Assembly (NCBI GenBank): GCA_041498715.1 | Contig: JBGQIW010000004.1 | Coordinates: 1-58,014 of the forward strand | Length of the DNA stretch: 58,014 bases | Reading direction: 5' to 3' | Source of the DNA: Gemmatimonadota bacterium | GTDB taxonomy: Bacteria; Gemmatimonadota; Gemmatimonadetes; Gemmatimonadales; GWC2-71-9 | In this document: positions 1 through 58,014 of the stretch, piece after piece | Layout: the number at the start of each line of letters is the position of its first letter | How positions within the stretch are numbered: position 1 is the stretch's first letter | Made by a program: the position numbers and the translations under genes | The notes under the pieces: model-generated | What the model was told of the DNA's origin: nothing | Seen by the model: the letters and a program-made list of their open reading frames with translations, nothing else | The model's database searches: none

Positions 1-128
1 ACCACCCGGACGGTGTCGATACCGAAGTTCTTGGCGATCCGGACTGCGCTGGCGACGTTCACCAGGTCCTGCGGCGACACGAGCACCAGCACCGGCGCCG
101 GAGCCCCGGCGGCCGCCGTCTCGTTCAT
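1..128 (-). CDS. SpoU/TrmJ-family RNA methyltransferase, N-terminal fragment (runs off the window)
   Basis: Minus-strand ATG at 128 reads MNETAAAGAPAPVLVLVSPQDLVNVASAVRIAKNFGIDTVRV, matching SPOUT motif 1 (VLVxPxxxxNxxxxxRxxKNFG). It starts just after the pilT stop. Confidence 0.7.
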   Translation of the reverse strand, partial: MNETAAAGAPAPVLVLVSPQDLVNVASAVRIAKNFGIDTVRV

Positions 129-130
129 CG

Positions 131-1552
131 TCACGGCTCGCTCAGGAAGGCGACGTCGTGCCGCTTGGCCTTGAGGGCCTGGGCAAACCCGGTCTTCTCC
201 ACCGCCTTCATGTACGCCTCTTTCGGCTCCACAAGGCCCTGATCCACGAGCTCCAACAGCGCGTCGTTCAGCGTCACCATCCCGGTCTTCCGGTTGGTCT
301 GTATGATGGACGGGATCTGGAACGTCTTCCCCTCGCGAATCAGGTTCGATACCGCCGGAATGGTGAGCAGAATCTCCCGCGCCGCCACCCGACCGCCGCC
401 CACTTTCCGGCACAGCGTCTGAGCGATCACGCCCCGCAGCGATTCCGAGAGCATGACCCGGATCTGGGCCTGCCGGTCGGCGGGGAACTGGTCGATGATC
501 CGGTCGATGGTGGAGGCCGCCGTGGTCGTGTGCAGCGTACCGAAGACGAGGTGCCCGGTCTCTGCGGTCTCGATGGCGATGGAGACGGTCTCGAGATCCC
601 GCATCTCGCCCACCAGCACGATATCCGGGTCCTCGCGCAGCGCCGCCCGCAGCGCGTGCTTGAAGGAGCGGGTATGCAGCCCGACCTGCCGCTGCGTCAC
701 CAGACACTTCTTGCTCTGGTGTACGAACTCGATCGGATCTTCGATCGTCAGGATGTGATCCGTGCGGGTCCGGTTGATCAGATCCACCAGCGCCGCCAGC
801 GTCGTGGACTTGCCCGAGCCGGTGGGACCGGTGACCAGCACCAGACCCTTCGTCAGGTAACAGAGGTTCTGCACTTCCCGGCTCAGGCCCATCTCATCCG
901 CCGTCATCACCCGCCCTGGGATGGTACGGAAGACGGCCATCGGGCCCTTGCGGTCGCGGGCCGCGTTGCAGCGGAAGCGGGCGAGTCCATCGATCTCGTA
1001 AGCCCAGTCGGTGTCGTTGTACTCGCGGAACTCGCCCAGCTCCTTGGGCCCCATGATGCTCGTGAGCATGCCTTCGAGCCGCTCGGCGGAGACCGGCTCG
1101 CCGTCGATCCGCACCAGGTCGCCGCTGCGACGCAGGATCGGCACTTCCCCGGTCCGGAGGTGCAGGTCCGACGCCCCCGACTCGACGAGCTGATGGAACA
1201 GCGCGTCCATCGCCGAGCGGAGCTCGCGCAGCTCGGCTTCCCCGCGGCCCGCGGGCCGGGCGGTGGGAGCGGACGGCCGGAGCGTCGTCTCAGTAGGACC
1301 GCTGTTGACCTGGATCCCGCCCGAAGGCGCGCGGTACTGGAACTCGACGACCGCGCTGCCGATGCGCGGTGCTGTCTCCGGGGGAGCGATCTCCCGCACC
1401 AGGGCCGCGATCTGCGCGTCGGTCAGGGGGTCCTTGGTGAGCGGACGGGTCGTGCCGTCGCGCAGCAGCGCGGCGGGCTTCCCGACGATCAGCTGCAGCG
1501 ACTCCCCCCGCTGCTCGTGAAGCACCCGGATGAGTTGGTCGATTCGAGCCAC
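131..1552 (-). CDS. pilT: Type IV pilus retraction ATPase PilT/PilU family, with an extra N-terminal domain
   Basis: GASDLHL, Walker A GPTGSGKSTT, TIEDPIE, ALREDPDIVLVGEMRD, AETGHLVFGTLHT, and an AIRNLIRE-like AVSNLIRE. Confidence 0.9.
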   Translation of the reverse strand: MARIDQLIRVLHEQRGESLQLIVGKPAALLRDGTTRPLTKDPLTDAQIAALVREIAPPETAPRIGSAVVEFQYRAPSGGIQVNSGPTETTLRPSAPTARPAGRGEAELRELRSAMDALFHQLVESGASDLHLRTGEVPILRRSGDLVRIDGEPVSAERLEGMLTSIMGPKELGEFREYNDTDWAYEIDGLARFRCNAARDRKGPMAVFRTIPGRVMTADEMGLSREVQNLCYLTKGLVLVTGPTGSGKSTTLAALVDLINRTRTDHILTIEDPIEFVHQSKKCLVTQRQVGLHTRSFKHALRAALREDPDIVLVGEMRDLETVSIAIETAETGHLVFGTLHTTTAASTIDRIIDQFPADRQAQIRVMLSESLRGVIAQTLCRKVGGGRVAAREILLTIPAVSNLIREGKTFQIPSIIQTNRKTGMVTLNDALLELVDQGLVEPKEAYMKAVEKTGFAQALKAKRHDVAFLSEP

Positions 1553-1561
1553 GACGCCTCG

Positions 1562-2026
1562 TCAGTCCAGTGGGCGGATCGTACGCACCAGGAGCTTGTT
1601 CACGTAGTGGGTCACGTCTTCCGTCCAAAGCGCGAAAAACGCCCCGGGCCCGTTGACGTAGTCGAGCGCGCGACTACGCTCGGGCGGCATCTCGATCGCC
1701 GCCCGCCCTCCGAGCTCGCGGCCCCCGACGATCACGACGTCGAGCGCCACCAGCTTGGCGGCGGAAAACCGCTCGGGATCGGCGGGCGGAGCGTGATGGC
1801 GGCAAGTCACCACCGCGGCCTGGGCCTTGGGGATGAAGAACACGCCGCCGCCGGACCGGGTCAGGGCAAAGAACGGATCGGACCGGTTGAGCATCTCGAT
1901 GGGCGTCTCGGGACCGGGCGGATAATTGATCCGCGACAGGAGATGCAAACTGCCGTCGATGACAACGCCTTCGGCCAGCAGCACTTCGGCTGCCTCCTGG
2001 CGGATCGACCCCCAATCCTCGGTCAT
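1562..2026 (-). CDS. Hypothetical protein, probably co-transcribed with pilT
   Basis: Likely start MTEDWGSIRQ at 2026; coding-like GC3 bias; 9-nt gap to pilT. Confidence 0.6.
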   Translation of the reverse strand: MTEDWGSIRQEAAEVLLAEGVVIDGSLHLLSRINYPPGPETPIEMLNRSDPFFALTRSGGGVFFIPKAQAAVVTCRHHAPPADPERFSAAKLVALDVVIVGGRELGGRAAIEMPPERSRALDYVNGPGAFFALWTEDVTHYVNKLLVRTIRPLD

Positions 2027-2096
2027 CGGGCGCTGCGCGGGACGGCCATGTGACCGGAAACTCGTCAGGCCCCCCCGACGGGAGCAAGGGCCCGGA

Positions 2097-2999
2097 TCAG
2101 CCGCGGATCTGGACGCCGGCCTCACGCTCGATGAGTCGGATCACCTCCACGTGGTCGGCCTCCTCCCCCAGGACGGCCCGGGCGTGGCGGAACAATTCGC
2201 CCACCAGATGGAGCACCGGCGCGGCGACGCCGGTCTCATCGAGCAGGCCCAGGGCAATCCGGACATCCTTCTCCAGGAGCGCGAGCCGGAACGTCTTCGG
2301 CCATCGCCCGCTCAACACCCGATCGCCGGCCAGCCCCTCGCTAACGAACGACCGGCCACTCGACGCGTTGAGCACGTCGAGCGCCTTCCGGGGCGGCACG
2401 CCGGCCTTCACCAGTGCGGCAAAGCCTTCGCCGAACGCCTGAATGTGGGCCGCGAGGAGCATGTTGTTCACCGCCTTCATTGCGTCGCCGGCGCCCACCG
2501 GGCCCATATGCTCGATGCGGCGGCTGAACGCCTCCAGTACCAGGCGCGCCCGGGCGAACATGGCCGCGTCCGCCCCCACCATTACGGTCAGGGTACCGGC
2601 CTCGGCCCCGCTCGTACCACCGCTCACGGGGCAGTCGGCGAACGCAACGCCCCGGCCGGCTAGGCGCGCCGCGATGCGGCGGGACGTCGGGGGGTCCCCC
2701 GACGTGCAGTCGAGGAGCAGCGCGCCGGGCGCGAGGCCTGCTTCCAGCCCGTCGGGTCCGTCCAGCAGCAACTCCACTTCGGTCGAGGTCGGCAGACAGG
2801 TGACGACGACCGCCGCGCCCGCCGCGGCCTCCCGCGGGGTCGCCGCGACCCGGACGCCGTGCCGCGCCGCGAACTCCTCGGCCCGGGCGCGAGTGCGATT
2901 CCAGACGGCGAGATCCATCTTCCGGGCGAGATGCTCCGCCATGGGACGGCCGATGGCACCCAGGCCGAGGAACGCTGCCTTCGTGCTGGTGTCGGACAC
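2097..2999 (-). CDS. NAD(P)-dependent 3-hydroxyisobutyrate / 2-hydroxy-3-oxopropionate reductase family oxidoreductase
   Basis: FLGLGAIGRPMA Rossmann motif, DCPVSGG, catalytic KAVNN. GTG start 8 nt after AGGAGG. Confidence 0.85.
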   Translation of the reverse strand: MSDTSTKAAFLGLGAIGRPMAEHLARKMDLAVWNRTRARAEEFAARHGVRVAATPREAAAGAAVVVTCLPTSTEVELLLDGPDGLEAGLAPGALLLDCTSGDPPTSRRIAARLAGRGVAFADCPVSGGTSGAEAGTLTVMVGADAAMFARARLVLEAFSRRIEHMGPVGAGDAMKAVNNMLLAAHIQAFGEGFAALVKAGVPPRKALDVLNASSGRSFVSEGLAGDRVLSGRWPKTFRLALLEKDVRIALGLLDETGVAAPVLHLVGELFRHARAVLGEEADHVEVIRLIEREAGVQIRG

Positions 3000-3131
3000 T
3001 GCCACACCCTCCTCTCGCGGGACAGACCGGCCGAGCGAGCGCAAGATAGGCCCCGGCTTCGCCAGGCGTAAATCCCGGATTGACTCGCGCAGCGATGGGA
3101 CGGTACCCTGCGGGAGACGCGAGGATCCTTC

Positions 3132-4322
3132 ATGACGACCCGGATCATGCACGTGGACCTCGACGCGTTCTTCGTCGAGGTCTGCCGGCAGCACCACCCC
3201 GAGCTGCGCAACGTGGAGCTGCTGGTGGTCGGAGGCCGGCGCGACCAGCGGGGCGTGGTGCAGTCGGCGTCCTACGCGGCCCGCGCCTTCGGCATCCGGG
3301 CGGGGATGCCGATCGCCGAGGCGGTGCGCCGTTGCCCGCAGGCGACCTTCTTCCAGGGCGCATTCGCCCACTACCGCGCGGCGTCACGGGCCGTGCGCGA
3401 CGTGCTGGCGGGGTTCTCCCCGACCGTAGTGATGGCCTCGCTCGATGAAGGCTATCTCGATTTCACCGGCACCGACCGCCTGTATCCAGTCTCACTTCTT
3501 CCCGTGGCCGAGGCGCTGCGCGACGCGATCCAGCGCGACGGCGGCCTAGCCTCGAGCGTCGGCATCGGCCCCAACCGAATGGTCGCCAAGCTCGCGTCCG
3601 ACTCCGCCAAGCCGCGGGGGCTCATGGAGGTTCGGGCCGGCTGGGAGACCGGGTTTCTCGCCGGGCTCCCGCTCCGTGCGCTTCCCGGGGTGGGCCCCAA
3701 GACCGCCGAACGCTGGGCCGGCCTCGGCCTCGTGAACGTGGTGGACGTGCAGCGGATGGACCCGGCCGCACTGGAGCGGCTGATCGGGCCCGAGGCAAAG
3801 CTCCTCAAGCTGCGGGCGCAGGGATACGGGGGGACCGCGCTCCACGCCGACCAGCTGCCGCGGTCGGTGAGCCGTGAGACGACCCTGTCGCGCGACCTCC
3901 GTGATCCGGAGCGGCTCGAGCGCATCCTCGGCCAGCTGACCGCGCATGTCGCGTCGCAGCTGCGCGAGGAGCGGCTGGTGGCCCGGACCGTGACCCTCAA
4001 GCTGCGGCACGACGACTTCCGCACCGTGACCCGACGCGAGACCCTGCCCGAGCCGACCGACCTGGACGGCGAGCTCTACGCCGCGGCGCGGGTGCTGTTC
4101 CGGGGGGCGTTCGCCGAAGTACGCGGCCGCGAGCGGGCCGTGCGGCTCATCGGGATCGCTGCGAGCAATCTCGCGACGGCAAGCTCGCCGGATCTGTTCG
4201 AGTCGGAGGAGCGCGCCCGGCAGCGTCGGCTCACCCGGGCGGTGGACGCGGTGCGGGAGCGGTTCGGCTTCGAGGCGCTGGGGCAGGCGATGCTGGTGAA
4301 GAAGCAGAAGCGTGAACGGTGA
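3132..4322 (+). CDS. dinB: DNA polymerase IV (Y family)
   Basis: HVDLDAFFVEV, SASYAARAFGI, SLDEGYLD, AKLASDSAKP, little-finger RLIGI. Confidence 0.93.
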   Translation: MTTRIMHVDLDAFFVEVCRQHHPELRNVELLVVGGRRDQRGVVQSASYAARAFGIRAGMPIAEAVRRCPQATFFQGAFAHYRAASRAVRDVLAGFSPTVVMASLDEGYLDFTGTDRLYPVSLLPVAEALRDAIQRDGGLASSVGIGPNRMVAKLASDSAKPRGLMEVRAGWETGFLAGLPLRALPGVGPKTAERWAGLGLVNVVDVQRMDPAALERLIGPEAKLLKLRAQGYGGTALHADQLPRSVSRETTLSRDLRDPERLERILGQLTAHVASQLREERLVARTVTLKLRHDDFRTVTRRETLPEPTDLDGELYAAARVLFRGAFAEVRGRERAVRLIGIAASNLATASSPDLFESEERARQRRLTRAVDAVRERFGFEALGQAMLVKKQKRER

Positions 4323-4339
4323 ACGGGCTCACGCAGATC

Positions 4340-4981
4340 TTACTTGGTGAAATCCCCGTCCGTGAACCGCAACCCCACGCTCCCTCCCCGTGCCTGTGCC
4401 GCGGGGCCCAGATCGCGAAAGGTCGCCGAGCGGCCGTCGGGGTCCGTTGCCCGGACCGTCGTGTTCTGGTAGAGTCGGTAGTAGCCGAGGAACACCTGCT
4501 CCGCGCCGGGTCGAACCGCGCAGCCACAGTCACGCGCCCCCTCGAGCCCGGCGTTGACCGTGATCCGAAGCAGGCGGCCGGACCGGTTCGTGACCAGGGG
4601 CGCGAAATAGTCGCCGGCGTCGGCGCGGGGGCTCACCGCGCGGACGATGGTCCCCCGCGGCGCCGGGATCACCCACGAGCCGCGCACGACCTCTCCCATT
4701 GGCTGCCGGTTGGCCGAGAGCGGGCGGTCGAGCTCCCATTGGGCCACCAGCATGCCGCGCCCCACCCGCACGCGGACCGTGGCGCCGGGTGGCACCACCT
4801 GCGCGGCGTCGTTCACCGTCAGGTGCAGTGGACCGATCAGGCCGTTGGTGACGACGAGGATCGGCCGCACAAGCAGGGCCGCCGCGGCCGCCAGGGCCGC
4901 CACGACTGCCGCAGCGAGCAGGATCAGGCGCAGCCTCCGGCGGGCGGGAGGAGGTGGCAGTGGTGACGACGGGTCGGTCAT
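4340..4981 (-). CDS. Hypothetical membrane-anchored protein
   Basis: One hydrophobic N-terminal segment after RRRLR, then a beta-rich soluble region with a CGC motif. Confidence 0.55.
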   Translation of the reverse strand: MTDPSSPLPPPPARRRLRLILLAAAVVAALAAAAALLVRPILVVTNGLIGPLHLTVNDAAQVVPPGATVRVRVGRGMLVAQWELDRPLSANRQPMGEVVRGSWVIPAPRGTIVRAVSPRADAGDYFAPLVTNRSGRLLRITVNAGLEGARDCGCAVRPGAEQVFLGYYRLYQNTTVRATDPDGRSATFRDLGPAAQARGGSVGLRFTDGDFTK

Positions 4982-5042
4982 GAGGACGGAAGCTGGGGCC
5001 ACCCGGCCCCCGGTCAAGGCCTTTCACATCCGGAGCAGATCA

Positions 5043-5555
5043 GTGGATCCCCAGCGGCAAAGCGTCCTGCGATTCCTGGCGGAGCCGGGGCACGTGAACT
5101 TCAGCGGGAAGGTGCACGGCGGGGTGGTGATGAAGTGGGTCGATCAGGCCGGCTACACCTGCGCGGCGGGATGGAGCGGCAGCTACTGCGTGACCGTGTA
5201 CGTCGGCGGGCTCCACTTCGTCCACCCGATCCAGGTCGGCAACGTGGTGGAGGTCCGGGCCACCGTCATCCACACCGGCCGCACCAGCATGCACATCATG
5301 ATCGACATCTACGCGGGTGACCCGAAGTGCTCCGAGCGGCGGCGCTGCGGGCATTGCGTGGCGGTGTTCGTCGCGCTGGCAGACGACGGGCGGCCGCACC
5401 CGGTGCCGGCCTGGGTGCCGGCGACCGCGCACGACCGCGCCCTCGATGGCTACGCCCGGCGGTTGGTGGAGCTCCGCAAGGCGATGGAGGAAGAAATGCA
5501 CCGATCGCTCCACCTCGACCCCGATCCGACGCCCGAGACTCCCGCGGGCGTCTGA
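5043..5555 (+). CDS. Acyl-CoA thioesterase (hotdog fold, YciA-like)
   Basis: NFSGKVHGGVVMKWVDQAG, CVTVYV, TGRTSM. GTG start after GGAG. Confidence 0.88.
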   Translation: MDPQRQSVLRFLAEPGHVNFSGKVHGGVVMKWVDQAGYTCAAGWSGSYCVTVYVGGLHFVHPIQVGNVVEVRATVIHTGRTSMHIMIDIYAGDPKCSERRRCGHCVAVFVALADDGRPHPVPAWVPATAHDRALDGYARRLVELRKAMEEEMHRSLHLDPDPTPETPAGV

Positions 5556-5571
5556 CCCCCACGTCTCCCCG

Positions 5572-6789
5572 CTACTGGAAGATGTACGACGCGCCCAGCG
5601 CGAAGGTGACCTGGTCCTTGTGCAGGGTCCCGTCGGTGGCGGGGAAGACCAACAGGTTCGAGCGGTCGTAGCGGATCTCCGGCCGGATGAGCACTGCATC
5701 CCACCGCTTGATGTTCAGCGTGAACGTGCCGCTGCCGAACTTCTGCCCGGTGTTCACCGGGAAGCCCAGGACACCCGAGGTGCGAGCGCCGTCTTTGTCG
5801 TCCATGTAGTCGCCGCGGAGGGCGACGGTCAGGATCGGGCTCACGTCGACCGCCGCCCAGAGCCCCGCAGCCCACCACTTCGCCGTCTGCCCCACCGCCG
5901 GCAGGTCCTTTTCCTCCCCGTAGTCGCCCTGCAGGTTGAGCGTCGCCTTACCGACCTTCCGGGTCACCAGGAGGTCCAGCCCGTACCGGTTCCCGCTGGG
6001 CGTCACCCCGGCCACGGCGGCCTTCTCGTTGCCGAAGTACCCCACCACTCCGATCGTCGTCAGCGTGTCGGGCGTGATCCCCAACCGACCCATGAACGAC
6101 TTCTTGGAGTTGTTGTCCTGCACCACGTCCCACCCGTTGATCAGCGCCAGCTCGACGTCCACCTTCGGATCCGGCTTCGCATCCAGCCGCAGGCCCGTCA
6201 TGGTGAAGTTCTCGACGTAGATGAACTGGTTGCCCTCGGAGAGGTTGGGGTTGACCACGTCCTCGATCACCTCGAGCCCCAGCAGCGTCACGAACTTGCC
6301 GGCCTTGAACTGGACGTACTTCCCGGCGCCCGCCGGAATGTTGACCGTCGCGTAGGCCTGCTCGACGTCGCCGTTGGTCCCCAGGTTGAGCCCGGCGGAC
6401 TGGAGCACCGGCGCGTTCTGCCCGAACAGCAGATCGACGTGGGCCCCCGCGTCCCACTTGTCGGTGGCCACCGGCTTGTCCAGCGTCAGCTTCGCCGCGT
6501 TCAGCTCGATCTGATCGTGGAACCGGTCGTAGAGCCGGCCGACGATGGGACTCCCCGCGCCACCCGTGTGCCGGGTCGAGTACGTGTAAGACGTGGTCAC
6601 GTACCCGCTGAGGTTCACCTTCGACCCGGCCGGGGCCGCGGGCGCCGCCGCCTTGGCCGTGTCCGCCTTGGCGGTGTCCGCCCCCGCCTGCTTCGCCGAG
6701 TCTGCCGGAGCCTGAGCCGCGATTGGCTCGACTCCGGCGGTTACCGCTGCGAGTGCGATCAACGTGACGAACCCGCCGAACCGATGCAT
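5572..6789 (-). CDS. Outer-membrane beta-barrel porin (DUF1597/BBP2-like; this family is often found next to ammonium transporters)
   Basis: Signal peptide, GKFVTLLGLEVI, NGWDVVQDNN, PEIRYD, aromatic C-terminus (YIFQ). RBS GGAGG upstream of the ATG at 6789. Confidence 0.8.
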   Translation of the reverse strand: MHRFGGFVTLIALAAVTAGVEPIAAQAPADSAKQAGADTAKADTAKAAAPAAPAGSKVNLSGYVTTSYTYSTRHTGGAGSPIVGRLYDRFHDQIELNAAKLTLDKPVATDKWDAGAHVDLLFGQNAPVLQSAGLNLGTNGDVEQAYATVNIPAGAGKYVQFKAGKFVTLLGLEVIEDVVNPNLSEGNQFIYVENFTMTGLRLDAKPDPKVDVELALINGWDVVQDNNSKKSFMGRLGITPDTLTTIGVVGYFGNEKAAVAGVTPSGNRYGLDLLVTRKVGKATLNLQGDYGEEKDLPAVGQTAKWWAAGLWAAVDVSPILTVALRGDYMDDKDGARTSGVLGFPVNTGQKFGSGTFTLNIKRWDAVLIRPEIRYDRSNLLVFPATDGTLHKDQVTFALGASYIFQ

Positions 6790-6843
6790 GGATCTGTCCT
6801 CCAGCCTGAGGGTGAACGGCGCCGCGGGAACCTCCCTACGGCC

Positions 6844-6886
6844 ACAACGAAACCGCCCCCGCGACGGCAGCGTGCGCGAGGGCGGT
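6844..6886 (-). terminator. Terminator-like hairpin in the porin leader
   Basis: 12-bp stem ACCGCCCUCGCG/CGCGGGGGCGGU followed by UUCGUUGU (weak U tract), about 55 nt before the porin start. Confidence 0.5.
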
Positions 6887-6929
6887 GAGCACGGGGTCGG
6901 GCCAAGGCCCGGGTGACCGGGTGGACCGA

Positions 6930-7019
6930 TCACGGCGACTCCGCGCGGCTCAGCCGCAAACGCCTACGGTTTCGGGCGACCCGGGCACGCGGCTCGGGAC
7001 GCCGGACAATTCTGTTCAT
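6930..7019 (-). CDS. Putative Arg-rich leader peptide MNRIVRRPEPRARVARNRRRLRLSRAESP (29 aa)
   Basis: ATG about 27 nt downstream of a -10 box; 11 Arg codons including AGA, CGA and AGG; followed by the hairpin above. Confidence 0.45.
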   Translation of the reverse strand: MNRIVRRPEPRARVARNRRRLRLSRAESP

Positions 7020-7046
7020 AGCTACCTGGGTAGAACGGACGACCGC

Positions 7047-7075
7047 AGCTTACGGCTTGCCGCTAGTCTTGTCAA
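7047..7075 (-). promoter_or_regulatory. Sigma70 promoter for the porin leader
   Basis: TTGACA-N17-TAAGCT on the minus strand. Confidence 0.75.
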
Positions 7076-7155
7076 GGGATTCTTGCACAATCCGCACAAC
7101 TGACAATGCAATCTTGATGATTTGTTAACGATCTCATTTGAGGGAGTGCTCATAT

Positions 7156-7172
7156 TGTGCTGATCATGCACA
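7156..7172. promoter_or_regulatory. Palindromic operator candidate TGTGC-N7-GCACA
   Basis: Dyad 6 bp upstream of the amt -35, in the AT-rich spacer between divergent promoters; two GCACAA direct copies at about 7086-7098. Confidence 0.4.
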
Positions 7173-7178
7173 CTGAGC

Positions 7179-7207
7179 TTGACAGCCATCCGCCATTTAT
7201 GTATTCT
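7179..7207 (+). promoter_or_regulatory. Sigma70 promoter for amt-glnA-glnK
   Basis: TTGACA-N17-TATTCT. Confidence 0.78.
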
Positions 7208-7239
7208 CCCCTCACAGGCGACCACCCGAACCGGATTCC

Positions 7240-7338
7240 ATGGACCCTCTTGGCGGCACCCAATCCAAGGCCCGAAACGCCGGGGCGCGCGCTCTTCGGA
7301 GCGCGCGCCCGGTGTCGCCGCGCGGGAGCTTCGGGTAG
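7240..7338 (+). CDS. Putative leader peptide MDPLGGTQSKARNAGARALRSARPVSPRGSFG (32 aa)
   Basis: ATG...TAG between the promoter and the terminator; the last codons overlap a sequence complementary to the terminator 5' arm. The SD is weak. Confidence 0.4.
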   Translation: MDPLGGTQSKARNAGARALRSARPVSPRGSFG

Positions 7339-7355
7339 TCCTCCGCAGGTTGCGG

Positions 7356-7399
7356 AAGCCCCTGCGCCCGGACGGGGAGCGCAGGGGCTTTGCTTTTTT
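7356..7399 (+). terminator. Intrinsic terminator (attenuator) upstream of amt
   Basis: 12-bp stem AAGCCCCUGCGC/GCGCAGGGGCUU plus UGCUUUUUU, ending about 24 nt before the amt start. Confidence 0.8.
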
Positions 7400-7422
7400 G
7401 AACCGCTCAGCCCAGGACCGGC

Positions 7423-8934
7423 GTGAGACGCCTCACCTTGCTTACCGCCCTCCTCGCTCTCGCTACGCCGCTCACGTTGGCGGCCCAGGCGGCGCCACAC
7501 GGCGCGGCCATCGGCGTGGCCGCCACCGACCCGGCGGCCGCGAATGCCGTCGCGCTCAACCTGGCGTGGATTCTCATCGCCGCGTTCCTCGTCATGCTCG
7601 TGCAGGCCGGCTTCGCCTTGGTCGCCACCGGTTTCACCCGCGCCAAGAACGCCGGTCACACCATGACGATGAACTTCACGGCGTACGCCATCGCGATGCT
7701 GGTCTACTGGGCGGTCGGTTTCGGGCTGCAGGGCGGAGGCGTGGGCGTCCTGAGCACCCTGGGCGGCTACGACCGGCTGCACCAGGAGCTGGTGCTGACG
7801 TTGTTCGGCCGCCGGTTCGGCCTGGTGGGCACCACCGGGTTCTTCCTGGCAGGCGCGGCCTCCGCCGCGCCGATCCTCGCCTACTTCGTGCTCCAGATGG
7901 TCTTCATGACCACGGCGGTAACGATCCCGGCGGGGGCCCTCGCCGAGCGTTGGAAGTTCTCCGCCTTCGCCGTGTTCAGCGTTCCCACCGCGGCGGCGAT
8001 CTATCCGATCTACGCCAACTGGGTCTGGGGCGGGGGATGGCTCTCCCAACTGGGTGTCAACTTCGGGCTGGGGCATGGCCACGTGGACTTCGCCGGGTCG
8101 TCCGTGGTTCACATGACCGGCGGCGTCATCGCTCTGGCTTCCTGCTGGCTCCTCGGCGCGCGCCGCGGCAAGTACAACTCCGACGGCACGGCGAACGCCA
8201 TCCCCGGGCACAGCATCCCGATGGCGCTGGCCGGAACGCTGATCCTGATGTTCGGCTGGTTCGGCTTCACCGCCGGGGCCACGCTGGACGCCACCGATCT
8301 CAGAATCACCGTGATCGCCGCCAACACGATGCTCGCCAGCGCGGCCGGCTGCGTCGCGGCGATGCTGTACATGTACGCCCGCTCCGGCAAGCCCGACCCC
8401 TCGATGCTCGCCAACGGAGCGCTCGCAGGTCTGGTCGCGATCACGGCGCCCTGCGCCTTCGTCGCGGCGCCGGCCGCGGTACTGATCGGCGCCGTGGCGG
8501 GCGTGCTGGTGTGCATCTCGGTCTTCTTCGTGGAGCGCCGTCTTCGGCTCGACGACCCCGTGGGCGCGATCTCCGTCCACGGTGTGAACGGCCTGTGGGG
8601 GGTGCTGGCCCTCGGTCTCTTTGCGGACGGCACCTACGGGGCCGGCTTGAACGGCGTGCGCGGGAACGTGACCGGCCTCTTCTACGGCGACCCGGGCCAG
8701 CTCGTGGCCGAGGCGATCGGCGGGCTCACGAACCTCGTCGCGGTCGGCACGATGACCGTCCTGGCCTGGAACCTCGCGGGCCTCCTGGCCCGAGGGCACC
8801 GGGTCTCCGCCGAGGCCGAGGAGATCGGACTCGACCTGCCCGAGATCGGCGCGCTGGCCTATCCCGACACGACCGACCTGGCCGCAGCCACCGTGTTGAC
8901 TCACACCCCCGGCGCGAAGCGAGCCGCTGCATGA
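7423..8934 (+). CDS. amtB: Ammonium transporter (Amt family) with signal peptide
   Basis: [57 protein letters not shown]. Confidence 0.93.
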
Positions 8935-8995
8935 CGCCGGGCCCGTTCCGCCCGTTCCCGTTCACCCCTTGCGAACCGTTTTTCTTGAGGATGCG

Positions 8996-10453
8996 ATGGC
9001 GACTACCGTGAAGGCAGCTACAGTGCGCCGCTCGGCCCCGGCCGAGGTGAAGAAAGTGCTGGACCTGATCAAGCAGAAGAACATCCAGGTCGTGGACGTG
9101 AAGTTCGTGGACCTGCCGGGGACCTGGCAGCACTTCTCCATCCCGGCGGCCACGCTGGACGAGGACATGATCAAGGATGGCCTCGGCTTCGACGGCTCCT
9201 CGATCCGCGGCTTCCAGGCGATCAACGAGAGCGACATGCTGCTCATGCCGGACGCGTCGACGGCGTTCGTGGACCCGGTGCTCACCGTGCCCACGCTCTC
9301 GCTCACCTGCGACGTGTACGACCCGATCACGCTCGAGCCCTACTCGCGTGACCCCCGCTTCATCGCGTTCAAGGCCGAGGAGTATCTCAAGACCACCGGG
9401 ATCGCCACCGCGTCGTACTGGGGACCGGAGGCCGAGTTCTTCATCTTCAACTCGGTTCGGTTCGACCAGAACGCCCACGAGGGCTACTACCACATCGACA
9501 GCGAGGAAGGGATCTGGAACTCGGGCCGGAACAGCGCCCCGAACCTCGGCCACCGGCCGCGTCACAAGGAGGGCTACTTCCCGGTCCCGCCGGTGGACCG
9601 ACTTCAGGACGTGCGGTCGAAGATCATGCTCGCCATGATCGAAGCGGGAGTGCCGGTCGAGGTTCAGCACCACGAGGTGGGCACCGCCGGGCAGGCGGAG
9701 ATCGACATCAAGTTCGGTCCGTTGGTGCAGACGGCCGACCGGCTGATGATCTACAAGTACATCATCAAGAACGTCTGTCACAGCCTCGGCTTTACGGCGA
9801 CGTTCATGCCGAAGCCCCTGTTCGGCGACAACGGCTCGGGCATGCACTGCCATCAGTCGCTCTGGAAGGGCGACACCCCGCTCTTCTTCGATGCCAACGG
9901 ATACGCACTCATCTCGGAGACCGCCCGGTATTACATCGGCGGGCTCATCAAGCACGCGGCGGCGCTGCTCGCCATCTGCGCGCCGACCACCAACAGCTAT
10001 CGCCGCCTCGTCCCCGGCTTCGAGGCACCGGTGAACCTGATGTACTCGGCGCGGAACCGCTCGGCGATCTGCCGGATTCCGGTGTACTCCACCAACCCCA
10101 AGGCCAAGCGGGTCGAGTTCCGGGCGCCGGACCCGGCCGCCAACCCCTACCTGGCGTTCGCCGCGATGCTCATGGCCGGGCTGGACGGGATCAAGAACAA
10201 GATCGAGCCGCCAGCCCCGATCGACGAGGACCTCTATGAGATCGACGACGAGCGGAAGAAGCTCATCAAGCAGGTGCCCGGCACCCTGACCGAATCGCTG
10301 GACGCGCTCGAAAACGACCACGCGTTCCTGCTCGCCGGGGACGTGTTCACCCAGGATGTACTCGATGCCTGGCTGAGTCTCAAGCGGAAGGACGTCGCGG
10401 CGGTTACCCTGCGGCCCCATCCATATGAGTTCTTCATGTATTACGACGCGTAG
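8996..10453 (+). CDS. glnA: Glutamine synthetase type I (GSI-beta)
   Basis: [49 protein letters not shown]; the adenylylation-site Tyr is retained (DLYE). Confidence 0.97.
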
Positions 10454-10469
10454 CGGAGCAGGAAGTCCA

Positions 10470-10506
10470 AGCGCCGGCGGCCGGTCCTCGACCGGTCGCC
10501 GGCGCT
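10470..10506. other. 17-bp GC-rich hairpin between glnA and glnK
   Basis: AGCGCCGGCGGCCGGTC-CTC-GACCGGTCGCCGGCGCT; no clear U tract. Confidence 0.55.
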
Positions 10507-10600
10507 GTACTGTCTTGCGGCGGGCGGGGCGATCCGCTAGCTCATAGTGGAGCGACAGCCGCCGGCCCCCCGAGACCGCCACCTTCACGGAGTTGGACGG

Positions 10601-10993
10601 ATGAAACTGATCACCTGCATCATTCGGCCCGAACGCCTCGCCGAGGTGAAGGCCGCGTTGTTCCGGGCCGGCGTCACCGGCATCTCCATCAGCCGCGTGA
10701 GCGGGCACGGCGGGGAGCGGGACCTCGTCGAGCACTACCGCGCGTCGTCGATCGTGCTCGAGTTCCGGGAAAAGGTGAAGATCGAGATGGCCGTGTCCGA
10801 GCCGTACGTGGAGCCCACCATCAACGCCATCCTCGCCTCGGCCCGGACCGGTGAGGTGGGAGACGGCAAGATCTTCGTACAGCCGCTCGAGCGCGTCATC
10901 CGCATCCGGACCGGCGAGTCGGACAACGCGGCCCTGACACCGGTCACGGCCGACGAGGTGCAGCGCAACGCGCTCGAGGCCGCCGGCAAGTAG
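10601..10993 (+). CDS. glnK: PII nitrogen regulatory protein (Thermus/Deinococcus-type GHGGE T-loop)
   Basis: [29 protein letters not shown]; 130 aa. Confidence 0.92.
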
Positions 10994-11049
10994 GCCGCCG
11001 GGGGACCGGTTCGCCCGGCGGCTTGGGTCCGTCGTATCTTCCCCTCCCT

Positions 11050-12723
11050 ATGACCACACGCAAGAGCGCCGCCATCACCGACGGGGTGCAGCGCACCCCC
11101 AACCGCGCCATGCTCCGTGCCGTGGGTTTCGGCGACGGAGACTTCGGCAAGCCCATCATCGGGATCGCGAACGGCTACAGCACGATCACGCCGTGCAACG
11201 CGGGCCTCGACGTGCTCGCGCGGCGGGCCGAAGCAGCGATACGTCAAGCCGGGGGCATGCCGCAGCTCTTCGGCACCATCACCGTGAGCGACGGCATCTC
11301 GATGGGGACGGAAGGCATGAAATATTCCCTTGTGTCCCGCGAAGTGATCGCGGACGCGATCGAGACCGCCTGCCAGGCGCAGAGCATGGACGGCGTGCTC
11401 GCCGTCGGCGGCTGCGACAAGAACATGCCGGGCGCCCTGATGGCCATGGCCCGGATGGACATCCCGGCCGTGTTCGTCTATGGCGGCACCATCAAGCCCG
11501 GTCACCTGGACGGACGGGACTTGACGATCGTGAGCGCGTTCGAGGCCGTGGGCGAGTTCAGCGCCGGCCGGATCGGGCGGGAGGAGCTGCTGGCCGTCGA
11601 GCGACACGCGTGCCCCGGGCAGGGCTCGTGCGGCGGGATGTACACGGCGAACACCATGTCGTCGGCGATCGAGGCGATGGGCATGAGTCTGCCGGGATCG
11701 TCCACCATGGCGGCCGAGGACGCGGAGAAGGGGGACAGCGCCGCCCGCTCGGCCGAGCTGCTGATGGAGGCGGTGCGGGCCGACCGCCGCCCCAGCCGGA
11801 TTCTCACCCGGCAGGCGCTCGAGAACGCCATCGCCGTCGTGATGGCCCTCGGCGGCTCGACCAACGCCGTCCTCCATCTCCTGGCCATCGCCCACGCCGC
11901 GCAGGTGCCACTCACGCTCGACGACTTCGAGACCATCCGGGCCCGCGTGCCCGTGCTGGCGGAGCTCAAGCCGTCCGGCCGGTTCGTCGCGACCGACCTT
12001 CACCGGGCCGGTGGCGTGCCCCAGGTGATGAAGATGCTGCTGGCCCACGGACGACTCCACGGCGAGGCGCTCACCATCACCGGCGAGACCGTGGCGGAGG
12101 CGCTTCAGGACGTGCCGGACGCGCCTCCCGCAGGACAGGAGGTCATCCGTCCCTGGAGCCGGCCGGTCTACCCCGAGGGTCACCTTGCGATCCTGCGCGG
12201 CAACCTGGCGACCGAGGGCGCGGTGGCCAAGATCACCGGGATCAAGACGCACCAGATGACCGGCCCGGCGCGCGTCTTCGAGTCGGAAGAGACGTGCCTC
12301 GAGGCGATCCTCGCCGGCGGCATCCGCCCGGGGGACGTGATCGTGATCCGGTACGAGGGTCCCAAGGGTGGCCCCGGGATGCGGGAGATGCTCGCGCCGA
12401 CGTCGGCGATCATCGGCGCCGGGCTGGGCGACTCGGTCGGCCTGATCACCGACGGCCGCTTCTCCGGAGGCACCTACGGCATGGTGGTGGGCCACGTCGC
12501 ACCCGAGGCGGCGGTGGGCGGCGGGATCGCGCTGGTGGAGGAGGGCGATTCGATCACGATCGACGCCGACCGGCGCCTCCTCCAGCTCGATGTGCCGGAC
12601 GACGTGCTCGCCCGTCGCCGCGCGGCCTGGCGACCGCGGCCGCCACGCTATACGACGGGTGTGCTCCACAAGTATGCCAAGCTCGTCTCCAGCGCGAGCC
12701 TCGGCGCCGTAACCGACCTCTGA
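11050..12723 (+). CDS. ilvD: Dihydroxy-acid dehydratase
   Basis: [53 protein letters not shown]. Confidence 0.96.
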
Positions 12724-12746
12724 CGCTTCTTTCCAGGAACCCGCTC

Positions 12747-14783
<2,037 letters not shown>

Positions 14784-14786
14784 CGC

Positions 14787-16504
<1,718 letters not shown>

Positions 16505-16550
16505 GCGTCTCCCCAATACCAACCTGGTGAGCGGTGCGAAGAAGGGGGGA

Positions 16551-16626
16551 GTGAGAAGCAAGAGATAGAAAGGGAGGCCGGGGAGGAGGTTCCGTCCTGC
16601 ACCTTCGCTACCTCTTGGCTTCTCAC
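16551..16626. repeat. Imperfect inverted repeat between leuC and leuD
   Basis: GTGAGAAGCAAGAGATAGAAAGG (16551-16573) versus the reverse complement of 16602-16626, GTGAGAAGCCAAGAGGTAGCGAAGG. Confidence 0.65.
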
Positions 16627-18038
16627 TTCGCGCCGGGCAGATAGTCCCGGACGTCCACCAGCCGCCCGGCGATGGCCGCAGCCGCGGCCATGGTCGGGCT
16701 CATCAGATGGGTCCGCCCGCCTTTGCCCTGCCGCCCCTCGAAGTTCCGGTTCGAGGTCGAGGCGCAGCGCTCGCCGCTCCCGAGAATGTCGTCGTTCATG
16801 CCGAGGCACATCGAGCAGCCGGCGTTGCGCCACTCGAAGCCCGCGTCGCGAAACACGCGGTCCAGACCCTCGGCCTCCGCCGCGGCCTTCACCCGCATCG
16901 AGCCGGGCACGACCATCGCCCGCACGCCGCTCGCCACCCGGCGGCCCCGGACCACGGCGGCCGCCGCGCGGAGATCCTCGATCCGGGCGTTGGTGCAGGA
17001 GCCCAGAAACACACGGTCCACCGGTACGCCCTGGAGCGGCGTTCCCGGCGCGAGCCCCATGTACTCGAGCGCCCGCGCCGCCGCGCGCCGGTCGCTGTCC
17101 CGCTCGTAGCCCCCGGGATCGGGCACCCTGGCGGTGATGTCGGCGACCATGCCCGGGTTGGTCCCCCAAGTGACCTGCGGCGCCAACGCCGCCGTGTCGA
17201 CCACGACCTCGCGGTCGTACACGGCGCCCGCATCGCTCGCGAGGTTGCGCCAGCCCGCGACCGCGGCGTCCCAGGCGCGGCCCGAGGGTGCGCGGGGCCG
17301 GCCGGCGAGATACGCGAACGTGGTCTCGTCCGGCCCGATCATGCCCGCCCGCGCGCCTGCCTCGATCGACATGTTGCAGATCGTCATCCGACCTTCCATC
17401 GAGAGCGCCCGGATCGCCTCGCCGGTGTACTCGATGACGTAGCCGGACGCGCCGTCCGTGCCGATTCGCCCGATCAGCGCGAGAATGAAATCCTTGGGCG
17501 TCACCCCGGCGGCGGGCCGGCCGGTGAAGCGGACCTCCATGGTCTTCGGGCGGGCCTGGACCAGGCACTGGGTGGCGAGCACATGCTCCACCTCGCTCGT
17601 GCCGATCCCGAAGGCCAACGCGCCGAACGCCCCATGGGTGGACGTGTGCGAGTCGCCGCAAACGATCGACATGCCCGGCTGGGTGGCGCCCAGCTCCGGG
17701 CTGATCACGTGCACGATCCCCTGCCCCGGCGAGTCCAGCCCGAACAGCTCGACCGCGAACTCGCGGGCGTTCGCCTCCAGCACGCTCACCTGTTTGGCGG
17801 CGACGGGATCGGCGATCGGGAGGCGGCGATCGCCGGTGGGCACGTTGTGGTCCACCGTGGCCAACGTGCGTTCCGGACGGCGCACCTGCCGTCCGGCCAG
17901 GCGGAGTCCGTCGAAGGCCTGGGGTGACGTCACCTCGTGTACGAGATGAAGATCCACGTACAGGAGCGCCGGCCCGTCGGCCGGCTGGTGCACGACGTGG
18001 CTCGCCCAGACCTTTTCGAACAGCGTGCGGGGCGCCAT
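16623..18038 (-). CDS. leuC: 3-isopropylmalate dehydratase large subunit
   Basis: [54 protein letters not shown]. Confidence 0.97.
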
Positions 18039-18041
18039 CGG

Positions 18042-19127
18042 CTACCCGGCGACCGGCGCAGGCGCGGCCGGGCGGGCGTCGGCCGGGTCCCGCCGGCCCG
18101 GGCCGGTCCCGCGCTCCTGCCCGCCCGCGCCTTCCTCGGACCAGGGCATCATCGCCCGGAGCTTGCGACCGACCTGCTCGATGGGATGATCGTGGTCAAT
18201 CTGTCGCATGCGCTCGAAGTTGGGCCGGCCCGCCCTGTTCTCACCCAGCCACTCCTTCGCAAAGCGCCCGTCCTGGATCTCCTTCAGGATGCGCTGCATC
18301 TCCGCCCGGGTCTCCGCGGTGATGAGCCGTGGTCCGCGGGTGTAGTCGCCGTACTCGGCGGTATCGCTGATGGAGTAGCGCATGAAGCCGAGCCCGCCGC
18401 GGTACATGAGATCGACGATGAGCTTGAGCTCGTGCAGGCACTCGAAGTAAGCCATCTCCGGGGAGTAGCCCGCGGCGACGAGGGTCTCGAACCCGGCTTT
18501 CACCAGCGCGGTCGTGCCGCCGCACAGGACGGCCTGCTCCCCGAAGAGGTCGGTCTCGGTCTCCTCGCGGAATGAGGTCTGGAGCACACCGGCTCGGGTG
18601 CAGCCGATCCCGGCGGCATAGGCCAGGGCGTTGCCCAGCGCCTCGCCGCTCGCATCCTGATGCACCGCCACCAGCGCCGGCACCCCCCGTCCGGCCTCGA
18701 ACTCGCTCCGCACCAGATGGCCGGGCGACTTGGGGGCCACCATCGAGACGTCCACGCCCTTGGGGGGCGCGATTTCGCCGTAGTGGATGTTGAAGCCGTG
18801 CGCGAACATCAGAGCCTTGCCGGGCGTGAGCCCCGCCGCGACGCCCGACTCGTAGATCGCGCGGCCGTCCTGATCCGGCACCAGCATCATGATCACATCC
18901 GCCGCTTTCGCCGTCTCGGCGACCGGCCTCACGTCGAGACCGGCGGCGGCGGCCCTGGCCCACGAGGCACCGCCGGGCCGGAGCCCGACCACCACGCTCG
19001 CGCCGCTGTCCCGCAGGTTCAGCGCGTGGGCATGGCCCTGGCTGCCGAAACCGATGATGCCGAACGTCCGGCCCAGCAGGCGAGAGCGATCGGCGTCGAG
19101 GTCGTAGAACACCTGGGGGGTCGCCAT
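18042..19127 (-). CDS. ilvC: Ketol-acid reductoisomerase
   Basis: [46 protein letters not shown]. Confidence 0.96.
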
Positions 19128-19128
19128 G

Positions 19129-19647
19129 TCAGACGGTCTCCGACGTGAGTGTGAGCTGGGCGGTGGCCGGCGCCCGCTCGAGCGCCACCGAGCCGCTGCG
19201 CGCCACGTCCAGCACGTCGAAGCGCTCCAGCGCACGGAGGAAGGACAGGACGAACGCCTCGGGGCCGCTGACCTCCAGGATCACGGCCTCGGGGGACTCG
19301 TCCACGATGGCGGCCTTGTAGAGCAACGCGACGTCCAGCAGCTCGGCGTAGCGCGCCTCGCCCGGCCGCACCTTCACCAGCGCCAGCTCGCGGGTCACGC
19401 CGTCGCGCGAGGGGAACGCGGCGACCTCCCGCACGCCGACCACCTTGTCCAACTGCTTTGCCGTCCGGTCCGCCGTCGCCTGGTCCGTCTGCATCATGAT
19501 CGTCAGCCTCGCGAGTCCCGGCGAGGCACTCGGCCCCACCGCGATGCTCTTGATGGAAAGGTTGCGCCGCCGGAGCATTCCGAAGGCGCGGTTCAGGGTG
19601 ACCAGCTCGTGCTGCAACAGCACCGACAGCGTATGGCTGCCGCTCAT
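19129..19647 (-). CDS. ilvN: Acetolactate synthase small (regulatory ACT) subunit
   Basis: ACT fold, [21 protein letters not shown]; lies between ilvB and ilvC. Confidence 0.88.
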
Positions 19648-21341
19648 GCCGGCACCAGCGGCGCCGGCTCACCTTCGATGGGCTCCGAGAGCGACGCGCC
19701 CGGCGGGATCATCGGGAAGACGTTGGCTTCCTGCTCGATGACGAACTCCACCAGCGCGGGACCCGGCACGTCCATCGCCGCCCGCACCGCGTCTGCGGTG
19801 CGGTTGGCCTCCGCCACGCGCCAGCCGGGCACCCCGTAGGCCTCGGCCAGCTTCACGTAGTCGGGGCTCCAGATCGGCGTGGCGGAGTAGCGGCGGCCGT
19901 GGAAGAACTGCTGCCACTGCCGCACCATGCCGAGGTAGCCGTTGTTGAAGATCGCCATCTTCACCGGGATCCGCTCCTGCACCATCGTGGCGATCTCCTG
20001 CATGTTCATCTGAAAGCCGCCGTCGCCGGAGATGGCCCAGACCGGCTCGTCCGGCCGCGCCAGCCGCACTCCCATCGCCGCGGGCACCGCGAACCCCATG
20101 GTGCCCAGCCCGCCGGACGTGATGTGAGTGTTGGGCCGCTCGTAGGGGAAGAGCTTCGCCACCCACATCTGATGCTGGCCCACGTCGGAAACGATGGTGC
20201 AGTGCCCGCCCGTCACCTCGTGCAGGGTGCGGAGGATGCCCTCGGGCGAGAGATCACCCCGGTAGTGCTCCGTCCGCAGCTTGGTGAAACCTTCGATCTC
20301 GCCCCGCCAGGCGTCGCACTCCCGCGGCCGCACCAGCGGAAGCAGCCGGCCGAGGATCTCCCGGCAGTCCCCGACCAGGCCCAGCGCCGTCGGCACGTTC
20401 TTGCCGATCTCGGAGGCATCCAGCTCGATGTGGACGATCGTGGCCCGCGGCGCGAAGGCAGCCGTATTGCCGGTCACCCGGTCGTCGAACCTGAGGCCGA
20501 TGCCGACGATGAGGTCGGCGTGCTGGATGGCCCGGTTCACGTGCACCTCGCCGTGCATGCCGGGCATGCCGAGGTGCAGCGGGTGCGATTCGGGGAATCC
20601 GCTGATGCCGAGCAACGTCGTGATCACGGGCATCCCGGTGCGCTCGGCCAGGCAGCGGAGCTCGTCGTATGCGCCGGCCAGCAGCACTCCGTGCCCCGCC
20701 ATGATCAGCGGGCGGCTGGCCTCCCCGATCAGCCGGGCCGCGTGGGCCAGCTCGGCGTCCGGGCCGGCGGGCGAGGGCGCCGCCCGCGGGCGCCTTGACG
20801 CGGCCGGCTGGGCCGCCGGCGTGTAGGTGATCTTCTGGTTCTGCACGTCCTTCGGTACGTCCACCAGCACGGGCCCCGGCCGTCCCTCCTGGGCAATCGC
20901 GAGCGCGTCGCGGAGCGCGCCCGCGAGCAGGGTGACGTCCTCAACCAGCACGTTGTGCTTGGTGATCGGCTGGGTGATGCCGATGATGTCCGTCTCCTGG
21001 AAGGCGTCCCGGCCGATCATGTTGCGGGAGACTTGGCCCGTGATGGCGACCACCGGCGTGCTGTCCATGTGCGCGGTGGCCAGGCCGGTCACGAGATTGG
21101 TGGCGCCGGGTCCCGACGTCGCCACGCACACGCCCGGACGGCCGCTGGCACGGGCGTAGCCATCGGCGGCGTGCGCGGCGGCCTGCTCGTGCCGCACGAG
21201 GACGTGGCGGAGGGCCGGGTACTCGGGCAGCGCGTGGTAGAAGGGCATGATGGCCCCGCCGGGGTAGCCGAACATCAGGTCCACGCCCTGCTCCAACAGG
21301 ACACGGCACATGAGCTGGGCGCCCGTCAGGGTCTCCGTCAT
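19644..21341 (-). CDS. ilvB: Acetolactate synthase large subunit
   Basis: FGYPGGAIM, RHEQAAAHAADGYAR, TPP motif GDGGFQMN...NN, GMVRQWQ. Confidence 0.96.
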   Translation of the reverse strand: MTETLTGAQLMCRVLLEQGVDLMFGYPGGAIMPFYHALPEYPALRHVLVRHEQAAAHAADGYARASGRPGVCVATSGPGATNLVTGLATAHMDSTPVVAITGQVSRNMIGRDAFQETDIIGITQPITKHNVLVEDVTLLAGALRDALAIAQEGRPGPVLVDVPKDVQNQKITYTPAAQPAASRRPRAAPSPAGPDAELAHAARLIGEASRPLIMAGHGVLLAGAYDELRCLAERTGMPVITTLLGISGFPESHPLHLGMPGMHGEVHVNRAIQHADLIVGIGLRFDDRVTGNTAAFAPRATIVHIELDASEIGKNVPTALGLVGDCREILGRLLPLVRPRECDAWRGEIEGFTKLRTEHYRGDLSPEGILRTLHEVTGGHCTIVSDVGQHQMWVAKLFPYERPNTHITSGGLGTMGFAVPAAMGVRLARPDEPVWAISGDGGFQMNMQEIATMVQERIPVKMAIFNNGYLGMVRQWQQFFHGRRYSATPIWSPDYVKLAEAYGVPGWRVAEANRTADAVRAAMDVPGPALVEFVIEQEANVFPMIPPGASLSEPIEGEPAPLVPA

Positions 21342-21367
21342 CTCCCGGCCGCCCGGTGCGAAACCGC

Positions 21368-21451
21368 GTAAACAGTGAAGAATGAACAGTGAACGGGGGA
21401 CTCCGCTGCTCCATGGAGCTCCCGGTTCATTGTTGACCGTTCACTGTTCAC
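21368..21451. repeat. Inverted arrays of 4+4 heptamers (consensus GTGAACA/G) between leuA and ilvB
   Basis: GTAAACA GTGAAGA ATGAACA GTGAACG ... GGTTCAT TGTTGAC CGTTCAC TGTTCAC. Confidence 0.8.
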
Positions 21452-21465
21452 GCTGTTCCCCGGCA

Positions 21466-23016
21466 TCACACCCCCCACAGATAGCTCGCGTTCAGGGCGC
21501 TCGCTTCCAGGCGGTCGGCATGGCGCGACTTGTTGAGCGCGTGGATCAGCGCCCGGGCGCTGGCCTCCACGATGTCGGTGGAGGCGCCCTGCCCGCTCAG
21601 CGACTTTCCGTCCACCCGCGCCTGGAGGAACACCTGCCCCACGCTGTCCTTGCCCGGCGTGACCGACCGGAGCTGCAGGCCGATGACTTCGACCTGGCGG
21701 CGAAGAATCTCGCTGATCGCGGTGAACGCCGCCGCGATGGGTCCGTCGCCGCTGCCCCGGGCGGTCCGCTCGCCGCTCCAGGGCCCCGTCAGCCGGACGG
21801 TCGCGCTGGCCGGGACGTTGCCGCAGACGACCTCGAGATGGGTCAGCTGATACTCCTCGGGCGCGTCGTGGAACGAGTCGTGGAGCAACGCGAGCAGATC
21901 CTCGTCGAGGATCGCGCGCTTGCGGTCGGCGAGCGTGGTGAACCGCTGGTAAATCTCGCCCAGCTTTTCCGGGTCCAACTCGTAGCCGAGCTCGCGGAAG
22001 CGCTGCTCCAGGGCGTGCCGGCCCGAGTGCTTGCCGAGAACCAGGGTGGACTTGGGGATGCCGACCGTCTCCGGCCGCATGATCTCGTAGGTCTCGCCGT
22101 TCCGCAGCATCCCGTGCTGATGGATGCCGGACTCGTGGGCGAACGCGTTCCGGCCGACGACCGCCTTGTTGGGCTGGGGGAAGACCCCGGTGAGGTAGGA
22201 GAGCAGCTGGCTGGTGCGGTAGATCTCCTGGGTCACGATGTTGGTGCGAAAGCCGAGCTGGGGCCGCACGACCGCGGCCATGACCAGCTCCTCCAGCGCG
22301 GCGTTGCCCGCCCGCTCACCAATGCCGTTCACCGTGCATTCCACCTGGCCGGCCCCCGCCTGGATCGCCGCGATCGAGTTGGCGACGGCGAGGCCCAGAT
22401 CGTCGTGGCAGTGGGCGCTGAAGGTCACGCGGTCCCCGCCCGGCACCCGCTCCCGCACCGAGTGGAACATCGCGGCGTACTCCGGCGGCAGCGCGAAGCC
22501 GACGGTGTCAGGCAGGTTGATCGTGGTCGCGCCCTCGGCGATCGCGAGCTCCACCACCCGGCACAGGAAGTCGGGATCGGTGCGGCTGGCGTCCTCGGCG
22601 GAGAACTCGACATCGTCCGTGAACGACCGGGCCCGGCGGACGCCCTGGCGGGCCATCTCCAGCGCCTCCTCGCGGTCGATCCGGAGTTTTTCCCGGAGAT
22701 GCAGGTCGGAGGTGGAGAGGAACACGTGGATCCGCGAGCGTCCGGCTGCGCGCAGCGCCTCGCCCGCGAGATCGATGTCCCGCTCCACGCACCGGGCCAG
22801 CGCGGCGACGACCGGCCGGCGTACCTCGCTCGCGATGTCGCGGACGCTGCGGAAATCCCCGTCGGACGCCGCCGGGAAGCCGGCCTCGATCACGTCCACG
22901 CCGAGCGCGTCGAGCTGGCGGGCGAGCCGGAGCTTCTCCTCGGCGCTCAGGCTGTTGCCGGGGGCCTGCTCTCCGTCCCGGAGGGTCGTGTCGAAGACGA
23001 TCACGTCGCTTGCCAT
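21466..23016 (-). CDS. leuA: 2-isopropylmalate synthase
   Basis: FDTTLRDGEQ, HCHDDLGLA, NGIGERAGNA, HESGIHQ, C-terminal regulatory domain. Confidence 0.96.
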   Translation of the reverse strand: MASDVIVFDTTLRDGEQAPGNSLSAEEKLRLARQLDALGVDVIEAGFPAASDGDFRSVRDIASEVRRPVVAALARCVERDIDLAGEALRAAGRSRIHVFLSTSDLHLREKLRIDREEALEMARQGVRRARSFTDDVEFSAEDASRTDPDFLCRVVELAIAEGATTINLPDTVGFALPPEYAAMFHSVRERVPGGDRVTFSAHCHDDLGLAVANSIAAIQAGAGQVECTVNGIGERAGNAALEELVMAAVVRPQLGFRTNIVTQEIYRTSQLLSYLTGVFPQPNKAVVGRNAFAHESGIHQHGMLRNGETYEIMRPETVGIPKSTLVLGKHSGRHALEQRFRELGYELDPEKLGEIYQRFTTLADRKRAILDEDLLALLHDSFHDAPEEYQLTHLEVVCGNVPASATVRLTGPWSGERTARGSGDGPIAAAFTAISEILRRQVEVIGLQLRSVTPGKDSVGQVFLQARVDGKSLSGQGASTDIVEASARALIHALNKSRHADRLEASALNASYLWGV

Positions 23017-23042
23017 GGGAACTCCGTCCGCCATTGATGCCT

Positions 23043-23081
23043 GAAACGCGAAGCGCCGCGAACCCGGAGGTCCGCGGCGCT
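23043..23081 (-). terminator. leu-ilv attenuator terminator
   Basis: Stem AGCGCCGCGG/UCGCGGCGCU followed by UCGCGUUUC. Confidence 0.7.
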
Positions 23082-23105
23082 GGGTTGATTCGTCTGAGAC
23101 GCTGC

Positions 23106-23198
23106 TTACACTGTCTCGCCCGGCACGCCGCGGATCCCCTGCCCGATAAGCACGAGCAGAAGGCTGAGGCCGACGATAAGGACGAGCTGCTGGGTCAT
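23106..23198 (-). CDS. leu/ilv leader peptide MTQQLVLIVGLSLLLVLIGQGIRGVPGETV (30 aa)
   Basis: 7 Leu, 5 Val and 3 Ile codons; lies between a promoter and a terminator; UCCGCGGCG within it can pair with the terminator 5' arm. Confidence 0.85.
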   Translation of the reverse strand: MTQQLVLIVGLSLLLVLIGQGIRGVPGETV

Positions 23199-23243
23199 TA
23201 CGATGAGTCTCTCGGTGCCGATTGTTTATACCACCGAGTGACA

Positions 23244-23272
23244 AGCCTACGCAAGGCGATTCCGGCCGTCAA
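23244..23272 (-). promoter_or_regulatory. Sigma70 promoter of the leuA-ilvBNC-leuCDB operon
   Basis: TTGACG-N17-TAGGCT. Confidence 0.75.
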
Positions 23273-23287
23273 GGGGCGTCGCCCCCC

Positions 23288-23801
23288 TCAAGGCTTGAGC
23301 GCAATCCGGGCGGTGCGGTCGATCCGGTTGAGCTGCAGGGGGATGCGCTGCTCGGCCAGATACTCGTCCGTCGCCTGTCTGGCGCCCTGCCAGTGGCCGT
23401 AGTCGTCGAGGATCAGGACCCCGGCGCGCGCGAGCCGGGGGTAGAGATGTCGCAGCTCGTGACGGGTGGAGTCGTACCAGTCGGTGTCCAGCCGGAGCAG
23501 GCTGATCTGCTGCGGCGCCCTGTCCGGCAGCGTGTCCTCGACTTCCCCTTCACGAAGTGCACCCGCGCCGCGTCGTAGCCCGTGCTCAGGACCGCCTGCC
23601 GCACGTCCTCCAGCGAGGCGTAGAGCCAGCTCCGGCCGTCGGGCTGGGTTACCCGAGACGACCTGCGAGGCCGCGTCGCGACCCTTGAAGTCGACGTCCT
23701 GAGCGGTCGGGGACGGCATGCCCTCGAAGGTGTCGAAGAGGTACAAGTCGCGGGACTGGTCCCCCAGCCGCCTTGACCAACCGCTTGACGATTTGCCGCA
23801 T
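23288..23801 (-). pseudogene. TylF/MycF/NovP-type O-methyltransferase remnant
   Basis: Fragments LYLFDTFEGMP, YASLEDVRQAV...VHFVKG and VEDTLP...LLRLDTDWYDST...DDYGHWQGAR need frame changes to join. The N-terminal half is missing after MRQIVKRLVKAAG. Confidence 0.8.
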
Positions 23802-23974
23802 CGGCGATGCCCCTCCGCGAGAAGCCGGAAGCTGAGCGAGCGACGAAGCTACCCAGACCACCAAACCGGGGCAAGCACGGCCACCGACACGATAGGCCAT
23901 TACAGAGAAAAGGGTTACGCAGAACCGCCGAGCCGCTCGACACCGCGCCGCGGGTTTCCCCGGACGCAGCCCGC

Positions 23975-24002
23975 TTGACGCATCCACCCGCTTGCATAAG
24001 AT
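23975..24002 (+). promoter_or_regulatory. Sigma70 promoter of the gltB leader
   Basis: TTGACG-N16-TAAGAT; the leader ATG lies 6 nt after the -10 (leaderless). Confidence 0.65.
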
Positions 24003-24008
24003 TGCAGC

Positions 24009-24080
24009 ATGATGATTAGCGCGCTCGCCCCGGCCGCCGTCAACCTTATTCTCGCCAGCCCTCTGGGAGCGACCGGGTAG
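24009..24080 (+). CDS. Putative gltB leader peptide MMISALAPAAVNLILASPLGATG (23 aa)
   Basis: Leaderless uORF; its last codons GGGAGCGACCGGGU are complementary to ACCCGGCCCGCUCCC, which includes the terminator 5' arm. Confidence 0.65.
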   Translation: MMISALAPAAVNLILASPLGATG

Positions 24081-24103
24081 ATAGTGCATAGCTGATGGAC
24101 CCG

Positions 24104-24133
24104 GCCCGCTCCCCTGACGGAGCGGGCTTTTTT
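24104..24133 (+). terminator. Intrinsic terminator (attenuator) upstream of gltB
   Basis: 9-bp stem GCCCGCUCC/GGAGCGGGC plus UUUUUU. Confidence 0.85.
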
Positions 24134-24189
24134 GTTGCCCCGCCGCCGGCCTCTCCGGTCGGCTCGAGGGCCACTCCAACGGAGGCACC

Positions 24190-27100
24190 ATGGCCGATTC
24201 CGGGCAGCGGATCCGTCCGGCCAGTTCCCGTTCCTCGAGTCCTCACGCGGCGACTGCCGGGCCCAACCTCGATCCCTATCGCGAGCACGACGCCTGCGGC
24301 ACCGGCTTCGTCGCCCGGGCCTCGGGCGTACGTTCGCACGAGGTCGTCACGATGGCGCTCGAGGCGGTGGCCCGCGTGGCTCACCGCGGCGCGGCATCCA
24401 CCGACAACTCGGGCGACGGCGCGGGCCTGCTCACCCAGATCCCCCACCGGTTGTTCTTTCGCGACGCCTACCGGCTCGGGCTCCGGCTCCAACCCGGCCG
24501 GCCGTTCGGCGTGGGCGCGTTCTTTCTGCCGGCCGACGCCGACGGGCTCGCCCGTGCCACCGGAATCGTCGAGCAAGTCCTCGCCGCGGACGGCATCCCT
24601 TTCCTCGGCTGGCGTGACGTGCCGGTCAACGCCGCCGCCCTGGGCGCGACGGCGCGCGCCGCCTGCCCGGTGATCCGGCAGGCGTTCGTGGGCCTGCCCG
24701 CGGGCGCGGGCGACGACGAGTGCTGGGAGCGCGCGCTCTACCTGGCGCGGCGCGAGATGGAGCGACGTGCCAAGGAGGCGGGGCTGACGAATTTCTACGT
24801 CAGCTCCCTCTCCTGCCGCACCATCGTCTACAAAGCCCTTCTCGCAGGCACCCAGCTGCCGGTCTTCTACACCGACTTCCGCTATCCCGAGTACGAAGCG
24901 GCCATCGCGGTCTTCCACCAGCGCTACTCCACCAACACCCTGCCCAGCTGGCCCCTAGCACAGCCGTTCCGGCTGCTCGCCCACAATGGCGAGATCAATA
25001 CGCTCTGGGGCAACCGCAACACCATGGCGATGCGACAGCCGATGCTCGATTCACCGCTCTGGGGCAAGCGGGTGGAGCGTATCCGGGACGTGATCTGGCA
25101 GGAAGGCAGCGATTCGGCGAGCCTGGACAACGCGATGGAGCTGTTCGTGCGCTCGGGTCGCGACCCGGTGCACACCCTCATGATGATGATCCCCCAGGCG
25201 TGGGAGAAGTACCCCGACCTGCATCCCTCGATCAAGGCCTTCTACGAATACCATCAGTGCGTGCACGAGCCGTGGGACGGACCGGCGGCCGTGACGTTCA
25301 CCGACGGCATCCTGGCCGGTGCCATCGTGGACCGGAACGGGCTCCGCCCCTGCCGCTACAAAGTGCGGAGCGACGGGCTCGTGACCGCGGGCTCGGAGGT
25401 CGGCCTGGTGGATTTCGACCCGCACGAGGTGGTGGAGAGCGGCAAGGTGGGCCCGGGCGAGGTGCTGGTGGTGGACACCCGTAAGGGCGAGGTCGTCCGC
25501 AATCTCGACGCGAAGCTCGAGGTGGCCGGACGGCGACCCTACGCGCGGTGGGTGGCCCGCTATATGGCCCGGCTGGAGCCGGACCCCTCGCGCCTGCCGC
25601 CCGGCCCGGCGCCCGAGGATCTGGAGCGGACCCAGCGCGCCTTCGGCTACGGCTTCGAGGACCTCCGCTACGCGCTCGAGCCGATGGGCGCCAGCGGCGC
25701 CGACGCCGTGTGGAGCATGGGCGACGACACGCCGATCCCGCCGCTCGCGAAGCAGGCGCCGAATCTGTACGCCTATTTCCGCCAGCGCTTCGCCCAGGTC
25801 ACCAACCCGCCGATCGATTCGCTCCGCGAGTCGATGGTCATGTCGCTCCGAGTCCACCTCGGCCGGCGGGAGTCACCGCTGCTCGAGCGGCCGAGCTACG
25901 CCCGCATGCTCCGGATCGAGCACCCGATCATGCTCCCCGAAGAGATGGCCGCGCTGCACAACGTGGCCGGCTTCTCCGCCGTCACGATCGACGCGCTGTG
26001 GGATCCCGCCGTTGGCGCGGACGGACTCTTCCCGGCGCTCGTGAGCCTCCGGCGGGCCGCCGAGCGCGCGGTCCGCCGCGGAGCCCGCATCCTCGTGATC
26101 AGCGACCGGGCCGCGGGCGAGCGTCGCGCGGCCATCCCGATGCTCCTGGCTGTCGGCGCCGTCCGCCAGCACCTGGTCGAGCGCGGACTGCGGGCCCGTG
26201 TGGGTCTGGTAGCCGAGGTCGGCGACGCGCTCGACATCCATCACTTCGCCGCGCTCTTCGGCTACGGGGCCGAGGCGGTCCATCCGTGGCTCGCCCTCGC
26301 CAGTGTGGATGCGCTGTTCTCCGCGGACGTCCACGAGACCCGTCGGGACGCCGCGGACCAGACCCGGCCCACGCCGGAGGAAGCGCGCCAGCGGTTCCGG
26401 ACTGCCGCCGAAAAGGGCCTGCTCAAGATTCTATCGAAGATGGGGATCTCCACGCTGTCGTCCTACTGCGGGGCGCAGACCTTCGAGGCCCTCGGCCTCG
26501 GCGCGGAAGTCATCGACGCGTGCTTCGCCGGGACGGCGTCGCCCATCGGCGGGATCGGCTTCGAGGAGATCGCGGACGACGTCCTCGCGCACCATCGGGC
26601 TGCGTACGCGCCGGTGGCGGAGCCGGCGAGCGCCCTGCCCGACTACGGCCGGGTGCGCTTCCGGAAGGAGGGCGAGGACCATGGCTGGGCGCCGCCCATC
26701 GTGGTCGCGCTGCAGCAGGCAGTGAAGGCCGGCACCCAGGAGGCGTACGCCGCGTACCTCACGAAGAACGGGTACCGCCGGCCCGCGGGCCCGCGCGACC
26801 TGCTCGCGATCCGGGTCGGGACACCGGTCCCCATCGACGAGGTCGAGCCGGCCGAGGCCGTCCGCCGGCGGTTCATCTCCTCGGCCATGTCGCTCGGCGC
26901 GCTGTCGCCGGAGGCGCACGCCGTGCTCTCGATCGGCATGAACCGCATCGGTGCGAAATCCAACTCGGGCGAAGGCGGCGAGGATCCCGCCAATTACCGC
27001 ACGCTCGCGAACGGCGATCGCCTGGACAACCGGATCAAGCAGGTCGCGTCCGCCCGCTTCGGGGTCACGGCCGAGTATCTGGTCCGGGCGGAGGAGCTCG

Positions 27101-28803
27101 AGATCAAGATCGTGCAGGGGGCCAAGCCGGGCGAAGGCGGCCAGTTGCCGGCGCACAAGGTGACGGAGCTCATCGCGCGGCTGCGCCACGCCGTCCCCGG
27201 CATTCAGCTGATCTCGCCGCCTCCGCACCATGACATCTACTCGATCGAGGATCTCGCGCAGCTGATCCACGATCTCAAGACGGTGAACCCGGTGGCGCGG
27301 GTGGGCGTCAAGCTGGTGGCCGAGGCCGGCGTCGGCACCGTGGCCGCCGGCGTGGCAAAGGCCTACGCCGACTACGTCCTCATCGCCGGGCACAACGGGG
27401 GCACGGGCGCCTCGCCGCTGTCGTCCATCAAGCACGCGGGGTCTCCTTGGGAGCTCGGGCTGGCTGAGGCCCAGGCGACGCTGGTCCGGAACGGCCTCCG
27501 GCACCGGATCGAGGTCCGCACGGACGGCGGTCTCAAGACCGGCCGGGACGTGGTCATCGCCGCGCTGCTCGGGGCCGAGTCGTACGGGTTCGGCACGGCG
27601 GCCCTGGTCGCTATCGGCTGCGCCATGGCCCGGCAGTGTCATCTGAACACCTGCCCCACCGGCATCGCCACCCAACGGCCCGATCTCCGGACCAAGTTCA
27701 AGGGGACGGCGGAGCAGGTCATCACCTACTTCACGCTGCTCGCCGAGGAGGTGCGGGAGATCGTGGCCTCGATGGGATTCCGCTCGCTAGACGAGATCAT
27801 CGGGCGCAACGATCTACTCGAACGGGTCGAGCGGCCGGACGTGCCCCGCGCGCAGATGCTGGACCTCTCACTGTTGCTGGCCGACGGCGCGCGCGCGGGA
27901 TCGGCGACGCCCCGGCGGCGGCTCCAGGATCGCAACGACCGCCCGGGCATGACCTGCCTCGACGACGAGATTCTGCAGGAGCTCGAGCCCTATCTGGAGA
28001 GCGGCCTGCCGTTCGCGGGCAACTACGAGATCCGCAACCACCATCTCGCGGTCGGCGCCCGGGTAGCCGGCGTGATCGCGACGCGGGTCGGCGACGCCGG
28101 CCTGCCGGAGGGCAGGATCCGGCTGCGCTTCCGTGGGCCGGCGGGGCAGAGCTTCGGAGCGTTCTTGACGCCCGGCATGCACCTCGACCTCGAAGGCGAG
28201 GCGAACGACTACGTCGGGAAGGGCCTGAGCGGCGGCGAAATCACCATCCGTCCATATCGCCGGGTGGCGTACGCCGACGCGACGCACCAGCACCTCATCC
28301 TCGGCAACACGGTGCTGTACGGGGCGACCGCCGGCAAGCTCTTCGCGGCCGGTCAGGCGGGCGACCGCTTCGCCGTGCGTAACTCCGGAGCCATCGCGGT
28401 GATCGAGGGCGCCGGCAATCACTGCTGCGAATACATGACCGGGGGAATCGTCGTCGTGCTGGGGCGCGCCGGCCGGAATCTGGGCGCGGGTATGTCGAAC
28501 GGCGTGGCCTACGTGCTGGACGAAACCCGGACGCTGGACGAGCGGGTCAACGGCGACATGGTCGACCTGGTCGAGCTCGACAGCGAAGACGACGAGGTGC
28601 TCCGCCGCCTCGTGCGCGAGCACGAGGAGAAGACCACGAGCCCCCGGGCCCGCACGCTGCTCGTGGACTGGGCCCGCTTCCAGCCGCTCTTCCGCAAGGT
28701 GGCGCCGAAGGGCGCCGAGGCATTCGTGGCGGCGGCGCGCAGCGCTTACCTGCAGGGTTCATCCAGCGAGCCCGAGCCCGTGCTCGCCCGGCGGAGTGCG
28801 TAG
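24190..28803 (+). CDS. gltB: Glutamate synthase large subunit
   Basis: HDACGTG (Ntn Cys), EPWDGPA, FAQVTNPPID, SNSGEGGED, QGAKPGEGGQLP, 3Fe-4S motif CAMARQCHLNTC, GXGXG domain. Confidence 0.97.
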   Translation: MADSGQRIRPASSRSSSPHAATAGPNLDPYREHDACGTGFVARASGVRSHEVVTMALEAVARVAHRGAASTDNSGDGAGLLTQIPHRLFFRDAYRLGLRLQPGRPFGVGAFFLPADADGLARATGIVEQVLAADGIPFLGWRDVPVNAAALGATARAACPVIRQAFVGLPAGAGDDECWERALYLARREMERRAKEAGLTNFYVSSLSCRTIVYKALLAGTQLPVFYTDFRYPEYEAAIAVFHQRYSTNTLPSWPLAQPFRLLAHNGEINTLWGNRNTMAMRQPMLDSPLWGKRVERIRDVIWQEGSDSASLDNAMELFVRSGRDPVHTLMMMIPQAWEKYPDLHPSIKAFYEYHQCVHEPWDGPAAVTFTDGILAGAIVDRNGLRPCRYKVRSDGLVTAGSEVGLVDFDPHEVVESGKVGPGEVLVVDTRKGEVVRNLDAKLEVAGRRPYARWVARYMARLEPDPSRLPPGPAPEDLERTQRAFGYGFEDLRYALEPMGASGADAVWSMGDDTPIPPLAKQAPNLYAYFRQRFAQVTNPPIDSLRESMVMSLRVHLGRRESPLLERPSYARMLRIEHPIMLPEEMAALHNVAGFSAVTIDALWDPAVGADGLFPALVSLRRAAERAVRRGARILVISDRAAGERRAAIPMLLAVGAVRQHLVERGLRARVGLVAEVGDALDIHHFAALFGYGAEAVHPWLALASVDALFSADVHETRRDAADQTRPTPEEARQRFRTAAEKGLLKILSKMGISTLSSYCGAQTFEALGLGAEVIDACFAGTASPIGGIGFEEIADDVLAHHRAAYAPVAEPASALPDYGRVRFRKEGEDHGWAPPIVVALQQAVKAGTQEAYAAYLTKNGYRRPAGPRDLLAIRVGTPVPIDEVEPAEAVRRRFISSAMSLGALSPEAHAVLSIGMNRIGAKSNSGEGGEDPANYRTLANGDRLDNRIKQVASARFGVTAEYLVRAEELEIKIVQGAKPGEGGQLPAHKVTELIARLRHAVPGIQLISPPPHHDIYSIEDLAQLIHDLKTVNPVARVGVKLVAEAGVGTVAAGVAKAYADYVLIAGHNGGTGASPLSSIKHAGSPWELGLAEAQATLVRNGLRHRIEVRTDGGLKTGRDVVIAALLGAESYGFGTAALVAIGCAMARQCHLNTCPTGIATQRPDLRTKFKGTAEQVITYFTLLAEEVREIVASMGFRSLDEIIGRNDLLERVERPDVPRAQMLDLSLLLADGARAGSATPRRRLQDRNDRPGMTCLDDEILQELEPYLESGLPFAGNYEIRNHHLAVGARVAGVIATRVGDAGLPEGRIRLRFRGPAGQSFGAFLTPGMHLDLEGEANDYVGKGLSGGEITIRPYRRVAYADATHQHLILGNTVLYGATAGKLFAAGQAGDRFAVRNSGAIAVIEGAGNHCCEYMTGGIVVVLGRAGRNLGAGMSNGVAYVLDETRTLDERVNGDMVDLVELDSEDDEVLRRLVREHEEKTTSPRARTLLVDWARFQPLFRKVAPKGAEAFVAAARSAYLQGSSSEPEPVLARRSA

Positions 28804-28822
28804 CGGTTAGCTTCCGGGCGCC

Positions 28823-29458
28823 ATGGCTTGGCGCCCCCGTGTCTGCCTGCTGCTCGGAGTCCTGTTGGGCGCGGTTCCCCCGGGAGCCAGCGCCCAGCAA
28901 CCGCGTACGCTCCTCGGCTTCGAGCTTGGATACTCGCGCGCGCAATTCGAGCCGCCCGGCACGCCGAGCCAGTCCCGCGACGGCAGCCTGATCGCCGGCT
29001 TCGTCTCCCAGCACATTGCCGGTCCGCTGAGCGCACAGCTCGAGCTGATGTTCTCCCGCAAGGGCGGCGGCCTCTCGGCGGTGAGCTCGGCCGGAACCAC
29101 CCTCGGTACCGCTCAAATCATCTACGTCGAGATCCCGATGCTGGCCCGGGTGGCGCTGCCGATCGGACGGCTCCGCCCGGTGCTGCTCGGCGGCGGCTCC
29201 TTCGCGGTCTCGGTGGGGTGCGAGTTGCAGGTTCAAGGCCTCGACAACATCGAGCAGCAGCGGTGCGACGGGGCGAATGCCAACCCCTCACTGGCGGGAA
29301 CCGACTTCAACGCGATCGTGGGGGGAGGTCTCGAATACCCGTGGCGCGGCTCCTACCTCAGGCTCGAGGTCCGGCGCGTCGTCGGCTTGCACGATCTCTC
29401 CGCCGGCCAGCAGCTCAAGAACCGGGTCTGGGCCGTGGTGGCGGGCATCACCTTCTGA
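28823..29458 (+). CDS. Outer-membrane beta-barrel (PorT-like porin family) protein
   Basis: Signal peptide, FSRKGG, YVEIPML, terminal Phe (GITF). Confidence 0.7.
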   Translation: MAWRPRVCLLLGVLLGAVPPGASAQQPRTLLGFELGYSRAQFEPPGTPSQSRDGSLIAGFVSQHIAGPLSAQLELMFSRKGGGLSAVSSAGTTLGTAQIIYVEIPMLARVALPIGRLRPVLLGGGSFAVSVGCELQVQGLDNIEQQRCDGANANPSLAGTDFNAIVGGGLEYPWRGSYLRLEVRRVVGLHDLSAGQQLKNRVWAVVAGITF

Positions 29459-30068
29459 GCCCGGTCAGGGCGAATAGACCGAACCCGAGGAGCAGGAGCC
29501 CCGCCACCCCGTTGACCGCCCGCAGCGCCCGGGTGCCGAGCGCTCCCCGCAGCAGGCCCACCCCACTGCTCAGTACCGCCCACCAGAGCATCGATCCCAG
29601 AAACACTGCCGCCACCAGCGTCACACCAGCGCCAGGGCCGGCCACTCCGTTGGCCAGGCCGAGCCCGGCGAAGGCGGCGGCGAACGAGAGCATCGTCATC
29701 GGGTTGGTGACCGTGAGCAGCAGCGTCGAGCCGTAGGCGCCCCAGAGGCGGGGCGCGTCGCTGTCCGCTTCCCCCTCGCGCGCCGGGCGTGCGACCAACG
29801 TGCGGACGCCGAACCAGCAGAGGAGTACCCCGCCGCCCAGTCGAAGCAGGCCGGCATGGTCCACCAGCGGGCGGGCCGCTGCGATGAGGCCGAAGGCGGC
29901 CACCGACCCGTATGCCGCGTCGGCGGTTGCGGCACCGAGGCCCGAGACAAATCCGGCGCGCGGCCCCGCCGCCAGAGTCCGCCGGATCACCAGGACGCCG
30001 ATCGGGCCGACCGGCGCCGCGACGGCGAAGCCGAGCAGAAAGCCCCGCAGAACAAGACCCGTGTCCAT
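29448..30068 (-). CDS. LysE/RhtB family amino-acid exporter
   Basis: AAPVGPIG, GLGAATADA, TNPMT; multiple TM segments. Confidence 0.88.
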   Translation of the reverse strand: MDTGLVLRGFLLGFAVAAPVGPIGVLVIRRTLAAGPRAGFVSGLGAATADAAYGSVAAFGLIAAARPLVDHAGLLRLGGGVLLCWFGVRTLVARPAREGEADSDAPRLWGAYGSTLLLTVTNPMTMLSFAAAFAGLGLANGVAGPGAGVTLVAAVFLGSMLWWAVLSSGVGLLRGALGTRALRAVNGVAGLLLLGFGLFALTGLRR

Positions 30069-30074
30069 CCGACG

Positions 30075-30536
30075 TCACTTCCGCGTCGCTAGCGCGGGAA
30101 GGCCAATCGACTCCTTCTCCGAGCGCAGCACGACTTGGGTGCAGGTGCGTACCACGCCGGGGCCACCCTTGAGCTGCTCCGTGAGCAGGCGGTCCAGGTC
30201 CGCCGGCCCGCGGGACCGGACCTTGAGGAGGTAGTCGTCATCGCCGGTCACATGGTGACACTCCTGCACCTCCGGGAGTGCGGCGATTCGCGCGAGAAAA
30301 GCTCGGCGGTGGTGCGGCGTTTCGAGGGTCACGGACACGAAGGCGGTGAGGGGAAATCCCACCGGCGCCGGCGCCACGAGCGCAGCGAAGCCCCGGATGA
30401 CACCCTGCTCTTCCAGTTTGCGCACTCGCTCGGCGACTGCCGGTCCGGTGAGACCGACGCGCTCGCCGATACGGGCCCAGGCATCCCGGCCATCGCGCAT
30501 GAGCAGGGTGAGGATCGTCGCATCGACTGTATCCAT
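30075..30536 (-). CDS. Lrp/AsnC family transcriptional regulator (probably leaderless)
   Basis: HTH (VAERVRKLEEQGVI), ECHHVTGDDDYLLKV; TAGTAT lies 6 nt upstream of the ATG. Confidence 0.9.
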   Translation of the reverse strand: MDTVDATILTLLMRDGRDAWARIGERVGLTGPAVAERVRKLEEQGVIRGFAALVAPAPVGFPLTAFVSVTLETPHHRRAFLARIAALPEVQECHHVTGDDDYLLKVRSRGPADLDRLLTEQLKGGPGVVRTCTQVVLRSEKESIGLPALATRK

Positions 30537-30685
30537 GACGACATACTAACGTTTCGTTCGTACAGCGCAATGTCGACACACTAATCGATGGCATTGGCCA
30601 GATTGCGGCGCTGAATTGCGGCCGCTGCCCGGGATGGCTCACCGACCCCGGTCGGCCACCCACTTGCGCGGATGCGTACTGATAC

Positions 30686-30715
30686 CGATACTTGCTAGCC
30701 AACAAGCAAGTATCG
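30686..30715. promoter_or_regulatory. Probable TetR operator
   Basis: Perfect 11-bp inverted repeat CGATACTTGCT-N8-AGCAAGTATCG about 27 nt upstream of the TetR gene. Confidence 0.7.
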
Positions 30716-30742
30716 CTGGCCCACCTCGATCCAACCGACGCG

Positions 30743-31417
30743 ATGACCTCACCCGAGCGCGAGCGCAATGCCTCCCGCACCCGCGAAGCGATCCTCGACG
30801 CGGCCGAACGGCTGTTCGCAGAGCAGGGGTATGAAGCCACCAGTCTGAGCCAGGTCGGCCACCTCGCCGGCGTTTCCCGGGCAACCCCGGGATACTTCTA
30901 CGGCTCCAAGCCCGAGCTTTACCGCGCGGTGCTCGACCGCTGCTTCGGCGAGGTGCTCCAGGCTGTTCAGGCCGGACGGGAACGAGCGTTGGCGAGCGGC
31001 GAATCCGCCGAGGTCGTGCTGGAAGGCGCGGTCTCCGACTACTTCGACTTCCTCGCGGCCAGGCCGAATTTCGTGCGCCTGCTCGAGCGGGAGGCGCTCG
31101 CTGGTCCGGGGCTCCTTCCCGAGGCGGCGGTCGAGCTGCGGGCAGGCCGCGAAGCTCTGGCCGCGCTCGCCGGCGAATTGGGCCTCGATCCCACCCCCTC
31201 GGGTGACGCCGCTCAGCTCCTCCTCAGCATCATCGCCCTCTGCTGGTTCCCCCTGGTGCACGGGGGCACCGTGGCCCCGGCCGTCGGGGTGGACCTCAGC
31301 GGACCGACGGCGCTCGCCCAGCGCAAGCGGCACGTGATCGACCTCGTCCTCTACGGAGCGCTCGGCCGGCCGGCCGCGGCTCCGACGATGCAACCTTCAG
31401 CCGGTGATGCACGATGA
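30743..31417 (+). CDS. TetR/AcrR family transcriptional regulator
   Basis: [21 protein letters not shown]...[10 protein letters not shown]. Confidence 0.9.
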
Positions 31418-33303
31418 CCCATGTCGTCTCCCCTCCGGACTTCGAATCAGGGCGGACTCCGCCGCCGCTCGCCACCGAGCAGGAGGCCCGGGAGGTGGCC
31501 GAAGCCGCCCGGGAGAAGGAGTGGCAGGCGCCGAGCTTCGTACGCGAGCTGTTCGAGGGCGCGTTCCGGCTCGAGCTGGTGCATCCGTACCCGGAGCTCG
31601 ATCCGCGCGAAGTCGCAAAGGCGCGGCCGTTTCTCGAACGACTCGAGCGGTTCCTGCGCGAGCGGGTGGACAGCGACCGGATCGACCGGGAGGGGAAGAT
31701 CCCGGCCGACGTCATTGACGGTCTGCGCGAGCTGGGTGCCTTCGGCATCAAGATCCCGGAGGAGTACGGCGGTCTCGGCCTGAGCCAGACCAGCTACACC
31801 CATGCGATCGGCCTCGTCACCAGCCAGGACGGCAATCTGACGGCGCTGCTGTCGGCGGCGCAGTCGATCGGGGTGCCCCAGCCGCTCAAGCTCTTCGGGA
31901 CGCCGGAGCAGAAGAAGAAGTACCTGCCCCGCCTGGCGAAGGGGGCGATCTCGGCCTTCGCGCTGACCGAGCCCAACGTCGGCTCCGACCCGGCGGCGAT
32001 GACGACCACGGCCGAGCTCTCCGCCGATGGCACCCACTACGTGCTCAACGGCGAGAAGCTCTGGTGCACCAATGGGACGATCGCGGAGCTGATGGTCGTA
32101 ATGGCGCGCACGGGACCCAAGCGGATCAGCGCCTTCATCGTGGAGACCGATTGGCCGGGGGTCGAAGTGGTCCAGCGGCTCCATTTCATGGGGCTCAAGG
32201 CCCTGGAGAACGGCATCATCCGGTTCACCAACGTCCGGGTCCCGCGGGAGAACGTGCTCTGGGGCGAGGGCAAGGGACTCAAGCTGGCGCTGGTCACGCT
32301 CAACACCGGCCGCCTCACACTGCCGGCCTCCTGCGTCGCCGCATCGAAGCGCTGCCTGGAAATCGCCCGCAAGTGGGCAGCGGAACGGGTGCAGTGGGGT
32401 CAGCCGATCGGCAGGCACGACGCCATCGCCCAAAAACTGGGCCGGATGGCCGCGGAGACCTTCGCCATGGAAGCGGTGTCGGACCTGGCGTCGCTCATGG
32501 CCGACCGGGGCAACGCGGACATTCGGCTCGAGGCCGCCATGGCCAAGCTGTGGAACACGGAGACCGCCTGGCGCCTGGTGGACGACACGCTCCAGATCAA
32601 GGGCGGCCGCGGCTACGAGACCGCCGACAGCCTCCGCAGCCGGGGCGAGCGTCCCGATCCGATCGAGCGGATGATGCGGGACATGCGCATCAACCTGATC
32701 TTCGAGGGCTCGAGCGAGATCATGCGTCTCTTCATCGCCCGGGAGGCGGTGGACACGCACCTGAAGGTGGCGGGCGATCTGATCGACCCGAAGACCTCCG
32801 CCGGCCGCAAGCTCGCCGCGCTGGGCCGCGCGGCGCTGTTCTACGGTACCTGGTACCCGCGCCTCTACCTCGGCTGGGGCCGCTGGCCTCGCTACGGCGA
32901 GTTCGGGCCGCTGGCCACGCACCTCCGGTTCGTGAGCCGTACGTCGCGGAAGCTGGCGCGGACACTCTTCCACTGCATGGTGCGCTTCGGCCCTCGGTTG
33001 GAGAAGCGGCAGACGGTTTTGGGACGGTTGGTCGAGATCGGCGCGGAGCTGCTCGCCATCACGGCGACCTGCTCCCGCGCCCATGCGATGGCGCGGGCAG
33101 GCAGCCCGGCGGGCCGCCAGGTCGGCGACGGCGCCGTGGAGTTGGCGGACGTCTTCAGCCGTCAGGCCCGGCGGCGGGTGCAGGAGAAGTTCCGGGCGGT
33201 GTTCCGGAACGACGACGCCGCGACGTACGCCGCGGCGCAGCACGTCCTCCGGGGCGAATACGAGTGGCTGGAGCAGGGCACGGTGGGGAACCTGGGACGA
33301 TAG
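31414..33303 (+). CDS. Acyl-CoA dehydrogenase (VLCAD/ACAD9-like)
   Basis: [45 protein letters not shown]; ATGA overlap with the TetR gene. Confidence 0.92.
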
Positions 33304-33348
33304 CCAGCCCCCATTTACATTGCCGGAGTACCCCAGCGGAGTCCGCCG

Positions 33349-33738
33349 ATGGCTATCGCCGAAGGCCGCACTGTTCCGTTTACCGGCCCCGAGGCCATCG
33401 AGGCGGCCGTCCTCGAGACCTTCCCGTACGAGGGTCCCGAGCAGGAAATCGTCAGTGAGACCCGGGAGTTCAGCGCCGTCTGTCCGTACAGCGGGCTCCC
33501 GGACTTCGCCACGCTCACGATCCGGTACGTTCCCTCTGACCGGTGCGTCGAGCTCAAGAGCCTCAAGTACTACGTCGTCAGCTTCCGCAACGTCGGGATC
33601 TTCCAGGAGCACGCCACGGCCCGGATCGCGGAGGATCTGTTCCGCCTGCTCCAGCCCCACCGGCTGACTGTCACAACCCGGTACAACGTTCGAGGCGGCT
33701 TCGAGACGACCTGCACGGTCGCCTTGCCGCGCGGCTGA
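33349..33738 (+). CDS. queF: PreQ0 reductase QueF (short type)
   Basis: EFSAVCPYSGLPDFA, VELKSLKYY, RGG. Confidence 0.9.
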   Translation: MAIAEGRTVPFTGPEAIEAAVLETFPYEGPEQEIVSETREFSAVCPYSGLPDFATLTIRYVPSDRCVELKSLKYYVVSFRNVGIFQEHATARIAEDLFRLLQPHRLTVTTRYNVRGGFETTCTVALPRG

Positions 33739-33769
33739 GTCGGGCGTTTGCCGCACGAGCCGAGCTGCG

Positions 33770-34375
33770 ATGCTGTTGTTGCCCTTCCTTTCCCTGCCTG
33801 AGCTGCCCGCCGTTCTGCGGCATGCGGCCATCACGTTCGCGACGCCGCTCCTCCTGGGCTACGTCGCTTCCTGGATCGCGCTCTACGCCCACGAGATCGG
33901 GCATGCCGCGGCCGCCCGCGCGGTCGGCGTGCGCATCTGGGGCATCCGCTTGGGCGTCGGTCCCACGGTGTTCGAGGGCTCCGTCCGCGGCTGCCGGCTG
34001 TGGCTCGGTCTCTTGCCCCTCGTGGGGTCGGTAATCCTGCTGGACGACGACGCCTCCGCCATCGGTTACCGGGACATCCAGCCGGGACCCTGGCGCTTCG
34101 AGTGGGGGCGCGAGGCATGGCGGGCGCCGATCATCTCGGCGTCGGGCGGTATCGCGAACCTGCTGGTGATGTTGCTCGTCGTGGTCTATTGGTGGCTTGC
34201 CGGCTCCCCCCGTCTGGGAAGCGCGATCGGCGACGTCTTCGTGTACACGTTCGTCGCCAACCTGTCCGGCTACCTCAACCTCTTTCCTCTCTTCTCCTCC
34301 GACGGGCGGCATCTGCTGGCGCACGTCACCGCCGCGCGGCGCGTGAGCCGGGAGGCGGCTACCTCGGCGTCATAG
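33770..34375 (+). CDS. Small M50 (site-2 protease)-like membrane peptidase
   Basis: HEIGH and NLFPLFSSDG motifs within hydrophobic segments. Confidence 0.75.
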   Translation: MLLLPFLSLPELPAVLRHAAITFATPLLLGYVASWIALYAHEIGHAAAARAVGVRIWGIRLGVGPTVFEGSVRGCRLWLGLLPLVGSVILLDDDASAIGYRDIQPGPWRFEWGREAWRAPIISASGGIANLLVMLLVVVYWWLAGSPRLGSAIGDVFVYTFVANLSGYLNLFPLFSSDGRHLLAHVTAARRVSREAATSAS

Positions 34376-34484
34376 CCCCCGGCCGAGCGCCCGGGAGGGT
34401 TGGCCCGGATTTCTCCCCAAAAGTGTATCTTTTCGCGTGCCCGGCCCTCGCCCGGGTTCGCTCTTGTTTCCCATGGAGTCGGCC

Positions 34485-35768
<1,284 letters not shown>

Positions 35769-35787
35769 GCCCGGCGATCGCCGTTTC

Positions 35788-38700
35788 GTGGACGACCTTC
35801 TCCCCCGACTTCGGACCGCCCTCGGCGATCGCTATGAGATCCTCCGCCTGATCGGCGAGGGCGGCATGGCGCGGGTCTACCTCGCTCGCGACCTCCGCCA
35901 CGAGCGCCAGGTCGCCCTCAAGGTCCTCCGTCCGGAGATCGGCGCCACCCTCGGCGCGGATCGCTTTCTGCGCGAGATCCGGATCGTCGCCGGCCTGCAA
36001 CACCCCAACGTCCTACCCCTGTTCGACAGCGGCGCCGCGGCCACCACCCTGCCCGGCGCCGAGCTGCTCTGGTACGTCATGCCCTACGTGGAGGGCGAGT
36101 CGCTGCGGGCCCGGCTCGAGCGGGAGGGCCGGCTTCCGCTCGACGAGACCTTCCGCATCGGTGCCGATCTCGCCGGCGCGCTCGACTACGCCCACGCCCG
36201 AGGTGTCGTGCACCGGGACGTGAAGCCCGAGAACGTGCTGCTCTCCGGTGGGCACGCCTTCGTCGCGGACTTCGGTGTGGCCCGCGCCGTGGACCTCGCC
36301 GGCATGCCCGGCGCCACGGCGACCGGACTCACGATGGGCACGCCGGCGTACATGAGCCCCGAGCAAGCCGCCGGTGAGGCCAATCTCGACGGTCGCAGTG
36401 ATGTCTACAGCCTCGCCTGCGTGTTGTACGAGATGCTCGCGGGGGCGCCGCCGTTCGGGGGCACCACCGCGCGGGAAATCATGGCCAAGCACGCCCTCGA
36501 GCCGGCACCGCTGATCCGCCGGGAGCGGCCCGACCTCGACCCCGCCGGCGAGGCGGCGCTCGCGCGCGGGCTGGCAAAGGCTCCGGCCGAGCGCACCTCG
36601 ACCGCCTCCGAGCTTCTGCGCGAGCTGGGGCAGACCGCGGAGGTCCGGGGCCAGGTCACGCCCGGACCGATGCCCGGCGTGCGCCCGCGGCGCGGCTGGC
36701 TGGGACCGGCGGGCACGGGAATCGCGTTGGTCGCGGCGCTCGTCGCCGCGCTCGTCTGGCGGACTCGCTCGCCGGCCGATGCCGCTCGGCCTGTGGTCTC
36801 CGCGAGCGCGGTCGCCGTGCTCCCGTTCACCGTGCGCGGCGGGGACTCGCTCGGGCTGGGGGAGGGGCTGGTCGGGCTGCTCGGCACCAAGCTGGACGGC
36901 GCGGGCGACATGCACAGCATCGACTCGCGCGCGCTGCTCAGCTTCGTGGGCCGCCAGGGTCCGGGTCCGGTGGGGCCGGATCAGGGCCGCGCGGTCGCCG
37001 ATCACTTCGGCGCCGGGCTGTTCGTGCTGGGCGACGTGCTTGCGGTGGGCGGCCGGCTCCGGCTCACCGCCTCGCTGTACGACACCCATCGGGGAGAGCG
37101 CGCCGCGGCGACCGGCACCGCCGAAGGGCCGACCGACCGGGTCTTCGACCTCGTGGACTCGGTCGCGAGCCAGCTCGTGGCCGGGTGGAGCGGCCGGGAG
37201 TCGCGGCTCACGGCCATCGCGGCGGTGACCACCCAGTCCCTGAGCGCGCTCAAGGCCTATCTGGAGGGGGAGAGCGCCTTCCGAGCCGGCAACTTCGACG
37301 CGGCGGTCGATGGGTTCCAGCGCGCGGTCGTCCAGGACTCGCTGTTCGCCCTGGCGTGGTACCGCATGAGCGTGGCGGCGGAGTGGCTCACTCGCTACGA
37401 CATCGCCCGCCCCGCGGCCGAGCACGCCATGCGCCTGGCCGACCGCCTTTCGGAGCACGACCGGTTGCTGCTGCAGGCGCTCGTGACTTCACGTCGCGGC
37501 GCCGGCGCCGAGGCCGAGCGCCAGTTCCAGAACGTGGTAGCGGTCTACCCGAACGACGTCGAGGCCTGGGTCCAACTGGGCGAGGTCCAGTTCCACTACG
37601 GACCGCGGCTGGGCCGGCCGGTCACGCAGTCGAAGGCGACCTGGCAGCGAGCCCTCGCGCTCGAGCCGAATTTCTTCGCTCCGCTGGTCCATCTGGTCCG
37701 CATCGCGGCCAGCGAGGGCGACCGGGCCGAGGTGGATTCGCTGGTCCGGCGCGCGGCCGCGCTGCGTACGGCGCCCGACACGCGCGGTGTCGCGCCCACA
37801 CGGTCCGAGCTGCTCGAGCTGGAGAGCCTCCGCGCCTTCAGCCTCGGCGACACGGCCGCCCAGAGCCGGGTGATCGCCCGGCTCGACACCGCCACCGACG
37901 TCACCGTGGACCTCTCCATCTGGGGAGTGTCGTCATACGTCGGAGACCGGCAGGGCGCTGCGCGCATCGCGAGGCTCCTGGCCAACCCGGCGCGGCCCCC
38001 GTGGTCGCGGGCGGCGAGCTACGTGTTCCTCGCGAACCTGGACGCGGCAGAGGGCAAGATCGCGGCGGCCCAGCGGCACCTGGATGCCGCCGCCGAGATC
38101 GATCCACGAGCGGCCGCGGAGGCACGCGCGCTTCTCGCGGCTGCGCCCTACCGGCAGGCGGACCCAGCGGAGCTGGCCTCGGCCCGCGACGCCGTGGACC
38201 ACGCACCGGCAACGCCCGAGCCCCCGCTCGAGACGAGCGTCGTCCTGAGCGTCCACCACGGCCTGCACGGGCACCTGCGGGTCTATCTGCTCGGGCTGCT
38301 CGACGCGCGCCTGGGCCAGGCGACCCGCGCGGCGCAGTACGCGCGGGAGCTCGAGACCCTGCCCTTGCCCGGCGACGTCGGCTCCTTCGCGCCGGACCTC
38401 GCCAAGGGCATCAGGGCGGAGAGCGCCGCGCGCCGCGGGCGCCCGGCCGACGTGACAGCGGCGTTCGAGGGGGTACGGCGAGAGACCTGGTACGAGCTGG
38501 CGACCACGTCGCCCTTCTTTGCGCAGGCCCGGGAGCGGTTCATCCAGGCCGAGGCGCTCGCGGCACAGGGCCGGGACGCGGAGGCCGCCCCGCTGTACCG
38601 GTCGCTCAGCGGCCAGGCGTCGATGTTCGAGCTACCGTACCTGGCGCCGTCGCAGCTCAGGCTGGGCGAGATCGCGGAGCGGCAAGGCCGCCCTGACGAG

Positions 38701-38814
38701 GCGGCCCAACACTACTCCCGGGTACTCGAGCTATGGCGGAACGCGGACCCGTCGCTTCAGCCCCTGGTCAAGGAAGCCCGGGCGCGGCTAGCGAACCTGA
38801 AAGGAGAGAAGTGA
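35788..38814 (+). CDS. Hanks-type Ser/Thr kinase with TM, TolB-N-like and TPR extracytoplasmic region
   Basis: GEGGMA, VALK, HRDVKPEN, DFG, GTPAYMSPEQ; TM segment; VAVLPF; helical repeats. Confidence 0.92.
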   Translation: MDDLLPRLRTALGDRYEILRLIGEGGMARVYLARDLRHERQVALKVLRPEIGATLGADRFLREIRIVAGLQHPNVLPLFDSGAAATTLPGAELLWYVMPYVEGESLRARLEREGRLPLDETFRIGADLAGALDYAHARGVVHRDVKPENVLLSGGHAFVADFGVARAVDLAGMPGATATGLTMGTPAYMSPEQAAGEANLDGRSDVYSLACVLYEMLAGAPPFGGTTAREIMAKHALEPAPLIRRERPDLDPAGEAALARGLAKAPAERTSTASELLRELGQTAEVRGQVTPGPMPGVRPRRGWLGPAGTGIALVAALVAALVWRTRSPADAARPVVSASAVAVLPFTVRGGDSLGLGEGLVGLLGTKLDGAGDMHSIDSRALLSFVGRQGPGPVGPDQGRAVADHFGAGLFVLGDVLAVGGRLRLTASLYDTHRGERAAATGTAEGPTDRVFDLVDSVASQLVAGWSGRESRLTAIAAVTTQSLSALKAYLEGESAFRAGNFDAAVDGFQRAVVQDSLFALAWYRMSVAAEWLTRYDIARPAAEHAMRLADRLSEHDRLLLQALVTSRRGAGAEAERQFQNVVAVYPNDVEAWVQLGEVQFHYGPRLGRPVTQSKATWQRALALEPNFFAPLVHLVRIAASEGDRAEVDSLVRRAAALRTAPDTRGVAPTRSELLELESLRAFSLGDTAAQSRVIARLDTATDVTVDLSIWGVSSYVGDRQGAARIARLLANPARPPWSRAASYVFLANLDAAEGKIAAAQRHLDAAAEIDPRAAAEARALLAAAPYRQADPAELASARDAVDHAPATPEPPLETSVVLSVHHGLHGHLRVYLLGLLDARLGQATRAAQYARELETLPLPGDVGSFAPDLAKGIRAESAARRGRPADVTAAFEGVRRETWYELATTSPFFAQARERFIQAEALAAQGRDAEAAPLYRSLSGQASMFELPYLAPSQLRLGEIAERQGRPDEAAQHYSRVLELWRNADPSLQPLVKEARARLANLKGEK

Positions 38815-38833
38815 GCAGGGCGCCGATGCCCGG

Positions 38834-40750
38834 CTAGGGATTCTCCCCCTCCAGATACGTGTACCCCTCCAGCCCGGCGACATAGTCCGCGATGAAGCTG
38901 TTCGCTTCCTGGCGCGAGAGCTCCGGTGCCTTGCCCACTTTCCGCCGGAACGTCGCCAGCAGGTCCGAGGCGTGGAACTGCACGTAGTTGAGCACCTCGG
39001 TCACGGTGTCGCCGTGGACGAGGTCGGTGACCTCGTAGCCGTGGTCGGTGAGACGCACGTGCACGGCGTTGGTATCCCCGAAAAGGTTGTGGAGGTCGCC
39101 CAGGATCTCCTGATAGGCACCCGTCAGGAAGATGCCCAGAATGTAGGGCTCGTCCTCGACCACCGGGTGCAGCTCGAGCGACGGCTTGCCCTTCCGGCCG
39201 CCGGCGAACCGGTCGATCACGCCGTCGGAGTCGCAGGTGACGTCCTGGAGCGTGCCGCGCCGGGTAGGCGGCTCGTTGAGCCGGTGGATCGGGATGATCG
39301 GGAAGATCTGGTCGATGGCCCAGTTGTCCGGCAGCGACTGGAACACGGAGAAGTTACAGAAGTAACGATCGACGAGCACCGCGTCGATGTGGGCGGCGAT
39401 CTCTGGATTCGCGGCCTTGTCGTCCGCGATGGCCCCGGCGATGGCGTTCAGGGTGCAGAGATAGAACTGCTCGGCGTCGGCCTTGTCGCGCAGCGAGAAC
39501 ACGCCGCTGGCGAAGTACTCCTGGGCGCGCTCCTTGGCGAAGACGACGTCGTGGAAGACCTCCTGGACCCGATCCGGGGTGAACGACTCGAGGTCTTCGG
39601 CCATCTCCAGCAGCAGCGGGTGCGGCTCGCTCCGGAGCGCTGGCGCGACCGACTCGTTGAGCGACTCCACGTCGATCACATTCATCAGGAGCAGCGAGTG
39701 ATGCGCGGTCAGGGCCCGTCCGGATTCGGAGATGACGTTCGGCATGGGCAGCTCTTCCGAGCGGCAGACGGTGCCCAGAGTATAGATCACGTCGTTGGCG
39801 TACTCCCGCATCGAGTAGTTCACACTCGCGGGCCGGGTGGACCGGGAACCGTCGTAATCAACGCCGAGGCCGCCGCCCACGTCCACGTAGTTCAGGTTGG
39901 CGAACCCCATGCCCCGCAACTCGGCGTAGTAGCGGCTGATCTCCTCCAGCCCGGCCTTGATGACCCGGATGTCGGGGATCTGGCTGCCGAGATGGAAGTG
40001 CACCAGCCGGAGGATGTCCTTTCGCCCGACGGCCTCCAGCCGGTCCAGCAGCTTCACCAGCTCCACCGCGCCGAGTCCGAACTTGGACTTCTCCCCGGCG
40101 CTCTTGGCCCAGCGGCCGGAACCCTCGCTCGCCAACTTGATGCGTACGCCCACCGTTGGCTGGACTCCCATGTCCTCGGAGACGCGCAGCAGCACCTCCA
40201 GCTCGTTGAGCTGCTCCAGCACTACCATCACGGTGTGCCCCAGCTTCTGGCCCATGAGGGCCAGCCGCATGAATTCCTCGTCCTTATACCCGTTGCAGAC
40301 GATCATGTGGCGGGTGCTCTCGTTGAGGCCGAGCACCGCCATGAGCTCCGGCTTGCTGCCGCACTCGAGGCCGGCGCCATGGGGCGTGCCGAACTCCACG
40401 ATCTCCTGCACGACGTGGCGCTGCTGGTTCACCTTGACGGGATAGACCGTGGTGTAGCTGCCGTCGTACCCGAACTCCTTGATGGCACTCTCGAACTGCC
40501 CCGCCAGTGCCTGGATCCGGGAGCGGAGGATATCGGAGAACCGCAGGAGAAGGGGAAGTCCCACCCCCTGCGCATTGAGATCGAGGGCGAGCTGGAAGAG
40601 ATCAAGCCCGCGCTTGGGATTGCCGTCGGGGTGGACGGTGACGTGCCCCGCCTCATTGACCCTGAAGTAGCCCTGACCCCAGCCGCTCATGTTGTAGAGC
40701 TTCTCGGCGTCCCTGGTGGTCCAGGTCGGGGGGGAAATGATGGTGGCGAT
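38834..40750 (-). CDS. speA: Biosynthetic arginine decarboxylase; probable ATC start at 40750 (first ATG at 40690)
   Basis: YPVKVNQ, CNGYKD, HFHLGSQI, DVGGGLGVDYDG, TCDSDG, GAYQEILGDLHNLFG; the conserved W..DA..LY N-terminus lies upstream of the first ATG. Confidence 0.93.
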   Translation of the reverse strand: MATIISPPTWTTRDAEKLYNMSGWGQGYFRVNEAGHVTVHPDGNPKRGLDLFQLALDLNAQGVGLPLLLRFSDILRSRIQALAGQFESAIKEFGYDGSYTTVYPVKVNQQRHVVQEIVEFGTPHGAGLECGSKPELMAVLGLNESTRHMIVCNGYKDEEFMRLALMGQKLGHTVMVVLEQLNELEVLLRVSEDMGVQPTVGVRIKLASEGSGRWAKSAGEKSKFGLGAVELVKLLDRLEAVGRKDILRLVHFHLGSQIPDIRVIKAGLEEISRYYAELRGMGFANLNYVDVGGGLGVDYDGSRSTRPASVNYSMREYANDVIYTLGTVCRSEELPMPNVISESGRALTAHHSLLLMNVIDVESLNESVAPALRSEPHPLLLEMAEDLESFTPDRVQEVFHDVVFAKERAQEYFASGVFSLRDKADAEQFYLCTLNAIAGAIADDKAANPEIAAHIDAVLVDRYFCNFSVFQSLPDNWAIDQIFPIIPIHRLNEPPTRRGTLQDVTCDSDGVIDRFAGGRKGKPSLELHPVVEDEPYILGIFLTGAYQEILGDLHNLFGDTNAVHVRLTDHGYEVTDLVHGDTVTEVLNYVQFHASDLLATFRRKVGKAPELSRQEANSFIADYVAGLEGYTYLEGENP

Positions 40751-40970
40751 GGCTCAGCTCCTGGTCGGTCAAAGCGCGGAAAAATAATGAGTTACCACTA
40801 CGTACGCCAGCGCGGCCAGCCTGGGGCCGTGGCGTAGCGGCGACACCACAGTCCGACGGACGTGGGCGGCACCCCATCCAGCCGGCTCGGGAGGTCCGGG
40901 GCCGCCCGGCGGACCCCGGAGTCATTGCCATCCCATGGGTTGAGGCCAACCCCGGCGCCCGCGACCCAGG

Positions 40971-40986
40971 CGGCACGAAGCTCGCA
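40971..40986 (+). promoter_or_regulatory. Possible sigma54 promoter
   Basis: CGGCACG-AAGC-TCGCA (GG-N10-GC), about 80 nt upstream of the ORF at 41067. Confidence 0.3.
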
Positions 40987-41066
40987 ACCTCTCCGGGTGT
41001 GCAGTCGTAAGCTGAGACATTGCAAACGGTTGCACAGCGTATCAAGCTCTTGCCACCGAGGGTGCC

Positions 41067-41750
41067 ATGTTCTCCCTGACTCTGAATTCCGCTCGCCGCC
41101 TCCCGCCCGTGCTCCGGCTGCGGCTCCAAGTCGCGTATGCCCGCGCCTGGGAGGCTCTGACCGATACCCACCAGACGCAGGCCGCCATGTTCGTTACCCG
41201 CCTGGCGGACCGCCTCCCCCTGGAGGACGCCCTGGCGCGCTACTTCCGCGAGGTCGCAGTTCCAGTGGCCATGCAGGAGACGGTGCGGGCGCGCGCTCTG
41301 CTTTCCGTCGCCAATGCCGTCCCCGTGCTGCCCGGCCCCGACGACGCGGCCGATCCCTGGCAGCGACTCCGCCCTGATCGCCTGGTCGGCGCCGTGCGCC
41401 GCCGCGCCCAATGGGTCGAGGAGACGACCCTGCGCTGCCGCATGGCCGCCTGCCTCGGCGAAGCGGCCGTCAGCGCCACGCACACCCGCATGGCGGTCGA
41501 GGTCGCCGAGCTGCTGGCGGAGGCGATCCCCGCGGACGAGGCGCTGATGACTTACATCCGATCCTTCGATCTCCCGGCTCGGGACGGCGATTCGGTGTTC
41601 CGCGCGGCGTTGGCCGAGCTGGCGGACCGCAGTCTGCCGGCACACGAGCGGCCCACGCTTCACGTAGAGCCGGCAAAGGCGGTCGGCCGTGACGCGACGC
41701 CGGCCGGGCCGGTGCCGGCCCCCTCGTTCGGCCTCCGCGTGATGGGTTAG
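41067..41750 (+). CDS. Hypothetical all-helical protein with an internal duplication
   Basis: RBS GAGG plus ATG; two similar TH...L...DAL..Y segments. Confidence 0.65.
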   Translation: MFSLTLNSARRLPPVLRLRLQVAYARAWEALTDTHQTQAAMFVTRLADRLPLEDALARYFREVAVPVAMQETVRARALLSVANAVPVLPGPDDAADPWQRLRPDRLVGAVRRRAQWVEETTLRCRMAACLGEAAVSATHTRMAVEVAELLAEAIPADEALMTYIRSFDLPARDGDSVFRAALAELADRSLPAHERPTLHVEPAKAVGRDATPAGPVPAPSFGLRVMG

Positions 41751-41833
41751 CGCCGTCACTCCCACGGCGCTCTGGTGCCGGGCTCCGGTGTATCTTCACC
41801 AGAGTCCGGCACTTCCTTTTCAGAGACGGCCCA

Positions 41834-42919
41834 ATGCCGTGGTCATTTCGAATCGGACGAGTCGCGGGGACCGAGATCAAGGTGCACATCACCTTCCTCG
41901 CTCTCCTTGCCTGGTTCGCCCTCCAAGGCTACAACGCCGGTGGGGCCCCGGCCGCGCTCGACCGGACGCTCTTCACCCTCGCGGTGTTCACCTGCGTCCT
42001 CCTGCACGAGTTCGGGCACATTCTGGTCGCTCGGCGATTCGGCGTCCGCACCCCGGACGTGATCCTGCTCCCGATCGGGGGTGTGGCGCGGCTCGAGCGG
42101 ATTCCGGACGAGCCGCGCCGGGAGCTGCTGATCGCCCTCGGCGGTCCAATCGTCACGCTGCTGATCGTGGTCACCCTGTACGGAGTCCTCCGCGTCAGCG
42201 GCGGCCCCGATCCGCTGACGCCACCCGATCCGAACAGCGGGTCGTTCGCGCTCCGGCTCATGTGGGTCAACGGCTTCCTGCTCGTCTTCAATCTGATACC
42301 GGCGTTTCCAATGGACGGCGGCAGGGTGTTGCGGGCCCTGCTCGCGACCCGGCTGGGACTGGTGCGCGCCACCCGCGTGGCGGCGGTGGTGGGCCAGGGA
42401 CTGGCGGTGTTGATGGGGCTCGCCAGCCTGACAGACTACGGATCTCCCATCCTGGTGCTGATCGCGGTCTTCGTATTCGTGGGCGCGCGCGCCGAGGCGT
42501 CGGCCGTCGAGACCCGCGCGGCGGCTCAGGGGCTTCAGGTGGCTCAGGTGATGGTCACCCAGTTCCGGACGATCCCGATCCACGCCACGCTGGCCGACGC
42601 CGTGGATCTGCTCCTGTCGGGGGAACAACGTGAATTCCCGGTCGTGGACAACCTCGGGCGGACCGAGGGACTGCTCACCCGCGACAACCTGATTCGCGGG
42701 CTTCGGGAGCGCGGGCCCGGAGCGACAGTCGCTGAAACCATGACGACACCGGCGCCAACCGTCGCCCCGACGGCTCCGTTCCAGGAAGCGCTGGACCGGC
42801 TCCGCGCGAGCGGACTTCCCGCTCTGCCGGTCGTGGACGCGGCCGGCGCGCTGGTCGGTCTCCTTACGCTGGAGAACATCTCGGACCTGCTGCTCGTCCG
42901 GCGGGCCTCCGCCCGGTGA
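41834..42919 (+). CDS. Site-2 protease (M50) with a CBS pair
   Basis: HEFGH, LLPIGG, FNLIPAFPMDGGR, two CBS domains. Confidence 0.92.
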   Translation: MPWSFRIGRVAGTEIKVHITFLALLAWFALQGYNAGGAPAALDRTLFTLAVFTCVLLHEFGHILVARRFGVRTPDVILLPIGGVARLERIPDEPRRELLIALGGPIVTLLIVVTLYGVLRVSGGPDPLTPPDPNSGSFALRLMWVNGFLLVFNLIPAFPMDGGRVLRALLATRLGLVRATRVAAVVGQGLAVLMGLASLTDYGSPILVLIAVFVFVGARAEASAVETRAAAQGLQVAQVMVTQFRTIPIHATLADAVDLLLSGEQREFPVVDNLGRTEGLLTRDNLIRGLRERGPGATVAETMTTPAPTVAPTAPFQEALDRLRASGLPALPVVDAAGALVGLLTLENISDLLLVRRASAR

Positions 42920-42977
42920 ATCCCGAGCGGCGCCGATCCCGCAGGTGCGCGACCCACACTTGGAGGAGCCAGCCCGC

Positions 42978-43841
42978 ATGACCCACTCGATCCACCGCAG
43001 CGCCGCGCTGCTCGCCGCCCTGCTCGCCGCGTGCTCCGGCAAGGAGGCCGGCCAACCGGGTGCCCAGGCGCCCGTGGCCGCGGCCGTGGCCGGGCCCAAC
43101 GTCGTCACGATCACCGCCACGGAATACGCGTTCCAGATGCCCGCGCAGGTTCCGGCGGGCCCGACCACGTTCCTCCTCAAGTCGCAGGGGAAGGAGCTGC
43201 ACCACGCGGTCGTGGTCCGGTTGGATGAGGGCAAGTCGGCAGCCGATCTCGGCGCGGCGCTCAAGAATCCGGGGCCGCCTCCGAGTTGGATGCACCTCCA
43301 GGGCGGGCCGAATCCACCCAATCCCGGCGGAGAGTCGAACGCGACGCTCGACCTCAAGCCGGGCCATTACGTGGTACTCTGCTTCATTCCTAGCGGCGAT
43401 GGCGTGCCCCACTTCGCCAAGGGGATGGTGACGCCGTTCGAGGTCACCGCTGCGCCAGGGGCGGCCGCTGCAGCGATGCCCGCCCCGGACGTCATCGTGC
43501 GAATGACGGAGTACGGCTACACCCTTTCGACCCCGCTCAAGGCCGGCAGGCAGACGATCCGGGTGATCAACGAGGGAAAGCAGGCGCACGAGGTCGCTCT
43601 GGCCCGGTTCGCCCCCGGCAAGGGAGTTCCGGACCTGGTGGCCTGGGAGCAGGGCGGGGCCAAGGGCCCGCCGCCGGGCAGTCTCTTGGGCGGCACTTCT
43701 CCGATGGAGCCGGGTGACACGGCTCAGTTCACGGTCGCGCTGGAGCCGGGCGACTACGTGCTTGCCTGCTTCGTGCCCGACGCCGGCGACGGCAAGGCGC
43801 ATCTCGCCCACGGAATGGCGCAGCCGGTGAAGATCAGCTAG
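42978..43841 (+). CDS. Lipoprotein with two tandem cupredoxin-like domains
   Basis: Lipobox LAAC; a repeated H...PGxY...C...H...GM ligand set. Confidence 0.75.
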   Translation: MTHSIHRSAALLAALLAACSGKEAGQPGAQAPVAAAVAGPNVVTITATEYAFQMPAQVPAGPTTFLLKSQGKELHHAVVVRLDEGKSAADLGAALKNPGPPPSWMHLQGGPNPPNPGGESNATLDLKPGHYVVLCFIPSGDGVPHFAKGMVTPFEVTAAPGAAAAAMPAPDVIVRMTEYGYTLSTPLKAGRQTIRVINEGKQAHEVALARFAPGKGVPDLVAWEQGGAKGPPPGSLLGGTSPMEPGDTAQFTVALEPGDYVLACFVPDAGDGKAHLAHGMAQPVKIS

Positions 43842-43885
43842 CCGCCGCCAGCCCCGCGCAGCCAGGCCGGAGGAGGACCCGATCC

Positions 43886-45175
43886 GTGGAGGTGGTCGAG
43901 CGGTCGACCCGGGTGCCCTTCCCCGCGCACCTGCTGTACGCCTGGCATGCGCGCCCGGGCGCGCTCGAGCGCCTCACGCCCCCGTGGGAGCGGGTGGAGG
44001 CGCTCGAGCGCGTAGGCGGCCTCGACAACGCGCCGGCCGTCGTGCGCGTCCGCGTGGGGCCGTTCGCACACTGGGACCACACCCACCGCTTTACCCCCGA
44101 CGGCGATTCCGCTTCCATCCTGACCGACCGGGTCGAGTTCGCCTTGCGGGGCGGCGCTGCCGGGGCCTGGGCCGGGCGGGCGCTGTTGCGCAGGAGGATC
44201 GAGCGGCTCCTCGCCTATCGCCACGCACTCCTCGCGGCGGATCTGTCCCGGCACGCGGGCTTTGCCGAGCGGGGTCTGCTCCGGATCGCCGTCACCGGCG
44301 CCAGCGGGCTCGTGGGCCGGTCCCTCGCAGCCTTTCTTTCGACCGGCGGGCACACGGTGCTGCGGGTGGTGCGTCGCATGGCCGGGCCCGGGGAGATCGC
44401 GTGGGAGCCGGGTGTGCGGATCGACGCGGCGGCGCTCGAGGCCACTGACGCCGTGGTGCACCTAGCCGGCGAGAACGTCGCGGCCGGACGCTGGACACCG
44501 GCGCGCCGCCGCCGCATCCGGGACAGCCGGGTGAGCGCCACCGCCCATCTCGCGGAGTCGATCGCGAGGCTCCACCGGCCGCCGGCCGTGCTCGTGTCCG
44601 CCGCCGCAATCGGCATTTACGGCGAGCGCGGTGGCGAGGTGCTGGACGACACCAGCCCGGTGGGAGCCCCCGGCCGGTTCCTCGGTGATCTCTGCCGAGA
44701 GTGGGAAGCGGCCGCCGAGCCGGCTCGGCAGGCGGGCATCCGCGTCGCGTTGCCCCGGTTCGGCGCCGTGCTGAGCCCGGCCGGCGGGGCGCTCGGCAAG
44801 ATGCTGCCGGTGTTTCGTGCCGGACTCGGCGGGCCGCTGGGTGGTGGGCACCAGTGGATGAGCTGGCTGTCGGTCGAGGATGCGATCGGCGCGGTGCACC
44901 ACGCGGTGTTCACGGCATCGCTCCAAGGGACGTTCAACGCGGTCGCGCCAGCCCCGGTAACCAACGCCGAGTTCACGCGGACGCTCGGGGCCGTGCTCGG
45001 GCGGCCGGCGGTGTTCCCGGTGCCGGCGGCCGCGCTCCGCCTCGCGCTCGGCGCGATGGCGGAGGAAACGATTCTGGCAAGCGCACGGGTGGTACCCAGC
45101 CGTCTGCTCGCCTCGGGCTACGCCTTCCATCATCCCACCCTGGAATCGGCGCTCCGCTTCGAGCTGGGCCGCTAG
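43886..45175 (+). CDS. TIGR01777-family NAD-dependent epimerase with an N-terminal SRPBCC-like domain
   Basis: [44 protein letters not shown]. Confidence 0.88.
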
Positions 45176-45207
45176 GCCGCCGGGTCGGGCTCGTCTATGA
45201 TTCCGCT

Positions 45208-45921
45208 ATGACCAACGCGAAAGCCGTCGTTCTGCTGAGCGGCGGGATCGACTCGGCCACCGCGGCCGCCATGACGAAAGCCCGCGGCTTCGATCTCTAC
45301 GCGCTCAGCTTCCGCTACGGCCAGCGGCACGCGCTAGAGCTGGAGGCGGCGCGGCGGGTCGCCGCCGGACTGGGCGTCGTCGGCCACGCGATCGTGGACA
45401 TCGACCTGCGCAGCTTCGGGGGGTCGGCGCTCACCGCCGACATTGCGGTGCCCAAAGACCGGCCGGCGGACGCAATCGGCACGGGGGTGCCGGTGACGTA
45501 CGTGCCCGCGCGGAACACGATCTTCCTCTCGTTCGCGCTGGCGTGGGCGGAGACCCTGGGCATCAACGATCTCGTCATCGGGGTGAACGCGCTGGACTAC
45601 AGCGGCTATCCGGACTGCCGGCCGGAGTACATCGCCGCCTTCCAGCACCTCGCCAATCTCGCCACCCGGGCGGGCACCGAGCTCAAGCAGCGGTTCACCA
45701 TCCACACCCCGCTCATCCTGCTGTCGAAGCGGGAGATCGTCGAGCGGGGCGCGGCGCTCGGGCTCGACTACGCGATGACCTTGAGCTGCTACGATCCGTC
45801 GGACGCGGGCGAGGCCTGCGGCCGTTGCGATGCATGCCAGCTGCGCCTCAAGGGCTTCCGGGAAGCGGGGCTCGAGGACCCGGCGAGGTATCAGACCACC
45901 GCGAGAGGCGTGAACAGTTGA
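45208..45921 (+). CDS. queC: 7-cyano-7-deazaguanine synthase
   Basis: SGGIDS, YVPARN, YPDCRPE, Zn motif SCY...CGRCDAC; TATGAT lies 6 nt upstream (leaderless). Confidence 0.95.
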
Positions 45922-45925
45922 CGCC

Positions 45926-46561
45926 ATGGCCTACTCGATAAAGGAAATCTTCTACACCCTCCAGGGCGAGGGGGCCCAGACGGGCCGCCCAGCGGTCTTC
46001 TGCCGCTTCGCCGGTTGCAACCTCTGGAGTGGCCGGGAGGCGGATCGGGCCACCGCCGTCTGCACCTTTTGCGACACCGATTTCGTGGACACTGACGGAC
46101 CGGGCGGGGGGCGGTTCGCGAGCGCAGCGGCCCTGGCCGCGGCCGCGGCGAACGCGTGGCCCGGCGACGCGGGCGGGGTGCCCTTCGTGGTGTGCACCGG
46201 CGGGGAGCCGCTGCTGCAGCTGGACGAGAGTCTCGTGCGCGCGCTCCACGCCCGGGGATTGGAGATTGCCGTTGAGACCAACGGGACCCGGGTGCCCCCG
46301 CCCGGGCTCGACTGGATCTGCGTCAGCCCCAAAGCAGGAGCGCAGCTGGTGCTCCGGCAGGGCGACGAGCTCAAGCTGGTCTACCCGCAATCCGGATTCG
46401 AGCCGGATCGGTTCGAGGCGCTCGAGTTCCGCCATTTCTTTCTCCAACCGATGGACGGCCCCGCGCGCGAGGCGAATACGGAGGCGGCGTTGCGCTACTG
46501 CCTGGCCCACCCGCGCTGGCGGCTCAGCCTGCAGACGCATAAGCTTCTCGGCATTCCGTAG
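45926..46561 (+). CDS. queE: 7-carboxy-7-deazaguanine synthase (Cx14CxxC radical SAM)
   Basis: TLQGEG, CNLWSGREADRATAVCTFC, TGGEP, ETNGT, LQTHK. Confidence 0.94.
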   Translation: MAYSIKEIFYTLQGEGAQTGRPAVFCRFAGCNLWSGREADRATAVCTFCDTDFVDTDGPGGGRFASAAALAAAAANAWPGDAGGVPFVVCTGGEPLLQLDESLVRALHARGLEIAVETNGTRVPPPGLDWICVSPKAGAQLVLRQGDELKLVYPQSGFEPDRFEALEFRHFFLQPMDGPAREANTEAALRYCLAHPRWRLSLQTHKLLGIP

Positions 46562-46589
46562 CCGGGCCTCCCGCCTCAACCGCCCACGC

Positions 46590-47201
46590 ATGCACGCCTA
46601 TTCCGACCGGATCAACCACGCCTTCGCTTTCGCGGCGAAACACCATCGCGGTCCCGGATCCGCGTCGCCGGGCAGTCTCGGCCATCCGGCCAACGTCGCG
46701 GTGATCCTCGCTCGGTACGCGTGCGACCAGCCCACCCTGGTCGCGGGCATCCTGCACCACGTGCTCGAGGACGCGCGGCCGGACCGGCGGGAGATGCTGG
46801 AGCACAAGGTCGTCGAGAAATTCGGGCCGGTTGTGCTCGCGATCGCCACTGATGCGTCTGAGCCCAAATACACGAGGCGCGGCGAGGACCGGCCGTGGCG
46901 GGCCTGCAAGCACGACTTCCTGGCGCACCTGGCGGTGGCGGAGCCGCGGGCGCTCGACATCATCACCGCCGACGAGATCCATCGCTGCGGGTCCACGATC
47001 GCGGCGCTCCGGCGCCTCGGCGCGGAGTATCTGGGAGCCTTCTCGCAGGCGACCTCGGAGGAGACGATCTGGTGGTACCGCTCCATGACCGAGGTGCTCG
47101 CCTCCCGGCCGGACTGGCCGCAGCGTGCGATGCTCGAGGAGATACGCACCCTCGCGGCGGACCTGGTCCGCAGCCTCCAGCAGAGCGAAGAGGAACTGTG
47201 A
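46590..47201 (+). CDS. HD-domain protein of RelA/SpoT-hydrolase (Mesh1-like) fold, with degenerate motifs
   Basis: AFAFAAKHH, HPANVA, AGILHHVLED, FGPVV, ADEIH, WWYR. Confidence 0.7.
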   Translation: MHAYSDRINHAFAFAAKHHRGPGSASPGSLGHPANVAVILARYACDQPTLVAGILHHVLEDARPDRREMLEHKVVEKFGPVVLAIATDASEPKYTRRGEDRPWRACKHDFLAHLAVAEPRALDIITADEIHRCGSTIAALRRLGAEYLGAFSQATSEETIWWYRSMTEVLASRPDWPQRAMLEEIRTLAADLVRSLQQSEEEL

Positions 47202-48712
47202 GACGCACGAGGGTCCGGCGCCTGGCCACGGCGCTCCTGTTGGGCACGCTGGCCGGGTGCCTGGGCCTGCCGCCGGCGCCGGCGCCCACGAATCCGATGC
47301 GGTTTCTTTCGATCAACGACGTCTACGTCGCCGATACTCTGGCGGACGGAACGGGCGGCCTGGCGCGCGTAGCGACGATGCGGGAACGGGTGCAGGCGGA
47401 GGGCCCGACCCTCTTCGTCCTCGCGGGCGACTTCCTCTCGCCCAGCCTGCTGAGCAAGTACTACGCTGGCCGCCAGATGGTCGAGGCCCTCAACGCCGCG
47501 AAGCTGGACTACGCCACGTTCGGCAACCACGAGTTCGAGCTGGCGGAGGACACGCTCGTCGCCCGGATCCACCTGGCGAACTTCAAAATGCTGTCGGCCA
47601 ACTGTCACAAGGCCAACGGCGACCCGTTCCCCGGCGTGATGAGCTGGGATACGCTCCGGCTCGCGAAGCGGAAGGTGGGCATCTTCGGGCTCACGCTGCA
47701 GGGCGACTACCCGGCCTATGTCCGGTGCGGCGATCCCGACAGCGCGGCCCGGTTCGTCGTCGACACGCTAATCCAGCAGGGCGCGGACTTCGTGGTGGCG
47801 CTCACCCATCAGACGGTCGAGGCGGACCGCGCGCTGCTCAACCGGGAAGGCCACCTCGACCTCATCCTCGGAGGCCATGAGCACGAGCACATGACCGTGG
47901 CGATCTCGTCGCGCTACATCCTCAAAGCGGACGCCAACTCCCGCAGCGCCCAGTTCGCCACCGTGTGGGGGGCCAAGGGCCAGTGGCGGGAGGCGGTGGC
48001 CCTGCTGCCCGTGACCCCAACGGTGGCCACGCTGGACTCGACCGTGGCGCGGGTCGTGGCCGCCTGGTCCGACAGTCTGCGCCGGCGGCTCGGACCGCAA
48101 CGGGTGCTGGGGACGATCGAGGCCCCGCTCGACGCGCGCGACGGCGTGCAGCGACGCCAGGAGACGGCCTTGGGCGACCTCGTCACCGATGCGATGCGGG
48201 CCGGGACCCGGGCAGACGCGGCCTTCCTGAACGCGGGAGCGCTCCGACTCGACGACATCCTCTTCCCGGGTCCCATCACCAATTACGACCTCGAATCGCT
48301 CTTTCTCTTCGCCGACGAGACCCGGGCGGTCACCGTCCCGCTCACCGGTGCGCGGGTGCGCGAGCTGCTTGAGCGGAGCGTGTCCGACGGGGTGATCGGC
48401 AAGGGCGGGTTCCTCCAGGTCTCCGGCGTCTCTTTCGCCTACGACCCCGCCCGGCCGTCGGGCAGCCGGATCGTGGGCGAGGTGGTCCGTCCCGACGGCG
48501 AGATCATCGAGCCCCGCGCCCGGCTGCAGGTGGCGCTGCCGGGCTATCTAGCCTGCCACGGCGGGGACGGTTACGCGGTCCCGGAGGCCGCCGGGGCCTG
48601 CGCCGGGCAAGACAGCGCCCCCCGGACGGTCGATCTGCTCGAGGCCTACATCACCGGTCCCTTGCACGGCAAGGTGGCCCCGCCCCCGGGCGAGCGGATC
48701 ACCCGCCGCTGA
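47198..48712 (+). CDS. Bifunctional metallophosphatase / 5'-nucleotidase lipoprotein
   Basis: Lipobox LAGC, INDVY, GDFLSPS, GNHEF, GGHEH, NAGALR, FLQVSG. Confidence 0.88.
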   Translation: MRRTRVRRLATALLLGTLAGCLGLPPAPAPTNPMRFLSINDVYVADTLADGTGGLARVATMRERVQAEGPTLFVLAGDFLSPSLLSKYYAGRQMVEALNAAKLDYATFGNHEFELAEDTLVARIHLANFKMLSANCHKANGDPFPGVMSWDTLRLAKRKVGIFGLTLQGDYPAYVRCGDPDSAARFVVDTLIQQGADFVVALTHQTVEADRALLNREGHLDLILGGHEHEHMTVAISSRYILKADANSRSAQFATVWGAKGQWREAVALLPVTPTVATLDSTVARVVAAWSDSLRRRLGPQRVLGTIEAPLDARDGVQRRQETALGDLVTDAMRAGTRADAAFLNAGALRLDDILFPGPITNYDLESLFLFADETRAVTVPLTGARVRELLERSVSDGVIGKGGFLQVSGVSFAYDPARPSGSRIVGEVVRPDGEIIEPRARLQVALPGYLACHGGDGYAVPEAAGACAGQDSAPRTVDLLEAYITGPLHGKVAPPPGERITRR

Positions 48713-48776
48713 CGCCGGCCGACTCCGGCCGGGAACGACTCGCCTCCGGCCGGGGCGCTAACTATCTTTGGGGCCA

Positions 48777-50129
48777 ATGGGTTTAACACCAACCCCCTCC
48801 GCGCTTGCCTCCCTCCCCAGCGCCTTCGCCGCCGCGTGCCGCCTATCCCGGACGGACGGGGAGCTGCTGGAGCGCTGCCGTGTGGCGCTGGTCCAGCGTT
48901 TCCAGAGCGAACGCATCTGGTTCACGCTGGTCGCACCCGAAGGCGACATGCCCCGGGTGGGGCCGGCGGAGGGATTCGAGGAGGCTGCGGAGATCGCCCG
49001 GCTCAAGAGCGGGGAGACGGAAGCGGTCGTCTACGCCGACTCCTCTGTGGCGTCCGACATGCGCGCGGTCGCCATGCCGCTCGTGCTGGGGCTCAGCGTC
49101 GTCTTCGAGCTGCGCGGCATTTTGCTCGACCGCCAGGCGGCCCTCGACGACGCCGTCTTCCAGCTGCGCGCGCTCCGGCAGGTCGCCCGCCTCCTCTCCT
49201 CCGTGCACTCCATCGAGGAGACCGAGCAGCTCATCCTCGATTTCATGGCCGAGGTGTTCTTCGCCTGGTGGGCCTGCCTCTACCGGCCCGATGGCGGCGC
49301 GTACTCGCCTAAGGTGTCGCGCTCGCTCGGCGATCGGCCCCAGCCCACTCCGATCGACCGGGCGGCGCTGGATCAGGCGCTGCCGCCGGGCAGCGCGTCG
49401 GTGGGCGCGGATGACGTGGCCGTGGCCACGCTCGTGGGCCAGGGGGCGGAGCTGGTCGTGCCGCTCGACGCCGGCTCCGAGCGAATGGCGGTGCTGGTAC
49501 TTGGCTCCCGGATCAGCAACAAGGGCTATGCGCGTGCCGAGCTCGAGCTCGCGGGGACGCTGTCGTTCGCGGCGGCCATTGCGCTCAAGAACTCCGAGCT
49601 GGTCGAGCAGCTCCACAGCGCCGCGACGACCGACGAGCTGACCGGCCTCTACAACCGCCGGGCTCTGGAGGAGCGGCTGGGCGCGGAAATCTCCCGGAGC
49701 CTCCGGCACCAGCTCCACACCAGCGTCCTCCTGCTCGACCTCGACCGGTTCAAAGTCGTCAACGATACCATGGGCCACGCCGCCGGCGACCGCCTGCTGG
49801 TGCTCGTCTCCAACGTGCTCCGGCAGCAGGCCCGGGCCCTCGACGTGGTTGGCCGCCTGGGCGGCGACGAGTTCCTCGTCATCCTGCCCATGACCAAGCC
49901 GACCGAAGCGCAGGTGTTCGTCTCCCGCGTACAAGCGAGCCTGGATGCCCTCGCCCGCACCCATCCCGAGTTCGGTCACTCCACCCTGAGCATCGGTATC
50001 GCGGAGTCGCCCCGCCACGGCACCACGGTGAGCGGCGTGCTGGCGGCCGCGGATACGGCGCTCTATCGAGCCAAGCGTGGAGGCCGGAATTCGGTCGAGA
50101 TCTCCGACGTCGAGGTCGGGGACGGCTAG
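48777..50129 (+). CDS. GAF-GGDEF diguanylate cyclase
   Basis: DELTGLYNRR, DRFKVVND, I-site RALD, GGDEF. Confidence 0.92.
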   Translation: MGLTPTPSALASLPSAFAAACRLSRTDGELLERCRVALVQRFQSERIWFTLVAPEGDMPRVGPAEGFEEAAEIARLKSGETEAVVYADSSVASDMRAVAMPLVLGLSVVFELRGILLDRQAALDDAVFQLRALRQVARLLSSVHSIEETEQLILDFMAEVFFAWWACLYRPDGGAYSPKVSRSLGDRPQPTPIDRAALDQALPPGSASVGADDVAVATLVGQGAELVVPLDAGSERMAVLVLGSRISNKGYARAELELAGTLSFAAAIALKNSELVEQLHSAATTDELTGLYNRRALEERLGAEISRSLRHQLHTSVLLLDLDRFKVVNDTMGHAAGDRLLVLVSNVLRQQARALDVVGRLGGDEFLVILPMTKPTEAQVFVSRVQASLDALARTHPEFGHSTLSIGIAESPRHGTTVSGVLAAADTALYRAKRGGRNSVEISDVEVGDG

Positions 50130-50142
50130 CGCCCCGCACCGC

Positions 50143-50688
50143 ATGCCCGATCCGGAGTTCACGCTACTCGGCGACGCCTGCTGGCTCGATTTCGTCAACA
50201 CGACCCGCGGCCGCATGGCGGCGCCGCCCGACCTCCTGCCCGATCCCGGCGCGTATCATCGCTGGACCAAGGCCGAGAAGCTGACGTCGGACGTGGAGAC
50301 CGTCCCGTTCGCCGAGATCCTCGCGTTCCGGCGCGAGCTCATCGGGCTGGGGGAAGCCCTGCAGGCTGACCGCCAGCCCCCGGCCTCCGCGATCGCCGCG
50401 ATCAACGCCCGCCTTGCCGCGCAGCGGGGCCACGAACGGCTGGTGCGGACGGCCGGAACCTGGCAGGTGGACTTCGCCCCCGAGCAAGCGGGAGCGGCGC
50501 TGGACGCGATCGCCCGCTCGGCGGCCTTCACGCTGGCCGATCGGACCCACACCGTGCGGCAGTGCGCGGCCGATCACTGCTCGCTCCTGTTCCTCGACGC
50601 CTCCCCCACTCAGAGCCGGCGCTGGTGCAGCTCCGCGGTGTGCGGCGGGCGGGGCCGCATCGAGCGCCGGCGCGGGCTGCAGCGATGA
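50143..50688 (+). CDS. ABATE / CGNR zinc-finger protein
   Basis: LDFVNT; C-x4-C...RRWC-x4-CG. Confidence 0.85.
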   Translation: MPDPEFTLLGDACWLDFVNTTRGRMAAPPDLLPDPGAYHRWTKAEKLTSDVETVPFAEILAFRRELIGLGEALQADRQPPASAIAAINARLAAQRGHERLVRTAGTWQVDFAPEQAGAALDAIARSAAFTLADRTHTVRQCAADHCSLLFLDASPTQSRRWCSSAVCGGRGRIERRRGLQR

Positions 50689-52442
50689 GCGCCCCCGATC
50701 CCGTCGCCGCCTTTCAGGCCGCCGAGGCGGCGGTCGGGGCCCGCTACAAGCTGGAGCGCTTGGTCGCGGCCAACCGTGACCGGGTGCTGTTCCTCGCGCT
50801 GGATCAGGTGCTCAGACGGCGCGTGAGCCTGCGGCTCAACTTCTACTCCGACGAGCCGACCCGCGCCTGGTTCCTGCGCGAGGCCGAAGCGCTGGGCCAG
50901 CTCGACCATCCCGCGATCCGCCACGTCTATGACGTCGGCACGGCCGGGACTCTCGCCTACCGGGTCGGCAACTGGGTCGACGGCGAAGGTCTCCAGGAGG
51001 CGGTGCAGCGCGGCCCCCGACCGATCCCGACGGTACACACGCTCGCCCGGGACCTGCTGAGCGCGATGGAGCACGCGCACGCCCGGGGGATCATCCTCCG
51101 GCGGGTCGTGCCCCCGTCGCTGATCGTGAATCCGGCCGGGCGGGCGACGATCACCGACGTCCGGTTCAGCAGTTGGACCCTGCCGGTGATTCCGTCGGAC
51201 GCCGTGCCCACCCAACAGGCGTTCATGGCGCCGGAGGCCCGCGGAGGAGCCGCGGGCGATCCCGCGAGCGACGTCTACACCGCGGGCGGGCTCCTCTACT
51301 ACGCCATCACCGCGCAGGAGCCGCCCCTCGACGTGCGGGACCTCCGTCTGCCCTCCGCATTGCGGCCCAACTGTCCCCGTGCGCTCGAACGGGTGATCGT
51401 CCGGGCGCTGCGTCCGGCACCGGAGGACCGCTATCTCACCGCCGTGGAGATGCTGGAGGACTTCGCGTCGGAAGCCGGCACGTTCGAGACGCCGGTGGTG
51501 ACGCCGATCGCCGGCGTGCCCGCCTTGCTCGAGGGGGAAGACCGGGCTCGGTGGGAGAAGCGCCTGCGCCGCGCGCTGGGCGACGACTACGAGCTGCTGG
51601 GCCAGCTGGGGCAAGGCGGCTTCGGACGGGTGTATCGGGTGCGCGACCTCCATCTGGAACGCGAGGTGGCGCTCAAGGTGCTGCACCCGCTGCTCACCCA
51701 GGAGCCCGCCGTGGTGGAGCGCTTCCGGCGCGAGGCCCAGCTCGCCGCCCGGCTCAACCACCCGAACATCGTCAACATCTACGATATCTCCGGGCGCTCG
51801 GGGCTGATCTGGTACACCATGGAGCTGATCAACGGCCCGAGCCTGGCGCAGCTGGTCGAGCGCGAGGGCCCCCTGCCGCTGGACAAGGTCCTCAGGCTGC
51901 TGCGCGAGGCGCTGTCGGCTCTGGCTCACGCCCACGGCTCGGGGCTGGTGCACCGCGACATCAAGCCGGAGAACATGCTGATCGAGCCCGACGGCAGCTT
52001 GCGCATCACCGACTTCGGGCTGGCGCTCGCGCTGCGCGGTGCCGGCAAGTACGGCGGTGCGACCAGCCAGAGCGGGACGCCCCAGTTTGCAAGCCCCGAG
52101 CAGCTGCTGGGGGAACGGGTGGACCAGCGGTCGGATCTCTACAGCCTCGCCGCGGTGGCGTACTTCGCGCTGCTCGGGACCGCGCCCTTCCCCGGCGTGA
52201 CGCCGGAGCAGGTCCTGGCCCGCCAGACGACCAACCAGTTTCCAGTCACCGACGGGTTGCGGGAGGACGTGCCGCCGGCGCTGTGGGAGGTGCTGGACCG
52301 CGCGCTCCGCGCGGAGGTGGACGCCCGCTATCCCTCGGCGGCCGAGTTCCTTCAGGCGCTCAACCGGGCAGCCGGCGGCGGCGGTTCACGTCGGCAGGGC
52401 GGCGACCTGGCCCGGGTGGCGGCCCGATGGCTCAAGATCTGA
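50685..52442 (+). CDS. Tandem pseudokinase-kinase Ser/Thr protein kinase
   Basis: C-terminal domain has GQGGFG, VALK, HRDIKPEN and DFG; the N-terminal kinase fold lacks these motifs. Confidence 0.88.
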   Translation: MSAPDPVAAFQAAEAAVGARYKLERLVAANRDRVLFLALDQVLRRRVSLRLNFYSDEPTRAWFLREAEALGQLDHPAIRHVYDVGTAGTLAYRVGNWVDGEGLQEAVQRGPRPIPTVHTLARDLLSAMEHAHARGIILRRVVPPSLIVNPAGRATITDVRFSSWTLPVIPSDAVPTQQAFMAPEARGGAAGDPASDVYTAGGLLYYAITAQEPPLDVRDLRLPSALRPNCPRALERVIVRALRPAPEDRYLTAVEMLEDFASEAGTFETPVVTPIAGVPALLEGEDRARWEKRLRRALGDDYELLGQLGQGGFGRVYRVRDLHLEREVALKVLHPLLTQEPAVVERFRREAQLAARLNHPNIVNIYDISGRSGLIWYTMELINGPSLAQLVEREGPLPLDKVLRLLREALSALAHAHGSGLVHRDIKPENMLIEPDGSLRITDFGLALALRGAGKYGGATSQSGTPQFASPEQLLGERVDQRSDLYSLAAVAYFALLGTAPFPGVTPEQVLARQTTNQFPVTDGLREDVPPALWEVLDRALRAEVDARYPSAAEFLQALNRAAGGGGSRRQGGDLARVAARWLKI

Positions 52443-52538
52443 CGCTACTTGACGAAACGTCTGTTTCATACATATTTGAGCGCGGATTTTCGGCATCGGT
52501 GTTTCTTTGCCCCCAGTCATCCGATAGACCAGGAATCG

Positions 52539-52578
52539 AAAGGCCCGGGCTGATCGCCCTGGGTCTTTTCGTCTTTTT
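52539..52578 (+). terminator. Terminator-like hairpin upstream of the csp gene
   Basis: AAAGGCCCGGGC/GCCCUGGGUCUUU plus UCGUCUUUUU. Confidence 0.55.
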
Positions 52579-52669
52579 GTGTCGCGGGACAGGCCCGCGC
52601 TCACAAGAGCTCGGCCAGCCGGACTTTCCCGGTCGCCGAGGGTAGCCTACACAACGCGGAGTAGTCGCA

Positions 52670-52882
52670 ATGGCTCGCACCATCGGCACGGTCAAGTGGT
52701 TCAACGACGCGAAGGGCTTCGGATTCATCACTCCGGAGAACGGGGACAAGGATTGTTTCGTCCATCACACGGCGATCAAGATGGACGGGTTCCGCAGCCT
52801 CGCGGAGGGCGAGCGGGTCGAGTTCGACATCGTGCAGGGTGCGAAGGGCCCCGCAGCCGAGAACGTCACCAAGGCCAAGTAA
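52670..52882 (+). CDS. cspA: Cold-shock protein
   Basis: [30 protein letters not shown]. Confidence 0.95.
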
Positions 52883-52905
52883 GCGGGGTCGCTCCGGCAA
52901 CAACA

Positions 52906-52937
52906 ACGGCGGGCCGCTCGCGCGAGCGGCCCGCCGT
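52906..52937. terminator. Perfect 32-bp palindrome between convergent csp and infA (likely bidirectional terminator)
   Basis: ACGGCGGGCCGCTCGC|GCGAGCGGCCCGCCGT. Confidence 0.65.
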
Positions 52938-52964
52938 ATCGCTTGGAGGGAGGGCTGGCGGAGG

Positions 52965-53183
52965 CTACTTGTGCCGGTAGATGACCCGCCCGCGGGTGAG
53001 GTCGTAGGGGGACAGCACGACGCTCACGCGGTCCCCCTCGAGCACCCGGATCTTGAACTTGCTCATCTTGCCCGCCGCGTAGGCCAGGACTTCGTGCCCG
53101 TTCTCCAGCAGGACCCGATAGTTCCGGTCCGGCAGAACTTCAGTCACGACGCCTTCCATCTCGATGCCCTCTTCCTTCGCCAT
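52965..53183 (-). CDS. infA: Translation initiation factor IF-1
   Basis: [13 protein letters not shown]...[13 protein letters not shown]. Confidence 0.96.
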
Positions 53184-53245
53184 CCGCTTGCTCCCATGAA
53201 GACGGGCTGAATCTCGCCGTTGAGTCGCCGGGAAGCAACCTCTCG

Positions 53246-54967
53246 CTAACGGCCCGCGCGCGGCGGGATCTCCGCCCGAAGCGCTTCGATCCGCTCTTCG
53301 ACCGGCGCCACCAGCTCCTCCATCAGCCCGGTGTCGAAGGACAGCCGCGCGCCGGCGGTCGCGTAGATCTCGGGCAGCGGTCGCGTCGCCCCCAGCGCAA
53401 GCGCGTCGCGGTACCGCGCCACCGCCGATGCCGGATCATGGAGACTGTTCCGCCAGACCTGGAGCGCCCCCAGCTGCGCGATGCCGTACTCGATGTAGTA
53501 GAAGGGGTAGAGGAACACATGGAGTTGCCGATACCACCGGGCGATGCGCTCCGCGTCCAGACCGCTCCAGTCCACGCCGCGCTCGAACCGGGCGCGAATC
53601 CGGAGCCAGGCCTGGTCACGTGCCTCGGCATCGTCGCCTTGGCCGCTCGTGTAAATCCAGTGCTGGAATGCGTCGATGGAGGCGATGTGCGCCAGCGCGA
53701 TGAGGATGTCTTCCAGGTGCTCGATGGCCGCGGAGCGCGCCTCATCGGGCGTGAAGAACCCTCCTGGGCCGGTGAGGTGAGGCGCGGCGAGCAGCTCCAT
53801 GGACATGGACGCCAGCTCGGCCGCCTCCGACCCGGTGTGGCGCTGCCAGATGAACGGCTGCGGGTGCGAGGCGAACGCGTGGAAGGCATGCCCGGCCTCG
53901 TGGAGCAGCGTGTTCACGTCGTCGACCAATCCCACCGCGTTCATGAAAATGAAAGGACGCCCCCGATGCTGCAGCGTCTCGCAGTAGCCGCCCGGCGCCT
54001 TGCCCTTCCGGCTCTCCAGATCGAGCAGGCCGCAGTCGATCATCGTCTGGAACTCGGCCCCGAGCTCGGGCGAGACGCGGGCGAACGCGTCCCGGGCCTT
54101 GGCGACCAGCTCGTCCGCGGTGCGGAACGGCCGGAGCGGTTGGTCGCGGTACGGATCGACCTGCAGGTCCCACGGGCGGAGCCGGTCCAGCCCGAGCCGG
54201 CGCCGACGCTGGCCCAGGAGCCGCTCGACCGCGGGGACCACCGTGCGCTCCACCGCATCGTGGAATCGCTCGCAGTCCGCGGGGGTATAGTCGAAGCGGA
54301 ACTTGGCGGGGAACACGTAGTCCCGGAAATTCGCAAATCCGGCGTTCCGCGCGGCCTGCTGCCGGAGGCGGTACATCGTGTCGAACAGCGAGGCCATCGC
54401 GTCCCGCTGCCCCAGGTAGGGCGCGGTCCCGGCGCGCCAGGCCCGCTCACGAATCGCCCGGTCCGGACTCTTCAGGAACGGGAGCAGTTGCGGAAGAGGC
54501 CGTAGCTCGCCCTCCCACTCCGCCGTCATCGACCCGGTGATCCGCTGGTAAGTGGCGCAGTGCTGCTCGACCTCGGCGAACAGCGGGACGTTCGCCTCCC
54601 GGAAGATCTCGATCGAGGTGCGGAAGCGCTGGATCGTCGTCACGAGGTCGGGGCGGGAGTAACCGGAGGCGACCAGGCGCCTGGCGAGCGCGACGCTCTT
54701 TTCCTCCGCGCGAGGGAGGATCTCGGTGGAGAACCGGAGGTGGTCGGCCTCCTTCTCGGCGTTGCCCGTGTCGATCGTGTAGCCGATCATCGCGAGGGCC
54801 GCCGCTTCCGTGAGCAGCTCCTCCAGCGTGGACCAGTCCCGCAGCCATGCCTCCATTGCCCCCGGCTCGAGCGGGCGCTCGGCCAGCTCGTCGTAGTAAG
54901 GGGCGACCTCATCCCACGCTGCCTTGGTGAAGGCGTCGGGGGAGGAAGGCAGGGCGGAAACAGTCAC
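53246..54967 (-). CDS. M3B oligoendopeptidase F
   Basis: [39 protein letters not shown]; GTG start after GAGG. Confidence 0.9.
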
Positions 54968-55030
54968 CGGGTTCCTCGAGTCGCGGAATCCGGGATGATG
55001 GCGGGACTCGGTCGACAATTCAAGCGGGGA

Positions 55031-56980
55031 TCACGCAGGTGGTGAGCCCCGGGCCTGGCGGTGGTAGAGATAGGCGAGCAGCAGGGAGACGAGTCCGAGG
55101 ATGAAGACCGAGCCCACCCGATAGAGCGCGTCCAGGGACGACAGGTCGAACAGCAGCACTTTGAGCACTGCGAGACCGGCCACCCCGAGCCCGCCCAGCC
55201 GGGCCGGGCGAATGTCGCGGCGCAGGCCCAGCGTCACCAGGGCGCCGGCGAACACGAGCCACCAGGCGCTGACGGCGAGCCCACCGGCGAGATGCGCGGT
55301 TTCGACGGACGTCTCACGGAGCTCGAAGAAGCGCCGGATCTCGCCGGTGACGCCGAACAGTGCGAGGGCCCCGGTGACCAGCCAGAGGCCGGCCCGGGCC
55401 AGGCGGGCGAGAGGCGTCGCAGGCTCTCGCTTCCAGGCCCGTGCCGGGAGCGCGACCGTGACGCCGATCGCGAGCCAGAGAACGCGGGCCCAGGGACCGG
55501 TGAACGCGGCATCCTCGAAGCCACGCCGCTGGAGGTCGTCGCCAAACAGGTGGCGCAGGGCCACCGCAATGGTGCCGGCCGCGTACCACCGCCCGTCGGA
55601 GCGGTCCAGCGGATGGTCGAGCAGGGCCCACAACAGGCTCAAGCCCAGGAGGATGGCGGGAGCCTCGACCCCGGACCAGCGATCCAGCACCGCGACCGCG
55701 GCCGCGGTCGCGCCCACCAGCGCGAAGGGAACACGCACGCGGGAATAACCGGCCGCCAGGTAGGGTACCGCGACCGCGAAGGCGTCGAGGCCCGGGTACG
55801 CCGCGAAGGCGTCGGGCGCCAGCGCGCGCACCGCCCAGCCGAGCAGAATCGGCGTGGAGAAGAAGTAGAGCGCCTCACCCGCCGACCAGCCTTCCGGTGC
55901 GTCCCCGGAGAGCCGGAGCGGAAGCCACTCCGGCTGGTGCAGCGCGTGCCACCAGACGGGCGCCGCCAACAGCAGACCAGCCGGGAACGTCAGCCAGCGC
56001 GGATCGAGGTTGGGGCTCACGGTGGCGAGCAGCGCCCAGCCGCCCCAGAACGAGAGGAAGCGCGTCTCCCACCACGCCTCCCTGAGCCCGAGGTAGATCC
56101 CCCCGGCCCCACCCGCCACCGCATACGCGAGCGCGCCGAGCGGATGGCGGGAGTCCCCCGCGGCGGACCATCCCAGCGTGAAGAAGCCAAACGCGACGAT
56201 CGCGCATGTCACGCGCCAATGCTTGCGGGCCGCCACCCAGCCCAGCGCGAGTGCCATGGCACCCAGGTAAACCAGCAGCGCGTCGGCGTTGGCCGCCCGC
56301 CGGCCCAGCAGCACGGGCGCGAGGAAGGCGCCGAGCGCAGCCGTGGCACCCAGCGCCTCGACCGCGATCGCGTAGGCGATCGCCGCCAGCGACACGGAGA
56401 CGAGCGCGAGCCCCGCGATGCCGATCGCCGGCGGCACGAGTCCGTAGAGCTTGGCCGCCGCCCAGACGGCCAGGTAGACGATCCCTGCGCCGCAGCCGAT
56501 GAGCGCCGCGCCGTAGGTGCGGTATTTCCCCAGCAGGCGCCAGCCCACGCCGCCGACCACCGCGCCGGCGATGATACCACCGATGCAGCGCCCGGCCTCG
56601 GTGATCCAGCCGCGCTCGAACGAAAGCTTGAGCAGATAGCCTGCGGCCAGGAGGAGCGCCAGCACGCCGACGGCGAGGAGGCCCCGCTGACCGATCCAGG
56701 CCTCGGTCGGGAGCCCGGCGGGTTCGGGCTCGGGCTCGGAAGGTGGCGGCGGCCGTGAGGGGCGTCGGGAAGGCGCGGATTCCGCTGTCACCGGCGCCGC
56801 CTGGGTGGCGGGCGCTGCCGCCGGGGCGGCGGGCGCAGCCGCAGAGGCGGGTGGCGACGGCGGGCGCTCGGGTGCGCCGCCGGGCGACGGGGCGCCGCGG
56901 ACCCGGAGCGCCTCGCGCATGAGCGCCTCCAGCACTTCGAGCCGCTGCTCCAGCCGGTCGAGCCGCTCCTCGGTGCTCGT
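55031..56980 (-). CDS. DUF2339-family membrane protein; probable ACG start
   Basis: Coiled N-terminus, Pro/Ala linker, EAWIGQRGL, many TM segments, KVLLFDLSSL..YRVGS; GAGGAGG lies 5 nt before the ACG. Confidence 0.8.
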   Translation of the reverse strand, partial: TSTEERLDRLEQRLEVLEALMREALRVRGAPSPGGAPERPPSPPASAAAPAAPAAAPATQAAPVTAESAPSRRPSRPPPPSEPEPEPAGLPTEAWIGQRGLLAVGVLALLLAAGYLLKLSFERGWITEAGRCIGGIIAGAVVGGVGWRLLGKYRTYGAALIGCGAGIVYLAVWAAAKLYGLVPPAIGIAGLALVSVSLAAIAYAIAVEALGATAALGAFLAPVLLGRRAANADALLVYLGAMALALGWVAARKHWRVTCAIVAFGFFTLGWSAAGDSRHPLGALAYAVAGGAGGIYLGLREAWWETRFLSFWGGWALLATVSPNLDPRWLTFPAGLLLAAPVWWHALHQPEWLPLRLSGDAPEGWSAGEALYFFSTPILLGWAVRALAPDAFAAYPGLDAFAVAVPYLAAGYSRVRVPFALVGATAAAVAVLDRWSGVEAPAILLGLSLLWALLDHPLDRSDGRWYAAGTIAVALRHLFGDDLQRRGFEDAAFTGPWARVLWLAIGVTVALPARAWKREPATPLARLARAGLWLVTGALALFGVTGEIRRFFELRETSVETAHLAGGLAVSAWWLVFAGALVTLGLRRDIRPARLGGLGVAGLAVLKVLLFDLSSLDALYRVGSVFILGLVSLLLAYLYHRQARGSPPA

Positions 56981-56996
56981 GGGAGCCTCCTCGCAG

Positions 56997-58014
56997 CTAC
57001 GCCGTGGTCTCGGATGCCGGCGCGGGGGCCGGCGCCGGGGCCGTCTTGAGGGTAGGCGGCTGCACCTCAACCCGGAAGGCCAGCAAGCCGACCAGGGCCA
57101 CGATCCCGCCCGCGATGAAGAACGGCGCGGCGTGGCCGAGGCGCTGGAACGCGGCCGTGGCGATCAGCGGGGCGGCCACCCGCGCCAGCCCAGCGAAGGT
57201 CTGCGCTACGCCCATCACCGTGCCGAGCTCGCGGCTCGGCGTGCGGCCCGAGAGCAGCGAGGTAGTGGAAGGGAAGAGCAACGCGGTCCCGATCGGAACG
57301 AGCGGCATCACGAACGCCGCGAGGATCCAGAGATCGGGGACGAGGGGGTACGCGGCGCAGCCGATGACGAGCGACAGACAGCCGAGCCGCATGGTCCACA
57401 ACTCACCGACCCGCTCGACGATCGGTCCGAGCAGGATGATCCGCATGATGATGGACATCACGCCGAAATAGGTGAGAAAGTACCCGAACGTCTTCTCGGT
57501 GATGTGGAATTCGGCGTTCAGGTACAGGGGAAGCACGGCCGTCAGCGAGCTGAAGGCGAGCATGCCGACGCCGTAGATCCAGAGCAGTCGCGCCGAGGCG
57601 CCGGTGGGGTGCCGGATCGCCTGCCAGGCCGGTTCCCAGAGCGATTTCCCGGCGGCAGGGTGCGCGCCCGATCCGTCCTTCTTCCGCGATTCGGGCAGCC
57701 AGTAGAATGCGAAGCCGGCGTTGGCCAGGCAGAGAGCCGCGGCGATCAGGCCGGGCGCGTGCCGCCCCAGGCGCCCCCCCAGGGTTCCGATGATTGGGCC
57801 GATCACCATAGCGGCCGCGGTGGCGGAAGAGAGCCAGCCCAGGGCCCGCGCGCGTTGGGACGGCTCGACCGTGTCGGCCACGTAAGCCTGGGCCACGCCC
57901 GTGGTCCCCCCGCCCGCCCCCTGCACGAAGCGCGACGCAAAGAGCAGCCAGAGCGAGTCGGCAAAACCGAACACGATGTACGCGGCCGCCGACGCGAACA
58001 GCCCGACGAGCAGC
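56997..58014 (-). CDS. MFS transporter (TetA/DHA1-like), 5' end outside the window
   Basis: RFVQGAGGGT..VAQAYVAD, RARALG, GPIIG; multiple TM segments. Confidence 0.88.
   Translation of the reverse strand, partial: LLVGLFASAAAYIVFGFADSLWLLFASRFVQGAGGGTTGVAQAYVADTVEPSQRARALGWLSSATAAAMVIGPIIGTLGGRLGRHAPGLIAAALCLANAGFAFYWLPESRKKDGSGAHPAAGKSLWEPAWQAIRHPTGASARLLWIYGVGMLAFSSLTAVLPLYLNAEFHITEKTFGYFLTYFGVMSIIMRIILLGPIVERVGELWTMRLGCLSLVIGCAAYPLVPDLWILAAFVMPLVPIGTALLFPSTTSLLSGRTPSRELGTVMGVAQTFAGLARVAAPLIATAAFQRLGHAAPFFIAGGIVALVGLLAFRVEVQPPTLKTAPAPAPAPASETTA

Follow-up and report, generated by a model that had tools for sequence, protein, structure and literature searches.

Layout of the Locus

The question raised by this locus is whether the genes of nitrogen assimilation may be governed by ribosome-dependent transcription attenuation, a mode of control so far mainly known for amino-acid biosynthesis operons and suggested here for nitrogen genes; in the literature searched, no leader-peptide attenuation is described for glnA, amt or gltB. 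The window, that is the whole stretch of DNA analysed (58,014 nucleotides), belongs to a genome (G000; 2.75 Mb, 80% complete) whose host is a probable member of the Gemmatimonadota. A sequence-only reading had placed the amt-glnA-P-II operon, a divergent BBP2 porin gene and gltB in one nitrogen regulon with a single leader layout, and had taken the leader of leuA as internal control. All four leaders (4/4) are present in the window sequence at the positions which that reading gave, and each of the three nitrogen units consists of a sigma70-type promoter, a uORF of 23-32 codons, an intrinsic terminator and the gene. This common layout stands, but the gltB leader forms a separate sequence class (class II, as against class I for the other two). 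No nitrogen regulator gene was recognisable among the 20 ORFs scanned in the window, in agreement with the earlier reading.

A simple scan of positions 6500-24500 returned three promoter-like sites against 0.9 expected; it missed the porin -10 box, which is nevertheless kept in relatives. The same region contained no further promoter-like site between the leader terminator and amt, porin or gltB, and the terminator-to-gene gap of 22-55 nt is too short to hold a bypass promoter. Start, frame, stop and terminator are kept across relatives for all three leaders, which takes the pattern beyond chance; the relatives are kin, so that the counts given below overstate independence and correspond to about four independent leader families. 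Anatomy, conservation, pairing potentials and genome-wide motif specificity of the leaders are observations, and are described in turn.

Class I Leaders

The leader of the amt-glnA-P-II operon comprises the following features:

7157..7171, palindrome GTGCTGATCATGCAC (GTGC-N7-GCAC), candidate operator or activator site, 7 nt 5' of the glnA-operon -35 box; kept in relatives
7179..7207, + strand, sigma70-type promoter of amt-glnA-P-II, -35 TTGACA 7179-7184, 17 nt spacer, -10 TATTCT 7202-7207 (promoter scan)
7240..7338, + strand, uORF 1, MDPLGGTQSKARNAGARALRSARPVSPRGSFG, 32 codons plus TAG, with CGA AAC at 7273-7278 (relatives and frame test)
7283..7310, + strand, 12-bp G+C hairpin inside uORF 1, possible pause hairpin (pairs kept in relatives)
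7320..7332, + strand, 5' strand of the glnA antiterminator, GCGCGGGAGCTTC, formed by the last codons of uORF 1 (predicted pairing with 7356-7368)
7356..7400, + strand, intrinsic terminator, stem 7356-7390, T tract to 7400, 22 nt 5' of amt (terminator scan, folding)
7423..10993, + strand, amt 7423-8934 (GTG start), glnA 8969-10453 and a P-II gene 10547-10993 (Pfam)

The promoter shows 10/12 consensus matches, and its TTGACA is invariant in 10 relatives. The uORFs were confirmed to be conserved in start, frame and stop: the glnA uORF begins with ATG or GTG exactly 33 nt 5' of CGAAAC in 8 of 9 relatives, the ninth leader having an in-frame leaderless GTG at -60 from the hexamer, 8 nt past its -10 box, and the stop lies exactly at +63 from CGAAAC in 8/9, with TAG and TAA both in use. 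All 12 pairs of the internal hairpin are retained in 9 sequences, with changes on both sides at three of the pairs. When folding is applied to a transcript cut before the 3' arm of the terminator, 7320-7332 pairs with 7356-7368, and in 6/8 glnA leaders the MFE fold of such truncated transcripts joins the terminator 5' arm to the final 24 nt of the uORF. The 7-bp core of this antiterminator has 92% of cells paired in 9 sequences, with no compensatory change and no excess over shuffles. With the footprint of a ribosome masked at the stop codon, the predicted antiterminator pairing drops from 0.89 to 0.46.

The porin leader is read from the opposite strand:

7083..7097, second palindrome, GTGCGGATTGTGCAA (read on the - strand), 7 nt 5' of the porin -35 box
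7047..7075, - strand, porin promoter, TTGACA 7075-7070, 17 nt spacer, TAAGCT 7052-7047 (direct reading; kept in 6 relatives; genome script match)
6930..7019, - strand, uORF 2, MNRIVRRPEPRARVARNRRRLRLSRAESP, 29 codons plus TGA, with CGA AAC at 6974-6969 (relatives)
6913..6957, - strand, two conserved hairpins, GCGGCTGAGCCGC at 6957-6945 and GTGATCGG..CCGGTCAC at 6933-6913 (near-invariant alignment block, fold)
6844..6886, - strand, intrinsic terminator, 6886-6852, tail to about 6844 (folding, terminator scan; kept in relatives)
5572..6789, - strand, BBP2 (OmpL-like) porin with signal peptide (family scan, start analysis)

For the porin, the ATG at 6789 is the true start, and the signal peptide follows it. 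CGA AAC is kept in frame in 6/7 porin leaders, and that of genome G015 carries CGA AAT instead, AAC having been exchanged for the synonymous Asn codon AAT. The hairpin at 6933-6913 includes the stop of uORF 2; an antiterminator at the uORF end was predicted by MFE in 2/5 porin leaders, in partial form.

A third class I leader was found outside the window, before a P-II-amt operon on contig C46, and strengthens the proposed link to nitrogen. Its uORF is in frame in 4/4 P-II-amt leaders, one of which has swapped the leaderless GTG for an ATG with a Shine-Dalgarno sequence; an antiterminator at the uORF end was predicted by MFE in 0/4.

Class I Motifs across the Genome

Class I leaders share the palindrome GTGC-N7-GCAC 7 nt 5' of TTGACA, a distance fixed in every class I promoter, and the hexamer CGAAAC read as Arg(CGA)-Asn. 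Palindrome, 7 nt, TTGACA and a -10 box are found together at exactly 3 sites in G000 (2.75 Mb), the three class I leaders, and CGAAAY lies 25-95 nt past a promoter likewise at exactly 3, the identical three nitrogen units. The single regulon of the earlier reading thus covers amt-glnA-P-II, porin and P-II-amt but is unsupported for gltB, whose leader has neither the palindrome nor CGAAAC and encodes a peptide resembling branched-chain amino-acid leaders.

At the level of bases the hexamer is invariant in 21/22 class I leaders. As a frame control, an ATG/GTG ORF through the motif was found in frame 0 in 21 of these 22 leaders, against 2 leaders for frame 1 and 7 for frame 2. CGA accounts for 4.9% of Arg codons in G000, and this rarity indicates that its exclusive use in the motif is selected; the motif Arg is never the common CGC or CGG. 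What is selected may therefore be the RNA letters and not the encoded amino acids. In the genus g54 an invariant 9-bp hairpin (36 nt) carries the hexamer in its loop, and the hexamer is read as Arg-Asn in 1/3 leaders, being out of frame in 2/3; a terminator was not apparent by eye in the 130 nt viewed at the g54 loci. The suggestion that nitrogen status is read through aminoacyl-tRNA supply is conjectural for class I, which conserves one CGA-AAC pair, with no run of regulatory codons, and loses the frame in those two g54 leaders. AsnRS and a glutamine-dependent AsnB are both present in 5/5 genomes searched, so that Asn-tRNA would have no special direct link to glutamine.

These properties bring up a trans-acting factor that reads the RNA motif of class I, a serious rival which we rate as rather unlikely. 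An RNA-binding protein, a processive antiterminator or a small RNA would recognise single-stranded (C)CCGAAAC, directly or by blocking the uORF ribosome, and the encoded amino acids would be irrelevant. Base-level invariance at the cost of a rare codon fits such a factor, as does the palindrome, a sign of a dedicated regulator; the rival stays serious because of the g54 hexamer, kept in a hairpin loop and out of the Arg-Asn frame. There is also precedent in Geobacter, where leader terminators of glnK/amtB-type genes are overcome by an ANTAR response regulator, according to the passages available of PMC2995071. On the other hand, start, frame and stop of the uORF are kept through start-codon turnover, none of which a pure RNA-protein switch needs, and the conserved element comprises exactly two codons with variable flanking bases. 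The ANTAR domain (PF03861) was absent over cut-off from G000 and 5 relatives (90-100% complete), which weighs little since 14 control genomes were likewise negative. A search of G000 gave no small-RNA candidate with the motif complement beside a terminator, and paired hexaloop hairpins were not seen by eye in the leader folds.

It appears very improbable that the leaders are riboswitches for a small molecule, such as glutamine or some other nitrogen metabolite, whose aptamer would include the CCCGAAAC motif and the adjacent hairpin. Conservation and structure of the leaders, their terminators ahead of nitrogen genes, the existence of a glutamine riboswitch in cyanobacteria and the invariant 36-nt hairpin in g54 would be in keeping with this reading. 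Against it, the three class I leader families have only six bases in common, in differing structural contexts, too little for an aptamer, and no Rfam family reached its gathering threshold in the whole window. Relaxing E to 10 gave rnk_pseudo as the best match to a leader (24.9 bits versus a threshold of 55), and neither the glutamine riboswitch nor the T-box matched the leaders.

The gltB Leader and the leuA Control

The class II leader and its internal control comprise:

23975..24002, + strand, gltB promoter, TTGACG, 16 nt, TAAGAT, the -10 box lying within conserved TGCATAAGATTGCA (promoter scan, relatives)
24009..24080, + strand, uORF 3, MMISALAPAAVNLILASPLGATG, 23 codons plus TAG (relatives)
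24065..24077, + strand, 5' strand of the gltB antiterminator, GGGAGCGACCGGG, formed by the last codons of uORF 3 (pairs with 24098-24112; predicted fold)
24103..24137, + strand, intrinsic terminator, stem 24103-24128 plus T tract (scan, folding; 98% of cells paired)
24190..28803, + strand, gltB, probable glutamate synthase large subunit, ATG 24190 (ORF call; orthologues with 64-93% identity; named by the sequence-only reading and by us)
23043..23198, - strand, leader of leuA-ilvBNC-leuCD, uORF 23198-23106, MTQQLVLIVGLSLLLVLIGQGIRGVPGETV, Leu/Ile/Val-rich, terminator 23080-23043 with stem 23080-23053 (folding; internal control)

The first ATG of uORF 3 begins at the 7th base after the -10 box, which makes it leaderless or nearly so. 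The organism plausibly uses such starts, as three long G000 genes start 6-7 nt past a -10 box. The ATG uORF was found in 17/17 genus genomes, 16 of which share the frame, with the ATG 7-10 nt past the -10 box. Its stop is TAG, TAA or TGA, located at motif+13 in 12/21 rows and at motif+19 in 5; all three stop triplets are seen in a single column. In the alignment, indels are multiples of 3, and Leu, Ile and Val interchange via multi-base changes; 3-6 Leu/Ile/Val codons are found among the six codons preceding the antiterminator strand.

The complementarity of the uORF 3' end to the terminator 5' arm, claimed earlier, was verified for both the glnA and the gltB leader. In the latter, the 13-bp antiterminator has 94% of cells paired in 21 sequences, and the observed values of its measures were reached in 5-29 of 500 shuffles. 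All three gltB strands change together in genome G024, and in 11/18 gltB leaders the final 24 nt of the uORF are the partner of the terminator 5' arm (truncated transcripts, MFE). With the ribosome placed at codons 15-16 in masked folding, antiterminator pairing falls from 0.77 to 0.14-0.31. The helices hardly vary, and covariation is correspondingly thin: both-side changes occur at 3 pairs in the gltB antiterminator, as in the uORF 1 hairpin, and at none in the glnA antiterminator.

The leuA leader (leuA ATG at 23016) shows the same architecture within the window and indeed serves as the internal control it had been taken for. The gltB gene is divergent from the leuA-ilv leader, and this arrangement, together with the Leu/Ile/Val cluster, indicates that gltB probably responds to the supply of branched-chain aminoacyl-tRNA.

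Proposed Mechanism

We judge it somewhat better than an even chance, on the strength of comparative sequence and folding data, that these leaders are ribosome-dependent transcription attenuators; uORF translation, conditional termination and the signal read are what we infer. From a strong sigma70-type promoter a transcript with a short uORF would be made, the last 4-7 codons of which would constitute one strand of an antiterminator, its partner being the 5' arm of the terminator directly before the gene. A ribosome that reaches the uORF stop while RNA polymerase makes the terminator would cover the antiterminator strand, such that the terminator forms and transcription stops; were the ribosome to lag or stall further 5', the antiterminator would form and the genes would be transcribed. 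In class I the leader would act in combination with GTGC-N7-GCAC, presumably the site of a nitrogen regulator, and CGA-AAC, in which Asn comes after a rare Arg codon, may be a programmed slow or stall site. In class II the Leu/Ile/Val cluster of gltB lies just 5' of the antiterminator strand.

A more specific version, in which CGA-AAC is a two-codon nitrogen sensor, is unlikely in our estimation. P-site inosine-wobble CGA would slow the decoding of AAC, and a stall at times when nitrogen-rich aminoacyl-tRNAs are scarce would free the antiterminator before amt-glnA-P-II, P-II-amt and porin. If this were true, the whole nitrogen regulon would be under ribosome-mediated attenuation in addition to a new regulator that binds the palindrome, and gltB would be tied on its own to the supply of branched-chain amino acids.

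Attenuation is probably not the sole control of class I, to judge from the promoter regions: the uORF/terminator anatomy speaks for the claim of attenuation, but the palindrome 5' of each class I -35 box suggests an extra DNA-binding regulator. One may go further and assign all regulation to this regulator at the promoter, the terminators being constitutive (partial attenuation or stable leader RNAs) and the uORFs merely tuning basal read-through, which we consider quite improbable. It would account for the palindrome always lying 7 nt from the -35 box and for genome G003, in which the core of the glnA leader is deleted and the promoter retained. Equilibrium folding points in the same direction: in full-length leaders the terminator wins in every case except gltB, with a probability of 0.98-1.0 for glnA, porin and leuA, and thus also in the leuA control. 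An antiterminator strand conserved in the uORF end, on the other hand, makes little sense for a constitutive terminator; gltB has a leader without a palindrome, and the leuA leader, built on the same plan, is of a kind whose termination is well known to be conditional.

Comparison with Known Systems

Conditional termination is textbook knowledge for the class of leaders to which that of leuA belongs. With the classical attenuators (trp, his, leu, ilvGMEDA/ilvBN, thr, pheA) the leaders described here share the promoter, a short leader ORF and a terminator right before the first gene, as well as, in the glnA and gltB leaders, antiterminator and terminator helices predicted to exclude each other; in the gltB and leuA leaders the likeness extends to the Leu/Ile/Val cluster just 5' of the antiterminator strand. 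They differ in their targets, which are amt, glnA, P-II, porin and gltB and not an amino-acid biosynthetic operon, in the single invariant CGA-AAC of class I in place of a cognate codon run, and in that several uORFs are leaderless. Furthermore, in the predicted folds the antiterminator forms early by default when no ribosome is present, a strong 1:2 helix being absent.

Glutamine riboswitches (glnA RNA and Downstream-peptide motifs) occur in cyanobacteria and marine bacteria; they too are cis-acting RNAs before nitrogen-assimilation genes, whereas the present leaders match no Rfam model and have a conserved uORF frame for which translation is proposed. In ANTAR-type antitermination (GnfR, NasR, AmiR, EutV), two tandem hairpins carry hexanucleotide loops, and the second overlaps the terminator.

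In mycobacteria, leaderless polycysteine short ORFs are cysteine-responsive attenuators, as stated in the part of the source available (bioRxiv 10.1101/834739). These, too, stand at the head of operon transcripts without a leader and tune expression by amino-acid supply, but phylum, codons (Cys runs in mycobacteria) and target genes are different (bioRxiv 10.1101/834739, same part).

Of the known systems, ANTAR antitermination in Geobacter comes closest; there, in the passages available of PMC2995071, intrinsic terminators in glnK/amtB-type leaders are combined with RpoN-dependent promoters and the conserved RNA element CAGGCAANGGCGCC. Here the promoters are of the sigma70 type, CGAAAC lies inside a conserved uORF, an element not described in those Geobacter passages (PMC2995071), and ANTAR domains over cut-off are absent, as they are from the control genomes. 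What both systems have in common is the placing of leader terminators of glnK/amtB-type genes atop a promoter-level nitrogen regulator, presumed in the present case, together with a short conserved leader sequence (PMC2995071, same passages).

Gene content and leader layout

The window is contig C4 of the Gemmatimonadota genome under study (G000), an assembly of 2.75 Mb in 152 contigs, 80% complete and with about 70% G+C. The genes listed below were assigned by Pfam, except for gltB, which was named from its ORF call and its orthologues in relatives.

Genes of the window, with coordinates and strand
5572-6789, minus strand, BBP2 porin
7423-8934, plus strand, amt
8969-10453, plus strand, glnA
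10547-10993, plus strand, P-II gene
11023-12723, plus strand, ilvD
23016-16623, minus strand, leuA-ilvB-ilvN-ilvC-leuC
16561-15896, minus strand, leuD
24190-28803, plus strand, gltB

The sequence-only reading had stated that the window holds no nitrogen regulator gene, and this is borne out within the 20 ORFs scanned with Pfam, among which no recognisable nitrogen regulator was found. Reading of both divergent intergenic regions also confirmed the layout it had described for the glnA operon, the porin gene and gltB: each unit consists of a promoter, a short leader reading frame (uORF), a G+C-rich stem-loop followed by a U tract, and the gene 22-55 nt further on. A promoter scan of positions 6500-24500 gave three promoter-like sites versus 0.9 expected, two of them being the glnA-operon and gltB promoters; the porin promoter, with its weaker -10 box (TAAGCT), was recognised through conservation in relatives. 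The full-length leaders fold as terminators.

The porin ORF as listed begins too far upstream; its true start is the ATG at 6789, which is followed by a signal peptide and leaves a leader of ~250 nt. The nearest protein-atlas clusters of this porin are commonest in Gemmatimonadota. The P-II ORF at 10547-10993 encodes 148 amino acids as listed, with the P-II domain at residues 19-124, the P-II protein of contig C46 having the usual 112 amino acids; either the true start lies further downstream, or short extensions are present. The ilvD gene begins 30 nt past the P-II gene on the same strand (10993-11023), with no terminator found between them. The two could thus share a transcript with amt and glnA, and nitrogen genes would then have a further tie to branched-chain amino-acid genes. 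Between ilvD and leuD (window 12771-16032), long minus-strand ORFs (463 and 367 amino acids) without a Pfam match are overlapped by plus-strand ORFs.

A third unit and a promoter-proximal palindrome

A scan of G000 for terminators ahead of genes yielded 31 candidates, one of which precedes a P-II gene (Pfam) and an amt paralogue on contig C46. The leader of this P-II-amt unit comprises TTGACA, a 17-nt spacer, TATACT, a GTG 7 nt past the -10 box and a 26-codon uORF, in which the hexamer CGAAAC is read in frame as CGA AAC, and then a terminator. It is kept in three relatives (G011, G015 and G017), the hexamer being in frame in all; the G011 leader has an ATG preceded by a Shine-Dalgarno sequence where the others have a leaderless GTG. 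This leader and those of the amt-glnA-P-II operon and the porin gene are referred to as class I.

With a promoter pattern of a -35 box with at most one mismatch and a -10 box TAnnnT, a promoter followed by CGAAAY within 25-95 nt occurs at exactly three sites in the whole G000 assembly, namely the three nitrogen units. At all three class I promoters a palindrome, GTGC-N7-GCAC, ends 7 nt ahead of the -35 box, and the combination of palindrome, -35 and -10 boxes is likewise found in G000 at these three places only.

Sites of the GTGC-N7-GCAC palindrome
7083-7097, window
7157-7171, window
about 17205-17219, contig C46 of G000

The palindrome is kept in relatives and in three other genera (g34, g54 and g80), and it is probably the site of a nitrogen regulator; on sequence grounds, class I amounts to a small nitrogen regulon with an added promoter-proximal palindrome. 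A sigma54 promoter was rejected as a reading of the palindrome, the spacing being one base short and the GG not conserved, and the leader promoters of these units are of the sigma70 type. The sigma54 DNA-binding domain occurs in all four near-complete relatives and was not found in G000, which is 80% complete.

Class I leaders in relatives

Among the matches listed in a DNA search of 401 family genomes, the divergent glnA/porin leader pair is present in 10 genomes of the genus, in five of which (G015, G003, G008, G013 and G016) the leader lies directly before glnA and the amt gene is absent. With G003 set aside, an ATG or GTG stands exactly 33 nt ahead of CGAAAC in eight of nine glnA leaders, the ninth, that of G013, having an in-frame GTG at -60, 8 nt past its -10 box; the stop, TAG or TAA, falls exactly 63 nt past the hexamer in 8/9, and the bases from start to hexamer are otherwise poorly conserved. 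Comparison with relatives had been proposed as a check on the uORFs, and start, frame and stop indeed proved to be kept, in the glnA leaders as well as in those of gltB. A 12-bp G+C hairpin within the glnA uORF retains its pairs, with both-sided changes at three positions. The predicted antiterminator core (GCGCGGG with CCTGCGC) shows pairing in 92% of cells, with no compensatory change and not above shuffles. The porin leaders of seven genomes have the promoter, a uORF of 28-29 codons, two hairpins and the terminator in common; an ATG start is in frame with CGAAAC in six of them, the only in-frame start in G013 being TTG, and the leader of G015 carries CGA AAT, a synonymous Asn codon.

A natural leader mutant is found before glnA in G003 (locus L057, contig C360), where a deletion of ~57 nt takes out CGAAAC together with the G+C hairpin and leaves little of the antiterminator strand; the promoter and a weakened terminator are retained.

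A pattern search of the same 401 genomes matched 11 of the 16 other genus genomes (among the matches listed); matches elsewhere in the family are scattered and mostly near the level of the reversed-pattern control, and outside the genus only those that also had the palindrome were examined. Genus g34 has one glnA leader with uORF, in-frame CGA AAC and terminator, and two more leaders with in-frame CGA AAC ahead of a signal-peptide gene, which at locus L101 (the one of the two that was scanned with Pfam) belongs to the Gcw_chp family. In g80 an in-frame uORF precedes a glutamine-synthetase-like gene, with no terminator in the region read. Locus L114 (contig C123 of G005) has a complete leader of class I, with a perfect palindrome, a promoter, the uORF MRIGSALTALAHLQRNCALLRSVAPG and a terminator, ~250 nt ahead of a thiolase gene; Pfam gave no match for the two short ORFs that intervene.

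The hexamer as codons or as a recognition element

The reading frame of the hexamer was examined in 22 class I leaders, none from unpublished genomes, using ORFs that start with ATG or GTG past the -10 box. Such an ORF reads the hexamer as CGA AAC in 21/22, whereas the other two frames read through it in 2 and 7, counts that overstate independence, as the 22 leaders represent about four independent families. The CGA AAC frame has its stop 36-63 nt past the hexamer, ahead of the terminator, and the other two frames mostly at least 100 nt past it, with several exceptions. CGA makes up 4.9% of the Arg codons of G000 (CGC 40%, CGG 47%), and CGA-AAC pairs are not enriched in its genes (31 observed vs 32 expected). 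That class I leaders use only this rare Arg codon in the hexamer points to selection on the letters or on this slow codon, not just on Arg. The leader uORFs thus far compared behave as reading frames under selection.

One candidate for what class I leaders read is a CGA-AAC stall site, which would report the supply of nitrogen-rich aminoacyl-tRNAs. AsnRS and the glutamine-dependent AsnB score over the cut-offs in all five genomes searched, and their presence rules out that Asn is sensed via tRNA-dependent transamidation only. The chief evidence against a codon sensor comes from g54, where the leaderless ATG is conserved in three glnA leaders (L090, L092 and L093) and their uORF stops at the glnA start codon or next to it, no terminator being seen by eye in 130 nt. 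Within the uORF is a hairpin of 36 nt, invariant in all three, whose 9-bp stem encloses a 17-nt loop with CCCGAAAC; the hexamer is Arg-Asn in only one of the three leaders because of a 1-nt indel upstream, and another copy of CGAAAC is found in the interval from the palindrome to the -35 box. The other candidate for what class I leaders read is a trans-acting factor with CCCGAAAC as its recognition sequence, which we regard as a less probable but serious rival to ribosome-dependent attenuation. Two further candidates were tried: a pairing of GAAAC with the terminator U tract (GUUUC) is not conserved in the tails of nine glnA terminators, and a search of G000 for a small RNA with GTTTCGG beside a terminator gave four matches, none convincing.

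The gltB leader

Orthologues of gltB turned up in 24 of 41 genomes, a count that includes G000, and the alignment took in 21 upstream regions; two of these rows (G004 and G007) are unpublished genomes, and counts are given with and without both. In 17/17 genus genomes (15/15 without the unpublished ones) the motif GGGAGCGACCGGG is read through by a uORF of 20-25 codons with an ATG start, in one common frame in 16/17 (14/15). The stop, as TAG, TAA or TGA, lies at +13 nt from the motif start in 12 of the 21 rows and at +19 in five, three of them published, and indels between start and motif are multiples of 3. The ATG stands 7-10 nt past the -10 box, the first ATG of G000 being at the 7th base after TAAGAT, which indicates a uORF that is leaderless or nearly so.

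The encoded peptides carry a Leu/Ile/Val cluster immediately ahead of the antiterminator codons, e.g. MIRALAPVAVNLILVRSVGATG and MITLLARIPLTVVLVRSLGATGSR, and LIL is swapped for VVL, LIT or LIV by multi-base changes. The 13-bp antiterminator is paired in 94% of cells, with both-sided change at three pairs, and the 9-bp terminator in 98%; in the leader of G024, the uORF strand and both the 5' and 3' arms of the terminator are altered in concert. The leaders of gltB and leuA, the latter rich in Leu/Ile/Val, sit back to back in most relatives. In G000 the two are parted by an insertion of ~600 nt, in which a fragment of a TylF-type O-methyltransferase gene is located (window 23288-23997, minus strand, profile positions 123-259 of 264).

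A single nitrogen regulon of three units had been proposed from the sequence; the class I leaders of the glnA operon and the porin gene stand as members, but membership of gltB is not supported, as neither class I element (the palindrome, or the hexamer with its promoter) is present there. Its leader most likely belongs to the branched-chain amino-acid class. A different repeat, TGCATAAGATTGCA (TGCA-N6-TGCA), lies over the gltB -10 box at window 24003-24016, is kept in nearly all genus genomes of the alignment, and might serve as an operator of its own, separate from the palindrome of class I.

Folding and the proposed attenuation mechanism

Transcripts were cut just ahead of the terminator 3' arm, and pairing of the 5' arm with the 24 nt that end the uORF, i.e. 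the antiterminator, was scored. It forms in 6/8 glnA leaders and 11/18 gltB leaders (10/16 without G004 and G007), partially in two of five porin leaders, and in none of four P-II-amt leaders. With a 30-nt ribosome mask on the G000 glnA leader, pairing of the terminator 5' arm is ~0.9 for codons 1-22 and falls to 0.46 at the stop codon. For G000 gltB, it is 0.77 at any codon through Leu14 and drops to 0.14-0.31 at codons 15-16, so that the Leu-Ile-Leu codons would be the last stall positions still permitting the antiterminator. The leuA leader, the control in the same window, behaves alike under ribosome masks on cut transcripts. Complete leaders at equilibrium, likewise masked, favour the terminator always except for gltB, the leuA control included, so that this calculation is uninformative.

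The predicted folds fit the classical kinetic model, in which a ribosome that keeps pace with the polymerase up to the end of the uORF would lead to termination, and a delayed one would allow read-through. The layout is genuine, shared by relatives and specific, with uORFs that bear the marks of selected frames; we lean towards reading the leaders as ribosome-dependent attenuators.

Comparison with known systems

Ammonium uptake and the GS-GOGAT pathway are under promoter-level control by NtrC/sigma54, GlnR/TnrA, NtcA or AmtR in the textbook cases, and the RNA-level exceptions known to us are few, namely the glutamine riboswitch and ANTAR proteins. No Rfam family matches the leaders. An ANTAR domain over cut-off was found neither in G000 nor in five relatives, a weak negative in that the control genomes also gave none. 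To our knowledge, the regulatory genetics of Gemmatimonadota, a widespread soil phylum, is almost nil. A full-text literature search found neither leader-peptide attenuation of glnA, amt or gltB nor attenuators in Gemmatimonadota; a mention of gltB in PMC13236596 is unrelated.

If the reading is true, ribosome-mediated attenuation reaches from amino-acid biosynthesis into central nitrogen assimilation (glnA, amt, P-II, porin and gltB), and a first entry point to nitrogen control in Gemmatimonadota is gained: a small, sharply bounded regulon whose cis elements, GTGC-N7-GCAC and CGAAAC, are both new, and by which the BBP2 porin would be given a part in nitrogen acquisition. From the gltB leader it seems that attenuation may tie glutamate synthesis to the supply of branched-chain amino acids, a connection comparable to that provided in E. 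coli by a protein, Lrp. Mycobacteria are reported to have leaderless short ORFs that work as attenuators (10.1101/834739). The closest case found in the literature search is that of GnfK/GnfR in Geobacter (PMC2995071).

Follow-up and report, generated by a model that had tools for sequence, protein, structure and literature searches.

Which signal decides whether a soil bacterium of the phylum Gemmatimonadota transcribes its genes for ammonium uptake and glutamine synthesis, and what does the stretch of DNA in front of these genes contribute to that decision? The window analysed here is the whole stretch of 58,014 nucleotides in which this gene cluster lies. The first regulated gene, amt, encodes an ammonium transporter (7423-8934; Pfam Ammonium_transp, E = 7.6e-100) and is followed on the same plus strand by glnA, encoding a type I glutamine synthetase (8969-10453; Pfam Gln-synt_C, E = 1.4e-132, plus Gln-synt_N), and by a gene for a GlnK/GlnB-like P-II protein (10547-10993; Pfam P-II, E = 8.3e-25). 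The leader in front of amt is a real and conserved feature. Most likely, this stretch holds a tiny translated upstream open reading frame (uORF) and a transcription stop, which would jointly switch the nitrogen-uptake genes.

Upstream of amt lies a divergent gene for an OmpL-like porin (Pfam), and the intergenic region measures 630 bp. A sigma-70-like promoter is predicted at 7179-7207 on the plus strand (TTGACA-17 nt-TATTCT), with 10/12 consensus matches; its -35 box, its 17-nt spacer and a TAT(T/C/G)(C/A)T box are kept in 9/9 homologues. From the position of this promoter, transcription is predicted to start at about 7213-7215, which would give a leader of about 185 nt. A 17-bp palindrome at 7156-7172 (TGTGC-N7-GCACA) has its centre some 50 bp ahead of the predicted start, and homologues carry GTGC-N7-GCAC in an equal position, just upstream of the -35 box. 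The palindrome is probably a transcription-factor site. A more distal inverted repeat of the TTGC-N7-GCAC type (7082-7098) adjoins the predicted promoter of the divergent porin gene, where the promoter scan placed a minus-strand promoter-like site at 7106-7079. Copies of this repeat of the GTGC-N7-GCAC type are kept in homologous upstream regions, and it is probably the site of a nitrogen regulator.

An earlier reading of this DNA, made from the sequence alone and hereafter called the sequence-only reading, had proposed that the leader is either an attenuator or a new riboswitch, and when the sequence was re-read all the elements it had named were found where it had placed them. These include CCCGAA, once at 7271-7276 and again at 7225-7230, TTCGGG at 7330-7335, and CGCGGGAGCTTC at 7321-7332 together with its complement GAAGCCCCTGCG at 7355-7366, in the 5' arm of a terminator. 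The minimum free energy (MFE) of the region is -109.9 kcal/mol (z = -3.9 against shuffles), with one of 200 shuffles folding as well, and the leader is regarded as more than chance because it is conserved among homologues. In folding of the full leader at equilibrium, the terminator dominates nearly all states, so that the switch, if real, must be kinetic. The same reading had expected no match to a known RNA family, and this was borne out: no Rfam family reached its gathering score anywhere in the window or in 12 related loci, T-box and glutamine riboswitch families included. In a more sensitive scan of 6780-7480, rnk_pseudo scored best, with 24.9 bits where the cut-off is 55, and that match covers the terminator only.

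The conservation of the leader was traced by several routes. A BLAST search with the leader returned credible homologues before amt or glnA in 8/17 same-genus genomes and none outside the genus, and against its own genome only the self match, the remainder being short GC-rich chance matches. Scanning for an exact pattern added further leaders in 7/37 genome-contig and 8/39 metagenome matches; the rest of these matches have no terminator and are chance. After removal of eight duplicates, 15 distinct leaders remained and were aligned (alignment A1). Within the genus, the gene that follows the leader is amt in the window, G009 and G005 and glnA in G015, G008, G003, G013 and G016, as called from N-terminal sequences and for G008 also checked by coordinates; the leader lies directly upstream of amt or glnA in every case, and in G003 the central hairpin has been lost by deletion. 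A covariance model built on the leader (R1) and run over 151 genomes of the family gave strong matches in the source genome (G000) and G008 only. Its weaker matches are mixed, comprising a real distant homologue in G134 and four unrelated attenuators with a similar terminator (L123, L125, L133 and L136); the remaining weak matches were rejected as terminator-like or coding chance. For other genera of the family, an orthology-guided sample of 40 glnA-upstream and 15 amt-upstream regions was drawn, and two genomes that R1 had missed, G074 and G141, surfaced only through amt orthology. The source genome was also screened as a whole for a terminator combined with an antiterminator mimic and a short ORF, which gave 96 candidates, mostly intragenic, with no convincing second attenuator and no codon-run leader among them. 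The single ORF from this screen that contains ARN, on C1, lies inside a gene on the opposite strand and was set aside.

The first of the working parts is the uORF at 7240-7338 (plus strand), with ATG at 7240, 32 codons encoding MDPLGGTQSKARNAGARALRSARPVSPRGSFG, and a TAG stop at 7336-7338; the stretch Q-S-K-A-R-N that the sequence-only reading had reported is indeed present in it. Among the 15 leaders the start column reads ATG in ten, GTG in three and TTT in two, and it is fixed 30 nt upstream of xCC-CGA-AAC. An in-frame stop falls in one column in 14/15 leaders, the column itself reading TAG in ten and TAA in five, and in the exception, L017, a 2-nt deletion brings the stop five codons earlier. 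TAG and TAA are exchanged even among close relatives (L068 versus L077), and ATG and GTG likewise. Alignment columns 1-118 are gapless in 14/15 leaders despite widely divergent stretches between the conserved blocks. Thus the conserved start, stop and frame that are characteristic of ribosome-dependent attenuators were all found here. The two leaders with TTT in the start column (L014 and L113) would need an upstream in-frame GTG at the predicted transcription start; as further genera of the family have uORFs that begin at the predicted transcription start, these two may use a leaderless start.

The encoded peptide is poorly conserved, with only R-N and the codons fixed by the hairpin kept, and between close pairs of leaders its changes are mostly non-synonymous. 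A regulatory uORF would be expected to show this, whereas a functional small protein would not. Frames 0, +1 and +2 contain 1, 5 and 2 stops, too few to separate the frames as a coding test. Overall, the pattern of start, stop and frame suggests that the uORF is translated.

The second set of parts is structural. Within uORF codons 15-24 lies a GC hairpin of 12 bp with a UUCG loop (7283-7310, plus strand, -28.2 kcal/mol), which agrees with the very stable UUCG hairpin that had been described between segments 1 and 2. RNAalifold includes it in the consensus, where pairs 62/89, 72/79 and 73/78 show compensatory changes, and its mean pair probability is 0.83-0.99 for 11/12 pairs and 0.61 at the outermost pair, 62/89. 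It may serve as a pause site for RNA polymerase or as a barrier to the ribosome. Between the leader ORF and the first gene, as in attenuators generally, lies an intrinsic terminator (7352-7399, plus strand), made of a stem-loop at 7352-7393 (-31.8 kcal/mol) and the U-rich tract TTTGCTTTTTT and ending 24 nt upstream of the amt start. The RNAalifold consensus keeps all nine pairs of its stem, with a compensatory replacement of UA by CG at pair 148/171 in two sequences; a simple terminator scan missed it because the loop limit of that scan was eight bases. These two hairpins are the only ones that RNAalifold recovers, with no multi-helix junction.

Competing with the terminator is a candidate antiterminator, whose 5' strand (segment 2, GCGCGGGAGCTTC, 7320-7332, plus strand) ends 3 nt before the uORF stop and pairs with the 5' arm of the terminator at 7355-7367. 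In the window this duplex has an energy of -24.3 kcal/mol, the homologues ranging from -15 to -24 kcal/mol, and it beats shuffles in most lineages (z down to -3.0). The claim that segment 2 can pair with the terminator arm is supported by the alignment, where 91.5% of cells pair, compared with 35-70% when the partner is slid by 1-3 columns, a level that 0/500 shuffles reach. Since most of the antiterminator pairs are invariant, covariation rests on a single compensatory pair, 111/137 (GC in nine sequences, CG in five), which is support and not proof. In transcripts that end ahead of the terminator's 3' arm, 11/15 leaders form the antiterminator, the exceptions being the window, L015, L009 and L017. 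In the partial transcript of the window, pairing of 7225-7231 with 7330-7336 and neighbouring pairs win narrowly, leaving the antiterminator with 2.1 expected pairs, and in L009 and L017 the antiterminator is weak. A modelled ribosome footprint at the stop codon abolishes the antiterminator, by construction.

The third part is a pair of codons. CGA-AAC (Arg12-Asn13, 7273-7278, plus strand) is invariant in 15/15 leaders and is the proposed sensing or stall site. It sits 41 nt upstream of the antiterminator strand and 4 nt before the GC hairpin. Of the Arg codons in 308 long ORFs of the source genome, 4.6% are CGA, and the only tRNA-Arg genes found in this incomplete assembly have the anticodons ACG and CCG, so that CGA would be read by wobble. 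The pair also recurs in frame in two other genera, in leaders that can no longer be aligned with those of the genus. One of these, before glnA in G134 and found by the R1 search, has the uORF MNHTSTIHPNATPPRRVQLQRNWRLPLIEPSGPWPE (followed by a stop) with CGA-AAC. The others, one in G074 and two in G141, were found by gene orthology, and the motif was not used to find them: the G074 leader before amt holds CGA-AAC in an ORF that has no stop before amt and runs into it, the G141 leader before amt holds two in-frame copies in MNTQIQHSPIRNFGTRRNRDAPHDRTRRVWA (again followed by a stop), and the G141 leader before glnA holds the synonymous CGA-AAT and then a similar GC hairpin.

With somewhat better than even confidence, we read the amt-glnA-glnK leader as a whiB7/trp-like, ribosome-dependent transcription attenuator, a view that draws on sequence comparison and folding. 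In this proposal, transcription would begin at about 7214 and the uORF (7240-7338) would be translated while RNA polymerase advances. A ribosome that reaches the stop codon at 7336-7338 would cover 7320-7332, and its front edge would fall short of the start of the terminator stem at 7352, so that the terminator would form and transcription would end before amt. When the ribosome is delayed earlier, or when the uORF is not translated, 7320-7332 would stay free and pair with 7355-7367, and transcription would read through into amt, glnA and glnK. In effect, translation would decide termination. The likeliest point of delay would be the rare, invariant CGA-AAC at 7273-7278, before the GC hairpin: with 4 nt between AAC and this hairpin, a ribosome that meets it would have precisely the invariant codons in its P and A sites. 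CGA-AAC would then set the sensitivity of the switch to the supply of Arg-tRNA, Asn-tRNA or both, and both would be expected to drop when glutamine is scarce. Arginine synthesis takes glutamine nitrogen via carbamoyl-phosphate synthetase, and as asparagine and arginine are both made with glutamine-derived nitrogen, such a switch would report nitrogen status. A bolder version, which we put forward only tentatively, is that ammonium assimilation in the Gemmatimonadaceae is gated by translation, with the CGA-AAC dicodon, whose CGA would be read via inosine-adenosine wobble only, as the nitrogen gauge and antitermination as its output.

Among the alternatives, the one that survives best holds that the leader is a ligand- or protein-binding RNA, either a riboswitch or the target of a regulator, in which CCGAAAC and the GC hairpin act as the sensor and the ORF is incidental or secondary. 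CGAAAC may in this case be the binding site of an RNA-binding nitrogen regulator or of a ligand, which would be equally novel, and since no known family matches, the RNA would be a new one. Conservation of CCGAAAC and of both hairpin arms extends to the nucleotide sequence itself, even in third codon positions, and this fits a binding site too, but CGAAAC inside leader ORFs always stands in the CGA-AAC frame (g1, G134, G074 and twice in G141), and in one leader it is replaced by the synonymous CGA-AAT. Likewise, a peptide that is otherwise free to vary would suit an incidental ORF, yet the start alternates only between ATG and GTG (the two leaders with TTT aside) and the stop only between TAG and TAA, and this conservation of start, stop and frame makes a riboswitch less likely. 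Of the three CGAAAC copies that G134 has within 300 nt, two lie outside its uORF, and the window has its second CCCGAA at 7225-7230, both in favour of a binding RNA; in G134 and in the amt leader of G141, however, the GC hairpin is absent or differs. The weak Shine-Dalgarno sequence of the uORF in the window (GGA) favours a binding RNA and counts against an attenuator. Also counting against an attenuator is the presence in the window of a single CGA-AAC pair in place of a run of regulatory codons. Against a binding RNA, the alignment supports two simple hairpins only, with no multi-helix junction: the linkers, though variable, keep a strictly constant length and hold no covarying helices, and averaged pair probabilities showed nothing conserved beside the hairpin. 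On balance, we consider a binding RNA improbable, and the ribosome-dependent attenuator is preferred.

Less well placed still is the attenuator in the form first drawn, a classical trp type in which 7271-7276 pairs with 7330-7335, the ribosome stalls at Q, K, R and N codons, and glutamine is reported via the transamidase GatCAB. The pairs can be drawn in the window, but the proposed 1:2 helix (CCCGAA with UUCGGG) does not hold up in the alignment, where its 3' partner UUCGGG varies without compensation and the helix is absent from the RNAalifold consensus. In the MFE structure of the window, the partner of TTCGGG(T) (7330-7336) is the upstream copy at 7225-7231 and not 7271-7276. Complementarity between the upstream region (the first 60 columns) and segment 2 is like that of dinucleotide shuffles (z -2.0 to +1.8), and no conserved anti-antiterminator of the trp-type 1:2 kind was found among the 15 leaders. 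Codon 8 of the window uORF is indeed a rare Gln codon, CAA, but the Q and K codons that the sequence-only reading had singled out are not conserved and are absent in most homologues.

As to the tRNA charging routes, GlnRS above the cut-off was not found in the source genome, which is 80% complete, nor in 13/15 same-genus genomes (it was found in 2/15 of these and in 9/26 overall), and GatB is present in the source genome and in 24/26, so that Gln-tRNA is probably made via GatCAB. The set of 26 genomes includes two unpublished ones (G004 and G007), and no conclusion rests on those two. AsnRS, in contrast, is present in the source genome (466 bits) and in 22/26 relatives, and a glutamine-hydrolysing AsnB-type enzyme was found too (347 bits in the source genome; 5/5 genomes, with AsnA in 0/5), and with both at hand Asn-tRNA need not come from GatCAB and can be charged directly with glutamine-derived asparagine. 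The suggestion that the codons report glutamine through GatCAB thus stands for the Gln codons and fails for the Asn codon; a direct report of glutamine would be left to the Gln codons, which the homologues do not keep, and the GatCAB reading of the uORF is not supported. Within the genus, glnS occurs in 0/8 leader-bearing and 2/8 leader-lacking genomes, numbers too small for a link. The scheme as first drawn is thus quite unlikely, and what endures of the proposed attenuator or riboswitch is the uORF, the antiterminator and the terminator, without the 1:2 helix, the Q and K codons, and GatCAB for asparagine.

Public RNA data bear weakly on the attenuator and on a last alternative. Only three runs hold 5-6% of the sampled words, and these are available as contigs only, at a depth of 2-5. 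From RNA libraries, a contig of 165 nt covers 7247-7411, and another bridges 7329-7524 across the terminator; they are compatible with both terminated and read-through forms, but are too thin to count and open to DNA carry-over. Such contigs cannot show starts, ends or regulation, and the uncovered parts, as well as a 7505-8919 joint with 27 letters on one side, are uninterpretable. The least likely of all the explanations is that the terminated leader is itself the product, as a trans-acting small RNA of about 185 nt or the mRNA of an arginine-rich peptide of 32 residues, with read-through into amt as constitutive leakage: a strong terminator after a conserved short ORF, the 165-nt contig and the reported existence of attenuator-derived small RNAs such as rnTrpL would suit it, but the peptide is kept only at R-N and at the hairpin-fixed codons, the 24 nt from terminator to amt showed no promoter-like site, and since the leader in every case immediately precedes amt or glnA, transcription has to pass through it if these essential nitrogen genes are to be expressed.

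The four unrelated leaders recovered with R1 (L123, L125, L133 and L136), which precede thioesterase and HAD-hydrolase genes, resemble the amt leader in their layout. In 4/4 of them, the strand that pairs best with the terminator arm overlaps the last part of the uORF, and their 3' order is the antiterminator strand over the last uORF codons, then the stop, then the terminator; the uORF of L125 is rich in Cys. The same 3' layout in four unrelated leaders argues that switches between a uORF and a terminator are a common device in the family. In neighbouring genera, at least two further, unmatched leader types were seen before glnA. With at least two further types so close by, the family would suit a study of how fast such switches turn over.

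Nitrogen control in bacteria is known to be exerted in several layers, among them NtrBC with sigma-54, GlnR/TnrA, NtcA, P-II proteins, adenylylation, glutamine riboswitches and small RNAs; to our knowledge, none has been described in which a ribosome-dependent attenuator controls the genes for ammonium uptake or glutamine synthetase. In the full-text literature searched, which does not extend to subscription journals, no relevant report of a leader-peptide attenuator of amt or glnA, or of a case in the Gemmatimonadota, was found. The class of mechanism is a known one, and what would be new is its use for amt and glnA, a single rare-codon pair as the conserved sensor, and its presence in the Gemmatimonadota. 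Should the bolder version prove true, nitrogen assimilation genes would have their first leader-peptide attenuator, and one in which the conserved sensor is one codon pair instead of a run. Confirmation of the attenuator would add to a widespread and little-studied soil phylum a way of reading nitrogen status by translation, and would offer a compact test case for how a single rare-codon pair and a hairpin can form a sensor.

How does the leader compare with systems already described? Like the classical leader-peptide attenuators of amino-acid operons, such as trpL, hisL and pheL, it has a leader ORF, an intrinsic terminator, a candidate competing antiterminator and a possible pause hairpin inside the ORF, and its stop codon is placed so that a terminating ribosome would mask the antiterminator strand. 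Unlike these, it has no tandem run of a single codon, and its operon serves nitrogen assimilation and not the synthesis of one amino acid. Because no 1:2 anti-antiterminator is conserved, an untranslated leader should read through and not super-attenuate. Glutamine riboswitches (the Rfam glnA RNA and Downstream-peptide motifs), which regulate translation in cyanobacteria, share with this leader the cis-acting RNA control of nitrogen-assimilation genes and what would be a report of the glutamine or nitrogen state; the working parts here are, in contrast, a terminator and a uORF that appears to be translated, and no match to a glutamine riboswitch was obtained in the sensitive Rfam scan of 6780-7480 even at E <= 10. 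Antiterminators of the ANTAR/NasR type consist of two short hairpins with hexanucleotide loops, the second of which overlaps the terminator, and this type was set aside, the only conserved hairpins here being the terminator itself and a 12-bp stem closed by a loop of 4 nt.

Further parallels are found in the actinobacteria. In mycobacteria, polycysteine attenuators with leaderless short ORFs have been described, in which short 5' ORFs are used and their codon content sets the signal (bioRxiv 10.1101/834739). As reported, they resemble related leaders of the Gemmatimonadaceae that have a Cys-rich uORF (L125) or uORFs starting at the predicted transcription start, and differ from the window uORF, which lacks Cys codons and is preceded by about 26 nt of 5' UTR. 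In layout the amt leader also agrees with the whiB7 leader of mycobacteria and other actinobacteria, where efficient translation of a uORF leads to a Rho-independent terminator and poor translation or stalling leads to an antiterminator and read-through; the uORF varies in sequence among species, and a single codon suffices for starvation sensing (PMC10274678). The logic linking uORF and terminator proposed for the amt leader is the same, and the uORF is variable in both, although the two leaders share no sequence similarity. The amt leader, known here from sequence alone, departs from whiB7 in belonging to the phylum Gemmatimonadota and in having amt, glnA and glnK as targets in place of a transcription factor, and where alanine enrichment is the hallmark of the whiB7 uORF, an invariant rare CGA-AAC and a 12-bp GC hairpin are found. 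If confirmed, it would extend the range of whiB7-like uORF attenuators well beyond the Actinobacteria.

Further uORF-terminator leaders occur in other genera of the family, where four upstream regions (L123, L125, L133 and L136) share the 3' layout of the window's amt leader and are followed by genes other than amt or glnA. In L123 and L133 the downstream gene encodes a 4HBT thioesterase and in L136 a HAD hydrolase, while in L125, whose uORF is rich in Cys (MTRNCTLCCCRHGLSLAHRDRMRGM), a 39-residue ORF follows. The antiterminator strand resembles the terminator 3' arm in sequence (GCGTGGGA versus GCGTGGGGG). Within the genus of the window, the homologous upstream region L013 (genome G003) carries a deletion at the position homologous to window 7262-7322, so that the CGA-AAC codon pair and the GC hairpin are missing, together with the greater part of the antiterminator strand, and the promoter, the start codon and the terminator remain in place. 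The deletion is an artefact of assembly, or else it marks a naturally occurring variant that would terminate constitutively or be otherwise altered.

Upstream of glnA, several further arrangements are seen among the 40 sampled genomes of the family. In seven of these (L151 in G032, L152 in G129, L153 in G122, L155 in G141, L156 in G092, L158 in G156 and L160 in G029), glnA is preceded by a leader that differs from that of the window, with a conserved CGATGCTGGCTGGGG motif and a GACCTC-type hairpin on its 5' side. This leader type gave no match in Rfam, and in G122 and G141 the motif reads R-C-W-L-G in one frame inside a long uORF; it may represent a further regulatory leader outside the known Rfam families.

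At least 12 of the 40 genomes carry a third type of glnA leader (glnA-upstream regions L168-L170, L173-L178, L180, L182 and L189), in which a TACCTT-like -10 box is followed 5-6 nt on by an ATG (TACCTTCCCGCATGCC), a spacing that suggests a leaderless uORF. Among the sequences of this type that were read, a set that left out L168-L170 and L173, a terminator-like hairpin of the GAGCCCGGCG...CGCCGGGCTC type lies 5' of glnA in L177, L178, L180 and L182 and is absent from L174-L176. Similar terminator-like hairpins occur in L166, L181 and L188, without the exact -10/ATG motif. In some close relatives, G002 (L159) and G185 (L150), the glnA leader is short (~70-90 nt) and has neither a uORF nor a terminator, and sits behind the same promoter type. 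A gene for GlnRS is present in two genomes of the genus, one of them G002, and these are too few cases to tie the short leader to GlnRS.

In the window, amt shares its regulatory region with a divergent gene for an OmpL-like beta-barrel porin (5572-6933, minus strand; Pfam BBP2, E = 3.3e-60), and this arrangement suggests that the porin is a nitrogen-regulated outer-membrane channel. The region contains a pair of GTGC-N7-GCAC-type inverted repeats, each 17 bp long, a distal one at 7082-7098, which adjoins the predicted porin promoter, and a proximal one at 7156-7172, whose centre lies ~50 bp upstream of the predicted start of the amt leader. Both repeats are conserved at homologous positions in the same-genus upstream regions L009-L017, and repeats of this type are also found upstream of amt or glnA in other genera. 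In length and symmetry, they resemble the TnrA/GlnR boxes of Bacillus.

Follow-up and report, generated by a model that had tools for sequence, protein, structure and literature searches.

What is a short open reading frame followed by an intrinsic terminator doing in front of gltB, the gene for the large subunit of glutamate synthase (GOGAT), in a member of the Gemmatimonadota? GOGAT is the main producer of glutamate, and glutamate is the amino donor for most biosynthesis. The known controls of GOGAT are exerted by DNA-binding regulators (Lrp, ArgR, Crp, GltC, TnrA, GlnR and the like) and by a few riboswitch candidates. The Gemmatimonadota themselves are a widespread, barely studied soil phylum. 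The locus lies in a stretch of 58,014 nucleotides (the window, contig C4) from a 2.75-Mb MAG of the Gemmatimonadales that is 80% complete (G000). Our analysis of the window and its relatives indicates that the region preceding gltB is a ribosome-dependent (leader-peptide) transcription attenuator of that gene, a reading to which we assign a probability of about 0.7. Such an attenuator would extend these GOGAT controls by a third type, and full-text literature searches returned no report of a leader-peptide attenuator of a glutamate synthase gene; PMC13236596 and PMC2965389 hold nothing relevant on gltB or glutamate synthase.

The promoter, the reading frame and the gene are positioned as follows.

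23975..23980, plus strand: -35 box TTGACG (promoter scan)
23997..24002, plus strand: -10 box TAAGAT, separated from the -35 box by a 16-nt spacer (promoter scan)
24012..24080, plus strand: leader ORF of 22 codons from the conserved ATG (23 from 24009), ending with the stop codon TAG at 24078-24080
24190..28803, plus strand: gltB, glutamate synthase large subunit (NCBIfam PRK11750, 1662 bits)

The combination TTGACG-16 nt-TAAGAT is the sole sigma-70-like site between positions 23000 and 25000, where shuffled sequences average 0.2. Among 13 aligned leaders, which comprise 12 from genomes of the same genus and one from another genus (G022), CTTGAC is kept at the -35 position in 12, the flanks upstream of it are variable, and the -10 box reads TAAGAT, TAACAT or AATAAT. 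Two in-frame ATGs follow in the window, at 24009 and 24012. The latter is the start kept in the aligned relatives, and the former is an extra in-frame ATG upstream that lies 6 nt past the -10 box, exactly where a preliminary description of this DNA had placed the start of the frame. From this arrangement, transcription is predicted to begin at the leader ATG or 1-3 nt before it. RNA-library contigs neither confirm nor refute that start site: contig X2 (269 nt, 3 differences) corresponds to 23969-24237 and begins 40 nt upstream of the predicted start, and contig X4 corresponds to 24098-24248. These libraries consist of assembled contigs only, without 5' or 3' ends, and their small word share is no evidence of habitat.

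Downstream of the start, four segments of the leader RNA are arranged such that they could pair as 1:2, 2:3 or 3:4.

24029..24037, plus strand: segment 1 (CCCGGCCGC), putative anti-antiterminator arm, which could pair with 24069-24077
24065..24078, plus strand: segment 2 (GGGAGCGACCGGGU), antiterminator 5' arm, pairing with 24099-24113
24099..24113, plus strand: segment 3, antiterminator 3' arm and terminator 5' arm (folding and pairing counts)
24103..24133, plus strand: intrinsic terminator with a 10-bp GC-rich stem (24103-24128), a 6-nt loop and T6 (24128-24133), from the fold

The minimum free energy fold of the whole leader is uninformative (z -1.54), and the parts were folded separately. 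The terminator has a predicted energy of -21.5 kcal/mol (z -4.29), and none of 200 shuffles was as stable. The antiterminator, formed by 24065-24078 with 24099-24113, reaches -27.4 kcal/mol (z -2.97) and was matched by one of 200 shuffles. The preliminary description had called the former a strong U6 terminator and the latter near-perfect, and both calls hold. The 1:2 fold of the window, at -18.1 kcal/mol, is at shuffle level (z 0.03) and contains a C-A mismatch in segment 1; in most relatives segment 1 is CCCGGTCGC, the exact complement of GCGACCGGG. An alternative local pairing, CGCUCC with GGGAGCG, can be read off the alignment of the relatives.

Pairing was counted across 45 leaders (alignment A4), with the unpublished genomes G004, G007 and G100 left out. 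Terminator pairing is kept in 97.3% of cells and antiterminator pairing in 91.3%, counts that overstate independence because the leader sequences are kin and that come from leaders retrieved with models containing the terminator or, for the pattern-scan loci, chosen by fixed segments 2-4. When the antiterminator partner is slid by 1-3 columns, pairing falls to 39-57%. Changes on both sides occur in 5 of the 12 antiterminator pairs, and one leader (L159) carries a compensatory set in all three segments (GGGGGCG in segment 2, CGCCCCC in segment 3 and GGGGGCG in segment 4). For the 1:2 pairing, the paired share of cells is 75-80%, and both sides vary in 6 of 7 pairs; these figures rest on a weak 5' alignment. 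Alignment A3, produced by cmsearch, has reverse-strand and ilv-leader matches mixed in and was excluded from the counts. In the aligned relatives, the nearly invariant elements are the -35 box, the -10 region, the second ATG, CCCGGTCGC in segment 1, CTTATT, GGGAGCGACCGGGT in segment 2, CCCGGCCCGCTCC in segment 3, and GGAGCGGGC with the T run in segment 4.

The leader is a recurrent feature of this lineage. BLAST of 40 relatives recovered it in every one of the genus's 17 genomes and also outside the genus, in two further genera, giving 20 leaders from the 41 genomes searched, the window's included, all within three genera of the window's family. When 185,579 species genomes were scanned for the pattern, at least 119 loci were returned, of which at least 64 have gltB directly downstream; among the pattern matches listed, 55 are unrelated (Streptomyces and others). 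A covariance model built from 68 unique leaders matched 42 of 151 genomes sampled from the order, including 33 of 61 in the window's family. Matches in two other families (7 of 62 and 1 of 27 genomes) are weak, with E values from 1e-4 to 1e-6, and are candidate gltB leaders only. Secondary matches of the model were rejected as gltB leaders, being other leaders that combine a uORF with a terminator. Two unpublished genomes (G004 and G007) form two rows of alignment A1 and fall within the BLAST tally and that for PF02863 given below, and a third (G100, leader L155) falls within the covariance-model tally; leaders identical to those of G004 and G007 are present in public records (L042 and L054), and none of the conclusions depends solely on these three genomes.

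The promoter, ORF and terminator could in principle constitute an independent small RNA or small-protein gene, with gltB transcribed from its own downstream promoter. In the window a sigma-54-like GG-N8-TTGC core does overlap the terminator tail, and the terminated leader RNA could act in trans, as the part of the literature available to us describes for rnTrpL. However, that core is present in only 15 of the 45 leaders, on which ground a sigma-54 promoter over the terminator tail was rejected, and the 56 nt between the T tract and the gltB ATG, which contain the gltB Shine-Dalgarno sequence GGAGG (24181-24185, 5 nt before the ATG), hold no sigma-70-like site. In addition, gltB stands directly downstream in all 30 of the 30 best covariance-model loci, and contigs X2 and X4 bridge the terminator into gltB, which is weak evidence at a depth of about 2-3 from strandless data with possible DNA carry-over. 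A separate gene is therefore very improbable, and an attenuator that acts in cis on gltB is the preferred reading.

If the leader is an attenuator of this kind, its reading frame should be translated, and the comparison of relatives bears on this point. Each of the 45 leaders has an ATG or GTG at a distance of 36-90 nt upstream of segment 2, opening a frame that extends across this segment and reaches a stop codon between 3 nt before and 9 nt past its end; dinucleotide shuffles of the flanks produce the same geometry 0.13 times per sequence. The stop codon falls 0-6 nt past segment 2 in 44 of the 45 rows, and for the remaining row (L160) a shorter frame was printed. Among relatives the stop alternates between TAG, TAA and TGA, and 3- and 6-nt indels preserve the frame, which in a subgroup of the window's genus is two codons longer. 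The nucleotides of segment 2 are invariant despite the different reading frames, and lineages cross the segment in three of them. The 54 unique class A leaders read it as GATG*, and the 14 unique class B leaders give GSDRAA*. Initiation differs as well. Class A frames start 5-10 nt past the -10 box and are leaderless or nearly so, whereas class B leaders have their own TATATT -10 box and a 5' UTR some 40 nt long, and their GTG or ATG start follows an AGGTGGG or AGGTAGG sequence. In one MAG (L122), loss of a single nucleotide downstream of the ATG disrupts the frame. Because segment 2 is read in three frames and some lineages start from a Shine-Dalgarno sequence, what is conserved is translation and not the peptide. 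A requirement for a ribosome that travels to the end of segment 2 would explain variation that no aptamer could tolerate. The leaderless uORF attenuator of gltB put forward in the preliminary description is thus borne out as a conserved element, leaderless or nearly so in most lineages.

The same data bear on an alternative in which the open frame is incidental and the leader is recognized by a ligand, by an RNA-binding protein or by an sRNA that sets the switch. Segments 2-4 and the CUUAUU/CUUAAU patch upstream of them are conserved at the nucleotide level, and the patch could be an RNA-level signal. There is precedent for such control: according to the available part of PMC8632094, the gltD motif, a riboswitch candidate, and sometimes glutamine riboswitches precede glutamate synthase genes and, like the gltB leader, are cis-acting RNA leaders. 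As described there, however, they are structured, need no ORF and belong to Negativicutes or to cyanobacterial and marine lineages, and none was detected at the gltB leader. A search of positions 23300-24700 against Rfam (E up to 10) gave chance-level matches only, none below E 0.29, the best being anti-hemB (17.9 bits; gathering 49.5) and Trp_leader (15.2 bits; gathering 41). The part that precedes segment 2 varies in sequence, in length and in the type of its 5' end, which leaves no room for a conserved aptamer. Moreover, the ORF is kept in all 45 leaders through three frames, and no repeated protein-binding motif was seen. We therefore consider a ligand, protein or sRNA switch improbable and favor control by the translating ribosome.

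What the ribosome would read is indicated by a short patch of codons.

24042..24053, plus strand: proposed control codons AAC CTT ATT CTC (Asn-Leu-Ile-Leu), 17-23 nt before segment 2

The window's frame (24009/24012-24080) encodes (M)MISALAPAAVNLILASPLGATG, in which CTT occurs at 24045 and ATT at 24015 and 24048. Both codons are rare, as had been supposed from the window alone: across 625,855 codons of 1,464 long ORFs in the window's genome, CTT accounts for 4.6% of Leu codons and ATT for 8.7% of Ile codons. Of the 13 aligned leaders, 12 have CTTATT unchanged. Within class A, the counts are 67 for CTT, 43 for ATT and 32 for AAT, where 4.4, 2.9 and 2.5, respectively, would be expected, an enrichment of 12- to 15-fold in which the usage of G000 serves as a stand-in for all genomes. 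With the codon that contains the first base of segment 2 numbered 0, 28 of 54 class A leaders have CTT at codon -6, and at codon -5 there are 27 with AAT and 12 with ATT. At least one such rare codon precedes segment 2 in 44 of 45 leaders, the 3'-most lying mostly 17-27 nt ahead of it. The patch is CTT-ATT in the window's genus, mostly as Asn(AAC)-Leu(CTT)-Ile(ATT)-Leu, and CTT-AAT (Leu-Asn) in most relatives. Elsewhere it is Asn-Asn in some lineages and Val-Val-Leu, in common codons, in part of the window's genus. These Val-Val-Leu patches, together with the one leader of the 45 that has no rare codon (L017), weaken a reading in which a single amino acid is sensed. In the gltB leaders compared here, the rare-codon patch is kept and the peptide as a whole shows poor conservation; the preliminary description had proposed such a comparison across the phylum. 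The CTT and ATT codons that it had singled out are the conserved part, and from their position a ribosome stalled on them would leave the antiterminator arm free.

The amino acid composition of the peptide is less informative. The window's peptide does contain 6 Ala, 4 Leu, 2 Ile and 1 Val with no Glu or Gln, as first counted, but the argument drawn from its richness in Ala, Leu, Ile and Val fails family-wide. Across the 68 unique gltB leaders these residues are near proteome level: Leu makes up 12.8% against 10.7% in the genome, Ile 5.4% against 3.7%, Val 9.6% against 8.3% and Ala about 17% against 13%, and the leaders show no sign of Ala sensing and no run of any codon. The most enriched amino acid family-wide is Asn, which the preliminary description did not mention (6.1% against 1.8%); it is present in 55 of 68 leaders, several of which (L163 and L145, for example) have 3-5 Asn codons. 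Glu codons occur in 2 of the 68 leaders and Gln codons in 9. A run of control codons cognate to the end product is absent, and two or three adjacent rare Leu, Ile or Asn codons stand in its place. Because Glu and Gln codons are scarce, runs are absent and rare Leu, Ile and Asn codons appear instead, the gltB leader resembles its family in mechanism and is a variant in what is read.

A translated uORF could also respond to another signal. The patch might be a fixed slow site of rare codons that reports basal read-through or translation capacity, or the nascent peptide might be stalled by a metabolite such as glutamine or arginine, as in TnaC or SpeFL. The control codons are few and differ among lineages, and the three enriched codons all end in T and are read by wobble, so that "slow" suits them no less than "starvation-sensitive"; ACT and TGT, further T-ending codons, are also enriched in class B. 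Known arrest peptides are unlike this one, however, in that the peptide here is poorly conserved and its C-terminus depends on the frame (GATG or GSDRAA). Leu and Asn are kept at the patch through the synonymous swaps CTT/CTC and AAT/AAC, which counts against a site that is merely slow and favors a codon-level over a purely RNA-level constraint. A bona fide branched-chain amino acid leader nearby, moreover, prefers the same CTT codon. Taken together, these points make a slow site or arrest peptide unlikely, and somewhat less so than a ligand or protein switch; we continue with the reading in which the charging of particular tRNAs is sensed.

The neighboring leader belongs to the ilv-leu genes on the minus strand, namely leuA (ATG at 23016), ilvB, ilvC and leuC.

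23106..23198, minus strand: ilv-leu leader peptide MTQQLVLIVGLSLLLVLIGQGIRGVPGETV, upstream of the leuA ATG at 23016

A hairpin with a T-rich tail (23044-23080) lies between this peptide and leuA. In the ilv-leu leaders, CTT accounts for 76 of 211 Leu codons, against 4.6% genome-wide, and Leu, Ile and Val together make up 51% of codons, while Asn contributes 2 of 791. To the extent that the available parts of the sources describe them, the window's ilv-leu leader is of the ordinary kind of attenuator found in Actinobacteria and Corynebacterium. A leader of this type was present in 27 of 50 loci of about 3 kb that we examined. The back-to-back position of gltB and the ilv-leu operon, noted earlier for the window, applies to relatives, in which the two leaders are directly divergent; in the window itself about 780 nt separate them, with a remnant of a TylF methyltransferase gene (Pfam PF05711, profile positions 123-259 of 264) that those relatives lack.

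How the leader might work follows from the spacing of its parts. A ribosome typically covers about 12-13 nt 3' of the A-site codon and 12-15 nt 5' of the P site. With this footprint, a ribosome at the patch would cover segment 1 and not segment 2, whereas one at the stop codon would cover segment 2 and leave segment 3 free. We propose that the 22-23 codon ORF is translated from a leaderless or near-leaderless message. When translation proceeds to the stop codon (24078), the ribosome would cover segment 2 (24065-24077), so that segments 3 and 4 pair and transcription stops at the T6 (24133). When the ribosome stalls on the rare, wobble-read AAC-CTT-ATT codons (24042-24050), its footprint would lie on segment 1 and end a few nt before segment 2. 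The 2:3 antiterminator, which is more stable than the terminator, could then form and allow the polymerase to enter gltB. If no ribosome is present, segment 1, or the local CGCUCC in relatives, would hold segment 2, making termination the default.

The codons at the patch suggest that the sensed amino acids would be Leu and Ile in the window's genus and Leu and Asn in most relatives, stalling being caused by low charging of tRNA-Leu and tRNA-Ile in the former and of tRNA-Leu and tRNA-Asn in the latter. Stalling would then report a shortage of glutamate-derived amino nitrogen. It is reasonable to suppose that GOGAT is keyed to downstream products of glutamate and not to glutamate itself. The observation made in the preliminary description is thus confirmed, and its interpretation, that expression follows the products of glutamate-dependent transamination (Ala and branched-chain amino acids), is partly supported. 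We advance more tentatively, as a possibility that falls short of probable, the full proposal that in this family of Gemmatimonadales gltB is set not by glutamate or glutamine directly but by the decoding speed of wobble-read rare Leu, Ile and Asn codons as a read-out of amino nitrogen, in combination with an ArgR operator. If this is true, the nitrogen of Leu and Ile would be reported via transamination and that of Asn via Asp and the glutamine amide. All three of asnS, asnB and gatB are present in each of the 5 genomes searched, so that Asn would be supplied through Asp and the glutamine amide (AsnB) and not solely through tRNA-dependent transamidation; Asn-tRNA made solely via transamidation, as a direct sensor of glutamine, was rejected on the same ground. 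In G000, no Asn-codon leader was seen in the 420 nt upstream of asnS or asnB. ARAGORN found 27 tRNAs in this 80%-complete genome, none of them Leu(GAG), Ile or Asn, a result that says nothing on which tRNAs read the patch codons.

A second layer of control may overlap the promoter.

23993..24006, unstranded: ARG-box-like palindrome TGCATAAGATTGCA overlapping the -10 box (sequence)

It resembles the E. coli ARG box consensus, TGAAT-N4-ATTCA. Relatives carry TGCATAATAATGCA or TGAATAATAATTCG at the same place, and in class B the palindrome lies just downstream of the separate TATATT -10 box. The only other strict match in G000, a perfect TGCATAATAATGCA, heads the argG-argC-argD-argF'-argB operon, 5 nt before a leaderless argG ATG. 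Of the 41 genomes searched, a set that includes the 80%-complete G000, 37 contain PF02863, the ArgR C-terminal domain; it was not found in G000 itself. Given the copy at the argG operon and the presence of the domain in 37 of 41 genomes, the palindrome is a candidate for, and probably is, the ArgR operator of this lineage. Placed over the -10 box, it would probably add ArgR repression to attenuation.

Comparison with known systems places the gltB leader among attenuators and sets apart what it reads. Like classical attenuators, it has rare control codons; rare CUA codons in the leu leader were reportedly described by Carter et al. 1986. Unlike them, it precedes a glutamate synthase gene, contains no codon run, has candidate control codons for amino acids that lie downstream of glutamate, has an ORF that is leaderless in most lineages, and matches no Rfam leader. 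With trpL, leuL, ilvL, thrL and hisL of E. coli and Salmonella (modelled in PMC1183508) it shares a translated leader ORF, the alternative 2:3 and 3:4 pairings beside a putative 1:2 pairing, a terminator that directly precedes the structural gene, and a stop codon at which the terminating ribosome would mask segment 2. The combination of a uORF with a terminator and antiterminator in a GC-rich genome is also seen, in the available parts of the sources, in the ilvB, leuA and trp leaders of Actinobacteria (PMC1262725) and in the Corynebacterium ilvBNC uORF (PMC10272879, PMC11857589). As presented there, those leaders differ from the gltB leader in that their codons are cognate to the end products of their own operon, and the phylum differs too. 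For E. coli gltBDF, the accessible part of PMC1784095 describes repression by ArgR and activation by Lrp, so that glutamate synthase is tied to arginine and leucine there as it may be here through the ARG-box-like site and the Leu control codons. In that account both controls act through DNA-binding proteins at the promoter, whereas in the gltB leader it would be the ribosome that reads the link to Leu, Ile and Asn, and the ArgR site is putative.

The mechanism is classical, and what is new is its target and its control site of non-cognate rare codons. In such an arrangement, the codons of end products are replaced by those of glutamate-dependent amino acids. An attenuator of gltB that reads non-cognate codons would therefore show attenuation adapted to a central, and not a terminal, step of a pathway. 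It would also be a further indication that regulation by leaderless leader peptides is common in the Gemmatimonadota.

One further element lies between the terminator and the gltB Shine-Dalgarno sequence.

24145..24163, plus strand: conserved hairpin GCCGGCCUCUCCGGUCGGC (fold z -0.77)

Its CCTCTCCGG is conserved in the aligned leaders and recurs in many further rows.

The -10 box of the gltB leader is overlapped by an ARG-box-like element, which lies in the window at:

23993-24006: ARG-box-like palindrome.

The genome from which the window derives (G000) holds a single other perfect copy of this palindrome (contig position C84:3844; L186:1345 in locus coordinates), situated 5 nt upstream of the leaderless ATG of argG, the first gene of an argG-argC-argD-argF'-argB operon. 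ArgR is present in 37 of the 41 genomes searched; G000, which is among the 41 and is 80% complete, is one in which ArgR was not found.

Two further elements lie at the end of the gltB leader terminator or between it and the gene:

24125-24138: sigma-54-like core, GGC-N7-TTGC, overlapping the terminator end.
24145-24163: conserved hairpin (CCGGCCTCTCCGG) downstream of the terminator and ahead of the gltB Shine-Dalgarno sequence, its loop of the CCUCUCC type.

The sigma-54-like match is probably fortuitous, because even a looser core, GG-N8-TTGC, occurs in just 15 of the 45 aligned leaders. The hairpin, whose predicted fold is no better than that of shuffled sequences (z -0.77), could mask the GGAGG or act as an additional control element. 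At the 3′ end of gltB, the adjacent gene encodes an outer-membrane protein and is not gltD:

28823-29458, plus strand: outer-membrane beta-barrel protein gene (PF13568).

The divergent ilv-leu operon carries a leader of its own, with a methyltransferase remnant between the two leaders:

23044-23080, minus strand: terminator-like hairpin between the ilv-leu leader peptide and leuA.
23106-23198, minus strand: Leu/Val/Ile-rich ilv-leu leader peptide.
23288-23746, minus strand: TylF-type O-methyltransferase remnant.

CTT accounts for three of the seven Leu codons in this leader peptide, and the leader family is kept in relatives, where CTT makes up 76 of 211 Leu codons across 26 unique leaders. 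The remnant, which covers only profile positions 123-259 of 264, is absent between the two leaders in relatives.

In genus g20 (loci L166-L169, L172 and L173), the gltB frame (LDPWRERD...) opens within a few nt of the terminator T tract, apparently at a TTG and without a clear Shine-Dalgarno sequence, and the leader ORF can begin at an ATG within the ARG-box-like element. In L122, the gltB leader of one relative, a 1-nt deletion directly 3′ of the leader ATG shifts the frame, such that the ORF stops 19 nt on; an assembly error would account for this, unless L122 is a genuine exception.

Almost the same terminator sequence (GGCCCGCTC..GAGCGGGC) is shared by other uORF-plus-terminator leaders, which precede genes for a GAF-sigma54-activator (L174, L176, L181 and L182), a Gcw_chp-like outer-membrane protein (L175 and L185; assigned below the Pfam cut-off, 21.7 bits vs 24) and a HAD hydrolase (L178-L180). 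The L181 uORF contains four AAT (Asn) codons.
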